Shown here piece by piece: positions 1 through 47,683 of a stretch of 47,683 nt of DNA. How positions within the stretch are numbered: position 1 is the stretch's first letter; the number at the start of each line of letters is the position of its first letter. The translations under genes and the position numbers were made by a program. The notes beneath the pieces were generated by a model that made no database searches, was not told the origin of the DNA, and saw nothing but the letters and a program-made list of their open reading frames with translations. This DNA is from Atractiella rhizophila (lineage: Eukaryota), in NCBI GenBank assembly GCA_021432655.1, contig MU271352.1, positions 32,601 through 80,283 of the forward strand. The letters run 5' to 3'.

Positions 1-187
1 GCGCAAGCACCTGCGTTGCGCGTCATATTGCACAGCCGCTAAACGTACAAGAAGCGGCCAGACAGAAGGAACACCCTATCACACAACAGCTCGCTTGTTT
101 CTACCCTTTGTTTTCCTATTTTCGTTTTTATCTTGTGGTATTTGTAGTTTTGGTCTTGTCCCGCACTCTACTTTCCCCCGCAACACA

Positions 188-633
188 TGGAGCGTTAACT
201 CCCTAAAACCCTAAACTGGCCACAACAAAACCACGTTATTCGTTGGCAAAACGCTTGACCCCACTCACTGAGTGGTTGTTTGACCAGCGGCTAGACAGGC
301 AACTCCTTGTCTGGCCGCGGAGCGAATCTGGATACAAGTTGTCACACTGATCCCTAAGTGGGTCGCTCCGCAGATCTCCTCATCCTGGAGAATTTCACTC
401 CCCCTCCCCTGGAGCGCTAACTCCCTCTTAAAAAACATTTACGCTGTAACCACTACCACGTTCTTGTGTTAACTCGTTAGCAGAAAACTGCTCCGCTGCT
501 TACCTGAGTGGTTGCTGGTTCAGCGGCTAAACAGGCAACTCCTTGTTCAGCCGCGGAACGGAACTGGATTCATAGTTTCTGATCCTAAAGTGGGCCGTTC
601 CGTATATCCCCACAACCTGGGGAATTTCACTCC
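188..633. repeat. Imperfect tandem duplication, two units of about 220 bp (188-401 and 410-633)
   Basis: Collinear shared blocks: tggagcg(t/c)taactccct, ctgagtggttg, cagcggcta(g/a)acaggcaactccttgt, gccgcgga, ctgatcc..aagtggg, cctgg(a/g)gaatttcactcc. Confidence 0.85.
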
Positions 634-1529
634 TTCTGGGAAGTCGCGCAAAAGCAGCTTCCAATGCCTTTGCGCGTAAACCCGCTAAAAACCGCCTCAA
701 GCCATACCTTAGCCCTGCTTGACGCTCTCCCACACGTCACACTATCAGAAAATACCGTAGGACACTCAAAAGATCTAGATACTACAACTAGGTGAGCAGG
801 AGTCTACCACTTATGGGAAACATAGCTTGCGCTATAAACTTTTGAGATAAAGCCCATGGCTTGGTAAAGGGTAGTTGTTAAAAAAGATGAAGGGTAAGGA
901 GTTAAGGTAAGTGGTTAAGGCCTCCACCAAACCCGTTGACCTGAGACGGTCCCTACAGCAGAAGCAACTGAAAAGCATAATCCGGGTGTACCTTGTGACC
1001 TACATAGAAGGTACTCCTACCGTTGAGCTCAAATTCCAACTCCCCTGGGTTTTGAACGTTTTGCGCTTTTCCCGGTACGGTAAACAGCAGGTTGAAAAAC
1101 TGTCCAGAGCAACTAAACTACAAAAAGCGCGAGTTGGTCTGCTTTAGCGGCTATACTATAAGCCCGCGGCCACACGCAAAAGACAGTATTACAAAACGGT
1201 ACTCTAGACGACGAACGAGCTCACGGCGAACACGAAGGGCCAGCCGCTGAACGTAGAAAAGCTGCTTAACGCGGTGGGCGCCCTTACAGGAGCAGCCTCT
1301 ACCCAAGTTTCCGGTACGCACCTATGGCCCAGGCCTATTTGGTTGCGAGCTCCATAATAAGCTTGGGTAGCTAGTGGGAGGAACGCCTGAGGGTCCTCCC
1401 CTAGACAGGGGAGTGTGAGTCCTGCATCACTCACTTTGCCATTGATCTCCCCACTCACCACAATGCCTTATGCCACCACGACACGATTTACACTTGTCGC
1501 CGCCTGGCAAATTCGCCGCTAATACGGAG

Positions 1530-3048
1530 TCACAAAACATACATTTCAAAGTTCAAAATCGCCGCTCCGAATAGACTCCTCACTATCACTACTACTCGAA
1601 GCGGAATCAGAATACACATCGAAATTGGAATTGTCATAGGCCTAGCCCCATCCTCCGCAGCACGTTCATCCTGCCTCCTTTTAAACAATTCCATTTGCAA
1701 CTCGGCGGCCTTAAGAGCATCCGCCGCCGCTTGCGCATTTAACCTGGCGGCCTCGAGCATTGTTTGTGCAAAATCCATGCTGAACGCTTCGGAGTACAAA
1801 CGGGCGGCGCTCAGCATAGAATGCGAAGGAGAGTCCTCGTCGGCGTCCGACACATTCTCATAATTGCTCTCAGCGAAAGCTGACGGACGCTTTCTCCCGT
1901 CGCCGACGCGTTTGGGGTGGAAGGTAGTCGACATCACGACCAGCATAGAGAGTTCCCGCAAATAACCCAAAGGCAAGACCTCACACCTCTTTCGAGAACT
2001 GTGACATCGCGAACAAACCCGACCGAACGCGGTTGCAACATGCCCAGCGGAGAAGTCACACACTTGAGACTCATTGTCAGCCTTAGCCTTCTTTTTCGCC
2101 GCTTTGACCGGCGCCGCTCGAATTTTCCCAGTACAATTACTGCATCGCTGCGTTCCGATGCTCGCTAACGTGGGGAGGATGCGCGGGTTCGCCCGAGGAG
2201 TCATGATAACCAATTCGAGCTCCAATTCACCCAGATTGATGTTCGCCGCAGCATGAGAATAGGCCTCGCGAGTACCTGGCCAGAAGTAGCGATATTTCGC
2301 CGCATCCAATTCCTTGTCGCCGATTCGCACTTTTCCGTCGCGCACTACAAATTCGGCGACCGGCGCACTGGCGAACGGATTTCGATCCCCCAACGCTGCA
2401 GGCAGAACAAAGGTTGTCGCAGTAACCAGATGGTCAGATAGGGTCCTCACAACCCCGACCTCAGGTCCTTTCAACGCCGAAATCGACTTTTGCGCTCGCA
2501 AATTTTCCTCCGCCACTCGTCGCTTATTTTCAAGCGCTACCCATTTGCGTTCCTCTTCTTCCTTTGCCAAGCGTTTTTCGTGTCAGACAAGAAAAGCTCT
2601 CGTTCTTTCCTTTGCAAAACAGGGTCGCCATTCGCCAACTCGGACGGCTGAAAACCGAGTTTCACCGCTTCCTCCTCGACGAGCGCCGCTTGTTCGGCCC
2701 AAAGACGAAGTTCATCACGCAATGCCTGCAGACCTTCCACAGGCATATGCAGAGGAAATGACAAAACCCGTCCATCACCGAAACCTTTGGCAGCCTCATA
2801 AGCCATTCGCACCTTCCCATCGCCGACGGGTTACCACACAAAATATACGAGACAAGAAAACTCACCTCTGCCTGCACCTCATCACAAAATTTGACATACA
2901 GAGGGTAGCACCTTTTCCCCCACTCCAGCACATCGGCGAAATGCCCAAAGTTCACCTCCTTCGCTTTCTCCACGTCCCAGAAAATGGTGCTCTCCTTCCT
3001 ATCCTTGTTCGCCAGAACGAAGTCGAAGAGTTGCGCATCGGTCGACAT
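1530..3048 (-). CDS. Antisense accessory gene of element A: spliced, apparently frameshifted, coiled-coil plus six-Cys (Zn2Cys6-like) protein of unknown function
   Basis: ATG at 3048. A phase-0 53-nt intron at 2865-2813 (GAG|gtgagt...gggaag|GTG) joins ORF 2662..3048 in frame to ORF 2537..2812. A 1-nt shift near 2575-2585 leads into ORF 1530..2570, which contains C-x2-C-x24-C-x14-C-x2-C-x6-C (2144-1983). Confidence 0.65.
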
Positions 3049-3160
3049 TTTTGCAAGAGTAGACGGAGGGTGATGGTGGTAGAACTGGAAAATTTTTCGC
3101 CCAAGCTAGCCGCAAACCTTAACTTTAAAATTCCGTGACTCACGTACACGAGTCAGAAAT

Positions 3161-3171
3161 TTGGGGGGTGT
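3161..3171 (+). other. Polypurine tract (plus-strand primer) of element A
   Basis: ttggggggtgt immediately 5' of the LTR start TGTCAGG at 3172. Confidence 0.7.
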
Positions 3172-3660
3172 TGTCAGGCTTGCCCCTACGCATTACCGAA
3201 ATGCACCATCTGAAGTCACGTGACCTACTTTACCATGCCATAGGACCACACGCCTGCCCATCGCCGCTTTGCTCACGTTCTCGCTGATCGCCGCCTTCCC
3301 CTGTCTCACACTAATCGCCGCTCAGCAAACCTTAACCATTTCGCCGGTCTGCACCGTCTCCATTATTGCTTTATTGTCCTTTCTCACTTGTACTGCTCAG
3401 TATGTCTTATTTCCGAGTTTCCTTTTATTGCTTTCCTGATCTAGCTATCTTACATGTTTCAAGAAACTTATGATACAGTTTATGGCAGTGCTCTTACATA
3501 TGGATATATACATCGAGATGTAGTGGTGGTGACCTCAGAGTATCCTCTTAGGTTTACCTCCACTACAGGTTAGTCTCCTCATGCCATACTATTCTCTTAG
3601 GTTTACCTCCACTACAGACGCATCGCCTATCGGCGACCGCACATAGTGTCAGCCCTAACA
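3172..3660 (+). repeat. 3' LTR of element A (489 bp)
   Basis: Starts TGTCAGG, ends CCCTAACA. TATA-like gatatatacat near 3504, direct repeat ctcttaggtttacctccactacag twice, palindrome gtcacgtgac at 3215-3224. Aligns end to end with the reverse complement of 4507-4989. Confidence 0.92.
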
Positions 3661-4506
3661 CTTGCCATCTGACTTGATTTGTGACAAACGGCGCTTGTTG
3701 TGAAATTCGACACATTGACTTCAAGCAAAAATCGTCCTGTCAGTTCAGCATGTCCCAAAACTTGGCACCAAAATCATGAGCTGTTTTAAAGCGGCGAACG
3801 AACGTTGCTGATCTACCTCCCAGACTCAGGAAGCCTTGTTGTTTGTTAGTTCATATAAAGGTCATGCGGAATCTGTCGCAAAGTGGTGGTAGAAATTAGT
3901 GAAACCGAGGAACATTCGGACTTCCTTCTTGTTTTTCAGTTCCGGCCAGTCCATCACTCCTGCGTCTTTTAGTGGTTCAATCCCTCTGCTGGAAATGATC
4001 AAACCTGGATACTCCACCTCATCTTGACACCAAACGTATTTCTGCAAATTTACGTAAAGCCCATTTTCACACAAAATTTGACAAACTTTTCGAACATGTT
4101 CCCAGTGTTCTTCTTCAGTCTCCGTCCTAATCAGGATATCGTAGATGTCTATGAAGATGAACGCAGCGGCAATTCGGCGATCATCATGCAGAAAATAGAG
4201 TTCAGGAAAGCCTGAACAGTCGCCAATGAGTTGCAGAGTCCAAAATACATCACTAACGGTTCGAAAAGTCCGTGATTAGTGCGAAATGCCGCTTTGTGCT
4301 TGTCTCCCTCTTTGATGTGAATGTTGTTGAAACCTTTTCTCAGGTCGATCTTGCTGAAGAATTTCTTACCAGAGACCATGGAGCAGAGGTCAGCTTGGAT
4401 GGGGAGTGGAGTTTTGTCTTTGACAGTGGCTTCATTCAACTTACCATAGTCGAAAAGGGGACGAAGTTCAGGTGTCCTTTCTGTGCTTAAAAAAGACGGA
4501 ACCTCC
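3661..4506 (-). pseudogene. pol: pol fragment: reverse transcriptase and RNase H N-terminus, disrupted
   Basis: ORFs 4149..4439 and 3862..4074 plus intervening frames. The catalytic [Y/F]xDD motif reads FIDIYDILI (two extra codons). Stops and frameshifts are present. An EVNVSNFTTSAV RNase H-like motif lies just before 3661. Confidence 0.92.
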
Positions 4507-4989
4507 TGTTAGGGCAAACACTATGTGCGGTCGCCGACGGGCGATGCGTCTGTAGTGGAGGTTAACCTAAGTGAATAGTATGGCATGAGAAGACTAACCT
4601 GTAGTGGAGGTAAACCTAAGAGAATACTCTGCCACCACTACATCTCGATGTATATATACATATGTAAAGGCACTGCCATAAACTGTAACACACGTTTCTT
4701 GAAACACGTAAGATAGCTAGATCGGGAAAGCAATAAAGGGAATACTCGGAAATAAGATGTACTGGGTAGTACTAGTGAGAAAGGACAATAAGGCGAACAT
4801 GGAGACGGCACAGACCGGCGAAATGTATAAGGTTTGTTGAGCGGCGATCGTGTGAGAAAGGGGAAAGCGGTGAACAGCACGGGCATGAGCAGAGCGGCGA
4901 TGGGTAGGTACGTGATGCCATGACGTGGTAAAGTAGGTCACGTGACTTCAGATGGTGGATTTCGGTAATGCGTAGGGGCAAGCCTGATA
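4507..4989 (-). repeat. Solo LTR of the element A family inserted in pol of element B (483 bp)
   Basis: Reverse complement is collinear with 3172-3660. Termini TATCAGG (mutated TG) ... CCCTAACA. Flanked on both sides by pol coding sequence. Confidence 0.92.
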
Positions 4990-5885
4990 GAGCGCCGCTT
5001 GTTCGTCTCTTTTCAAGGGGTAGACAGGAACAGCCTATGGTTGAGCTTCTGGTTTGAGGTTGATGGCATGGTCCCAAGGTCATCAAGGAGGAAGCGAGGT
5101 TTTGAATTTTTCGTCGTCGAAAATGTCTGCAAAATCGGCGATTTGCGTCGGTATTTCGACAACGCTCTTTGGTGTCATTGCCGCTACGTCTTTCACCAGT
5201 TTCTGCAATTTTGTCATGGCAGCACGTATTGAGGCAGAGGACGATGGAAGTTGGTCACGTGTGGTAGACACATCGACCGTGTTGCAACTGGTGGGGCAAC
5301 GAGAGAACTCAACTTTCCCTGACACCCAGTTAATCTCTGGGTTGTGGTGTCTTAGCCAGTCATGACCCAGAATCATGTCGACTGTCCCCAACTCTGCCAC
5401 CGCGAATTGCCAAACTTCATGATGAGCGGCGATCGAAATGGGTAAATAAGCGACAGAATGGATGGAACCTCCCTGATTGAGGGATCCGTCGATATTGTAA
5501 ACAGGCACTGGGGAAGGGAGTTGAGTGATGGGTAGGTTGTATTCAGAAACGAGTTTTGGAGAAATAAAGGAAGTGGTTGCCCCGCTGTCGACGAGCGCCG
5601 ATGTGGCACGTCGGCAATGGGAGTGTGGGTGATGGAAAGCGGTTCTGAGTTTCGTTTTTGAACTGACTAGGGATGCTGTTGTCAAACGTAAATGGACTTT
5701 GTCGTACATTTTTGCGACATCTGCGCATCTTTGTCTCCAAGATGGAAAACACAATTTTGGAAATGGGGAGTCTTGTTCGGGAGAAGGGAAATCTGCGCAA
5801 AGCGGCGCTTTGTTGGAAGTGATTTTTAGATGACGAAAATGAATTGCAAGTCGGCGACGGGACACTCCTTTCACCCATGGCCGTC
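4990..5885 (-). pseudogene. pol: pol fragment: retroviral-type aspartic protease and linker to RT
   Basis: ALVDSGATTSFIS, VYNIDGSLNQGGSI, DMILGHDWLRHHNPEINW in ORF 5083..6081. After a TGA it continues as PWDHAINLKP...PVYPL. Confidence 0.92.
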
Positions 5886-7176
5886 TCAAAAATCCTCCTC
5901 CAGATCCGATGATTGAGCGACACTTGTTTTCGGCGACCGGTCGGCGATTTGCGCAGATTGTCGTTCTTGTTCTACGAGACGAGTGTCGAAATATTCTCCT
6001 TGTGCATGAAGGTATTGCTCTTTGCTCATGGACATCTTGCATTCCTTCTCTCTGTGTCCGATCTTTTGGCATCTTCGACAACGAGGCGGTCTGAACTTCG
6101 TTGCCTCCACCTCCATATCGTTGGGGTCTTTAGCTTCATGAGGTTGCGAAGCGGCGATGGGCGACAAAGTGGCGCTCGGTCAGTACAGAGGCAGTCCGCT
6201 GTTGTCTTTCTGTTTCGTCGATTTTGAGTGATCTTTCTTTGCTGAAAGTGTATTTTGGGTTCCACGCGTCGCCAATGAGATGCCCCGAAAGAAGCTGGAA
6301 TACGCGAATTCTTCTGTGTCGATTCGCCGCGTTTTTTCCTTCCACTCTTCAAGGGACTTGCGGAAATCACCTTGTATCACTTTAAGGTACAAAGCAGGAT
6401 TAAGGCCCGTTTGAAGAAAAATGTGAGCACCTCATCATCAAAGTCTGCCTGATTTGCCAACTCTTCAAACTTGATGATGTAGGACTCCAGGTTGCCCTTC
6501 TGTTGCAGGAAGACAGTTTCGTCTGCGCAATAAGTTTGTGGTCAGTTTTGCAAAAATGCGATCTGAACTCCGACAAAAATTGCTCCCCCGAAATCTATTC
6601 CTCATTTTCGACAAGTCAGCGCAGTATCCCAGCGGCGAATTTTTCAGCATCTCATTCTTTCATATACAATAGAGTAAATAAGATTTTCGACTTTTCTGAA
6701 GCGAACTGTCCTGGGATGGCAGACGTGTAGACGTAAATTTCACGGAGAAAGGTCGGCACTGAGCTAGGTACTCCTTTGAAGATAGAGGGTGTGGCAAGTC
6801 TGATTCCAGCATCAGGCAAAACTTGTGCATTTTGAGGTATAGAGGGAGGAGAGTAAGTTTGGGGTATTGGGTCTGTTCATGATAAAAAGGGGGAGGTGGT
6901 TCCACTGTCTCTAGGAAGAGGCAGTCTGGAGTCCAGTAATTGTAAAATTCGGTCGTTTGTGTTCTGGACGTCGGACCTCAGTTGCGCAATTTCGTGCGCA
7001 TTGTGGGAGGTTTGTGCGTTTTGTTGGTTGAAATTTGCTATGAGGTCTTGTTCGATTTTTTTGAACTGCTTTTCGGTTGTGAGGTGTAGAGTTTGGAACA
7101 TCCTTTCTAAGCGATGGATGCGTTCTTCGCTCGTCGGCAATTCGCGCGTTTCCATATCTCCCCAAACCTCCAACAT
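5886..7176 (-). pseudogene. gag: gag with C-terminal CCHC zinc knuckle, frameshifted
   Basis: ATG at 7176 shortly after the LTR, a coiled-coil N-terminus, and KDPNDMEVEAT followed by CRRCQKIGHREKEC (C-x2-C-x4-H-x4-C) in ORF 5886..6167. Broken into several ORFs. Confidence 0.88.
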
Positions 7177-7203
7177 TTTTAAGTTTGGTTTTGAAAATGA
7201 GAG

Positions 7204-7213
7204 AGAGTATTCT
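7204..7213 (-). other. Putative self-priming primer-binding site (Tf1/sushi type)
   Basis: Minus-strand AGAATACTCT begins 2 nt after the LTR end. It is the exact reverse complement of AGAGTATTCT (7337-7328) inside the LTR, about 34 nt downstream of the TATA-like tatatataga. Confidence 0.7.
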
Positions 7214-7215
7214 TC

Positions 7216-7720
7216 TATTAGGGCTGGCACTATGTGCAGTCGCCGACGGGCGATGCGTCTGTAGTGGAGATAAACCTAAGAGCATGATATGACATGAAGA
7301 CGAACCTGTAGTGGAGATAAACCTAAGAGAATACTCTAAGGTCACCTCCACTACTCTTCGATCTATATATACAAGCAGAATAGCACTGCCACAGAAGCGT
7401 AGAGGAGAGCAGATGAAACATGTAAGAGAACTAAAAGGGGGAAGTGACAGTGGGATTACGTGGAGTAAATAAGAGGAGAATCGATACAAATGAGCTAAGT
7501 GGTGATGCAGGTGCAAATGGGCGAACGGGCAACTGGGCGCCGATTTGCACTGTGTGCAAATAGGCGACAGGAGACGCAGAGTGGCGACAGGCGCCGATTC
7601 GCAGGGAACACAAATGGGCGATAGGAGACGTAATCCGGCGAACGGGCGCCGATTTGCATAAGATGCAAACCTGACACAAGTGTAGTTGTGACGTCCTGGT
7701 TCTCTGACTATGCTGCGACA
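7216..7720 (-). repeat. 5' LTR of element B (505 bp)
   Basis: Minus strand starts TGTCGCAG (7720) and ends CCCTAATA (mutated CA). The 3' part (TATA, R, U5) matches the other LTRs. The 5' part differs and has three ggcgccgatt(t/c)gca repeats. Confidence 0.85.
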
Positions 7721-9090
7721 TGGCAAGAGGAATCTGGCCTCGAATTCGCCCAGTATGACGGTGCTCAAGTCCTTTCTATCAATGGCAAAGACCCTTGGGC
7801 AGTTGTTGATGAATATGCTGGAGTTTCTGGATCCTATTAAGGGTTAAGTTCTCAACAAAACAGCTTCTTTGCGGTTTATACGAAGTCTGCATTGGAATAT
7901 GGTGTCTGTCTTGCCCCATCTTCCTACCCACCATTGATGATTGATTTGCGATCCAGGATATAGAGTCGGGGAGTGCGCGGGGTGGTGGAACCCACCACCG
8001 TCAGACACGGTTGAGCTCACAGTATCAGTAAACGGAGCAGAAGAAACCATCACCGTCCACTACGTTTCACAGATTGCTTCCGATACTGTCGCATTCACAG
8101 ATTTCTGCTATGTATTGGACCACAACTGTCTCGCCAAGTCGACTACAATGGGGAACGGTCTTCTGCGACTTGCACCACCGCCGCTCCGAGCGTCCAGGGT
8201 AGTTCTCCCAATGCGACGGACAACACTGTGAACGAAAACGTAATGTTCTCCCTTCTCTTCTGAAGGAGGACGTTGATTGCCAAACTTGTTTGGACGGCGA
8301 AATCCCCCCGGCGGTTTGCGCGTCTTATCCCGCAAGAAGACGTTCATGCTCAGATCAATCACGCAGTTAACAAAATTGGCAGGTATCGATATTACCCTAC
8401 CTGATCGTTTTGCACCTACCACCCCTGTAATCAGAGGATCCGATGGTCCCGTATTATGCTAACCCTTTATGGTGCGGAGGATCTGCAAAATTCTTCCACT
8501 ATGACACCGACTCCCTTCATTTCCGAGCATCTAGCTGATCTGGACGCAGAGACGACCTTTTTTCTTGTCACGGCGATATTTGCTTTAACTATGTCACGCA
8601 AACCCAACCCCAGACTTCGCTCCATGGGACATGAGCAATATCATCCTTTTGGTAAATGGACGTTGCGCCAGGACATGCGCACTCTTCACGACTGCGATAA
8701 GAAAGCACGGTGTACGTACTCTCGTCGCAGGAGGGAAAGCCGGTCAGCCTCAACAGTATTGTGGAACTGTGGGAGGGGCATCCACGAGCCACAAGGTCAT
8801 CAACCATATATTGAAGGCTACAGGATTAAAGAATAATTTGGCTGCGCCGCCACATTTTATCTCTGATAGCTATCAAGGCGCCGTTCTCCAGTTGGCTTTG
8901 GAGTGGGAGGGTGCGAAAGTGGAGGAATGGATTGATCACGAGACTGATCTCACCATGGATCTGACTTTGGAAATGTACGCCATCCCTTTTAGTTGTAGGA
9001 GTTAATGCTGATAATGGCGATAGCGTCAATAAGTCTGAGAGCATCCGGAAAGCGGTTGCTAAACAGGTTTGGAACCTCGATGTTGCATGA
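7721..9090 (+). pseudogene. Fungal S41-family (tail-specific protease-like) peptidase pseudogene, truncated by element B
   Basis: The frame from 7721 reads WQEESGLEFAQYDGAQVLSINGKDPWAVVD...GSY* (TAA 7838-7840). The C-terminal block IILLVNGRCARTCALF...VAGGKAGQPQQYCGTVGG...EEWIDH matches basidiomycete S41 proteins, but the catalytic CAS(S/T)C serine is replaced by Arg. Frameshifts are present. Confidence 0.75.
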
Positions 9091-9656
9091 TATCGTTTAG
9101 TGCTCGCTCTCCGAATCCTTGATGGCATGCTAACTCTTTACCTGTTCTACTGATGCATGGAAATGATTTTTGAATACTACTAACGTTTCACATGCACACT
9201 GAGCCTTCCACTGAGGATTTCCCTTTGACCTCTGACAAACACGACAAGTAAAAGTTGAGAGGTTTGAGCTTCCAGATGAGTCTAAGCAAGCTCAGAACGC
9301 AGCATGAGGGACTGAAATTTGGGTCTTGTTGAAGTTGGAGGCATTTCCTCAACTCTGGGATTGCCAACGGCGAGTTAACTAGTCAAAACTCTGCGGCCCT
9401 GAGTTTCCAGTCACAGTTGTCTTCTGTCTCCTCGAACATTCGGTTCTAATGGAAGAGAAACCTCTATGCGGCTCGATAGGTGTTGATATCATGTAGACAT
9501 GAGTGCATATGCCCAGGAAGCTGGAGGGGTGAAGCATAACCCTTTACTAGCTTTACAACATTTAGGAACAGTTTTCATACACTACTGATGGGATCTACCC
9601 AGTACTATGGCCACTGCCATGTCACGCGTCTCTACGCCGTCCGTCTCCAGTTTCTG

Positions 9657-10412
9657 TTAACGTTCCAGCTCATTTCCTTCAAAGTCCTTAACAAAGGTCA
9701 TCAGGAAAGATCGGACGGCATCCTCGTCCTGGGGGGACAGTAGCGTATTTGGGTCCGTGTAGCCAAGCCGTTGTGATGGTTGCGCTGGCTGTGAGAAGGA
9801 CGGGGACGGATCGGAGACGTGGAAGGCAGAGGGGAAATCCCGCATAATGGACTGCAACGATTCATCATCATCTCCCACTTCCGCTTCACCGTCGCCTGCA
9901 CGTTTGCGGTCACCTAATATTCTCTCCGCCGATGGACTCGCATTTTGACGCGTGGAGGAAGGACTTGCACGGCGGGTGGACGAAGCGGAGGACGTCGTTG
10001 TGGGAGAAACCTTCCTAATTGCTTCCGTACCGTGACGTTGACTACTGGACGCTTGGGTGTCGGAATACATCGATGTTTGAGATTGAGGGTATGTGCAATT
10101 GATCTCCTCGATAGCCACCCTCCTGGTTCTGGCCAACGTCACGCATCTTGAGCAAGCCTTCCAGTTACCCGCATCAGCATTTGTCCTGTCAAAGAGTGGA
10201 AAAGGGAGATCACTTACCGGCCTTCCCGCGTCGCACTTCACCCTTCGAGCTTTACAATTGTTGCATGCCGTGTTCCTCTTCAATGTGTCCGGATTCGGAC
10301 GGCGTTGCAAAGGAAACTTAGATGGCGGGGGTGTGAACGTTGAGAGGCTTTTCGGGTTCTGTCCACTCATAGCGGGACAATGAACGGGGGAGTTGGAAGC
10401 GAACCCGAGCAT
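9657..10412 (-). CDS. Short Zn2Cys6 binuclear-cluster protein (paralogue 1)
   Basis: CNNCKARRVKCDAGRP|ACSRC-x15-C after removing an in-frame 60-nt intron (10217-10158, gtaagt...aag). Start is ATG 10412 or 10370. Confidence 0.82.
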   Translation of the reverse strand: MLGFASNSPVHCPAMSGQNPKSLSTFTPPPSKFPLQRRPNPDTLKRNTACNNCKARRVKCDAGRPVSDLPFPLFDRTNADAGNWKACSRCVTLARTRRVAIEEINCTYPQSQTSMYSDTQASSSQRHGTEAIRKVSPTTTSSASSTRRASPSSTRQNASPSAERILGDRKRAGDGEAEVGDDDESLQSIMRDFPSAFHVSDPSPSFSQPAQPSQRLGYTDPNTLLSPQDEDAVRSFLMTFVKDFEGNELER

Positions 10413-11883
10413 AGCAGGCGAAGAGAGGTATTGGATGGTCGGAAGGAGATGTAGGCGAGGAGTCCCTTTTATGCACGGTGGAGCAACGGTACCCAACACT
10501 GGTCCACCAAAATCACTCACCCGTCTACCGTCTATCGCCAAAATCTCGCCGGACTCCAATCTTCAAACGCAACAGAACCAGGACATAGCATGAACGGAGA
10601 CGAGAGGAGAGACAGTACCCAACCTTTAATGCTGTCTGCCTACGCCGACGTGGCTAGACGGAGTGCAGGACTTAGACATCAACATCCGCTTCACACGGCT
10701 CTTTATGAATGAGGAGAGAGGAGGGAGGCGCGATGACAAATACCTTAACTACCTCATCTCCTACTCACGGCTGAGGATGGAGCGACGGGCAAGTACAAAG
10801 TACACAGTGCAGTAAACTCCGGCTCCACTGCCTGAAGAGTGGTGAGCGGTGATGGTGGTGTTTCTCCAACTGGTGCAAAATGGTTCATATTCTTGCGTAT
10901 GCGAATGAGGAGAGGACGAGGACCGAAGAAGGTAAGTTCCCTGTCTTGGATACCACATAATAACCTCAGAAAAACATCACAAGCAATTGATATCAAATAT
11001 TCGGCCATGCTTCTTCTTTACCATCATACAGAAATCCAGATAGGAAAACTTGTCCACAATTACTGTCAAATGTCCATCTCCAATACTCCATGAAGAGAAG
11101 AAGATAGCATCCATGCAACTCGTAGTATCTCCAATCACCCTCGTAGTATCAAGATTAGTTCGAGCAAAGCTCCCATCAATCGCGGAGAGCGCTGACATCC
11201 CGCTATCCTTCTTTCTGTGAGCCCGGGGCATTGGGCCGCTCTTTGGAAATCTGGACGTCGTCATTTCGGCGGTCTGGACACAAGGACTTGATCCGGATCG
11301 AGAAAATAGATAATTCTGTCCGAAACAAGCTGACAAACTCATAAAACAATGCGCCAGAACGCCTCGTTTCGGACGTGTCACTTTTCCGGGGGAAGCCATT
11401 GTCTGCGATTGCAAACAGAAGGAAGGAGGACACGTCCCGACAGGAATGACGACACCATCCCTGGAGGTACAATACCTGGCTTCGTTGAGGTAGTCACAGA
11501 CTAAGCTACTGTGTGGCTGGCGGTTGATTTCGTTGATCCATAGAATCTGCTATAGAGCAATGTCATTTGCCTAACAGTCGTTGACTCCATACCATCCAGA
11601 GCATGATGAAATACATGGTTCGCGATTCATCACACCGCCTCTTTCAATTGCTTCTGTGACAGCAACGCACCGCGGCAGCCCCAACATACTCGCAATCCAG
11701 CCCTAAAAAACAGCAGCCTCGATCCAGAGATCGTATTGTACTCGTCGTTTTTGCCACTGTTTCACAGACCGACACAAATAACGAAACGACCACCTTCTCG
11801 CAGCATCACCTAGGTTCCCGTTCATTATCGCATACCATCCCATAACTGGCTAATCCATCCAAAGACGACACAACTCTCGAAAA

Positions 11884-14800
11884 ATGACTCCAAGTCCCTC
11901 CCCAAGTCCTCCTTCCATCGCGTCCACCAGCGCATCCTCGCTCTCCGCCAGCCCTTCCGCCTCCTTGAATTCTCTCAAGAGCAACAACTACACGCCTCCG
12001 CTCTCAAACGACGACGAGCAAGAGTTCAGCCCGCCTTCTGATCAGTCAGGATCGGGGAATGTGGAGGGTGTCGGTGGCATCGGTGGTGGTGGAAGAGGAA
12101 GTTGGGTCGAGGGAGCGAAGGGATTGGAGAGGGGTGGGACTGTTAAGGGTCATGGAAATAATGGTACATTCTCATCTATTTCATTTTCAAAAGGGTGGAG
12201 GTTACGTAGACTTCTACTTTGGGTGGTGTTGACGGACGGGTCTTGATTGGAAGGACGGTCTTGATTTTAGCTTCATGGCAGTATTGCCTGAACTGTCTTA
12301 TGAATGAGCCTTGTCCGTTGATTCAAGCTTCAAGTCTGCGAACACGCGTGGAAATCATTCTAGCGTACTCTCAGAGAGGAGCAGCATCGTTTTCCCCGCC
12401 TTTGAGATGACATCGATGCAGCTTTGCGGAGTGACCATTCTATTCCTTTGTTTTACACTTCTTTCATGCTTCCGTCCATTTTTTCGTGAGTCCTTTCAGA
12501 GAGAGACAAAGGAACCCGAGAAGGTTCGCCTTTTTCCCATTGGAGCAAGGTCGACATGTTTGTGCTGTCCTCTTGCTCCATGGTCTGGAGTGATTCTTTG
12601 TTCCCATAGTCTTTCTTTGGTTCATAGTTAACAATAAGTCGAATACTCCCACCCCTGAGTCATCGATCCCTTTCAGCGTGGACCAATCAGCTATTGTCCC
12701 TTCCTTGATAACCTTTTGCAGACGGATCCAAGAAACCGTTCCCAACTAAAGGCAGAAAAAAACCGGTGGCCCGAAACAAGCAATTGAAATTAAAGAAAGG
12801 AGCCAAAATCCTTGGAAGCCAATCAAGAAAAAGGGGGGCCGAAAAAACAAATTATCTACGTACTGTGGGTTCTCACGGTTTCTTTGGGCTTTCCATAGCC
12901 ATTGATCGGAGAGCGATAAACACATGTCTCAGAGATGTGCACCTTGTTCTCGTCGGAAAGAGGATCGGTGCCCTGGTATGAGCTTGGTGATCTCTCCTCC
13001 GAAAAGCATTGTTATTTATGTAGTTCAATGCCGTTTGTCGCACTGCGCTTTAACATGATGTTTCACGCTCTTTTGTTCAATGGATCCCGAGCTTTCGGTC
13101 TTTTGTTGTTTCTCTGGGAGTGCAGAGCCTTGCAGCAGAGGTTGATTTGTAACAGGCCTCGGCTCTGTGTTCTCACTCCGTTGAGAGCCTGGGGTCTTCC
13201 TAGCGGTCCTCATTTGAAGTTTTCTGCAAATGTGTACAGAGATGGGACCGCACCAGGCCGAAACCAACGGTCTTCCTCGGACTGGGGATGTAGATTGTGG
13301 CATCTCGACAAAGGAAGCTTTTAACAATATTTGTTCGACTCTTTGGCCCACGCGTTGAACATAAAATTTCGGCGGTGGAGAGGTCAAACATATTCTACGT
13401 CAGAGCAAAGCGTAGATGATTCGACGAGCCATTCGTCTGGGTGAGTAATCACTTTGGACACCGTCTTTGTCGTAGATTGAGAATGTGCTGAATGCTCAAA
13501 CACTCCATTCAGACCATTGAAGCTGCTCGGATGACGTGTTGTGTACGGAGAGGTCTCGTTCTCTCTTTCCTGGGCCACTTATCTGTGTTTGTCCATGTTG
13601 TCGGGGAGCGAATCCACTTAAGGTGTCATGAAGGGTTCCCTCTCCTGTGACTTCAGCGTCCCCCCTTAGAAACGCATCTGTTAAAATAAAGGTTCCCAGA
13701 TCTTGAGGCTGATACTCCCCTGCCAGGTATCCCGCGGCAATCGTCTACCTCATACATCAACTCCAAATCTGCAGCATTATCCATAAACGAAGAAGCAGGA
13801 ACATCTTCGATACATTTCAACAACTTCGAACTGCCGCCAAATCACCCATCGCTCTCCCTTCCACCGAAGAAGAAGAAACCGCGGCGTACAAGGAAGCCCA
13901 AGGTGGACCTAACAGCGTATCCACAGCAAGACCTCCTCAAACTGATGGCACAGCTACTAGAGCAGATCGCCCAAGCGAATGACAAACTTCCGCCAGTGCA
14001 GGAGCGGATGAAGAATGCAAGTTCTTCCCGAGATATCAGTGAATCGGCATCCGTTGCTTCTATAGAGTCGAGACCAATCTCAACAGAACCTCTGAGACAT
14101 TATCGTCAAACAACACTCTCGCATCCGCCAACACCATCAACAGATCGACCTCCCGAACCCAAGCGTCTGTACCCATCCGATACAGTGCTTTCAGCTTCAA
14201 AGAAATCCATTGTGTCCCCTCAAGCCCATTTGTGCTTCCATGCACGCAACGTACCCTCAATCTCCATCGAAGCATATCTCATACGAATTCTTAAGTACTG
14301 TCCGACCACGAACGAGGTTTTCTTGTCATTGCTTGTCTATTTCGACCGGATGGCACGGCTGGCCGCTGGCGGAGATCCTGAGAAAGAGGTTGGAGATGAT
14401 GTGTCCATCAGTGAAAAAAGCTCCATTGGGCCAGCTGGCGACAGAGTACCTTTTGCCATCGACAGCTTCAACGTACACCGTCTCGTCATCGCCGGTGTAA
14501 CAGTGGCGAGCAAATTTTTTAGTGATGTCTTTTACACCAACTCGCGCTACGCAAAGGTATGCTTTCAGCTGCGTTCTCATATTATTGTGGCTGAACCCAT
14601 CTTGAGGTTGGCGGCTTACCATTACACGAGCTCAACCAACTGGAACTCCAGTTTCTTCTTTTGAACGACTTCAATCTCATGATTCCGCTAGACGAAATGC
14701 AACGTTACGCGGATCAGCTGCTCGTCTATTGGCCGGGAGGGATGACTGTTCCTCCCGACGAGGAAGAAGAGGAAGAATCGTCAGAAGAGGAAGCAGACGA

Positions 14801-14981
14801 TGATTCGCGTACGGCTTTGATGCAGAACGGAGCCAAGTTGGGATCGCGAAGAAGCATGGACAGGGCTTCAATCTCTGCAACATCCACTATCGCCAGCGAA
14901 AGCGAGGCTTCGACGATCACTCCTGGCAATCGGACACCCGCCGTCAGCGAATCGGGGAGAAACGAGGATATGAAGGAATGA
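11884..14981 (+). CDS. Pho80/Pcl6/Pcl7-like cyclin (Pho85-type CDK partner)
   Basis: FHARNVPSISIEAYLIRILKYCP and NVHRLVIAGVTVASKFFSDVFYTNSRYAK|VGGLPLHELNQLELQFLLLNDF, with intron 14557-14606 and stop at 14981. The core 13727-14981 is secure. Linking the first exon 11884-12163 through a 1563-nt intron is a phase-compatible inference. Confidence 0.85.
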
Positions 14982-16478
14982 AGATTACGCTCAAAAAATG
15001 GAGTGAGCGACAGTGCTAAACGATCAGATTGCTCGAAGTACCGAGAAACTTGAAGTGGATGGTGAACGTTGAAGATTCTAGGTACTATAGTTTGACTTGT
15101 TACTTTTGTTTCGTCCAGTGTCCTATAATTACAGAATCCCTGCGGTGGTTTATTTTGTTTTTCTCCAGCTCAATCCGGCTCGGTTATGTCAACCTCGTTT
15201 GTTTTTCAGTCTCTTACTTTGCAGCATACCCATTTCAATATCTGCCAATCAACACGCTGGAAGCAAACAATGATAAACAGTTAAATATCTTCATTAGCAA
15301 TGCTTTTTTTTATTCCTAACCTGACACAGTCTTCCACTTGAACTTGAACCTGCAACCACTTCAAGTTAAAGGGGGAAGAAGCTTCTTCAGCGATTCCGAT
15401 AGGAATGCCATCTCTTCTTCCGGATAATACCATTGTGCCGGGGCACCGTTTGCTCCTTCAATTTGGTCAGAGGACGTCAGTCATAGAAGCTCGAAGGAGA
15501 ATCCTAGATGGTCCTGGAAAGAGGGGGATAAAACCGTGCTAGTGGATGATGTACCATCTAGGTTAGTACCTCTTTCATCAGTGTTAGTATCATGTAGGGG
15601 ATGTTTTCTACTCTGCTGAAGCCGAAAATAGTGGTGCTACATTTAAATTATCACCCCTAGTTCTCGTTTCGTATGCCGATGTGGGCTTCCAAGTACCAGG
15701 CTTGCCTCAGCCTCAGGAACTTGAACTGTTGAATGGTCTAGAATTTGGGCTATTGCTCCCCGACATGTTCAAGAAATGGTTTAGCTGAAGTAGCACTCTA
15801 CAGAATCGACATCCTTTGGTTCTGTAGATATAACTATTCCGCCTCCAATTTAACAATGCAAAAGGTTTCTTCCTCGTACGCTTTTTCTTGGCTGCTTGCC
15901 AAATTCTTGGCCAGTAAGAGGTTTGTTGATTGTTCCAAGAAAATATGATCTGAAGCGCTGGAGCATCTGACAGCACAGTATTTGGCAACGCCTAATTGAG
16001 GTGACGGAGACTGCTTCTATCTGCGCTGCAGGCTTGTCCAAGTCTTCTAGGAATATAATGTGCTCTGTCCAATGCGCCGCTCTTGGCTTTCCGTTTTCGG
16101 TCCTCACAGACTTTAGGCTAATACCGTTTTGGTCCGTCCTACAGCACTTAATCCTGTTCTTCAAACGTTCTTATCCTATTCAACGTCGGGTTTAAAGAAC
16201 TGGATTTACAGTGCTCTGACGGCATAACAGTTGGATCTACCCCAACATGCCGTGTCGACAACGGGCATGATGCTTATTGGCTGCAGGGCTGGAAGTGAAA
16301 GGTCACTATGCTAGACCCTGTTTTGATCGACGGATCCCGGGCTCTGAAGCTGCAGGAGGCCAGGGGTGCAAAGGTTTCAAAAGTGCTACATTTCCACTTT
16401 TGTTCCGTGAGCATTCGAAGGCACTCAAGCAGGCAAGCTTTTCCTACATCTTTCGGAGACGCATTGATCTATGACAGA

Positions 16479-17804
16479 ATGCATTCTTCACTTCCTCCTG
16501 AACTCTGGCGATACATTTTCACCTTCCTCCTCCCTGCTCCTGGAATTGCACATTATAGAGAAGACCACCGCTCACGCGACCGTCTGACTGGACTCTATGC
16601 CCATGTCCTGGCTTCCCAGAGAGCGTTCCGAGCCCGTCTCTTCTCCTGCGCTCTGGTCTGTCGCTTCTGGTCTGTCATCGCCCAGAAATTGCTCTTCGCC
16701 ACCACCACATTGTCGATCCGGGGGCAGCAAAGTGTGGATTGGCTTGATGGATTGGGAGAGAAACAATCATGGTTGAGGAAAGTAGAGTTGAAAGTTCGAA
16801 CCGGAAGGAGAGAGGTGTATTCTGTGCTTTTCGACAGCTTATTCCAGCATCTGACAAGGATCCGACATTGGACTATCAATGCCCATGAGGCAGATCCGCA
16901 CTCATTCGATCTGGTCCAGATCCTCGTTATATTTTGCCGTCGTTCTGAAAGTCAAACCTCCCGCAAGTTTACACTCGAAATCTGGTTCCCGTTCCATTAT
17001 CCTTCCATGTCTTACCCATTCTTCACACATGAAGACGAGGAAAAAATCGCAATCCTGCTACCCCAAATTTCCGGGGTGGAGGAATTAGTGCTAAGGATGG
17101 AGACCTTGGAGTGTGCATCAAAACTCTTTTCTCCCTCCACATTACCGATGACGCTCGTCGATCAGGTCAAGCTGCCTTTCAAAGACCTTAAACGTCTCGC
17201 CATTTCGGCTCACCACATTATCTTGACCAATGCTCTCGGTTATTTCGCTTCATTCTTTCAAAAAGCAAACGAGGTGCGGAACGGAGGTACTCTTGAAGGC
17301 TTATCGCTCATTCCCCTTGGCGAAGTCGCAGAAGTTCAGTACGAACCTTTGAGCACGGCGCTAGAAACTTTTATTCGAGGTGGTCTAACCAGTTTCATGC
17401 TGGATGCTAACGGCGGTGGACCAGCAGAGAAAGGAGATGGAAGGCTGATGGATTGGTTCTCAGAAATGCTTTTCCGGATGGAAACTCTCGAGAAGCTCGT
17501 CGTTCGAAATCTCGACTGCCTCTTCAGCGACTCGGAGAGCAATCTCCTGCCTTCTTATCCTATGCTCTCTCTTAGCCGGCTGCCACCATTATCACCCGCA
17601 ACGTCACGATCTCTCCGCCGGCGAGAGGCTCGACAGAAGTTCCTCAACTCGGTACCAGATGGTGTCAAGGTCTTGGAGTTCAATGTCCTCACTTTTGATC
17701 AAAATGTGGTCGCAGAAATCAACAGAGGATACGGAAAGAGATGGAGTGGGCTTAAAATGCTTGTATTACCAGATCATGCTGCTGAGATTACTCCAACATC
17801 CTGA
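16479..17804 (+). CDS. F-box-like protein, 441 aa, intronless (paralogue 1)
   Basis: N-terminal LPPELWRYIFTFL...LFSCALVCRFWSVIAQKLLF followed by degenerate leucine-rich (LxxLxL) segments. The start is chosen by alignment with 28556..29857. Confidence 0.85.
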   Translation: MHSSLPPELWRYIFTFLLPAPGIAHYREDHRSRDRLTGLYAHVLASQRAFRARLFSCALVCRFWSVIAQKLLFATTTLSIRGQQSVDWLDGLGEKQSWLRKVELKVRTGRREVYSVLFDSLFQHLTRIRHWTINAHEADPHSFDLVQILVIFCRRSESQTSRKFTLEIWFPFHYPSMSYPFFTHEDEEKIAILLPQISGVEELVLRMETLECASKLFSPSTLPMTLVDQVKLPFKDLKRLAISAHHIILTNALGYFASFFQKANEVRNGGTLEGLSLIPLGEVAEVQYEPLSTALETFIRGGLTSFMLDANGGGPAEKGDGRLMDWFSEMLFRMETLEKLVVRNLDCLFSDSESNLLPSYPMLSLSRLPPLSPATSRSLRRREARQKFLNSVPDGVKVLEFNVLTFDQNVVAEINRGYGKRWSGLKMLVLPDHAAEITPTS

Positions 17805-19251
17805 TGATTACTGCGAGTGGACAATGCCCCTAAGGGCCCCAATAACACCTCACTCACGCTCAAACAATCCTAATCCTAACTGCCAGCGTGTTCCTTAAGC
17901 GACTTGAAAGAGCTTCTGCACTATCTGTGATCTTAGGTGATGAAATCCGCTTGCGTCTTTGTGGAGGAGATTGGAGCTAGAGAGTTCAACTGCACGTGCT
18001 TGTAAGTACGATATATAGCTATGCCCCCACTTTTGAAGGCTGTTGTTCGTCTCTGTTGAATCCCTCACTTCTGTTTGCAACTGCTTTGGGTGTTATTTTA
18101 CGTCTAGACGTCCCCAAGCAAATAGAGAGACAGGGGAAGACACATATATGTACTGGTATTACTCACGTTCTGCTCTCTAACTCTCCTTGTTGACTCTCCT
18201 AACCAACGACATATGTAAGCATCTGAAGTCCTCTACAAGATTCTGAAAAGCTAGAGAAAGCACCCTGCTCCTAATTTATGTTTCTCTTCTTGTCCCCTCG
18301 CTTAAACGGATGTCCACTGCTGCTCACGACACTTCGAGCCCTGCTCGAAATATACTGTATCATTTCGCGACGCACATGTTCCATTTCAATTAATATGGCA
18401 GTTTCCTGACTGTGACTTTAGGCATGGGAGGTAAGTACTGTGCTGGTCATGTCTCTTGTCTAATGGTTGCACAGACGGATTTCCCAACGAAGTATCAGTT
18501 CCGATTTCTCATGGGTTGCTCAGAGCTGACAAGTGTTTACACCAGATAAGTGTGATCCACAAACCCAACCAAACTCCCATGCTTCTTTCACTGAAAGGCT
18601 AAAGAACCCATTTTTCTTCCGCCATCCGACATTGTTGTCATCAATCAAGCGGCACTCAACCCTTTAGGGTCAATGCTGAAAGTCAGGAATGTGTTATATA
18701 AGGATTCTTACGAACAGGCAATTTGTGAGGAGCTACGCAAATAGTGCATGAAGCTTTGGTGGCACACGCTGTCGCCAGGTCTTGATGGATCCTTGGAGCT
18801 TTAAGTATCTTTTCAACCGTCCAATAATCCTGAGCGTCGATAACTGATTTCTAGCTCGAGACTATCTTCCAAAGCTAACAAAATGACTCTGACAGAGTCG
18901 ATTCATTGCCTATTTCGTCCTACGCGAGCGGCGCAGCAGATGCATCGACGCAGAATCCGAGAAGCTAGTTTGGAACGATCAAATGTTCGAACGTGATTCA
19001 AAACGCAATCGAATTTAGTGCAGCTAGTGTCATGATACCACACAGCAATACTGCTACTGAGATTCATCTCACCGCCGTTTGTTTGTCGCCCAAATTATCG
19101 CCAAATGATCGGCAGACGCAAAGACGCATTTTGGTGTTCCGAAAGATGAATCAGGCGCGTCATAGGTTGTCCTTCGTACGGACCCTGCTGAATGACAGGA
19201 CTACAAAAGGGTTTAAAGGCGAAAATTTTTGCTCAGACGCTAAACGAGAAC

Positions 19252-22200
19252 ATGTCGACCGCAGAGAGTAGACGGAAAAAACCAATCTGTCGACAATTTA
19301 ATTCTCCTAGTGGTTGCAAGCGTGCGAACTGCCAGTTCGAACACAAACGAATCCCGGATCGAAGTTCCTCATCCTCGGAACAGGCACTTGCACCTTTGGG
19401 GGTATGTCGAGACTTTTGGACTTCTGGGAAATGCTCGAGACCCGTAGGACGTTGCAAGTTTGAACACCGACAGCGCAATGGTCCAAAGGCATCTGCTTCT
19501 CCCTCGCAATCTTCCGTTCCGACCCCAATGTCTCATATCCTCGCTGAAGCTATGAATGAAGACGCATCCTCTACTAAAGGGCCGTCTCCTTTTGCGGCGT
19601 GGAAGAAAGTGAAGAAAGCGCTAGAGGAAAAGACATCTTTCTGTTCGGTGCATGAGGCGGAAATGTTTGCCTATGATCTGATGATTGCTGGAAGAGAGAA
19701 TGACGAGCTAAATTGGAGGCTGGAAGATGTGCAGAAGGTTCTGCTTGATTTATCGAAGTTGCCTGGGAATGGGATCGAACTCCTTAAGCAACTTCTCAAG
19801 TTTAACATCGTGACTACAGAAGGAGGAAACCGAGTGACGCATCAGACGGAGCTCTCATTCCAACGCGGCTTCATGCCTCTCGTGACTGTAAGTTCGCATG
19901 CTGATTCGTATAACACATTGACTTTGACATAGTATCTTACCTCCGATGCCGTCACCAAAACTCTCCATCATAAGTGAGTTGCTCATTCTATTGCCCTCCA
20001 TCTTCTGAATAGAACGGCAATAGATCTGCCAATATTCTCTATACTCTAGTGGATCAGTCGATTGACGACCTCGTTGCGCGTTTACCAGTCTGTTTGAGAG
20101 CTTTAGTTGAGAAGAAGAGTGTTACATCTTCAGTCAACTACAACAGAATCGGATTCAAACCCGAAAGTTTCGTTCAAATATTTGTACCCATCATCCAGCT
20201 ATTTCAAGAGTGTGTCTCCTTTCTCACAGAATTTCCTTACCTGATGCTCCATAGACACCTCTCGCGATGGAAAAACGCTCGCCTCGAACATCCTATAGTC
20301 GCTTCCGAACTCCTCCCCTCTATGGACGAATCCATCGAAGCTTGGGCAAAAGATATGCTCTCTCCCTGCCCAACGTTTCGTGACACCATCAGTGTTAAGT
20401 CCCTTGAGGAACGAACACACGCCGTTTCTTCGGTTCGTCGACACTTCCAGAACTTGAAAGACAGCTTCTTGCTACGCCCCGCGCCAGTGGTGCTCAAGAA
20501 ACCACAGCAGAATCTTAAGATGAAGGGCGAGACAGGTGTTCTGGAGGTCGTCGATTTAGAGCTGATGCACGAGTACTATGAGCCTCCAGGAGGACGACAC
20601 GATAACGATCATTCTGATTTCCGCAATGTTTCAGTCATCCCGACCCATCAGGAGCTCATGTCTCAGAAACCTTCTTACCTGCCATTTAACATCCCAGGAG
20701 CACCTCATCATCTTGTAGAAGGAAGCATCGATCGACATGTTGATATTTTATTCCGCCTCATGCGTGAAGACTTCGTTGGACCTCTCAAGAAGGCAATTTT
20801 GAGCTTGATCGGGGAAATGGAAAAGGGTGAGAATAATTTGAAGAAAGTCTTCAAGAAGAAGGAAGGTGGACGTTATCGTCTTCAGAACATCGAAGCAATG
20901 GATTTAAACGTTTACCTCAATATTACATTTCTCAACCTCGACATGAAAAAGGACGTTCTTCTCGACATGCTAGTAACCCTACCATTTCCGTCTACCTCAA
21001 CATTGGAACCGGGGGCTCTTGTAGGGATCATTTATCGCCAAGAAGGAATAAAAGTTGGAGGGGTGAGCCAAAAATGGAAAGTGCATTTAGGGACGGTCGC
21101 GAAGACTGCCCCGAAAAAAAATGGGAGCACTGTCCTTTCTGTCACTTTTTTCGAATCGGAGGCATACGGTTTTGCGATCTCATCGCTCACCAAACGCGCC
21201 AACAATACGTCATCAAATTTTGTACTCTTTGAAGCTGGATCTATTCTTTTGGAAAGCTTCAGACCCTTTCTAGAGGCGCTTCAGCAACTAGACACCTTCA
21301 GGATGCCTCTTTCCCAATATATTGGAGGCTCGACAGCGAAAGGTTATATACCTCAACCCATCTCCGCCCCTCTTAAAGCTCGAAAGCCAGGTTTTCGATG
21401 GAAACTCGATTGTCTACTTGCCGATGGCAATAGTGCCGTTTACGACCCACTCAATCCCCTTTCGAGAGCAGCCGCTCGAGCTACGTTGGGCCAAAAGACT
21501 GGACTAGATCCCTCTCAGATCGATGCACTACTCGATTGTTTGTCGAGAGAACTAGCAATTGTCGAAGGGTGAAATTTCATCCATTGGGCTGGTTGTATTT
21601 TCTGACGCTCCGTTGGACAGACCTCCAGGAACGGGGAAAAGCTATCTAGGTTGCGAGTTGACTCGAGTCTTGTTGAACAACGGTTACTCTGGTATCCTGA
21701 CACTCTGTTTCACGAACCATGCCTTGGATCAATTTTTGGAGCACCTTCTCGACGGAAACGTCACAAAGAAGCTGATCAGAATCGGAGCGCGTTCAAAAAG
21801 CGACAAACTCACTGCCTACAACCTACGCGAAGCCGTCGAAGCATTGGCACAGTTAGGACGGCGAAGAGCTACGTGGCAAGAATACAAGTTTCTGAAGTCC
21901 GAACGTGAACAAGGAGAAAAACGGCTGAAGGAAGTATGCGACCAAATTAGTAGGGCCGTCAAAAAAGAGCTCAATTGGTCGTATTACCTCACAGATTTCC
22001 TTTACGGAAATAGCAAGTATGAAGAGTCTCTCGACAGCCTTCTCAACCCCCCTCAGTTTTTGGTTGAGCTTGTTGGTAACTGGGAGATCGCTGGCATGGA
22101 GGGTCACCCACTTCATTCACATCAGGCAGAATGGTGGCTGCATGGGGCGGATCTGAAATTTCTTTCTCAAGCTGCCGCGAACTTACTTAGTACTCAGCAT

Positions 22201-25200
22201 TCCTCCATTCTTTCAGCGTCACAATCTTATTTCGCACGGTTGAACGATATTGATGATAGCGGGATCGACGAACATCAATCACTCCAATGGGACCAACAAG
22301 AACATCTTCGACAGCAACTGGCTTCGTGGTGTGAACCGAAAACTAATCGAACACTGACCATTTTGCTTCAAACCAATGACGTTTGGTCATTCTCAATTCT
22401 CGAAAGGCGTAAAGTGTTTGAATTTTGGCAATCTGAGGCCGCAGTAGAGCTGTCAAAGGAGCTGGAAAGACTTCGTCGGCAACAGAAACATGTTGAGACC
22501 GAGATCAGAGAACTTCGTGATATGGAATCCCTGCAAATCCTACGCAAGGCGGAAGTGATAGGCTGTACTACCACCGGTGCAGCAAAAATCTCCACGCTTT
22601 TGAAGAGCGTTGCTCCTCGCGTTCTCATCGTGGAGGAAGCTGGCGAGGTTCTTGAGTCCCAGATCATTGTAAGCATATTCAAGAGCATTCTTGCTTCGAA
22701 CTAATACCTGAACAGGCGAATTTGGTGCCGTCCATCGAGTTTTTGATCCTCATTGGCGATCACAAACAACTTCGTCCACACATTTCCAGCCATCATTTGT
22801 CGCTAGACAGTAAAGGGGGACAACTTTTCAGACTTGACGAGAGTTTATTCGAACGACTGGTTAGGTAAATTCAACATCACTGAAATGCCCTGCTCATGGC
22901 CTTCAGACGAGGTTTATCGCTCTCTGTTCTCGATGTACAACGTAGGATGCGACCTGAAATATCCGAGCTCATCAGGGTATCTTTCCATTATTTCTCAAAG
23001 ACTACTGCTGAGCATAAGAGAGCAGAAACCACTTTACCCAAATCTCGTTGACCATACCAATGTTATGAGATATCCTCAGTATGATCCCCACTACTGATGT
23101 CAATGCTGACAGAAACGTTAGTGTTAAAGGATTGGCCAAGGATATGGTCTTTTTCAATCATTCCCACCGGGAAGATCAGGAGGACATGGTTTCTTCGAGC
23201 AAGACTAATCAGTGGGAGGTTAGCACGATTTATATGCTGGTTGACATTTTCATCTAACAATCCTAGGTGGAAATGATCGGCGAGCTCGTCCTACATCTAA
23301 TTCGTCAAGGGTACAATCGACCGGGTGATATAGCTGTCCTCACTGGTTACCTGGGTCAGGTATGTTTCCAGATTTTCATTGGTTGGAAGTGAAATAATCG
23401 GCACATTTGTAGCTGTTTAAATTGAAGAAACACCTTGGCAAATTGGCTTTGACCGTAGTTCTCGACGATAGAGACAAGGCAGATCTGATAGCAGCCCTTG
23501 GGGAAGAAATGGCGGTGGAACTGGAGCAGCCTGCAGAGACTATCGTGAAGAGAACTACGGCAGCTGCTGAAGTGAGATTATACAGCATGAGCAGGACATT
23601 ACTCAACCTTCTTGCAGGTAATTTGTAGAACTATTGACAACTTCCAGGGCGAAGAAGCAAAAATCATCATCCTTTCACTGGTGCGCAATTCGGGAATGTC
23701 GACAGATTCTGAGGACGACAATACCCCAATAAGCGGAACGATAGGGTTTTTGAAGGTTTGTGCTTGCCACACTTGTAAAGGAGTTTGCGCTGATGATGAT
23801 GTCGGCTCAGTCGCCCAATAGAACGAATGTCGCACTGTCGCGAGCCAAACACGGTTTGTATGTTTTAGGAAACGCATCCCTCCTACGACAGCGGAGCCCG
23901 ATCTGGCGAGAAGTACTTCAGGTCATGGCTTCCACGAACTCCATCCTGCCCGGACTGCCAATCCGGTGTGAGAATCATCCAGACGATATAGTGGAACTGG
24001 TGAATGAGGTTGGAGTCTTGCCATTGCTCGCGCCTGACGGCGGTTGTCAAAGACTTTGCAGCGCTCGACTCAAATGTGGTCACACTTGTAAATTGAGGTC
24101 AGAATGTTTCCTCAGCTCCATAATGGCATCTTATTCCTCTTACCTTAGATGCCATCCAGACGACCCTAACGTATGTCCGCTCCATTCATTAAGTCATGGC
24201 GGTGACCCAAGCTTCAGCATGTTGCTTTTCGATGTCCTGAGCCCTGTCCCCGATTGCTGGCGCCATGCTCGCATCCATGCCCCAAGTTCTGTTACGAGAC
24301 GTGCGGTAACTGCGGCTTTCCGGTTCTCAACATCCAGCTTCCTTGTGGTCATACCCAAAAAGACGGAACATGTTATCAGCAACAGCACCCGGAAACAGTT
24401 CGATGTCAAGCTCTTGTTCGAAAGGTTCTCCGATGCGGTCACGCATCATTAATACCCTGCTCTCAGAATATTGAAGAGGTTATCTGCAATCAACCATGCG
24501 GTGGAGCGCTGGACTGTCGACATGAGATGTGCCAAGCGAGATGCTGCGATTGTCCGAGACTGAACACAGGGTCTCACAGCCCTCACAAATGCGAACGGCC
24601 CTTACAATGCAAACATGTCTGCCAGTCAACCGCCTGCTGTTTAGCAGCTCAAACGAACTGCCCGCCTTGCTTGTCCGCTTGTTCGAAGAAATGTCAACAT
24701 TTCAACTGTTCTGAAGGCAGGGAGTGAGTATTTTCTTCACATTTACTCTTCTCTAATATTTCGCACAGTGCGCACAAATGCGGGTAAGCGATGGATATCC
24801 AATACTACAATATCAACTCTCATCCGCTGCTCGTTAGGGATCCATGCAAACCGTGCTTGGAGCCCTGCATTTGGGAGTGTAGACACCGCGGAAGCTGCCT
24901 TGTACCCTGTGGCCAGGTTAGCTACTTATTCTTTGTCTCGCGCACAGACTTAAATAACCTTTTACTAAGCCCTGTTCACGCTTGCCATGCGACGAGCCAT
25001 GCCCTAATTCATTGCCCTGCCGCTGTCCGTGTCCCTCCTTTTGTGGAGAGCGGTGTGACTTGCAGAAATGCCCTCTTCATGCAACTGATCAAGAAAAGGA
25101 TCAAGTAGTCGACTTGATAGAGATGAGGACGCTTCGAGATATTATCGAGGAAGTTTTGTCAGGAGAACAGCGCCTTCTTGCTCTGGATTGCGGTCATGTC

Positions 25201-26835
25201 TTCAGTGCAGAGACTCTCGATGGTAAGAGAGCCTTAGCGAATTTCGTTCCTAAAGTATGCAACATAGGCTTGTACGAGATCCAAAAATTCTACAAGGTGG
25301 ATTCTCGGGGGCAGTTTGTTGGCCTAGACCATCCCTCGTTCTCAGAGATGGTACCCCTCTCCTGCCCTCACTGTCGAACTATTATCACCCATAAAAACGT
25401 GTATCGATACGGCAGAATTATCAAGAGAATCGAGCTGGAAGTTCAAGAGCGCAATCAGATGCAGCGGATGAGCACCCGAATAGAGCTCAAAAAACGAGAG
25501 CTTGCAATTATGGACTACGAAGAGAACAAGAAATCGCTGGAGGCAGCTCTTGGCAAATCCGACGCTCAGGTCCTTGCAGAAGTTGTCAACGAGCGTGATT
25601 TCGAACCGCAACTAACGCAAAGATTGAGCGCCATTGTCAACGACGATTCTACCTTTGTTCCTCCTCTAGCCAATTTTAAGGATCTTCGGGTATATGGTTT
25701 CTCTCCCCCTGTTTCCAAGCTTTGGGCTACCACTCTGCAGCCCATTTTTGGACTTTACAAACAGATATTCGACCTGACGGAACAAAAATCGCAACACACC
25801 ATTGCGTACGAGAGCGCTTTCGCTCATCTCTACCGGAATGAGAAGGTTTTGTTCGAAGATGGTGCTGTTCGTGTGCGGGATGCTCACCGTTCTGCGATGG
25901 AAGCCGCAACCACAAAAATCGGCTGCCCAAAACCGCAAGCTGACACAATATCCACGATAAAGCTGATTTGGCTGTCTCTGCAGTCACGATACCAGATTCT
26001 TGCCGCGTCCCAAGCTCTGGCTACGCACGTTTCAAGGGTCGCTTCTCTTCCTGGACAATCTGCAGCCGAAGTCGTAGCAGCTATCAAGTCGAAGGAGAAA
26101 CAATTGTGTCTGCTCGATAAATTAAAAAATTTTATTCTTGAAACCTGCCTTCGAGATGCGAAACGGGCACTGAGGCTAGCGTACGAATCGACTTCCTTGA
26201 AACTGGCCATCCAAGGTCACTTCCATGTCTTTTCGTCCTCTTTTCGGCTTAACCGACTGTCTGTCGAGCGCAAGCTCGATCAAATGTCGACAGAAGGACA
26301 GAGGCCATCTGATATAGCCGATGAAGCGGAGCGGAAAATGAACTGTGAATATCACCTTCATCTCTCCGCTTTACATGACAAAATATTCTCCTCCTTCACG
26401 GATCAGATCAAGGAAGCTCGAGAACAGCTCCAAAAAGTGCTGTCTTTATGGAAGAAAATGATAGATACAACAAGAAAAGGCGTCTTTTACGACCAAGTCT
26501 CAGACGAAGAGACCATATCTATCCTCAAAGCTCTCAAACATGACATTGGTTCGACAAATGGTCATTTCTTTCGGTGCCCCGAAGGCCATCCATTTACGAT
26601 AGGCGAATGTGGAGGGGCCATGCAGGTTCGTCAACTTTAATCGGTTTTGCTGGCGCTACCCGTTAACTAACTTGTTCTAATGTTGCCTCAGGTCTCGAAC
26701 TGTCCTCAATGTGGAAGCGTTATAGGCGGTAGCAATCATCAACTCGCAGAAGGTAACTCCAGGGATAGAAGAATGGAGGAGCTCTCGCTCCAAGCAGGAT
26801 ATGGAGTTCAAATGCAACACTGGGGTGAACCGTAG
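19252..26835 (+). CDS. ZNFX1-like protein: two CCCH fingers, UPF1-like SF1 helicase, NF-X1-type zinc fingers, RING-like segment, C-terminal RZ finger; multi-exon
   Basis: GGRHDNDHSDFRNVSVIPT; Walker A EG|PPGTGKS (intron 21569-21620); Walker B VEEAGE; IGDHKQLRP; QRRMRPEIS; TIDNFQGEEA; NRTNVALSRAKHGLY; Cys/His repeats at 24040-25080; CGHVFSAETLDG...CPHCR; CPEGHPFTIGECGGAMQ|VSNCPQCGSVIGGSNH; TAG at 26833-26835. Confidence 0.93.
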
Positions 26836-27628
26836 ATGATCGATGAGCACTGAAAGCACGAACATGCCGAAGTTGCAAATATTGAACGCAAGATCGACGG
26901 AAATCATGAAATAGGTTGAACGAAATAAAATGCAATTCACAAGTCCTCACGAGCTCGCCATATGATAAGAGCATTCTTGCCCTGTTTGCCAGCTTTGCCT
27001 TTGTAGAGTTAGTGCTGCCAGCCACACGCGAAAATCTTCGCCTAGCCGAGCCGTCGCATTGTTGAACGACACGCGCTAAGCAGTCACACAAAGTCATCAG
27101 TTACCGGAAGGAAAGAGCCTTAAAGAGGCTGTGAACAACTTGGGACGGTGGGGCAAGTTTCAACTTCCTGGAAAAAACAACCCTGAAAACCCCCGCCTAA
27201 GGAAGTAATCCTGGTGGAAAAGAAGGAAAAAGACAAGCCGGCCCGCCGGAATTTGCCTGGTGCCGGGGGTCCGAAGCCGAAACAAAAAAGGGAAAACTCA
27301 ACCCAAAACCAAGGGTAAAAACACCAGAGAGAAAAATCTCCTCCTCTCCCCCAGAACAAAATATATGAGAGCGCGCTCATTCTTAGGCACTCGCGGGAGC
27401 GGACCAGGAATGAGGATCTTAGATATAATATGTCAACTAAGGTTCGTTGACTTTGTGTCATTATTATATGGTTCATGCATGTCCAGTCCATATTGAAACT
27501 GATGGCAGCTGGTCTATGCTATAATACAGGCTTCACCTGAAATCTGAAGGATGCAAATGTAAACAGAGCCATAAAGCATGCTCATTCTCTTCTTCTAGGT
27601 CTAGCCAAATCGGTATTTTTCTGCCTTC

Positions 27629-28486
27629 ATGGCGTCTTCCTCCGAGTCCCAATATGCATACAAGTCCAGCAACTTCCCTCTCTTCTACGATCTCTGGACC
27701 GATAACCTTTTCGGAAACGGACCATCTGAAGATTCGCCAATCTACAACAAACTTATTCTATCTTCTATCGCTTCGAAATCAGGACCGATTGTCGCCGTAG
27801 ATCTCGCTACAGGCACTGGGCGCGTGGTGAAACAGCAAACTGCATTGTTATCCACAGAAGACAGAGAAAAGCTGCTGTGGAAGGCTATCGACCACTCGGC
27901 ATCCATGGTGGAACGTGCTGAGAGCACTTTCAATCGGCTCCCCTCCTCTGAAATCGAAGGGACCAAGGTAGATTGGATTGTCTGCGAGGCCGAGGGTTTG
28001 GAGAATGTTGTCTCTGAAGCAGATTATCTCTTCTTCTCAGCTGGATCTATCGCACATATCGTCACTTCTGAGGAGGTGTTAATGAGTCTTCGAGCGATAG
28101 GAAAGGTGTTAAGTAAGGGGGGGAGGGCCATTATATCGACCTTGAAATTGGAGGAGGACGGAGCCGCAGCTTCTGATGGGGAGGCAGATTTTGGGCGGGC
28201 GATGGAGCTTCTGATACCAGATGGAGAATACGCTGATGGAAAGAAGCGCAAGTTCAAGAAGTCGAAAACGAATACGGATAGAAGCGAGGGTGGAGTGCTC
28301 AAGGAGAACTTCGAGATTGAGATGTGGGAGGAAGATAAGAAGGCTTGGAGCGAGAAAGTGAATTGGACGTTGAGGGAATGGTCGGAGGGTGAACTTGCAA
28401 AGTTGGTTGAGCAGGCTGGATTAGATCTGGTAGAGAAAAGAGAGGGAGGGATTCAGTGGTTCTGGATTCTGAGGCGAAAAGATTAA
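27629..28486 (+). CDS. Class I SAM-dependent methyltransferase, 285 aa, intronless, substrate unknown
   Basis: Motif I VDLATGTGRV, acidic post-I AIDHSASMVERA, and VLSKGGRAII. Confidence 0.9.
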   Translation: MASSSESQYAYKSSNFPLFYDLWTDNLFGNGPSEDSPIYNKLILSSIASKSGPIVAVDLATGTGRVVKQQTALLSTEDREKLLWKAIDHSASMVERAESTFNRLPSSEIEGTKVDWIVCEAEGLENVVSEADYLFFSAGSIAHIVTSEEVLMSLRAIGKVLSKGGRAIISTLKLEEDGAAASDGEADFGRAMELLIPDGEYADGKKRKFKKSKTNTDRSEGGVLKENFEIEMWEEDKKAWSEKVNWTLREWSEGELAKLVEQAGLDLVEKREGGIQWFWILRRKD

Positions 28487-28555
28487 TCCAATGCACTGAC
28501 TAGTTTAATGCAAAAACGAAGTATTTAATCGTAAAGAGTGGTTCAGCCGCACTCT

Positions 28556-29857
28556 TTAAATTATCCAACCGCCATCACCGTAAGCATCTAGTCTCCATCC
28601 GTCCAATTCAGAGCTACAATCCGGCAAGATTATTGTCGCGTGCGAACCATACTTTGCAATGCGTTGCCTAACAACATCGACTAAAGCCTCCTCTGCAGAG
28701 AGAGAATCGAACTCAAGCCTAATGACACGCGTCGGTATCGCGCGAAGGAGTCTCTCTCTTGGGTCGGATTGTGGGTAAGGCTCAGCAGCAGGAGGCGGCG
28801 ACCTTCGCATAGAAGGATAAGCAGATTGGGTACCGCTGTTAGTGAAGAGACAATCTAAGTTGCGAAGAACGAGCTTTTCGAGAACCGTTATCCGGGGTAG
28901 GACGGCTGCAAGCCAGTCCATAACCAAATAGTCACCCTTCTCGACGTCTAGCATGAAGCCATGCAACCCTCCATGTTTATTGAAGATGTCGAGACATTGC
29001 GTCAAGGAGTCGCAATGCTCTGTCTGGAGTTCCCCGAGCGGTATGAGCGATATTTCTTGCAGTCTGGCAGGTACCGACCCAGGTTCTACCAAGGAAGCGA
29101 GATAGGCGAGCGTGTCCACCAGCAATGAGGGATGGGCAGAAATGGCGAGTCGTTGGACGTTTCTAAACGGGGTTGGTTCCACATCGACCCGTGCGGGTCG
29201 ACTTGAAGGCGAGAACAGCTTTGTTCCACATTCTAGACTCTTCATCCTCAACACCAACTCCTCCATCCCATCGATCTGAGGCAACAAAGCAGCGATTCTC
29301 TTCTCGTCCTCGGTGGAGAAAAAGGAGTAAGTCATAGACGGGTAGTGCAACGGAAACCAAATTTCGAGCGTGAAGTTTGTTGTGTTCCTCTGAGGACGAT
29401 CACGGAAGGAAGAGAGGATATGGACGAGGTCGAATGCTTCAGGCTGCGCATCGTATGCGTAAAGAATCCAGTGCCTGACGCCAGTTGCGGACGCGAATAA
29501 TCGCTCGAAAACTAAGGAGTAGTCCTCCTTCCTTCCAGTTCGAAACCCCACCTCGACTTTCCTCAGCCAGTCCACTTTCTTTCCCATGCCTTCAATCAAG
29601 TTCAACCTTTGCGGCTGGCTGATGATAAAGGTTGTGGTGGTAAATAGAAGCTCTTGAGCGATGACAGACCAAAAGCGACACACTAAGGAGCAGGAGAGGA
29701 GATTATCCCGGAAGGCTCGTTGGGAAGTGAGGACGCGGGAATAGAGTCCCGTGAGGCGGTCGCGTGAGCGGTGGTCTTCGCCATAGCGAGTGATGGCTGG
29801 AGCGGGAAGGAAGAAGGTGAAAATACGACGCAAAAGTTCAGGTGGGAGAAAATCCAT
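28556..29857 (-). CDS. F-box-like protein, 433 aa, intronless (paralogue 2)
   Basis: MDFLPPELLRRIFTFFLP...LLSCSLVCRFWSVIAQELLF. Shares EDHRSRDRLTGLY, FTLEIWFPxHYPSM, EELVLRM and LEKLVxRNLDCLF with 16479..17804. Confidence 0.87.
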   Translation of the reverse strand: MDFLPPELLRRIFTFFLPAPAITRYGEDHRSRDRLTGLYSRVLTSQRAFRDNLLSCSLVCRFWSVIAQELLFTTTTFIISQPQRLNLIEGMGKKVDWLRKVEVGFRTGRKEDYSLVFERLFASATGVRHWILYAYDAQPEAFDLVHILSSFRDRPQRNTTNFTLEIWFPLHYPSMTYSFFSTEDEKRIAALLPQIDGMEELVLRMKSLECGTKLFSPSSRPARVDVEPTPFRNVQRLAISAHPSLLVDTLAYLASLVEPGSVPARLQEISLIPLGELQTEHCDSLTQCLDIFNKHGGLHGFMLDVEKGDYLVMDWLAAVLPRITVLEKLVLRNLDCLFTNSGTQSAYPSMRRSPPPAAEPYPQSDPRERLLRAIPTRVIRLEFDSLSAEEALVDVVRQRIAKYGSHATIILPDCSSELDGWRLDAYGDGGWII

Positions 29858-31435
29858 ATTTCAAGCTTAAAACAAGGAATCAATAACAATTAGACAATAC
29901 CGAGTTCACACCTACCTGTCATCACTTAAGTAGGGGAATAAACAACGTTATCAGTGAGAGGACTGATTTTTAAACCCAATGCTACTTTATGACAACGAAT
30001 GCAGACCCGGCGTCGGTGCTGTGTGAAGGAGAAGACCATCATGTTCCGTCATGTCCTCCGACCGTGGCATGTTTCCCGGTACCAGTGCAAGTCTTCAGGA
30101 GTCGGCACTTCCTTTTCGTGTTCCTTGGTATTCAGGCCTCGGTGTAAGTCACCGACTATCGTTTGGTTGATTACCAAGGTGACATAATCGCCATGGTGGC
30201 AGATGGAGGTTAGAAATAAGGGTCTCCTCTTTAGGTGGAGGGGACGCACTGAAATCAGGATAGAGGAACGAAAGGATTGAATCTGAAGATAAAGTACGAT
30301 GGGCACTCAGGCTGAAATTTCACCTGGTGAACATGATCGATGCATATTCCTACGGGCTCTAGATCAATGTACTTGTGATGTGAGCAGATCATCAAGCATG
30401 GTGAATGGGGGCAACATGGGTTACCCCAAACTTGTTCATAAGCAATCGTTCATTATTTGTCGCGTTACTGAAGAGCTAACGTCCTCGTGTTGACGACGGA
30501 TATCATCTTACAACAAAAGCCACCCAAACGCCAAAGAGTGCACAACCCATTGAACTGAAAGTTGATGGAAGTAAGACCAGGACGGCGTTTCATTGTCCAA
30601 AAGGCTTACGGGTTGACACCTTTCAATACCAACGTGCCATCCTTGCAATTCGCAACTTCGCCAACTTCTGTTGGTGCTCACTCAACGCTTCCAAGTCTCT
30701 CTTCATTTATTGTCTTTGGTGTAAAGATACAAGCAGACTCCGAGACACAAAGATCGCTCAAGGGTGTCCAGAGATCAAGGCTCCGACCGGAGGCCCACAT
30801 TTTGGTGGGCTGGGGAGCTTCCACGAATCAAGCAATCAAGCGACCAACTTGAACCAACAACCAGGGTCCCTCGCAAGCGGCTGAGCTCTGGCGATTAGGC
30901 AGTTTATAGGAGGAACTCAGCCGATAGTTTAGGCGGCTACGCTAGTTAGGAGGAGAGATTTGAAGTCAACTGGACAACAGGCAATTTGCTGGTCACTATT
31001 TGTTTGCGGCGTCCTGCAACTAAAGGTGAGCTCTATATCTTTGAAAACTGGGAGTTCGTTCTGTAAACAATCACTACATTTTGTCTCTTTATCGCCCTTC
31101 TGCCTTGGATACCTGTGGAGCTCTCAGATAGAAGTGAGCAGCCCAGCTCCACGCGCCCAATCCCAACACACTGCTATTGTTCTCAAACCAAGCGAATGAT
31201 AAGACATGCACGCGAACGAGTAGTCTCGCTCTTTGAGCCATGCGCTTCCGTGCAGACAGAAACTTTTCAGCCTTTCTACATGAATCCGAAAAGCCGTGAT
31301 ATTGACCATGATTAATATATTTCTCATCTACTCTTTCCCTGATACATGTGGAAGTGAGAGGATAAGCAGTTTGTGGCAAGCTCATTAACTGACAAACTTA
31401 TGCTGCCTTAAAGTGTCATATTACAGTCATTCAAC

Positions 31436-33937
31436 ATGTCCGTCCCCCTTCGCCCCATCCGGACCTCCTCATCCTCTGGCGCGGCATACTCGTCTCTCCC
31501 TTCCACTTCAACCTCCTCCCTCCCCCTCCACCATTCTCAAGGACATGCGAGACGGCGCTCTATCGAACAACAACAAGATCAACTGACTGAAATCATCATG
31601 GGTACTGGCGGGAACGAAGGGGAGGATGGAGAGGACGACGAGTTTGAAGACATATTATTGGATGGAGACGACGATGACTGGTTAGGCCGGATGCGCAAAC
31701 GGCTCTTCCCTCCCCTCTCTCCTAGAAGAGCATCAGGCTGGAAATCAATGCGGGTTGGAGAAGCGGAGGGTGAGGGGAGGTGGATGAAAGCTTGGAAGAA
31801 GGTCTGGACGGCGCTTGGCGCGTTTTTCGAGAAACATTGGTGGAAATTCGTACCTCTCTTCCTCCTTGCAGTCATCGCTTTCCCTTTCATACTCTCCGAT
31901 CCTCAACCTTCAAAAACGGCTTCAAATTCAGAAGACGCCAACTCAGAAGCCGATAACCCACCATCGAAAGTCGTCTTCAACCCAGAATCGTACCTTGATA
32001 CACCACTACATGAAGATCTTCAACGGCCATGGGACTTTGGAAAGGATTTAATACGCGGTGTGAACCTCGGAGGATGGCTGGTTCTTGAGCCTTTCATCTC
32101 CCCCGGACTGTTCGATCCAACGATTGCAGACGAATGGGTGCTATCCACAAAGCTAAGGAAAGAGGGGAAACTATCGTACGACTTTCATTTTCCAGGTTGA
32201 TTACAGCGTTGACGAGATGAGGAAGGACGATTTCGAACCATTATGCAACTTTCATAACCAGGGACGATTTCGTGCAAATCAAAGAGGCAGGTCTCAATTG
32301 GGTACGTATACCGATCCCATATTGGGCGTTGGGGGATATTTGGGATGTGGAAGAGGAGCCTTATTTGGTAGGAGAGAGTTGGGAGTATTTCCTGCGCGCT
32401 GTAGGGTGGGCAAGGGAGTTGTGCGTCCGTCCAAGCTCGTGGGACAACAGACTCTGATGATACCGGCGCTGTACAGGGGACTTCGAATATGTCTCGACCT
32501 CCACTCGGTACCTGGGAGTGCAAATGGCTGGAACCACGGAGGCCGTGTTAGTTCCCCTGTTATTAAGGACGAAGGGAGGTTAATCAAGGGTGAAGAAAGA
32601 CAGGCTCCATCAACTTCCTCCACGGCCAAATGGGTGTCGTTAACGCCCAACGAACGCTCAATTACATCCGTGCACTTGTCGAATGGGCTTCTAGGGATGG
32701 GAACAAAGAGGTTGTCCCTATGGTGGAGCTTGTTAATGAGATCTTCAAGAATATAGTGGGAGATGAGGAGGTGCGGCACTTGTACGTCCCGTCCCTCTTT
32801 CGCTCTAAGATGTAATGAACCCAACACTGACGCTTTGATGTTGAAGCTATACGGAGGCGTACAGACTCGTTCGGCAGATCACAGGTGTGGGAGGAGGGCC
32901 AGTAGTTGCAATGCACGACGGATTCAGAAGCGGACAAAAACAATGGAAGCGTTTCCTGGAAGGAAATGATCGTGCGTTCTCCCTCCCCGCCCTGCAACAA
33001 CCTAATCATCTGACTGTGTCCCAGGCATTGCATTAGACAGTCACTCCTACCTGACCTTTGGAAAAGCGCCAGTGAACGACTCCCTTGACATCCAGGCTTC
33101 AAGAGCTTGCGAAAAGTATGGAGTCGCTTACAATGATTCGATGAGGGATTTCGGGTTTTCGTTCTGTGGCGAGTGGAGTCTTGCGGTCAATGACTGTGGG
33201 ATGGTACCTTCTTGCCCAATTTCATCAACCTTGCGCTAATCCTACAGAGATAGTACCTGAATGGCGTCACTCAGGGTGCACGGTATGAAGGCAGTTATGC
33301 CTATGGCAATGAAGAGTCATACGATCCTATAGGGAGCTGTAAAGAGTGGAACGAATATTGGAACTGGTCTCCTGAGCGGAGACAAGGCTTGAAACAGGTA
33401 GCACAAGCGTTCATGTCGAGCACCAGGGTGCGCTGTTCTTTGGCTCCTCTTGCAGTAGCTGAAAGTCGGTGGGAACAGAACTTCTTCTTCTGGACTTGGA
33501 AAATAGGTCCAAAGAAGGATAGCGAGCATCCCCCGAATCCATTCTGGTCGTATTCTCTGGGTCTCGAATACGACTACGTGCCCACGTTCACAACGCCACA
33601 ATCGATAGAAGAGACGAATCATTTCTGCGACAGCAAGTTCCCAGGATCCACACGGTCATATTGGGATGGCGTTATGCGAATTGGGGATGGGACAGTAGAT
33701 CCAAAACAACTGAACCAATACGGCCAATGGCCTCCAGCAGCGCTCGCTGGTTTGCGGACAGACCATCTACCCACTTTGGTCAAAGGAGGAAAACCTCTTA
33801 TTCTGAGACCATTAAGAGATGTTCAGGATGATGGCGAGTGGTACGAACGTAAAGCGGGATGCGAGGCAAGCTATAAAGGTATTTGGGCAGGTGTGATGGA
33901 GGAAGTGGACGGGGATTGGTGTAGGAAGAATTTGTAG
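31436..33937 (+). CDS. Glycoside hydrolase family 5 exo-beta-1,3-glucanase-like protein with N-terminal membrane anchor; multi-exon
   Basis: TM segment [65 protein letters not shown]; acid/base ELVNE; MHDGF; nucleophile [17 protein letters not shown]. Confidence 0.93.
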
Positions 33938-34322
33938 TCGTCTAGAATAATATTTCGCCTGTGAAAAGCATTACATTTCCCGACACAATAGTTTTCGAGC
34001 TCAGATGTGTCCCTCAACAATCCAAGGTGAAAAATTTGACATGTACTGTTGATTTCACAGAGATACGTTATATCACAGTAAATGCAGCAAAAGTGGACAT
34101 GGAAGGCGGATTTCTCGTTGCCGTCAGGTAACATGCCACGAGCCATCGTATGGGCATGCGGATTTTTTTCTTACTTACTCAATAAAACTTCAGTAGAAGT
34201 TTCATGGTCTCCTGAAATAGCTCGCTATTCTACCCTATAGTAAACTCTAACCAAATGGTGATACCAAACGCCTTCCATAAACAACCCTGTACCCATCAAG
34301 CCCATCTAGATGCATGAGAAGT

Positions 34323-35239
34323 CTAAGAACCGGATCCTGATCCTTCCCCAGCAGAATAGCCACGTAGAACGCTCAAAACATCAGCGAGCCTAGCTTCGTC
34401 TTCCGCAGATAATCCAGCACCAACAGCTTGCCCTGCAGTTGTAAAAGGCGGTTGAGGCGCTGCGAAGGACATTCCAAGAGGCAGATGTTGGTGCTGCAAT
34501 CCAGAAGATCAGCTTCGCAAGAAGCCTAAGACATCAGACAAGCCGACTTGATCTCCTGATGAAACACCTGAGTTTGGTTGACTATCCGCAGGGATATTGA
34601 GGAGCAGCGAGAGAAGCTCTTCCTCCTGCATCCGCGTGATGGTTGCTCCATGTCCTAAGGTGGGAACCACTTGTTGGCGGAGTTGCTGGCTCTGCATGTT
34701 CTGGTGCAGACCGTGCAGAAGACTGCCTTGTTGCCTCAATATATTTTCCAACGAGTCTGGAAACAGATGAAAACAGATGCATGGACAAGGAAAGAACTGA
34801 CTTAGGCGATTTTCCAGACGAAGGAGCGAACGCTCCTCAGCTGTGGCGCTGTCCAGTTGCGCCATGTGCGCGAGCTGTTCCAATTCTGCTTCATTGAGCA
34901 CCCTTCGTTCTTCATATTGGCAAATAATGGTGGTTGGATCTACTCCTTGAGCAATAGCAGACCGCCTACAAGCTCCACAAATCGGTCGTGCACTATGAAG
35001 CCAAATTAAGTCAACAATTGGTGCAAAATAGGAATCATTCTCACGCGTCGCATCTGACTTTCTGGTTACCCGCAACTCCATCAGTGCCTTTGCGCTTCCG
35101 TGGGAAAATGTAAGGTACGCACTCTTTCTTTGCAGCGTTTGCATGCTCTACCTCGGGGGAGAGCAGGGGGAGTACCTGAGTTCTTCCCTGGTGCATTCCC
35201 TACAGTTCTGTCTGCATTTATGCTTGTAGTTGGAGGCAT
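34323..35239 (-). CDS. Short Zn2Cys6 binuclear-cluster protein (paralogue 2)
   Basis: Spliced LPRGRACKRCKER|KVRCDA|ARPICGAC-x15-C using a 17-nt exon at 35061-35045. Coiled coil LLRLENRL. The last exon ends ...GEGSGSGS TAG at 34325-34323. Confidence 0.82.
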
Positions 35240-36689
35240 GATCCGCCGCAAGATGAGATATCTGCTTGTTTGATACAACACTCCACTTTCTCAGTTGACA
35301 CGCTCTGTGGCTTTTTGTCTGGCCTGTCCCGCGTTGCATCCCACCCCATAGCAGCAACATTCGACTTTTAAATGCTCCCCTCCGTCCATCCAAGCGTCAG
35401 AAGCAGCTTTCCTCCTACCGCGACGGGCGGGAGTACAACGGTTACGTCTTCACATGCTTCCAACCGATAACAGTTTGGATGCAGGACGGGGTGGAGAGTA
35501 CACCGAAGCAAACTGGCGGCTTGACGGCTGTTTGCGGGAGGTGTTACCGGATGACTAAACCCTTTCTTATGCCCGGAGGCCACTTCTTCCCGCGCGGCGC
35601 TTTTGAAGGAGAACCGCACAGACTCTGAGATTCCTGAAGCGCTTTCCATCAGGGTCGAGAGAGCGCTGTTGCCTATACTGTCCGGCACCTTCCCGTTACG
35701 CCATCCCAGAAGATATGGCACGGGCATTCTACACGTTTGCATTCTTCGGGTACCTTGGGGAAGTTATAATAAGCAACAAACAGATTTAAACTGTCATGCG
35801 CCAGAGGGAAAGTTTAATTTAATTTGTTGACGAAAAGGCCAGCTCAGATATCAAGATCAGCATAGGTGCCCAAGGCGATTGTCACCTCTGCTTAAATCGG
35901 ACTGGCAGGCAAAGAGCCAGTGCAGAATGAATTAATCAATCAGAGGTTGCCAATCAGGGTCTCTCTCAACTTGGTCAGCCTTCTTGAACAGTCCATCTGG
36001 TTAGCCTACTGGAGCCTCACCACTTCCTCCTATGTTGCTGAGAGCAGAATGTCGGAGGTCGGTAGGCTCCCTCAACCGTACCGTAGCCCGCTCACCTTCT
36101 GGAGGTACGAAAAGGTCAAAGATTGATCGATTCTCCACTCAGGTCTGGAAGGGTGGAGCAACCTTGCGACCATTTTTAAGATGGGCACGTCGGGTACAAC
36201 ACCAGTAGGCATAGCGAACTCATACTACCGACAATGGGGAAGAGAGATCCTGTATCTAGTGTTTATGCTCAATACCTTCTCTTGCACAAGAGCACACATT
36301 ATACATGTCTGTACATCACTATCTTCGTAACTTCACACTCTCATCCGTGGTAATAACGCTGCTCAGACAGCAGAAACTGGTTGAGATGCAGAACCAACGA
36401 AGGAGAACATGACCCGGTCTGTGGAGCTTGGACAGTGCACGATGATGACCTGTAACAAAACCATGACGTGACAAAGTATGGATAACGTAGGAAGAGAGGG
36501 TAGACAGGAAGACCGTTGATACCCCTTTTTGCAATCTAACCCTCCAAACTTGTTACATCCCGACGCTCAACGAAAGACTTTCAGACATCAAGAAATCATG
36601 TTCCGTTTGAGCACAATTGGTTGCCTTTGAATAACGGCCGATCTATCCTATTCTCTCTCGATAAACACAACAACAACACTCACCACCAA

Positions 36690-37606
36690 TCAACTCCTCC
36701 GCGCACCAACCGCAAGTCCCTCTCTCAGTATCAACCTCCTAATCTCTCCCTTGGTCTTTAAACTCCTATTCCTCCGCTTATCTCTCTCCATCGCCGCATA
36801 ATCGTCCCCATGAACATCCACCAATTCTTTCAACCACTCCTTCTCCGCGAGAGAAGAGTGTCGCGGTTGTCGTTGGGTAGCGGCTTGGCGAGAGAGGCTG
36901 GTTAGAGCGTCGTGGAACGGGGTTTGATTTGATGATGAGGACTCCGAAGGGAGATGTGAGGTTGAAGTTGATGGAGGTGGAGGAGGGAGAGAATCGAACG
37001 GCTTTCCCCACGGCGTCATCTCCTCCTCTTCCTCCTCCTCCTCCTCCTCTCCATCAATCACGATTTTGAGCACCTCGCCAGTCTTCTCGTCCCTTATAAT
37101 CCGTCCAAATTGTTGTTCCCTCCCCTTCCCCTTCTCCATCTTCCCACCATCCTCTCCCTCCGCCTCCGACCCCTCTTGCTCTTCAATCGGCAGATCATCG
37201 AATTCGAAACCCGCCTCCCTCCTCTTCTCCAACGCATATACTCCGGTCTCTTCCAACGAACGCTCGACTCCTCCAGCCACCCCATTCACCTCCATCTCCG
37301 CACCAGTCGCCAGACCCAACGCACGAAAGTTCTGCCGCGGCGTCTTCCTGCACACACCACAACATAATTCAATACCTCTTCTTCTCCATTATGTCATGTA
37401 TGATAAGCAGCGACTTACTTGACGTCCCAGTGAGCAGCGATCAGGGGAGGAGCACGCTTGATGACCACCTTCTTCAGCTTGTCCTGCTGCCGTCGGGACT
37501 GCTTGACCTTGGCGGTGCCTGAGCGCGCTTTCCGGCGTTGTCGTGGGTTTGCCTGTGCATGTCCTACGTCGATGAGGGACTAAAGCGGATGAAAGAGACA
37601 TACCAT
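36690..37606 (-). CDS. NOP16: Nucleolar protein 16 (60S ribosome biogenesis)
   Basis: ATG|intron|ANPRQRRKARSG...HWDVK|KTPRQNFRALGL, GRIIRDEKTGEV, and C-terminal EKEWLKELVDVHGDDYAAMERDKRRN. Confidence 0.9.
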
Positions 37607-37788
37607 CGTGTTATTGTGTGGTTTGCCTGCTCAAAAGGAAAAGTTTGGATGCAAGATTAGGTTCGGCCCTTTGCAAGCGGACAGAAAACACGACGCGTAA
37701 GAACCTCACAAATCATCACTCTGCACCTTCAGCACCTGCCACAAAACACTACACAGCATCACCATCACAGTGATAGAACATCATTATC
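37607..37788. promoter_or_regulatory. Probable bidirectional promoter between NOP16 and RPN8
   Basis: Only 182 bp separate the two divergent ATGs. No specific sites are assigned. Confidence 0.6.
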
Positions 37789-39141
37789 ATGTCGACGAAG
37801 CCGCCAGCCGGGAAAGAGATCATATGCCATCCACTCGTCCTGCTCTCCATAACCGACCACCACTCACGCACGCTCAAGTCGTCCGCTGCGTCGTCCAACA
37901 AGCGAGTCGTAGGCGTGTTGTTGGGGCAGGATCAGGGCGGATTCGTCAATGTGGCTAATAGCTTTGCTGGTCTGTCTTTCTTCTCGCTTTTGCATTTCGT
38001 TACAGTGTTGCATGAACTGCTGTTGGGGATGTGTTGTTGGATACGTGAATGGAGGCTGAAGGGAGTTGAATAGTGCCTTTCGAAGAGGATGACAAGGACG
38101 AACACACCTGGTTCCTCGACCACAACTACATTGCGAGCATGGCAGACATGTTCAAAAAAGTCAACGGTTCGTCTCCACTCCACAACTCACCCTGGGACAA
38201 AAAAGCTAATATCTAATGGTATCGATGAAAGCTCGAGAGGTACCTGTAGGCTGGTACCACACCGGACCCAAGCTCCGTTCCTCAGACCTCGAGATTAATG
38301 AGGTCATCAAACGGTTCTGCAATAAGCCGATCATGCTCATATGTGATGTGAGAGGGACGAAGGGAGGGCAGCCGGTGGATGGATACGAGGCAGTGGAAGA
38401 AATAAAAGATGTGAGTTTTCTCTTTCCTTTCCCTTGCACGATTTGTGAGAACGAAACGCTGATTGTAATGAATAACAGGACGGATCCGCCTCATCCTACA
38501 CCTTCCACCACCTGCCCTCCTCGATCAAAGCCGAAGAAGCAGAGGAGATCGGGGTCGAACACCTCCTGCGGGACATCACCTCCCTCTCCTCCCACTCCAA
38601 CCCCTCCCTCTCCTCCCTCGTCCACCTCCGTCTCTCCTCCCTCCACGGCTTCCGTTCCCGACTGCTCGAGATCAGCGACTACCTCGAACAGGTCCTGCTG
38701 GGCAAGATGGAGATGAACATCGAGATCGGGTACCTCCTTCAGGACATTTTTAACCTCTTACCGGGCTTGGAGGCCGTAGAGGAACAGGGGAGTGGGATGC
38801 CTGTCGCCGTGAAGACGAACGATTCGCTCCTCGTCGTTTATTTGAGCAGTCTTATACGAGCGGTGATCGCTTTGCATAATTTGATCAACAATAAAGCTAC
38901 GTGCGTCACCCCCTTCCTCTTCTCTCATCTTTCTTCCCCTTCGAGTAGAACAAGCACGCTAACTCGTTTCTGGTGATGGGTTGATAGAGGAGGGATACCT
39001 GAAGCGGAAGCGAAGGAAGAGGAGGAAAAGAAGAGGGAGAAGGAGAGAGAGAGAGAGAAGAAGGCGGATAAGGAAGGGGAAGGGAAGGATAAAGATAAGG
39101 AGGAGAAGGAGAAGGAGAAGAATGACCAGCGGGGAATTTGA
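37789..39141 (+). CDS. RPN8: 26S proteasome lid subunit Rpn8 (PSMD7, MPN domain); multi-exon
   Basis: [116 protein letters not shown], and a KEKE-rich tail. Confidence 0.96.
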
Positions 39142-40294
39142 TGTGTTTCATTGATTTGGTCGTTCTCATCCTCGTGTCGGAGGTGCGCTCTTTTCACACT
39201 TGAGAAGTTTAGAGGGAGACCGTTGGCATTCGAAGAACGAGGATGCATTTAAGAAAGGTATGAAAACCTTCGCGGAGGAGAACGGCGGGAAGGATGTATG
39301 TCTGCTATTATTCTCCGCTTGCAACCACGGAACTTCTCTCTGTTCCACATCCTGTTTGAGTTCCTCTCGCCGCGGATTATGTCTCACTTGTCGACATAGA
39401 AATAAGGATTGGTGTCGTGTGATACCAACCTTCAACTATATTTGGTTGTTTACGCGCCCACTCTCAGTCTGCTTAGTTGCTACAACGGTGCACCAAATCC
39501 TGAAATTGGCTCACACAGCTTTGATGCCCTTCTTCTTCTGGTAGTCATGTTAGTTGGGCTGATCGACGCAAGGCTTTGATAATCTCAGTCTGACCGTTCC
39601 AAGACTCCTAAACATGACTTCTTGCTTCCTATCACGCCAGCAGAGTTCTTTCCAGTTCCAAGGTTTTCCAGGTTTTGAGAGAGGGCGAAGAGAGTGTTAT
39701 TCAATTTAGACCATCAACTGGAGAAATGGTTGAGCAAAGAGGAATACCAAAAAGCAAAAATGACGGGACATGTTCTCGATCTCGCACTTTGTTCATCGAA
39801 TTACCGTCCAAGGATCCCATGATGGTTTAATGACGTAGTTTGTTGTTCTCTAAAGCCACAGAACTGCCTTAGTCGATTAAGAGTCAAGATATAAAAATAT
39901 ACAAACTCAATAGCTTCTCGTTGCTGATCTCGTCTGACCAGAAGAGCAGAAAGGAAATACTCGCTCGCCTCGATTTGTCTGAAGGATCTTGAAGCAATAT
40001 TGCCCTTTGCCTGCACCCGAATCATGTCCTGGCACTGGAAACAGAGCGAGCTGCTTAGAAACAGGTTTCAAACCATTTGTTCCCATTACTCTTCACTGGT
40101 CAGTTCTGAACTTTATACGAGTGTGAACATCATACTTTTAACGAAGACGAAAATTACAATGCAGAAACAAGCGGCACAAAACAAAATATAGACAATACCC
40201 CCAATAAATTATGGCTGATTAGTACAACACTTTTTCTCACGAACAATAGTCCATCTCTGAACATTCCCCTTCTTCTTCTTCCACAGTCTCAAGT

Positions 40295-41799
40295 CTATAC
40301 TTCCCATGAGTAAGCTTGACCAGTATGAAATGAGTACACCTGCCTTGCTTCCATCTTCGTCTCTATTTCAACATCAACCATCACACCAGGATAACTAGCC
40401 CGTAACTTCTCCTCGATTCGCCGCTCTTCACTTTGAAGTTCAGCGTCGGATGGTTCACGGATGGTAAAACTGCGAAACTTTGGAAGTGTATCGCTACATC
40501 CATGAGGGAAACTGCGGCTGCTGCCACGGCCATCAACTGATTTTGCTACAGATCGGAGGTGGAGGACTATGCGCGTAGCCATTATTGATGTGAATGTTAG
40601 GGTCAGCGGACAGTTCAAAGTTGGGTTGCGTTCTGTAGGGAGACTGCGTTACGTTGCAGGTGTAAGTCAGTTCAGAGTGAATTTGGTATGAAAGATGGAA
40701 GAGGAATACGAACGAGAAGAACACCACGTTAATTAGGTTGCAAATTGTTACGATGACGAAGTATACGACGCCATCACGGAAGAAGACTGAGGGGAGGAGA
40801 CTGAGCTTCCCATTCTGCCGCTGGGCGATGAGCCATCTGTTGATGACTTAGCAACCAGAACCAGTCGGATGGAAGAACTGGTGACGGACACTAGCATGAA
40901 TATTGTTGCCGTAGTGTCATAGAAGAGAAGGGGGACCCTGTGTTTCCCATCAGCGACGGGATCCTGTTCGAATAGGACACAAACCAATAAATCCATGGGT
41001 GGCTCCAGTAAAGCATCAGTTTCCTTCATAAGAGACTGAGGGAAAACTAATCACTTTTGACCTCCTCTAACAACTGAGATACACCCCCTCAAGCCAGGCA
41101 GTCTTGGGGACTTGTCAGCCTATCTCTAACATCGCACAAAGACGAGATCGGATGAAACGTACAACTGCAATGCTTTGCTCTGAGAAAACGACCAGACCTC
41201 AACAGTGGTCCCAGCCATAGCCAATATTCCAAAGAAGTAAGCAACCCATTTCCGACGGTTCCACATCACCCACACTCTTGCGCCAAGGAGGAACTGGCAG
41301 TTCACTGCGCCCCTGTTTTATCAGTTTATTACATGCCTCAGATTAGGAAGACGCACAAAGAAGAATGGTGACTGCAATAGGCTTGAGAATGTGAATCTTG
41401 TCACAAGTTTTTGGGGTGAATTCGAACCAGAACAGATACATGGCCAGGACAAAAACTAAAAGGCTCCAGTAGCTGCATGTGTCACATAAGTTTACGGCGC
41501 ACACGGAGACGAGAGAGGTACCGGTTGAAGAAGAATGACACTCGGACTGATGTCCAACGCTCCGCCTTCCACATGTCCCTGTATTCGTCTGGGAAAGTAA
41601 GGATGAAGTCCCAGACATAGAGAGCGAAACATGCTGTTCTCCAGTTCAGCTCAGGTCACGCATGAAAGTGACAACATCAACCAGTGAGATAGGTACGACT
41701 GGCTGAAAGAATTCTCTCTAGGGCAGCAGTTTCGAGAGCTAGGTCGAGCTGTTCTTCCACAGTAAGACTGGGATTTGCTGAAGGGGCAGAGGATGACAT
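40295..41799 (-). CDS. DUF6533-family multi-pass membrane protein (copy 1); multi-exon
   Basis: ACFALYVWDFILTFPDEYRDMWKAERWTSVRVSFFFNR|YW, ARVWVMW, PLLFYDT, RDGVVYF, and TRIVLHLR. Confidence 0.85.
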
Positions 41800-41866
41800 G
41801 ACGTCTCCTGAGCCCTAGGAAAAATTACGAAGGTAGAAGTCGACAGCCTGTTATGAAGCATGTTCC

Positions 41867-41988
41867 TTTATAAGCTGGTACGAATATATTTCTATCCTTG
41901 AAGCAGTTGCAGGAAGCTCTGAGAAACCCCTTTCAACCTGTGGGTAAATTGGGAAGCGTCGCAAAATGGCTCAGAAGGAAGACCCACC
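41867..41988 (-). promoter_or_regulatory. TATA box and conserved upstream blocks of DUF6533 copy 1 (mirrored at 44173-44300 for copy 2)
   Basis: Plus-strand tttataag, ggaagctctga and ggctcagaagga(a)gacccacc recur at near-identical spacing upstream of copies 1 and 2. Confidence 0.6.
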
Positions 41989-42834
41989 CATTGAGCTGCA
42001 GACTCGAAGGAACCTCAAAAGCGGGGGACGGCGACGCTTAGGTTCAGAGCACTCCATTCCCAACACTGTGTTAGTTTGCTTCTGCTTCTGAACACTTCTG
42101 TGGGAACAGGAATCTCAGAACAATGCACACTGCAGTTTTCAACTTGGGCAAACATCCTGTTGACGAAATACTGCATCCTATGATGGCACTGATGCTCTTG
42201 TTCGCTCGTCAATGTTGGTGAGATGAAATAGAGTTATCCTGATCTTCTAATGCCCACCTCCCTTTTAGCGCGATGCAGTCTCTGCGCAGTGCTTCTCTGA
42301 GCTGTGACGGTCTGCTCCGTGACCGCACAATGAATGCGCACTCCACCTGCCCCGAAACATGCGAGAGGAACGGGCATACGCTCAGATAGGAATATGGTGG
42401 GGTGAGATGTTAGGCATTCGAGGCCAGTTAAAAGAGAGACGCACAGATGTCCAATCTCAAGGCCAGAACCTCAATTTTCCCCTTCTAAGCCATGCAGTCA
42501 TCCACTCTTGGCTCGGAAATACAAAATTCACATTCTGATGACATTGACAAATACCCTATACATCGAGTCCAGTTGTCTCATTTCTTCTTTACCACACTGC
42601 ATTCTTCTATGAAGTGTACCTATCGTCCACAGCTTCAATCCTATCTTTTGCATCAGCATCCTCAACGACGCGCAAGAATGAGCATAGACGGACGTCTGTT
42701 CCATGTTTGCATCTGTCTTCACTTCACTTATCATGCCTGCGTAACTAACCCCAACTCCGTCTTCGAGTTGCTTCCCTCCTAGCTGTTCTCCAACTTCAGC
42801 CTTTCTCGGGCTGCGAAACATCGGCACAGTATTG

Positions 42835-44107
42835 TTACAATCCATAGGAACCACCAATGTTGCCAATGTCATCGTCACGGGAGTTTGAGCCATAGGCAGC
42901 ACACCGAATGTGAAGTACGATGCGAGAGGCCATCATAGTCGTGAATGATATTGCTAGCGGGGTATTCAAAGCTGGAACGAGTACTCCAGGGACACTGTTC
43001 GCACATCTACGTCAGTTCAGAGGAAAGTATAGCATTCCCCGACAGACGAGAAATAAACCGCATTGACCAGGTTGCAGGCAAATACAATAATGAAATAGAG
43101 GATGCCGTCACGCATGAAAATGGAAAGGAGACGCGTCAGAGTTGTGTTGCGCCAGTGAGCGAGGAGCGGTCTGTTCAGTCTTGTTCGCAAAGTATTAGAG
43201 GCGGAAGATCAGATGACTGACACGAGCATGAATATAGTTGCCGTTGTATCATAAAGGAGCAGCGGTATCCTGTCCTCTCAATCAGCATCTTCCCCGTCTT
43301 TCAGCTGGGACAAACCAAAAGGCCCATAGGTGACTTTACGAAGCGTCAGCTTTGTTCATGCAAGATTGAGGAAACACAACTCACCGCCGACCGCCTCCAA
43401 CTGAAATGCATCCCCTTAGACCGGGCATTCTATGGGACAAGTCAGCGATTTAACTCCCGTACTCGGAAGAGCTACAAATGCAGTGCTTCATTGTGAGCAA
43501 CTGACCAGACCTGAACAGCTGTACCAGCTACAGCGAAGATTCCGAAGAAGTAAGCTACCCATTTTCGAGAGTTCCATATTACCCAGACTCTTGCACCAAA
43601 CAGAAACTCGCAGGTCACTTTGCATATGTGATTGTGGTCAATTGGTGTTCGTAGGAAGGAGAGAAACACACAGAAGAGGACTATGCCGCCAATAGGTCGA
43701 AAAAAGTGAATCTTGTTGCAAGTTTTCGGGGGGAATTCAAACCAGAGAAGAGTCATTGAGAGGACAAAGTTTAGGAGACTCCAGTAACTTCGTGTTCCTC
43801 GCTTGAGTCTACAGCGGGCTAAGAGAGGCTAGAGGGAAAGGTACCGGTTGAAGAAAAACGCGACTCGGACTGGTGTCCAGCGTTGCGCCTTCCACATAGT
43901 CTTGTATTCGGCTGGGAAGGTGAGGATGAAGTCCCAAACATAGATCGCAAAACAAGCTGCCTCCAGTTTAGTCAAGTTCACATGAAGAAGTGAGAAAGCT
44001 GAGCCTGTGAGATAGGTACGACCAGAGGAAAGCACTTCCTCCAAAGCTGCACGTTTGAGAGCAAGCCCAACCCACTCTTCTCCTGTAAGACTCAGTGAGG
44101 ACGACAT
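42835..44107 (-). CDS. DUF6533-family multi-pass membrane protein (copy 2), C-terminal tail shortened by a 1-bp insertion
   Basis: ACFAIYVWDFILTFPAEYKTMWKAQRWTPVRVAFFFNR and the same exon pattern as copy 1. SRIVLHIR...SYGL ends at TAA 42837-42835, while the homologous tail continues in another frame (ORF 42528..42902). Confidence 0.8.
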
Positions 44108-45380
44108 GACGTGCCCTTTGTGCCAGGAAACCTGCGAAGAAGTGGAGTCTCAGCTTGGAGGCAAACAGACTCTTTTATAAGTGTAGAGTGAGCATACAAC
44201 TGATCTTCACGTCCTTCCAGAAGGAAGCTCTGATGAACTCTTCGGCTTGGACAAACGCATAGAATGACTGCCGCAGGAGGGGCTCAGAAGGAGACCCACC
44301 ACGTTGAGATTGAGACTTGCGCTCAACAAAACTCAGCAAAGCTCAGATAGAAGGAACGAAGGATGTTGACTTCGGAGCCTCCCTCGGCTCATTCAGACGA
44401 ATCTTTGAATATGCCTTGAATCCCAGAGGAGAAGAAGCCAGGGAACAACGGCATACTTCGTGGGACATGACCGCCGCGAACTTGCTCCCCTCATTTCAAT
44501 TCTCTCGTCATCCTGAAGAGAGGACAGATCCTGCAAACAAGCGTCACGTTGCCACTTAATAAGACACAATATGTAATCACACAGGCGTTTTCATACGTCA
44601 TCACAGGAAGCAGAAGCAGCACATCCTACATCCCTTGTAGTATCAGTTGAGCTACTCGGAAACCTTCGTCGTGCTAGCAGCAACATGTCAATGAGACCGT
44701 GATGCCTAACACTTCATGTTATCTTTATCTTCCCCATCCACGCCTACGATCAAAGGAGGGTGGATGTGAGACTAATGTGAAGCCCCTAGTCCTAAGTGAG
44801 GACTCTAGTCCCTTGCACTTCTTTGCGGTCTCTCCAAAATCCAACTCGAACACTAAATAGGACTGATGATGAAGGTCTCAGTAAAAACTAACACGTGACA
44901 CAAATGTCCACAGTTGCTCATGAAGCAAGAAGACAGGGGAATCAGTTCCCATAGAGATCTATCCAGCAACATATGAATGTTTTTCAATACAGGAAGAGAA
45001 GCACACGGCGAAACCAATACAAGATAACCCACGAGAGGAAGTAGTTGTCGGAGCATCCTTTATCGCCAGGGTATGTGACACTCCTGGTTCTCTAGCCCTC
45101 CTTTCAGTGCTCTCCGCTTTCGCACAGTGATGAAAGCATGTCTGTTAACAGTAATGGTTAACCCACAATCTGACCACCCTCTTGAATCCAAGGTGGGATC
45201 TTCGCAGCCCTGTCGTGATCTTGGCATGAAGTCTGTTGTGATTGAGCTTTTATCGGCCGTCGACCTAGAGGAAAATTATGTGCAGTTCAAGCATTCATCA
45301 ACGTCCCTTTACATCGGTCTGTTGGTATCAAGTTGTGTGTTCAAATGGACCTATAACAAAAGGCACAGATGGCATATTCC

Positions 45381-46966
45381 TTATGTTGAAAGCGTGCTGT
45401 TTACTTCTTCTTTACTGTAACACCGTTTTTGACACACTATGCTCCATTTCTTCGTCTTCCGCATCTGCTGCGGCTTCAAGTCTATCTGCTGATCAACCCT
45501 TCGCCAACACGATGAATGATCTGCAGCTGACCTTTTTTCCATGTTCGTATCTGCCTCAACAGTAACTATCACATCCGCATAAGCAGCTTCCATCCCTCCA
45601 TCTATTCGCCTCACTCCACTGCGAAGAGGCGCGTCCGGCAGTTCAGCAACATCAGACTTGAAAAGATTCCGAAACTTAGGGCTTGTATTACTCTGCCCAT
45701 GCGTGGCACTGGCGTTGCTACCGCCTGGTGAGTTTGCAACAGACCGAAGGTGGAGTACGATGCGAGAGGCCATCATTGTCGTGAATAATATGGCAAGCGA
45801 TGAGTTTAAGCCTGGGATGAGCACCGAGGGAATACTGTTCCCTAAAGCCGTTTAGAGAGCAATTTGGACCCAAAGATGTGAAGAGGAATACGAACCAGAA
45901 ATAAATCAGATTAATCAGGTTGCAGGCAAATACGATAATGAAATAGAGGACGCCATCACGCAAGAAGATTGAGAGGAGGCGCGATGGAGGAGTAGTGCCG
46001 CAGTGAGCGAGGACGGGTCTTGTAAAGGCTTAACAACTAGTCAGCCGAAGAATGAGATGACACACTTGAGCATGAATATCGTTGCTGTTGTGTCGTAAAG
46101 GAGAAGCGGGAGCCTATGCTTTCCATCAACAATCTAATCCCCTTTTCAGCGGAAATACAAACCAAAAGGCCCATTGATTACTTTTCGAAATGTCAGCTTG
46201 TTCATACTGGCTTGAGGATGAATCACTTCTGATCTGCTCTAACAGAGAGACAGCCCCTTAGACCAGGCGGCCTATGACACTCATCAGTCATTGTCTCCTC
46301 TAACTTGAAAGACGCACAAGCGTAGGGCCATGTTGTGAGTAACTGCCCAGACCTGAACAGTCGCACCAGCAAGGGCAAGAATTCCGAAGAAGTAAGCAAT
46401 CCATGTACGTCGATTCCACATTACCCACACTCTTGCGCCGAAGAGGAACTCGCAGCCCACTGCACCATATCACATGGGTCAATTTGTGAACTTGTATAGA
46501 GGGGGAAAATGCACGAAAGACAAAGATGCCAGCCACAGGTACAAGAACCTGAACCCTGTCGCACGTTTTCGGGGCGAATTCCAACCACGCAAAACACATC
46601 GTCAAGACAACACTGAGAAGGCTCCAGTATCTTTACGTTTCTCGCTTGAGTCTACGACATGCGGAGAGAAGTTGGAGAAAGACGCACCGGTTGAAGAAGA
46701 ACGCGAATCGGACTGGCGTCCAACGCTGAGCCTTCCACATGGTTGTGTATTCGTTTGGAAAAGTGAGAACGAAGTCCCAACAGTAGATTGCAAAGCAAGC
46801 TGTCGCTTCAGTTCAGTCCAGTTGGTATGATGAAGCGAGAGCGCGAACCAGTCAGATAAGTACGGTTAGCAGAAAGTGCTTCCTCCAGAGATGCGCGTTG
46901 GAGAGCCAGCGCAAGCTGTTCTTCCAAAGTAAGGTCGGGACCCGTTTCAGAAGAGGAGGGTGACAT
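45381..46966 (-). CDS. DUF6533-family multi-pass membrane protein (copy 3); 3' end approximate
   Basis: MSPSSSETGPDLTLEEQL, CWDFVLTFPNEYTTMWKAQRWTPVRFAFFFNR, RDGVLYFIIVFACNLIN, and SRIVLHLR. Confidence 0.85.
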
Positions 46967-47683
46967 GTCTTCTTTTGTCACTGGATGATTGCTAGATAGG
47001 TCAAACGCCTCGGCGCTTCTGCGCTTCAGCTGAGTGGAGAGGCGCGCTCCTTAAAACTTGTGTGTGAATGAATGAATGATCTGGAACCTCTGGCATGATG
47101 CTCTTAGACTTTCAGGCACCACATGAAGCGCACGATGAAGGATTCGGGCACGATGAAGAATTCGGATGAGAAACCCACCTATTGACTGAGGATAAAGAAT
47201 CGACCACCTCCACTTCGAAGCACTCTATCGCCGAGTTCGGCTCAGCCGATAGTTGGTCCCAGGCACAAGAACAATGAAAGCAACTCTGGGAACAATCTTC
47301 AGTACGTCTCCTTCTCCCCGTTTCGGTGGAGCGTTCTTTCTTCTGCTGTGTTCAATCGAGCCAAGAACATGCTCGCATCTCAAGCGCAACCCCTTGACTC
47401 GCATGCATAGTGGGAAAACACCCCATACACTCACTCTCTTTATTCCATGAAAGAATACAGAGCATGAAAACTTTCACGGCACCTTCCACCCCATGGTAGA
47501 GGATTCAGCAAGCATTTTCACATGCTATCCCAGGACGCAACACTTTGCGACCAGTCAAGACAATACACAGGAAATAACCCCTGCTTATGTCCAGTTCGAC
47601 CAATCGGATTCACCGGTCCGAAGTTCTATGTACTGTGAAGGAGTAGTACCCCTTTGACTCAGGATTCCTGACATAGTGAGTGG

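What the first reader, a model, noticed from the sequence alone, without database searches (positions are those of the whole stretch)
1530..3171. LTR retrotransposon carrying a spliced antisense accessory gene with an expanded Zn2Cys6-like motif
Seen: just inside the PPT and 3' LTR of element A, a gene starts at 3048 on the opposite strand. A canonical 53-nt intron (2865-2813) fuses two ORFs in frame. After one apparent 1-nt lesion it continues into a 346-codon ORF with charged coiled coils and C-x2-C-x24-C-x14-C-x2-C-x6-C, the long loop being Lys-rich (VKAAKKKAK). Known: an intron survives retrotransposition when it is antisense to the element's genomic RNA; antisense extra ORFs occur in plant Tat/Retand gypsy elements; some transposons encode sequence-specific anti-silencing proteins (Arabidopsis VANDAL VANC). 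Inference: this is an element-encoded nuclear DNA-binding regulator of roughly 490 aa, expressed from an antisense promoter in or near the 3' LTR, possibly an activator or anti-silencing factor. The region still looks CpG-rich by eye, whereas the neighbouring RT shows many CpG-type changes.
Basis: partly seen in the sequence, partly recalled or inferred. Interest (0 to 1): 0.82.

Follow-up and report, generated by a model that had tools for sequence, protein, structure and literature searches.

The report
Backwards intron-bearing gene inside fungal retrotransposon
A repeated gene of unknown family, still carrying its intron, lies backwards just inside the end of a gypsy-type retrotransposon in the fungus Atractiella rhizophila; such antisense extra genes are already known from other retrotransposons, and this copy is broken.

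Summary
On the minus strand an ATG at 3048, a 53-nt GT..AG intron (2865-2813), a 1-nt loss in an A-run (2574-2578) and an ORF running to the stop at 1530 give a product of about 488 aa. It contains C-x2-C-x24-C-x14-C-x2-C-x6-C. The organism is Atractiella rhizophila. Six further gene models on other contigs (64-95% identical) share the start and the exon junction and read through the A-run, so this copy is frameshifted. The gene is a dispersed repeat. It ends 125 nt from a G-rich tract that abuts a 487-nt LTR in the opposite orientation. Two more copies of that LTR flank a degenerate chromovirus-like gag-PR-RT next door.

Not shown: pol upstream of the gene in this copy, expression, selection, or any kinship to Zn2Cys6. 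Pfam, PDB, 1.84 billion protein representatives, the Atlas and AlphaFold all gave nothing. No copy seen is intact.

It is best read as a new fungal example of the known antisense additional ORF between pol and the 3' LTR (Boty brtn, Grande, RIRE2, Retand). It resembles HTLV-1 HBZ only by analogy. The function is inferred. Interest is moderate.

The parts
2866..3048 (-). Exon 1 of the antisense gene: ATG at 3048, 61 codons (MSTDAQLFDF...)
   Evidence: tblastn of P0002-P0006 residues 1-35/62 gives 87-91% identity.
2813..2865 (-). 53-nt spliceosomal-type intron (GTGAGT...GTAAC...AAG)
   Evidence: Models P0002 and P0004 join the same codons, and P0005 translates the intron sequence. There is no RNA evidence.
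2579..2812 (-). Exon 2, the part upstream of the frameshift (VRMAYEAAKGFGDG...ELFLSDT)
   Evidence: tblastn of P0002 residues 61-140 gives 88.8% identity.
2574..2578 (-). A5 run (T5 on the + strand) that is one base short: the frameshift of this copy
   Evidence: Paralogues read DTKKRLAKEEEERK. Contigs with an extra T behind 2573: 1 in X1 and 3 in X2.
1530..2573 (-). Rest of the coding region to the TGA at 1532-1530: helix, central domain, Cys cluster, C-terminal helix. The last ~38 codons may be out of frame.
   Evidence: P0001 is 100% identical and P0002-P0007 are 64-95% identical. AlphaFold helices lie at ORF residues 2-37 and 252-310.
1983..2144 (-). Six-Cys cluster C-x2-C-x24-C-x14-C-x2-C-x6-C, with a Lys-rich loop at 2082-2108
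   Evidence: No Pfam, PDB or Atlas family matches it.
3049..3173 (.). 125-nt spacer between the gene's ATG and the LTR. It holds TGACTCA at 3136-3142 within an inverted repeat TGACTC..GAGTCA, a TATA-like TTTTAAAG (minus strand), and the G-rich PPT-like tract GGGGGGTGT at 3163-3171.
   Evidence: A G-run length variant at 3163 occurs in 8 X1 contigs and 4 X2 contigs. The promoter role is inferred.
3174..3660 (+). LTR (TGTCAGG...CCCTAACA) in + orientation, antisense to the gene: the 3' LTR of the gene-bearing element
   Evidence: Loose ends of 20 X1 contigs begin behind 3660 with low agreement, which marks a repeat boundary.
1334..1529 (.). Repeated stretch beyond the gene's 3' end ('X'), with a second GGGGAGTGT motif at 1408-1416. 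Elsewhere in organism A, 1415 is joined directly to the LTR start.
   Evidence: (joint 1415|7676, opposite strands, one contig each in X1 and X2, sides 54 and 60).
3661..4506 (-). RT fragment of neighbouring element B, cut at 3660/3661 by the LTR above
   Evidence: Pfam RVT_1. tblastn of P0011 residues 375-657.
4507..4987 (-). Solo LTR inside element B, replacing about 21 codons of pol
   Evidence: P0011 residues ..353 and 375.. on its two sides.
4988..7217 (-). Degenerate gag (zinc knuckle), protease and start of RT of element B
   Evidence: Pfam RVP_2 at 1.6e-10. zf-CCHC scores 20.2 bits, just under its cut-off.
7218..7676 (-). 5' LTR of element B
   Evidence: Loose ends of 16 X2 contigs begin behind 7676.

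Best explanation
Window 1334-3660 is the 3' end of a degenerate, 5'-truncated copy of a chromovirus-type Ty3/gypsy LTR retrotransposon of Atractiella rhizophila. It is nested in the RT of a second, oppositely oriented copy. Between the internal region and the PPT/3' LTR it carries a 1.5-kb gene on the opposite strand. This is an 'additional ORF' of the antisense pol-to-3'LTR type.

Because the gene is antisense to the element's genomic RNA, its 53-nt intron is never removed from that RNA. The intron is therefore copied with the element.

Intact copies would be transcribed leftwards, from the 125-nt spacer or the LTR edge, and spliced. They would give an orphan protein of about 490 aa. It has two long helices (likely oligomerisation), Lys/Arg-rich stretches (likely nuclear import) and a six-Cys cluster (likely zinc binding). 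Most probably it acts in the nucleus on nucleic acid or chromatin in the element's own interest.

This copy is a pseudogene, with one frameshift and perhaps two.

Shown: gene structure, multi-copy status, orientation, and adjacency to the PPT-like tract and LTR. Inferred: position relative to pol, promoter, zinc binding, localisation and role.
For: - Gene, intron, frameshift and Cys spacing.
- Seven gene models on seven contigs, all named A. rhizophila, 64-100% identical, with the same start and the same exon junction.
- The gene is a dispersed repeat. At the six listed gene positions, 8-16 X1 contigs and 7-12 X2 contigs carry the non-window letter. Of 4362 X1 contigs laid on 1-8000, 1176 were >=99% alike, 1303 were 95-99%, 1242 were 90-95% and 641 were under 90%.
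- LTR orientation is fixed by element B (LTR, then gag, PR, RT on the minus strand). The gene is antisense to LTR 3174-3660.
- A G-rich tract abuts the LTR start. Contigs with a G-run variant at 3163 (8 in X1) show that this junction region is itself repeated.
- B's pol homology ends exactly at 3661, so the LTR is an insertion boundary. Its left side is not B.
- The joint 1415|LTR-start in X1 and X2, together with GGGG[AG]GTGT found only at 1408 and 3163 in 1-8000 on both strands, brackets the gene by element-linked sequence.
- The joint 1333|5044 places the left flank next to pol in + orientation in X1 and X2: (weak).
- Intron retention in at least 4 copies fits antisense carriage.
- Long helices have moderate confidence (pLDDT about 67-87).
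- Precedents exist for this architecture, including one in a fungus: passages in PMC7264820, PMC11963269, PMC8365987 and PMC4227169.
Against: - No pol, integrase or chromodomain homology lies anywhere in 1-3173 on either strand. No LTR similarity lies in 1-3173 either. So in this copy the gene is not seen between pol and the LTR.
- The gene-LTR link in other copies rests on single contigs. Most of that output was cut: 63 joints and 622 loose ends were not shown.
- A 'short form' without the gene exists, so the gene is not in every copy.
- No intact copy was seen. P0002 is frameshifted in the central domain and lacks the Cys region. P0003, P0004, P0005 and P0007 are truncated. P0006 has Cys2 changed to Tyr and is chimeric.
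- The 6 window-specific differences that were listed change 5 codons, all non-synonymously. That is neutral decay in this copy.
- There is no homologue outside this species: 3 hits among 1.84 billion representatives, all of the same family.
- No family was found for any part.
- AlphaFold gives the Cys region pLDDT below 50.
- The last three Cys are seen in this locus only.
Confidence: 0.55

Rival explanations
1. The gene is carried by the LTR element, but only as a passenger. It would be a captured or transduced cellular or foreign gene with no role for the element, now decaying. Or only its antisense RNA matters, for example as a source of dsRNA or siRNA against the element.
For: No intact copy was found among the 7 models. 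The window-specific changes are non-synonymous. A gene-less short form exists. The review literature raises both transduction and a dsRNA role for antisense aORFs (PMC7264820, passages).
Against: No cellular homologue exists that could be the source: 1.84 billion representatives gave only this family. The start codon, exon junction and long stretches (for example KYRYFWPGT, invariant in 8 of 8 rows) are kept across copies 64-95% identical. Captured genes are usually in one or a few copies (PMC7264820 abstract). Here many diverged contigs cover the gene.
Confidence: 0.22
2. The gene module is not part of the LTR retrotransposon. It would belong to another dispersed repeat or to a lineage-specific multi-copy gene family. 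It would lie next to a solo or 3' LTR only because this is a nest of transposons.
For: No pol lies upstream in this copy. The repeated block starts abruptly near 1334, with unrelated sequence to the left. This locus is demonstrably a nest: a solo LTR sits inside B, and B is cut at 3661. Another copy (P0006) has a different transposon-like piece fused to it (weak DUF4218, E 3.3e-4, below the cut-off).
Against: A G-rich PPT-like tract lies exactly at the LTR edge. The joint of 1415 to the LTR start in the same orientation occurs at a second copy of the same 9-nt motif, expected about 0.1 times in 16 kb and found twice. No terminal inverted repeats bound the module. Retention of the intron together with antisense orientation is what retrotransposition predicts.
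Confidence: 0.2
3. The ORF is not a gene. It would be an open frame arising by chance in repeated DNA.
For: No family, no confident fold and no RNA evidence. A 282-codon open frame also exists on the opposite strand, at 2290-3138.
Against: Frame-preserving conservation runs across an intron and over about 450 codons in 7 models. Cys are clustered, the helices are amphipathic and charged, and a canonical intron restores the frame.
Confidence: 0.03

Closest known systems
Boty-like Ty3/gypsy chromoviruses of Botrytis cinerea and Sclerotinia with the antisense gene brtn (Zhao et al. 2011, Virology 417:248). I did not read the paper itself. I saw only its citation and short passages about it in PMC7264820, PMC8365987 and PMC4227169.
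   Same: A fungal gypsy element with gag, zinc knuckle, PR, RT (IN and chromodomain in relatives) and an extra gene antisense to gag-pol near the 3' LTR.
   Different: That host is an ascomycete; this one is Pucciniomycotina. No sequence relation was tested or found: Pfam gave nothing here and brtn was not fetched. Here the gene has an intron and a six-Cys cluster. I do not know whether brtn has either.
Plant antisense additional ORFs between pol and the 3' LTR (aORF-3R): maize Grande gene23, rice RIRE2, Silene Retand with the TRP28 domain (PMC7264820 and PMC11963269, abstracts and passages)
   Same: Position next to the 3' LTR, antisense orientation, own promoter proposed, products of unknown family, some nuclear or predicted to bind DNA. 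Retand also has tandem repeats in the same region.
   Different: Those are plant non-chromovirus lineages with 3-6.5 kb between pol and the LTR. TRP28 (PF04195) did not match here. The 188-633 repeats of this window could not be tied to the element.
HTLV-1 HBZ (antisense gene of a retrovirus; from passages in PMC11963269 and PMC7264820, its splicing recalled from memory)
   Same: Works alike in outline: an antisense gene beside or in the 3' LTR, spliced, with a nuclear regulatory product.
   Different: HBZ is a bZIP protein of an animal retrovirus. No bZIP or other family was detected here. This is analogy only.
Fungal Zn(2)-Cys(6) binuclear cluster (Pfam Zn_clus PF00172; canonical spacing recalled)
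   Same: Six Cys, with C-x2-C at both halves and C-x2-C-x6-C at the end. Basic residues follow the first pair.
   Different: The loops are 24 and 14 residues, against 6 and about 5-12. There is no profile match even at E<=10 on the isolated segment. Resemblance by spacing only.
VANDAL21 VANC anti-silencing protein of Arabidopsis (recalled; nothing read or tested)
   Same: A transposon-encoded factor thought to act on the element's own chromatin.
   Different: VANC belongs to a DNA transposon of plants. There is no evidence of any kind here for anti-silencing.

Membership tests
Antisense additional ORF between pol and 3' LTR of an LTR retrotransposon (aORF-3R type: brtn, gene23, RIRE2, Retand) | Lies inside the element, next to the PPT and 3' LTR | tested here: met
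   The ATG is 125 nt from the LTR start, and the G-rich tract abuts the LTR. The LTR family is confirmed by two further copies.
Antisense additional ORF between pol and 3' LTR of an LTR retrotransposon (aORF-3R type: brtn, gene23, RIRE2, Retand) | pol of the same element lies beyond the ORF's 3' end | tested here: inconclusive
   No pol homology in 1-3173, so this copy is truncated or different. There are only indirect hints from the joints 1415|LTR start and 1333|pol in + orientation.
Antisense additional ORF between pol and 3' LTR of an LTR retrotransposon (aORF-3R type: brtn, gene23, RIRE2, Retand) | Orientation opposite to gag-pol and the LTR | tested here: met
   The LTR sense is fixed by element B (LTR-gag-PR-RT on the minus strand). 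LTR 3174-3660 is + and the gene is -.
Antisense additional ORF between pol and 3' LTR of an LTR retrotransposon (aORF-3R type: brtn, gene23, RIRE2, Retand) | Present in most copies of the family, conserved like the other element proteins | tested here: inconclusive
   The gene is multi-copy: 7 models on 7 contigs and 8-16 contigs per listed site in X1. But a gene-less junction exists, no intact copy was seen, and no whole genome is held.
Antisense additional ORF between pol and 3' LTR of an LTR retrotransposon (aORF-3R type: brtn, gene23, RIRE2, Retand) | Transcribed from its own antisense promoter | not testable with these tools
   No RNA run was available. TGACTCA and TATA-like motifs in the spacer are only suggestive.
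Zn(2)-Cys(6) binuclear cluster (PF00172) | Match to the family profile | tested here: not met
   Zn_clus is absent from the hmmscan lists at E<=10 for the 76-aa Cys segment and for the whole ORF. The best hit was DUF2039 at E 0.029, below its cut-off.
Zn(2)-Cys(6) binuclear cluster (PF00172) | Canonical spacing C-x2-C-x6-C-x5-12-C-x2-C-x6-8-C (recalled) | tested here: not met
   Observed: C-x2-C-x24-C-x14-C-x2-C-x6-C.
Zn(2)-Cys(6) binuclear cluster (PF00172) | All six Cys conserved among relatives | tested here: inconclusive
   Alignment A1, independent copies only. Cys1 is kept in 4 of 4 (window, P0003, P0006, P0007). Cys2 is kept in 3 of 4 (Tyr in P0006). Cys3 is kept in 2 of 2. Cys4-6 are covered by this locus only.
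Ty3/gypsy chromovirus (the element family that owns the LTR) | gag zinc knuckle, aspartic protease and RT in that order between LTRs | tested here: met
   Element B: RVP_2 at 1.6e-10, RVT_1 at 6.6e-11, and zf-CCHC at 20.2 bits against a cut-off of 20.8. tblastn gives collinear hits.
Ty3/gypsy chromovirus (the element family that owns the LTR) | Integrase with a C-terminal chromodomain | tested here: inconclusive
   Not present in the window. 13 of the 18 nearest longer polyproteins carry both rve (PF00665) and chromo (PF00385), but they are only 31-49% identical and from other sources.

The most novel reading that the evidence does not exclude
A lineage-restricted fungal chromovirus has evolved its own spliced antisense gene. 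The gene encodes a new kind of zinc-cluster, coiled-coil nuclear protein that recognises the element's LTR or internal repeats and switches the element on or shields it from silencing. This would be a fungal counterpart of HBZ or VANC, with no sequence relative anywhere.
Probability: 0.12. Interest if true: 0.7.

Novelty: new member of a known kind. Interest (0 to 1): 0.4.

Why it matters
Antisense extra genes of LTR retrotransposons are widespread in plants and known from one ascomycete family, yet none has an established function. A basidiomycete example has three useful features. It has a clear intron, which makes sense and antisense transcripts easy to tell apart. It has a compact Cys cluster that is easy to mutate. 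Its host is a culturable root endophyte. Together these would give a tractable system for asking what such genes do. It also flags seven 'hypothetical protein' models of A. rhizophila as transposon-derived, mostly broken copies. As it stands, this is one more, degenerate, member of a known architecture.

Tried and rejected
- Whole genome: none is held. All-copy collection, flanks, target-site duplications and dN/dS were therefore impossible.
- RNA: no RNA holder was listed, so the splice junction could not be tested.
- Read laying: bins 1-1068 had no cover. That says nothing about whether 1-1068 belongs to the element. Summed depths were not used as copy numbers.
- Metagenome scans: the protein-based scan matched 196 pattern stretches and confirmed none. 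A degenerate DNA pattern for the invariant KYRYFWPGT gave 0 matches.
- Distant homology gave nothing usable:
  - Pfam at E<=0.1 and E<=10.
  - PDB profile search, best E 1.1.
  - phmmer against 1.84 billion representatives, 3 hits, all the same family.
  - 'shorter' search, P0007 only.
  - ESM Atlas: best 0.82 for the whole ORF and 0.85 for the Cys segment, both unnamed. A cluster with DUF3716 on 28% of its members scored 0.81, which is only a lead.
- AlphaFold2 on two shallow alignments gave mean pLDDT 44.9 and 44.2. Confidence was too low for a fold search, so none was run.
- Linking the gene to pol through polyprotein models: the 18 longer relatives of B's protease ORF are only 31-49% identical (the listing names only one organism, Trametes cinnabarina; no row is named A. 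rhizophila). tblastn with three of the 18 (P0008, P0011, P0016) finds no pol in 1-3173.
- 1336-1700, 2900-3173 and 1-1335 against the three LTR copies: only noise-level local alignments. Direct or inverted termini around the module: none.
- rc(5040-5110) against 1270-1340: no similarity. The 1333|5044 joint is therefore not an alignment artefact.
- Tail of P0002 beyond residue 409: no match in the window at E<=1e-3. A looser search printed only the P0001 rows, so it adds nothing.
- Earlier findings of this scan: none for this genome or sequence, and one unrelated hit by words.
- Complex prediction, Rfam and RNA models were not used.
- Supplements of the cited papers were not opened.
Full report
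**What is there.**
- The ATG is at 3048 and exon 1 has 61 codons.
- A 53-nt intron (2865-2813) starts GTGAGT, has a GTAAC branch-like site and ends AAG.
- Exon 2 continues in frame. Its frame is lost in an A5 run (2574-2578). From there a 350-codon stop-to-stop ORF runs to the TGA at 1532-1530.
- Read through, the product is about 488 aa.
- Cys lie at ORF residues 147, 150, 175, 190, 193 and 200. That is C-x2-C-x24-C-x14-C-x2-C-x6-C, with VKAAKKKAK in the long loop.
- CpG observed/expected is 1.25 in the gene, 0.80 in the neighbouring RT fragment, 1.02 in PR-gag and 0.86-0.89 in host DNA.

**Whose gene it is.**
- A word-indexed search of 5.8 billion proteins returned six proteins, all named Atractiella rhizophila.
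- One is the model of this very locus (P0001, 100% identical). Five lie on other contigs (P0002-P0006, 64-95%).
- An exhaustive phmmer run over 1.84 billion cluster representatives found only three hits, all of the same family, adding P0007. A 'shorter' search added nothing.
- The family is therefore confined, as far as these libraries go, to this species.
- The paralogues share the start MSTD. P0002 and P0004 join the same two codons across the intron, and P0005 translates the retained intron.
- P0002-P0006 (5 of 7 models) read DTKKRLAKEEEERK across the place where the window is one A short; P0001 and P0007 splice over that place. Contigs with the extra base exist in runs X1 and X2.
- The splice is thus supported by annotation models and frame conservation, not by RNA.

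**It is a dispersed, decaying repeat.**
- Contigs of two coded DNA runs of one organism (X1, X2) were laid on 1-8000 at 80% likeness or more. There were 4362 and 2817 of them, from over 99% to under 90% alike.
- At the six listed positions inside the gene, 8-16 X1 contigs and 7-12 X2 contigs carry a letter other than the window's.
- Those six differences fall in five codons, and all change the amino acid towards what the paralogues have. This copy has drifted.
- No model is intact. P0002 is frameshifted and lacks the Cys region. P0003, P0004, P0005 and P0007 stop early. P0006 has Cys2 changed to Tyr and continues into an unrelated piece with a weak DUF4218 match.
- Conservation of the Cys cluster can be scored only in part. 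Cys1 is kept in 4 of 4 independent copies, Cys2 in 3 of 4 and Cys3 in 2 of 2. Cys4-6 are seen at this locus only.

**Relation to the LTR retrotransposon.**
- The 487-nt repeat at 3174-3660 (TGTCAGG...CCCTAACA) recurs inverted at 4507-4987 (87.7%) and at 7218-7676 (about 85% over the part that aligns).
- On the minus strand, 7676-3661 reads LTR, gag with a zinc knuckle, protease, a solo LTR that replaces about 21 codons, then RT. This is a degenerate element B.
- The nearest full polyproteins carry RT, RNase H, integrase and a chromodomain.
- B's pol homology ends exactly at 3661, at about residue 657 of a 1310-aa relative. So LTR 3174-3660, which is in + orientation, marks an insertion into B.
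- Its left neighbour is not B. It is the 125-nt spacer and the gene, which is therefore antisense to that LTR.
- The spacer ends in AAATTTGGGGGGTGT right at the LTR edge, as a polypurine tract would. Contigs with a G-run length variant there (8 in X1, 4 in X2) show that this junction region is itself repeated.

**Two joints bear on the far side of the gene.**
- One contig in each of X1 and X2 joins + strand ...1415 to the first base of the LTR in sense orientation (sides 54 and 60).
- The motif GGGG[AG]GTGT occurs only twice in 1-8000 on both strands, at 1408 and at 3163.
- So elsewhere in that organism a 'short form' exists: X, G-tract, LTR. In the window the 1.76-kb gene module sits between two copies of the G-tract.
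- A second pair of contigs joins ...1333 to pol, in + orientation, at about residue 336. No similarity explains this away.
- This suggests that at the left edge of the repeated block the reads and the assembly, or two haplotypes, differ. It also suggests that a + oriented pol may lie there.
- Both are single-contig observations. Most joints and loose ends of that output were not shown.

**What speaks against the reading.**
- In the window itself there is no pol, integrase or chromodomain homology anywhere in 1-3173 on either strand. There is no LTR-like sequence there and no terminal repeat of another kind.
Nothing ties the 188-633 repeats to it.

**What the protein is.**
- No Pfam family matches any piece at E<=0.1. 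On the isolated 76-aa Cys segment at E<=10, Zn_clus does not appear.
- The PDB profile search gave nothing, with best E 1.1.
- The Atlas gave only unnamed clusters at 0.82-0.85, and a DUF3716-bearing cluster at 0.81, which is a lead at most.
- AlphaFold2 with the shallow family alignments gave mean pLDDT 44.9 and 44.2.
  - Only long helices have moderate confidence: ORF residues 2-37 and 252-310, and P0004 residues 86-176.
  - The Cys region is below 50.
  - No fold search was justified.
- 'Zn2Cys6-like' therefore remains a spacing resemblance that fails both the profile and the canonical loop lengths.
- A zinc-binding role for six clustered Cys, nuclear import through the Lys/Arg-rich stretches and oligomerisation through the helices are reasonable inferences, not results.

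**How it most likely works.**
- I read it as an antisense additional ORF of a chromovirus-type LTR retrotransposon (confidence 0.55).
- Its intron survives retrotransposition because it is antisense to the genomic RNA.
- It would be transcribed from the spacer or LTR edge. TGACTCA at 3136-3142 and a TATA-like motif are there.
- Its product would be a nuclear, zinc-binding, oligomeric protein serving the element.
- This copy is dead.
- Rivals:
  - a carried but functionless passenger, or an RNA-only role (0.22);
  - an unrelated repeat that merely neighbours the LTR in a transposon nest (0.20);
  - a chance ORF (0.03).

**Comparison with what is known.**
- Antisense ORFs between pol and the 3' LTR are described for maize Grande, rice RIRE2, Silene Retand and Phaseolus PvRetro13.
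- Outside plants they are described for Boty of Botrytis and Sclerotinia (PMC7264820, passages). Boty-like elements have gag, ZnF, PR, RT, IN and chromo domains plus brtn (PMC4227169, passage).
- In Retand, 97% of clusters carry an antisense TRP28 ORF, and half have tandem repeats in the same region (PMC11963269, abstract and passages).
- I did not see the original brtn paper or its sequence.
- I made three literature searches. They found no paper describing an antisense gene in an LTR element of Atractiella or other Pucciniomycotina. They were not exhaustive.
- The finding is a new member of a known kind. The new points are the host lineage, the orphan protein with its Cys cluster, and an explicit intron.

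**Verdict.** Novelty is modest, and the function is open.

Noticed in passing
window 40545-46802: Three head-to-tail copies of a 2.3-2.8-kb unit, 60-83% alike in the pieces found. ORFs there have no Pfam family.
   Followed up: no
window 9657-10562 (-): A host ORF with a weak Zn_clus match (E 7.3e-4, 20.0 bits, just under the cut-off of 21). An unusually long stretch lies between its third and fourth Cys. It is a genuine-looking but atypical Zn2Cys6 gene 6.5 kb from the finding.
   Followed up: partly
window 16299-17804 (+) and 28556-29860 (-): Two F-box-like ORFs in inverted orientation (354-nt arms, 72% complementary). They flank 12.6 kb that holds a large helicase-type gene with AAA_11, AAA_12 and an RZ-type zinc finger.
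   Followed up: no
window 188-633: Two direct copies of a 232-236-nt unit, 78-83% alike, with CCCTAA-like words nearby. I found nothing that does.
   Followed up: partly
window 1333/1334: X1 and X2 contigs join 1333 to pol (about residue 336, + orientation) instead of to 1334. This may be an assembly collapse or a strain or haplotype difference at the left edge of the transposon nest.
   Followed up: partly
window 4507-4987 (-): A solo LTR inside element B's pol, in the same orientation as B. About 21 codons of pol are missing at the site and no obvious target-site duplication is present.
   Followed up: partly
window 6408, loose end in X2: Two X2 contigs that match gag from 6408 onward are preceded by CCCTAA repeats. 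So a copy of this element abuts a telomere-type repeat somewhere in that organism.
   Followed up: no
P0006 residues 227-579: One paralogue's model continues into an unrelated sequence with a weak DUF4218 match (E 3.3e-4, below the cut-off). That domain is recalled as transposase-associated. Probably another transposon was inserted into that copy.
   Followed up: partly
window 1673-1941, 2096-2284, 5256-5543 and others: Runs labelled as other organisms (X7, X4) hold low-depth contigs 95-98% identical to the gene, pol, the LTR and even the unique flank 7685-7851. The fungus or a close relative may be present in those samples.
   Followed up: no

Follow-up and report, generated by a model that had tools for sequence, protein, structure and literature searches.

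Four genes of the basidiomycete Atractiella rhizophila, a ZNFX1-type helicase and a methyltransferase enclosed by two inward-facing F-box genes, form one presence/absence unit, and this pattern is what is new here. The genes lie in a window of 47,683 nucleotides of contig MU271352.1 (the whole stretch of DNA that was analysed), and they are one unit at a hyperdivergent site because a second scaffold, C35, lacks exactly the 15,150-bp segment that holds them. Probably the segment is an accessory one, specific to a haplotype and placed between housekeeping genes where the DNA is hyperdivergent and prone to rearrangement, and not a purpose-built pathway. An earlier note on this DNA had proposed a co-inherited, ubiquitin-based defence block. 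Its description of the gene order was borne out: the F-box genes are an inward-facing paralogous pair (E 1e-139, with 50% identity over 434 columns), the helicase and the methyltransferase were found intact between them in that order, and the 69 bp from the methyltransferase stop to the second F-box stop were confirmed. A four-gene pathway is unproven; the genes travel together, and any joint working would be conjecture.

The segment and its alternative filling

Scaffold G000:C35 is collinear with the window on both flanks and in the same orientation, with 93.6% and 95.7% identity (92-96% across the flanks). Between these flanks it carries 46.7 kb of other sequence, made up of transposons and a patatin-STAND-TPR NLR gene. 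In the window, the segment begins and ends 0.8-0.9 kb beyond the start codons of the F-box genes and contains just the four genes (Table 1); the limits 16479-29857 first assigned to the unit hold for the gene block, the true unit being larger. Co-inheritance likewise stood in its physical sense, since the segment present here and absent from the collinear scaffold consists of the four genes and their promoters. The two scaffolds are probably allelic, and the segment would thus be inherited as one unit within the species. Besides the four genes, the segment holds two ATG-started open reading frames of at least 80 codons, both on the minus strand at 26720-27491, where they overlap the end of the helicase gene and the methyltransferase leader. 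The two exons of the right-flank gene that were scanned gave no Pfam match.

Table 1. Features of the segment and its flanks in window coordinates.
Feature	Position	Strand	Remarks
Left flank: cyclin gene exon (PF08613)	13690..14664	+	Common to C173 and C35
Presence/absence segment	~15631..30780 (15,150 bp)		On the window scaffold, C173, only
Sole part of the segment matched in the C35 filling	15671..15832	+	C35:81730-81898, 67% identity
F-box/LRR gene 1	16479..17804	+	441 aa from ATG 16479
Degenerate dispersed repeat between F-box 1 and helicase	18358..18963		69-79% copies on C148, C472 and C757
ZNFX1 orthologue (predicted)	19252..26835	+	20 exons, 19 GT-AG introns, 2,216 aa
Class I SAM-dependent methyltransferase (predicted)	27629..28486	+	285 aa, single copy
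F-box/LRR gene 2	28556..29857	-	433 aa, inverted paralogue of gene 1
Right flank: multi-exon gene	31412..33937	+	Common to C173 and C35; GH5 glucanase-like by eye

An element of 1,316 bp sits cleanly in C35 at the left junction, with a TA duplication and terminal inverted repeats; beyond it, homology to the window resumes for about 26 bp more, to ~15657. The fillings of C173 and C35 are non-homologous apart from 15671..15832, of which no other copy was found in the genome; at 67% identity it is less alike than the flanks (92-96%), as would be expected if the two fillings diverged long ago. Structural differences are frequent at this site, since further stretches of 8.1 and 4.6 kb found only on C35 lie nearby. 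The ends of the 15,150-bp unit show neither terminal inverted repeats nor a target-site duplication, only a 10-bp chance match to one another, and a cargo-carrying DNA transposon (Pack-type or composite) was set aside on this ground, although an old element could have lost such marks.

Predicted properties of the helicase and the methyltransferase

Once its introns are removed, the helicase gene is a single open frame encoding, in order, two CCCH fingers, an SF1 helicase, a Cys-rich stalk of NF-X1 type, a RING/Miz-like motif, a helical region and an RZ finger. The helicase part matches Pfam AAA_11 and AAA_12, with Walker A GPPGTGKS at 726 and an EE-type Walker B, EEAGE, at 1064. The stalk has 50 Cys in residues 1401-1700, conserved in alignments; the exon scanned gave no match to Pfam NF-X1. 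The RZ finger scores over the cut-off of PF20173, and its residues C2153, H2157, C2164, C2173, C2176 and H2185 reproduce the spacing (+4, +11, +20, +23, +32) and all six residues of human C1849/H1853/C1860/C1869/C1872/H1881; there is also a match to RNF213. In the RING/Miz-like motif (1706-1752), C-x-H-x-F ... C-x-x-C is invariant in 40 aligned sequences; RING profile matches to this region are weak (E 0.035 and 0.046), and its fold search is dominated by helical repeats. The best solved structure by far for the whole protein is human ZNFX1 (PDB 9q9z, E 1e-89).

Full-length relatives occur across basidiomycetes, which also supply the closest ones, and the catalytic Cys and His are kept in 97 of the 101 relatives showing the RZ pattern (112 were examined). 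By these features the protein is an ordinary basidiomycete ZNFX1 orthologue and a credible RNA-activated ubiquitin ligase, as predicted from its domains, its RZ residues and its best PDB match; in this respect the idea that the gene feeds ubiquitin ligation is a plausible one. The RZ-type helicase is single-copy in the genome and the only complete gene for a ZNFX1-type ligase in this fungus. A second ZNFX1-like helicase lies on scaffold C402. An F-box-like motif seen by eye in an open reading frame ~2.9 kb upstream of that gene was discarded, being unsupported by Pfam or by an F-box profile trained on this genome.

Human ZNFX1 is described, in the portions available of two recent reports, as a self-contained E3 (10.1101/2025.09.05.674436; 10.1101/2025.10.14.682297) that ubiquitylates itself and is turned over via its own E3 activity (10.1101/2025.09.05.674436 / 10.1101/2025.10.14.682297). 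Neither F-box nor SCF, Skp1 or cullin is mentioned in the same portions, which describe no F-box partners and name no fungal member. The human and the fungal protein share an SF1 helicase whose Walker B is of a deviant EE type, the Cys-rich stalk, a candidate RING/Miz-like motif and the RZ spacing; the fungal protein differs in its two additional N-terminal CCCH fingers. Among fungi, S. pombe Hrr1 and N. crassa SAD-3 are ZNFX1 homologues acting in small-RNA silencing, and the zinc-finger domain is stated, in the part of that source available, to be absent from orthologues of this type (10.1101/220111); the window protein, in contrast, retains both the finger stalk and the RZ finger. Literature searches found no functional study of a full-length, animal-like basidiomycete ZNFX1 with intact E3 residues, a form of the protein that basidiomycetes keep. 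A link of Skp1 to Cryptococcus RNAi complexes was not found in the literature search and is not relied on.

The methyltransferase gene has a 5' leader intron near 27440-27598 (joint 27439/27597 in run X3). Its product has a Rossmann-like fold, a motif I (D-x-x-T-G-T-G) conserved in 24 sequences, a Pfam methyltransferase match just under the cut-off (E 1.3e-5) and a TM score of 0.85 to a fungal methyltransferase cluster, and on these features it is a class I SAM-dependent enzyme. Its SAM-binding motifs are intact, and the family to which it belongs is conserved in fungi. The closest relative is 37% identical at best. An organism name was available for 10 of the 30 clusters looked up; the named relatives are all ascomycete, with no basidiomycete among them. 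Horizontal transfer is not claimed: in a quick tree of 79 rows the protein forms a long branch that falls, with weak support, outside the named groups of ascomycetes.

Among the methyltransferase relatives, the 10 longer ones scanned show no fusion to F-box or helicase domains, and the named rows share no organism with the helicase relatives by locus tag or accession. A single scan of metagenomes with the methyltransferase alignment returned two uninformative loci from 598 pattern matches, one of 1.4 kb and one bacterial-looking, without a ZNFX1 or F-box match, and a hairpin between the convergent stops is at chance level (z -1.2 and -0.9).

The F-box pair and its genomic background

The two F-box/LRR genes are reciprocal best matches in the genome, where the only other matches to the pair are two copies of 29-30% identity on other contigs. 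Their inverted similarity is restricted to coding sequence, and identity falls from head to tail (75-57-42-34%). With dS ~2.3, dN ~0.39 and dN/dS ~0.17, the duplication is old, and both copies have been kept intact by purifying selection and have not dispersed despite their old paralogy. The description of both genes as intronless fails for the first: 45 nt just 5' of ATG 16479 are skipped in an RNA-like run (joint 16429/16475), which fits a GC-AG intron, and the database model of 483 aa starts further upstream and removes a 45-nt intron at ~16433-16477.

The F-box motifs match PF12937 with E 0.0006 and 0.0002, scoring 20 and 21.6 bits against a Pfam cut-off of 24.3, and match the genome-trained profile with E 1.5e-5 and 8.9e-7. 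The paralogues resemble each other most in this part, which is poorly modelled (pLDDT <50). In the structure model it is followed by an alternating strand-helix LRR solenoid whose top fold matches are LRR proteins. FBXL17 (6w66_B; Z 13.9, rmsd 8.0, 293 aligned) and Skp2 (Z 11.7, rmsd 8.0, 262 aligned) are among the matches, and LRR proteins without an F-box reach equal or greater scores (Z 15.9 for RanGAP). An N-terminal F-box-like motif before a beta-alpha LRR solenoid is the layout of FBXL-type SCF adaptors (FBXL17, Skp2, Dia2, TIR1/COI1); unlike these, the window proteins have ~30 additional residues within an F-box that stays under the Pfam cut-off. The nearest Atlas clusters are basidiomycete F-box proteins, and no relative beyond this genome was found among 7,999 scored candidates. 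The genome has three Skp1-like loci, each split across exons.

F-box genes are common in this genome. At least 148 matches pass the cut-off, 150 of 459 candidates having been scored, and for 56 of the 148 another lies within 20 kb, against ~11% if they were uniformly spread. Five of 40 sampled 10-kb stretches contain a match (95% interval 4-27%), a figure that rests on the genome-trained profile because Pfam alone found no F-box in the 120 open reading frames of at least 200 aa from those stretches. With these numbers, adjacency to an F-box gene alone means little. The earlier note had held that many copies of the family across the genome would speak against a block, and this was found in part, F-box genes being both abundant and clustered here. 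The paralogy of the two genes exceeds chance. For a gene of this genome to have an F-box neighbour is no rarity, and an F-box neighbourhood alone is ordinary for A. rhizophila. Two of 34 close pairs are convergent, and one such pair brackets a phosphatase/HAD gene. Inverted paralogues close together on either side of a gene should be less common than a lone F-box neighbour. A functional ubiquitin module, as the earlier note suggested, is unsupported: human ZNFX1 is self-contained as an E3, F-box genes are very numerous and locally clustered, and the named relatives of the methyltransferase are ascomycete, those closest to the helicase basidiomycete.

Readings of the locus

The best reading is that dispensable, fast-turnover genes are gained and lost together while each acts on its own, ZNFX1 needing no SCF. 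By analogy with the human protein, the ZNFX1 orthologue would bind single-stranded RNA through its helicase, alone; ubiquitin would be loaded via the RING/Miz-like E2-binding site onto C2164 of the RZ finger, with H2185 as base, and the protein would mark or sequester foreign or silenced RNA unaided. The F-box/LRR proteins would be SCF adaptors from a very large lineage-specific expansion, conserved in their Skp1-binding heads and diverged at their substrate ends, and the methyltransferase would be an unrelated passenger. One F-box gene may have landed beside the helicase, as such genes do across the genome, and have been copied long ago, inverted, to the far side. Since the flanking genes are indispensable and the four between them are not, the whole segment would come, go or be exchanged in one piece. 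In favour of this reading are the abundance and clustering of F-box genes, the old, coding-only duplication, the wide occurrence of the helicase in basidiomycetes, the other structural differences nearby and the number of patatin matches. Weighing against it are the fit of the segment ends to just these four genes, the immune-type gene in the other filling, the low identity of the one shared stretch, the persistence of both F-box copies in place, and the expectation that a close inverted pair is less common than a lone F-box neighbour.

That the genes are neighbours by plain chance at a normal single locus, C35 being a paralogous duplicate or a misjoined scaffold, is unlikely. Of the 32 differences to run X3 listed for the block, 31 have the alphabetically first letter in the window (90 of 114 when all are counted), and because of this letter-order bias a second copy of the block is probably collapsed into the window scaffold, which looks like a collapse of two alleles both carrying the block; hemizygosity of ZNFX1 is for this reason not claimed. 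For two of five stretches sampled, the assembly contains two additional near-identical copies, and the C35 filling contains a 347-N gap. These points favour a duplicate or misjoined C35; however, the gap edges show no similarity to the block, the collinearity holds on both sides in one orientation, the left junction is a clean element insertion beyond which homology resumes, and run X3 contains the C35 version of the right junction and the C35 letter at seven of the eight flank sites checked. A second block on C148, suggested by a loose RNA end at 18677, came to nothing, as C148 holds only another copy of the intergenic repeat. Rather unlikely, too, is a functional defence cassette that is one of two fillings under balancing selection, in which ZNFX1 would sense viral or transposon RNA, the F-box/LRR adaptors would restrain the helicase or degrade viral proteins, and the other haplotype would offer an NLR cell-death receptor. 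The coincidence of unit and genes, the deep divergence at the segment edge and the complete set of RZ catalytic residues argue for it, as does the other filling: the allorecognition NLRs PLP-1 of N. crassa and het-z of P. anserina are built as patatin-NOD-TPR, according to the parts available of the sources that describe transposon-associated, balanced NLR loci (PMC10197012, PMC13449251). Like these, the C35 gene has the patatin/STAND/TPR order and sits among transposons; unlike them, it is without a known allelic partner or incompatibility and is an alternative filling, outside the block. Against the cassette, F-box and patatin-NLR genes are both abundant. The C35 gene is one of dozens of copies that are 72-83% identical, and since the genome has 115 patatin matches, one in 46.7 kb has a ~0.10 chance. 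The self-ubiquitylation and E3-dependent turnover of human ZNFX1, the silence of the available portions of both reports on F-box or SCF, and the lack of a basidiomycete among the named methyltransferase relatives also weigh against it.

A selfish toxin-antidote or drive system, in which the methyltransferase or an unrestrained ZNFX1 would harm nuclei or spores without the segment and the F-box proteins would be antidotes degrading it, is very improbable. The alternative hyperdivergent haplotypes of Caenorhabditis repeatedly use F-box proteins as antidotes, according to the part of PMC13733741 available, and the window resembles these in its alternative gene content between conserved flanks and in F-box genes of a large lineage-specific expansion, two of which flank a methyltransferase without a close relative on a haplotype-specific segment. 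It differs in being from a fungus and not a nematode, in a cargo of conserved RNA helicase-E3 and methyltransferase, and in that toxin and drive are hypothetical here; moreover, the helicase is a conserved orthologue, and the methyltransferase, of a conserved family with intact SAM-binding motifs, has nothing indicating toxicity. Complex prediction for F-box 1 (residues 70-441) with the methyltransferase scored 0.00, which is evidence neither way.

The boldest form of the immune interpretation, a balanced fungal locus with two non-homologous fillings, a ZNFX1 E3 cassette with two dedicated F-box/LRR adaptors against a patatin-NLR cell-death receptor, seems to us quite doubtful. If true, it would bring, for the first time in any organism, a presence/absence polymorphism of ZNFX1 and a tie between ZNFX1 and SCF, and it would offer a natural knock-out in which fungal ZNFX1 could be tested against mycoviruses and transposons. 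Under the accessory-segment reading, too, any nuclei or strains without the segment would be natural null alleles that make restriction of viruses or transposons through ubiquitylation by fungal ZNFX1 directly testable, and the site illustrates the exchange of F-box and NLR genes between haplotypes in a genome that has hundreds of them. In run X3, the one informative run, the helicase, the methyltransferase and F-box 1 each lie on separate spliced contigs. These three genes are covered and F-box 2 barely so, but such a hole proves nothing, because the depth of contigs does not allow genes to be ranked.

Gene content of the block

The arrangement described in the earlier note, inward-facing F-box paralogues around genes for a helicase and a methyltransferase, was borne out, with 69 bp separating the methyltransferase and F-box 2 stops. 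The helicase model came from a search across GT/GC-AG boundaries that yielded one open frame, and three of its introns were found among the 15 joints listed (19 further joints lie outside the list) for X3, an RNA-like sequencing run with spliced contigs. Since a 45-nt intron lies immediately 5' of the F-box 1 ATG (16479) and the methyltransferase gene has a leader intron, the description "intronless" is true only of the coding parts that the note's author had read. Database proteins matching F-box 1 and the helicase are labelled Atractiella rhizophila. Upstream of the methyltransferase leader exon, window 27100-27400 is odd and rich in homopolymers, and could be a promoter or low-quality sequence.

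Features of the block and of the corresponding sequence ("filling") between the common flanks on scaffold C35
Feature	Location	Strand	Remarks
F-box 1	window 16479-17804	+	441 aa
ZNFX1-type helicase	window 19252-26835	+	19 introns of 42-66 nt; 2,216 aa; single open frame
Methyltransferase	window 27629-28486	+	between helicase and F-box 2
F-box 2	window 29857-28556	-	433 aa
Patatin-STAND-TPR gene	C35:88377-92387		one frame, single stop at apparent short intron
Copia- and gypsy-type retroelements	C35 filling
Tyrosine-recombinase element	C35 filling

Besides its SF1 helicase motifs, the helicase protein has two CCCH fingers, a Cys-rich stalk, a RING/Miz-like motif and an RZ finger; human ZNFX1 is its best solved-structure match (E 1e-89), and its C-terminus matches RNF213. 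One preprint gives the RZ zinc ligands of human ZNFX1 as C1849, H1853, C1869 and C1872, the nucleophile as C1860 and the base as H1881 (10.1101/2025.10.14.682297); C2153, H2157, C2173, C2176, C2164 and H2185 of the window helicase have identical spacing. No second RZ-finger locus turned up in the genome. When the C-terminal exon of the helicase was used as query and 8,000 candidates were scored, 112 proteins matched; the best matches, from mushrooms, Rhodotorula, Pseudozyma and Kwoniella, are 26-33% identical across the whole query. The RZ pattern is present in 101 of the 112, and 97 of these 101 retain both catalytic residues. Judged by its sequence, the window helicase is an ordinary member of its type, not an unusual one. 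Human ZNFX1 is described as a self-contained two-site E3, RNA-activated, self-ubiquitylating and degraded by the proteasome (10.1101/2025.09.05.674436), and a word search of the available text of both preprints found no mention of F-box, SCF, Skp1 or cullin. Among fungal homologues, Hrr1 and SAD-3 are reported to function in small-RNA silencing (10.1101/220111). Listings of largely open-access literature showed no functional study of a fungal RZ-type ZNFX1 in fungal, Cryptococcus or mycovirus contexts.

Within the helicase exons (window 20366-26514), 27 differences in a partial list against X3 comprise 15 residue-changing and 12 silent ones, whereas the flanking cyclin differs between the window scaffold and C35 by 1 residue-changing and 13 silent codons. 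Scaffold C402 (sub-stretches L012:6879-9653 and L013:35-5231 (-)) encodes another ZNFX1-like helicase, which lacks the RZ finger and is followed by three AAA-like modules, as judged by eye. Broken, intron-bearing fragments of helicase motifs V-VI (70-88% DNA identity) occur on C653 (L122:679-1230), C315 (L123:7280-8068) and C1928, inside a repeat present on at least three contigs; they probably reflect transposon capture.

The methyltransferase is a class I enzyme, single copy in the genome, with 88 relatives at E <=0.001 (closest 37%). Of 30 relative clusters looked up, 10 carry an organism name, in every case an ascomycete genus; a quick tree does not put the window protein within those groups. 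Its solved relatives (E 3e-6 or weaker) are diverse small-molecule and other methyltransferases, and nothing among the relatives and structures compared linked it to ubiquitin or RNA.

F-box pair and F-box abundance in the genome

Both F-box proteins fall under the Pfam cut-off and resemble basidiomycete F-box clusters; with a profile built from other F-box loci in the same genome (35 of 40 used for training), they score E 1.5e-5 and 8.9e-7. A structure model (pLDDT 62, alignment of 4 sequences) predicts an LRR solenoid; its best-scoring fold matches are LRR proteins, including FBXL17, TIR1, Dia2 and Skp2. Identity between the two, 50% overall, is 75% over the N-terminal 80 residues and declines to 34% over the C-terminal 110, pS is 0.72 (dS about 2.3, near saturation) and dN 0.39, and their flanking sequences are unrelated; by these distances the duplication is old. 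The subfamily comprises the pair as close members and two members at 29-30%, and no relatives elsewhere were found among 7,999 scored candidates.

The superfamily has at least 148 genome matches above cut-off (150 scored of 459 candidates), 56 of them with a second match within 20 kb (uniform expectation about 11%), and the 34 close pairs are tandem (29), divergent (3) or convergent (2). Among 40 ten-kb stretches spaced blind over contigs 2-395, five matched the F-box profile at E <=0.02 (95% interval 4-27%; best reversed control E 0.096) and two did so at the strength of the window genes (0.6-17%), while a Pfam-only scan matched 0 of their 120 ORFs. Given this number, clustering and sampling frequency, an F-box gene beside the helicase is unremarkable in this genome, and local copies are common once one is present. 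At least three Skp1-like loci (two on C110, one on C301) are in step with the F-box expansion.

Presence and absence of the block relative to C35

A DNA search with window 15000-31400 matched at both ends C35, a scaffold of the same assembly that is collinear with window 8514-15630 (93.6%) and 30781-39363 (95.7%), continuing to about 44800. Four intact genes lie on one presence/absence segment: the window-only sequence, 15631-30780 (15,150 bp), contains them together with the 0.8-0.9 kb that precede each F-box gene, and 110 kb of C35 gave no match to any of the four proteins. Between the common flanks C35 has 46.7 kb of its own. At the left junction lies a 1,316-bp non-autonomous DNA element (C35:72968-74283, sub-stretch L113) that is bounded by CACTG inverted ends and flanked by a TA duplication; its exact empty site lies at about 15630 in the window, and past the element homology picks up again for about 26 bp. 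For window 15671-15832 the C35 filling contains, 7 kb in, a unique counterpart at 67% identity, a divergence far greater than that of the flanks. No terminal repeats were found at the block ends. In X3 the right junction has the C35 configuration, and 7 of 8 flank sites show the C35 letter; block transcripts are present in X3 as well.

Where X3 and the window differ, the window letter is alphabetically earlier at 90 of 114 places, and at 31 of the 32 listed inside the block. Against C35, runs of alphabetically earlier changes, of all types, reach 42 (0 of 5,000 shuffles), as at window 12661-13055, where the window base is always the earlier. This bias suggests that the assembly flattened heterozygous sites (ambiguity codes) and that two block alleles were sequenced; consequently, hemizygosity of the block is unsupported. 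Flattened codes can also distort analyses of variants and of selection that use this assembly.

Co-inheritance and function

The earlier note had proposed a ubiquitin-based module for RNA surveillance or defence against mycoviruses or transposons. Its physical co-inheritance holds, as one presence/absence segment relative to C35; a functional module is not shown. We think it rather probable that a dispensable segment was gained, lost or replaced whole after an inverted F-box duplication, its genes acting separately. An F-box gene would have been copied locally and inverted to the other side of the helicase, and turnover of the entire segment between essential flanks, by gain, loss or replacement, would have followed. 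From family knowledge, the ZNFX1 orthologue would work by itself in RNA surveillance as an RNA-activated E3, the F-box/LRR proteins would be SCF adaptors with separate substrates, and the methyltransferase may be a passenger.

That C35 is paralogous or misjoined and the adjacency plain chance, we consider unlikely. A 347-N gap interrupts the C35 filling, and its edges bear no resemblance to the block; partial second copies were found for 5 of 5 scored sample stretches, with two extra copies for 2 of them, which fits at least three haplotypes or added duplications. A balanced defence cassette whose alternative filling is the NLR seems about as unlikely, and a balanced immune site opposing ZNFX1 with dedicated F-box adaptors to the patatin-NLR filling quite unlikely. 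The genome has 115 patatin matches, the C35 patatin-STAND-TPR NLR has dozens of relatives at 72-83%, and the chance of an NLR in 46.7 kb is about 0.10 before allowing for transposon association, which one study reports for such NLRs (PMC13449251). Further C35-private stretches (8.1 and 4.6 kb) lie close by. A toxin-antidote element with F-box antidotes, for which the antidotes described for Caenorhabditis (PMC13733741) offer an analogy, is very improbable.

All parts of the block belong to known families as new members, and as a haplotype-specific segment the block is a fresh case of a known phenomenon; its physical co-inheritance could offer a natural test system for fungal ZNFX1. Related genes are arrayed in tandem at window 39700-47000 (66-71% DNA identity), with no Pfam family among the exons scanned and a different copy number on C35. 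A decayed gypsy-type LTR retroelement (window 3170-7850), with relatives inside the C35 filling, precedes the block by about 8 kb.
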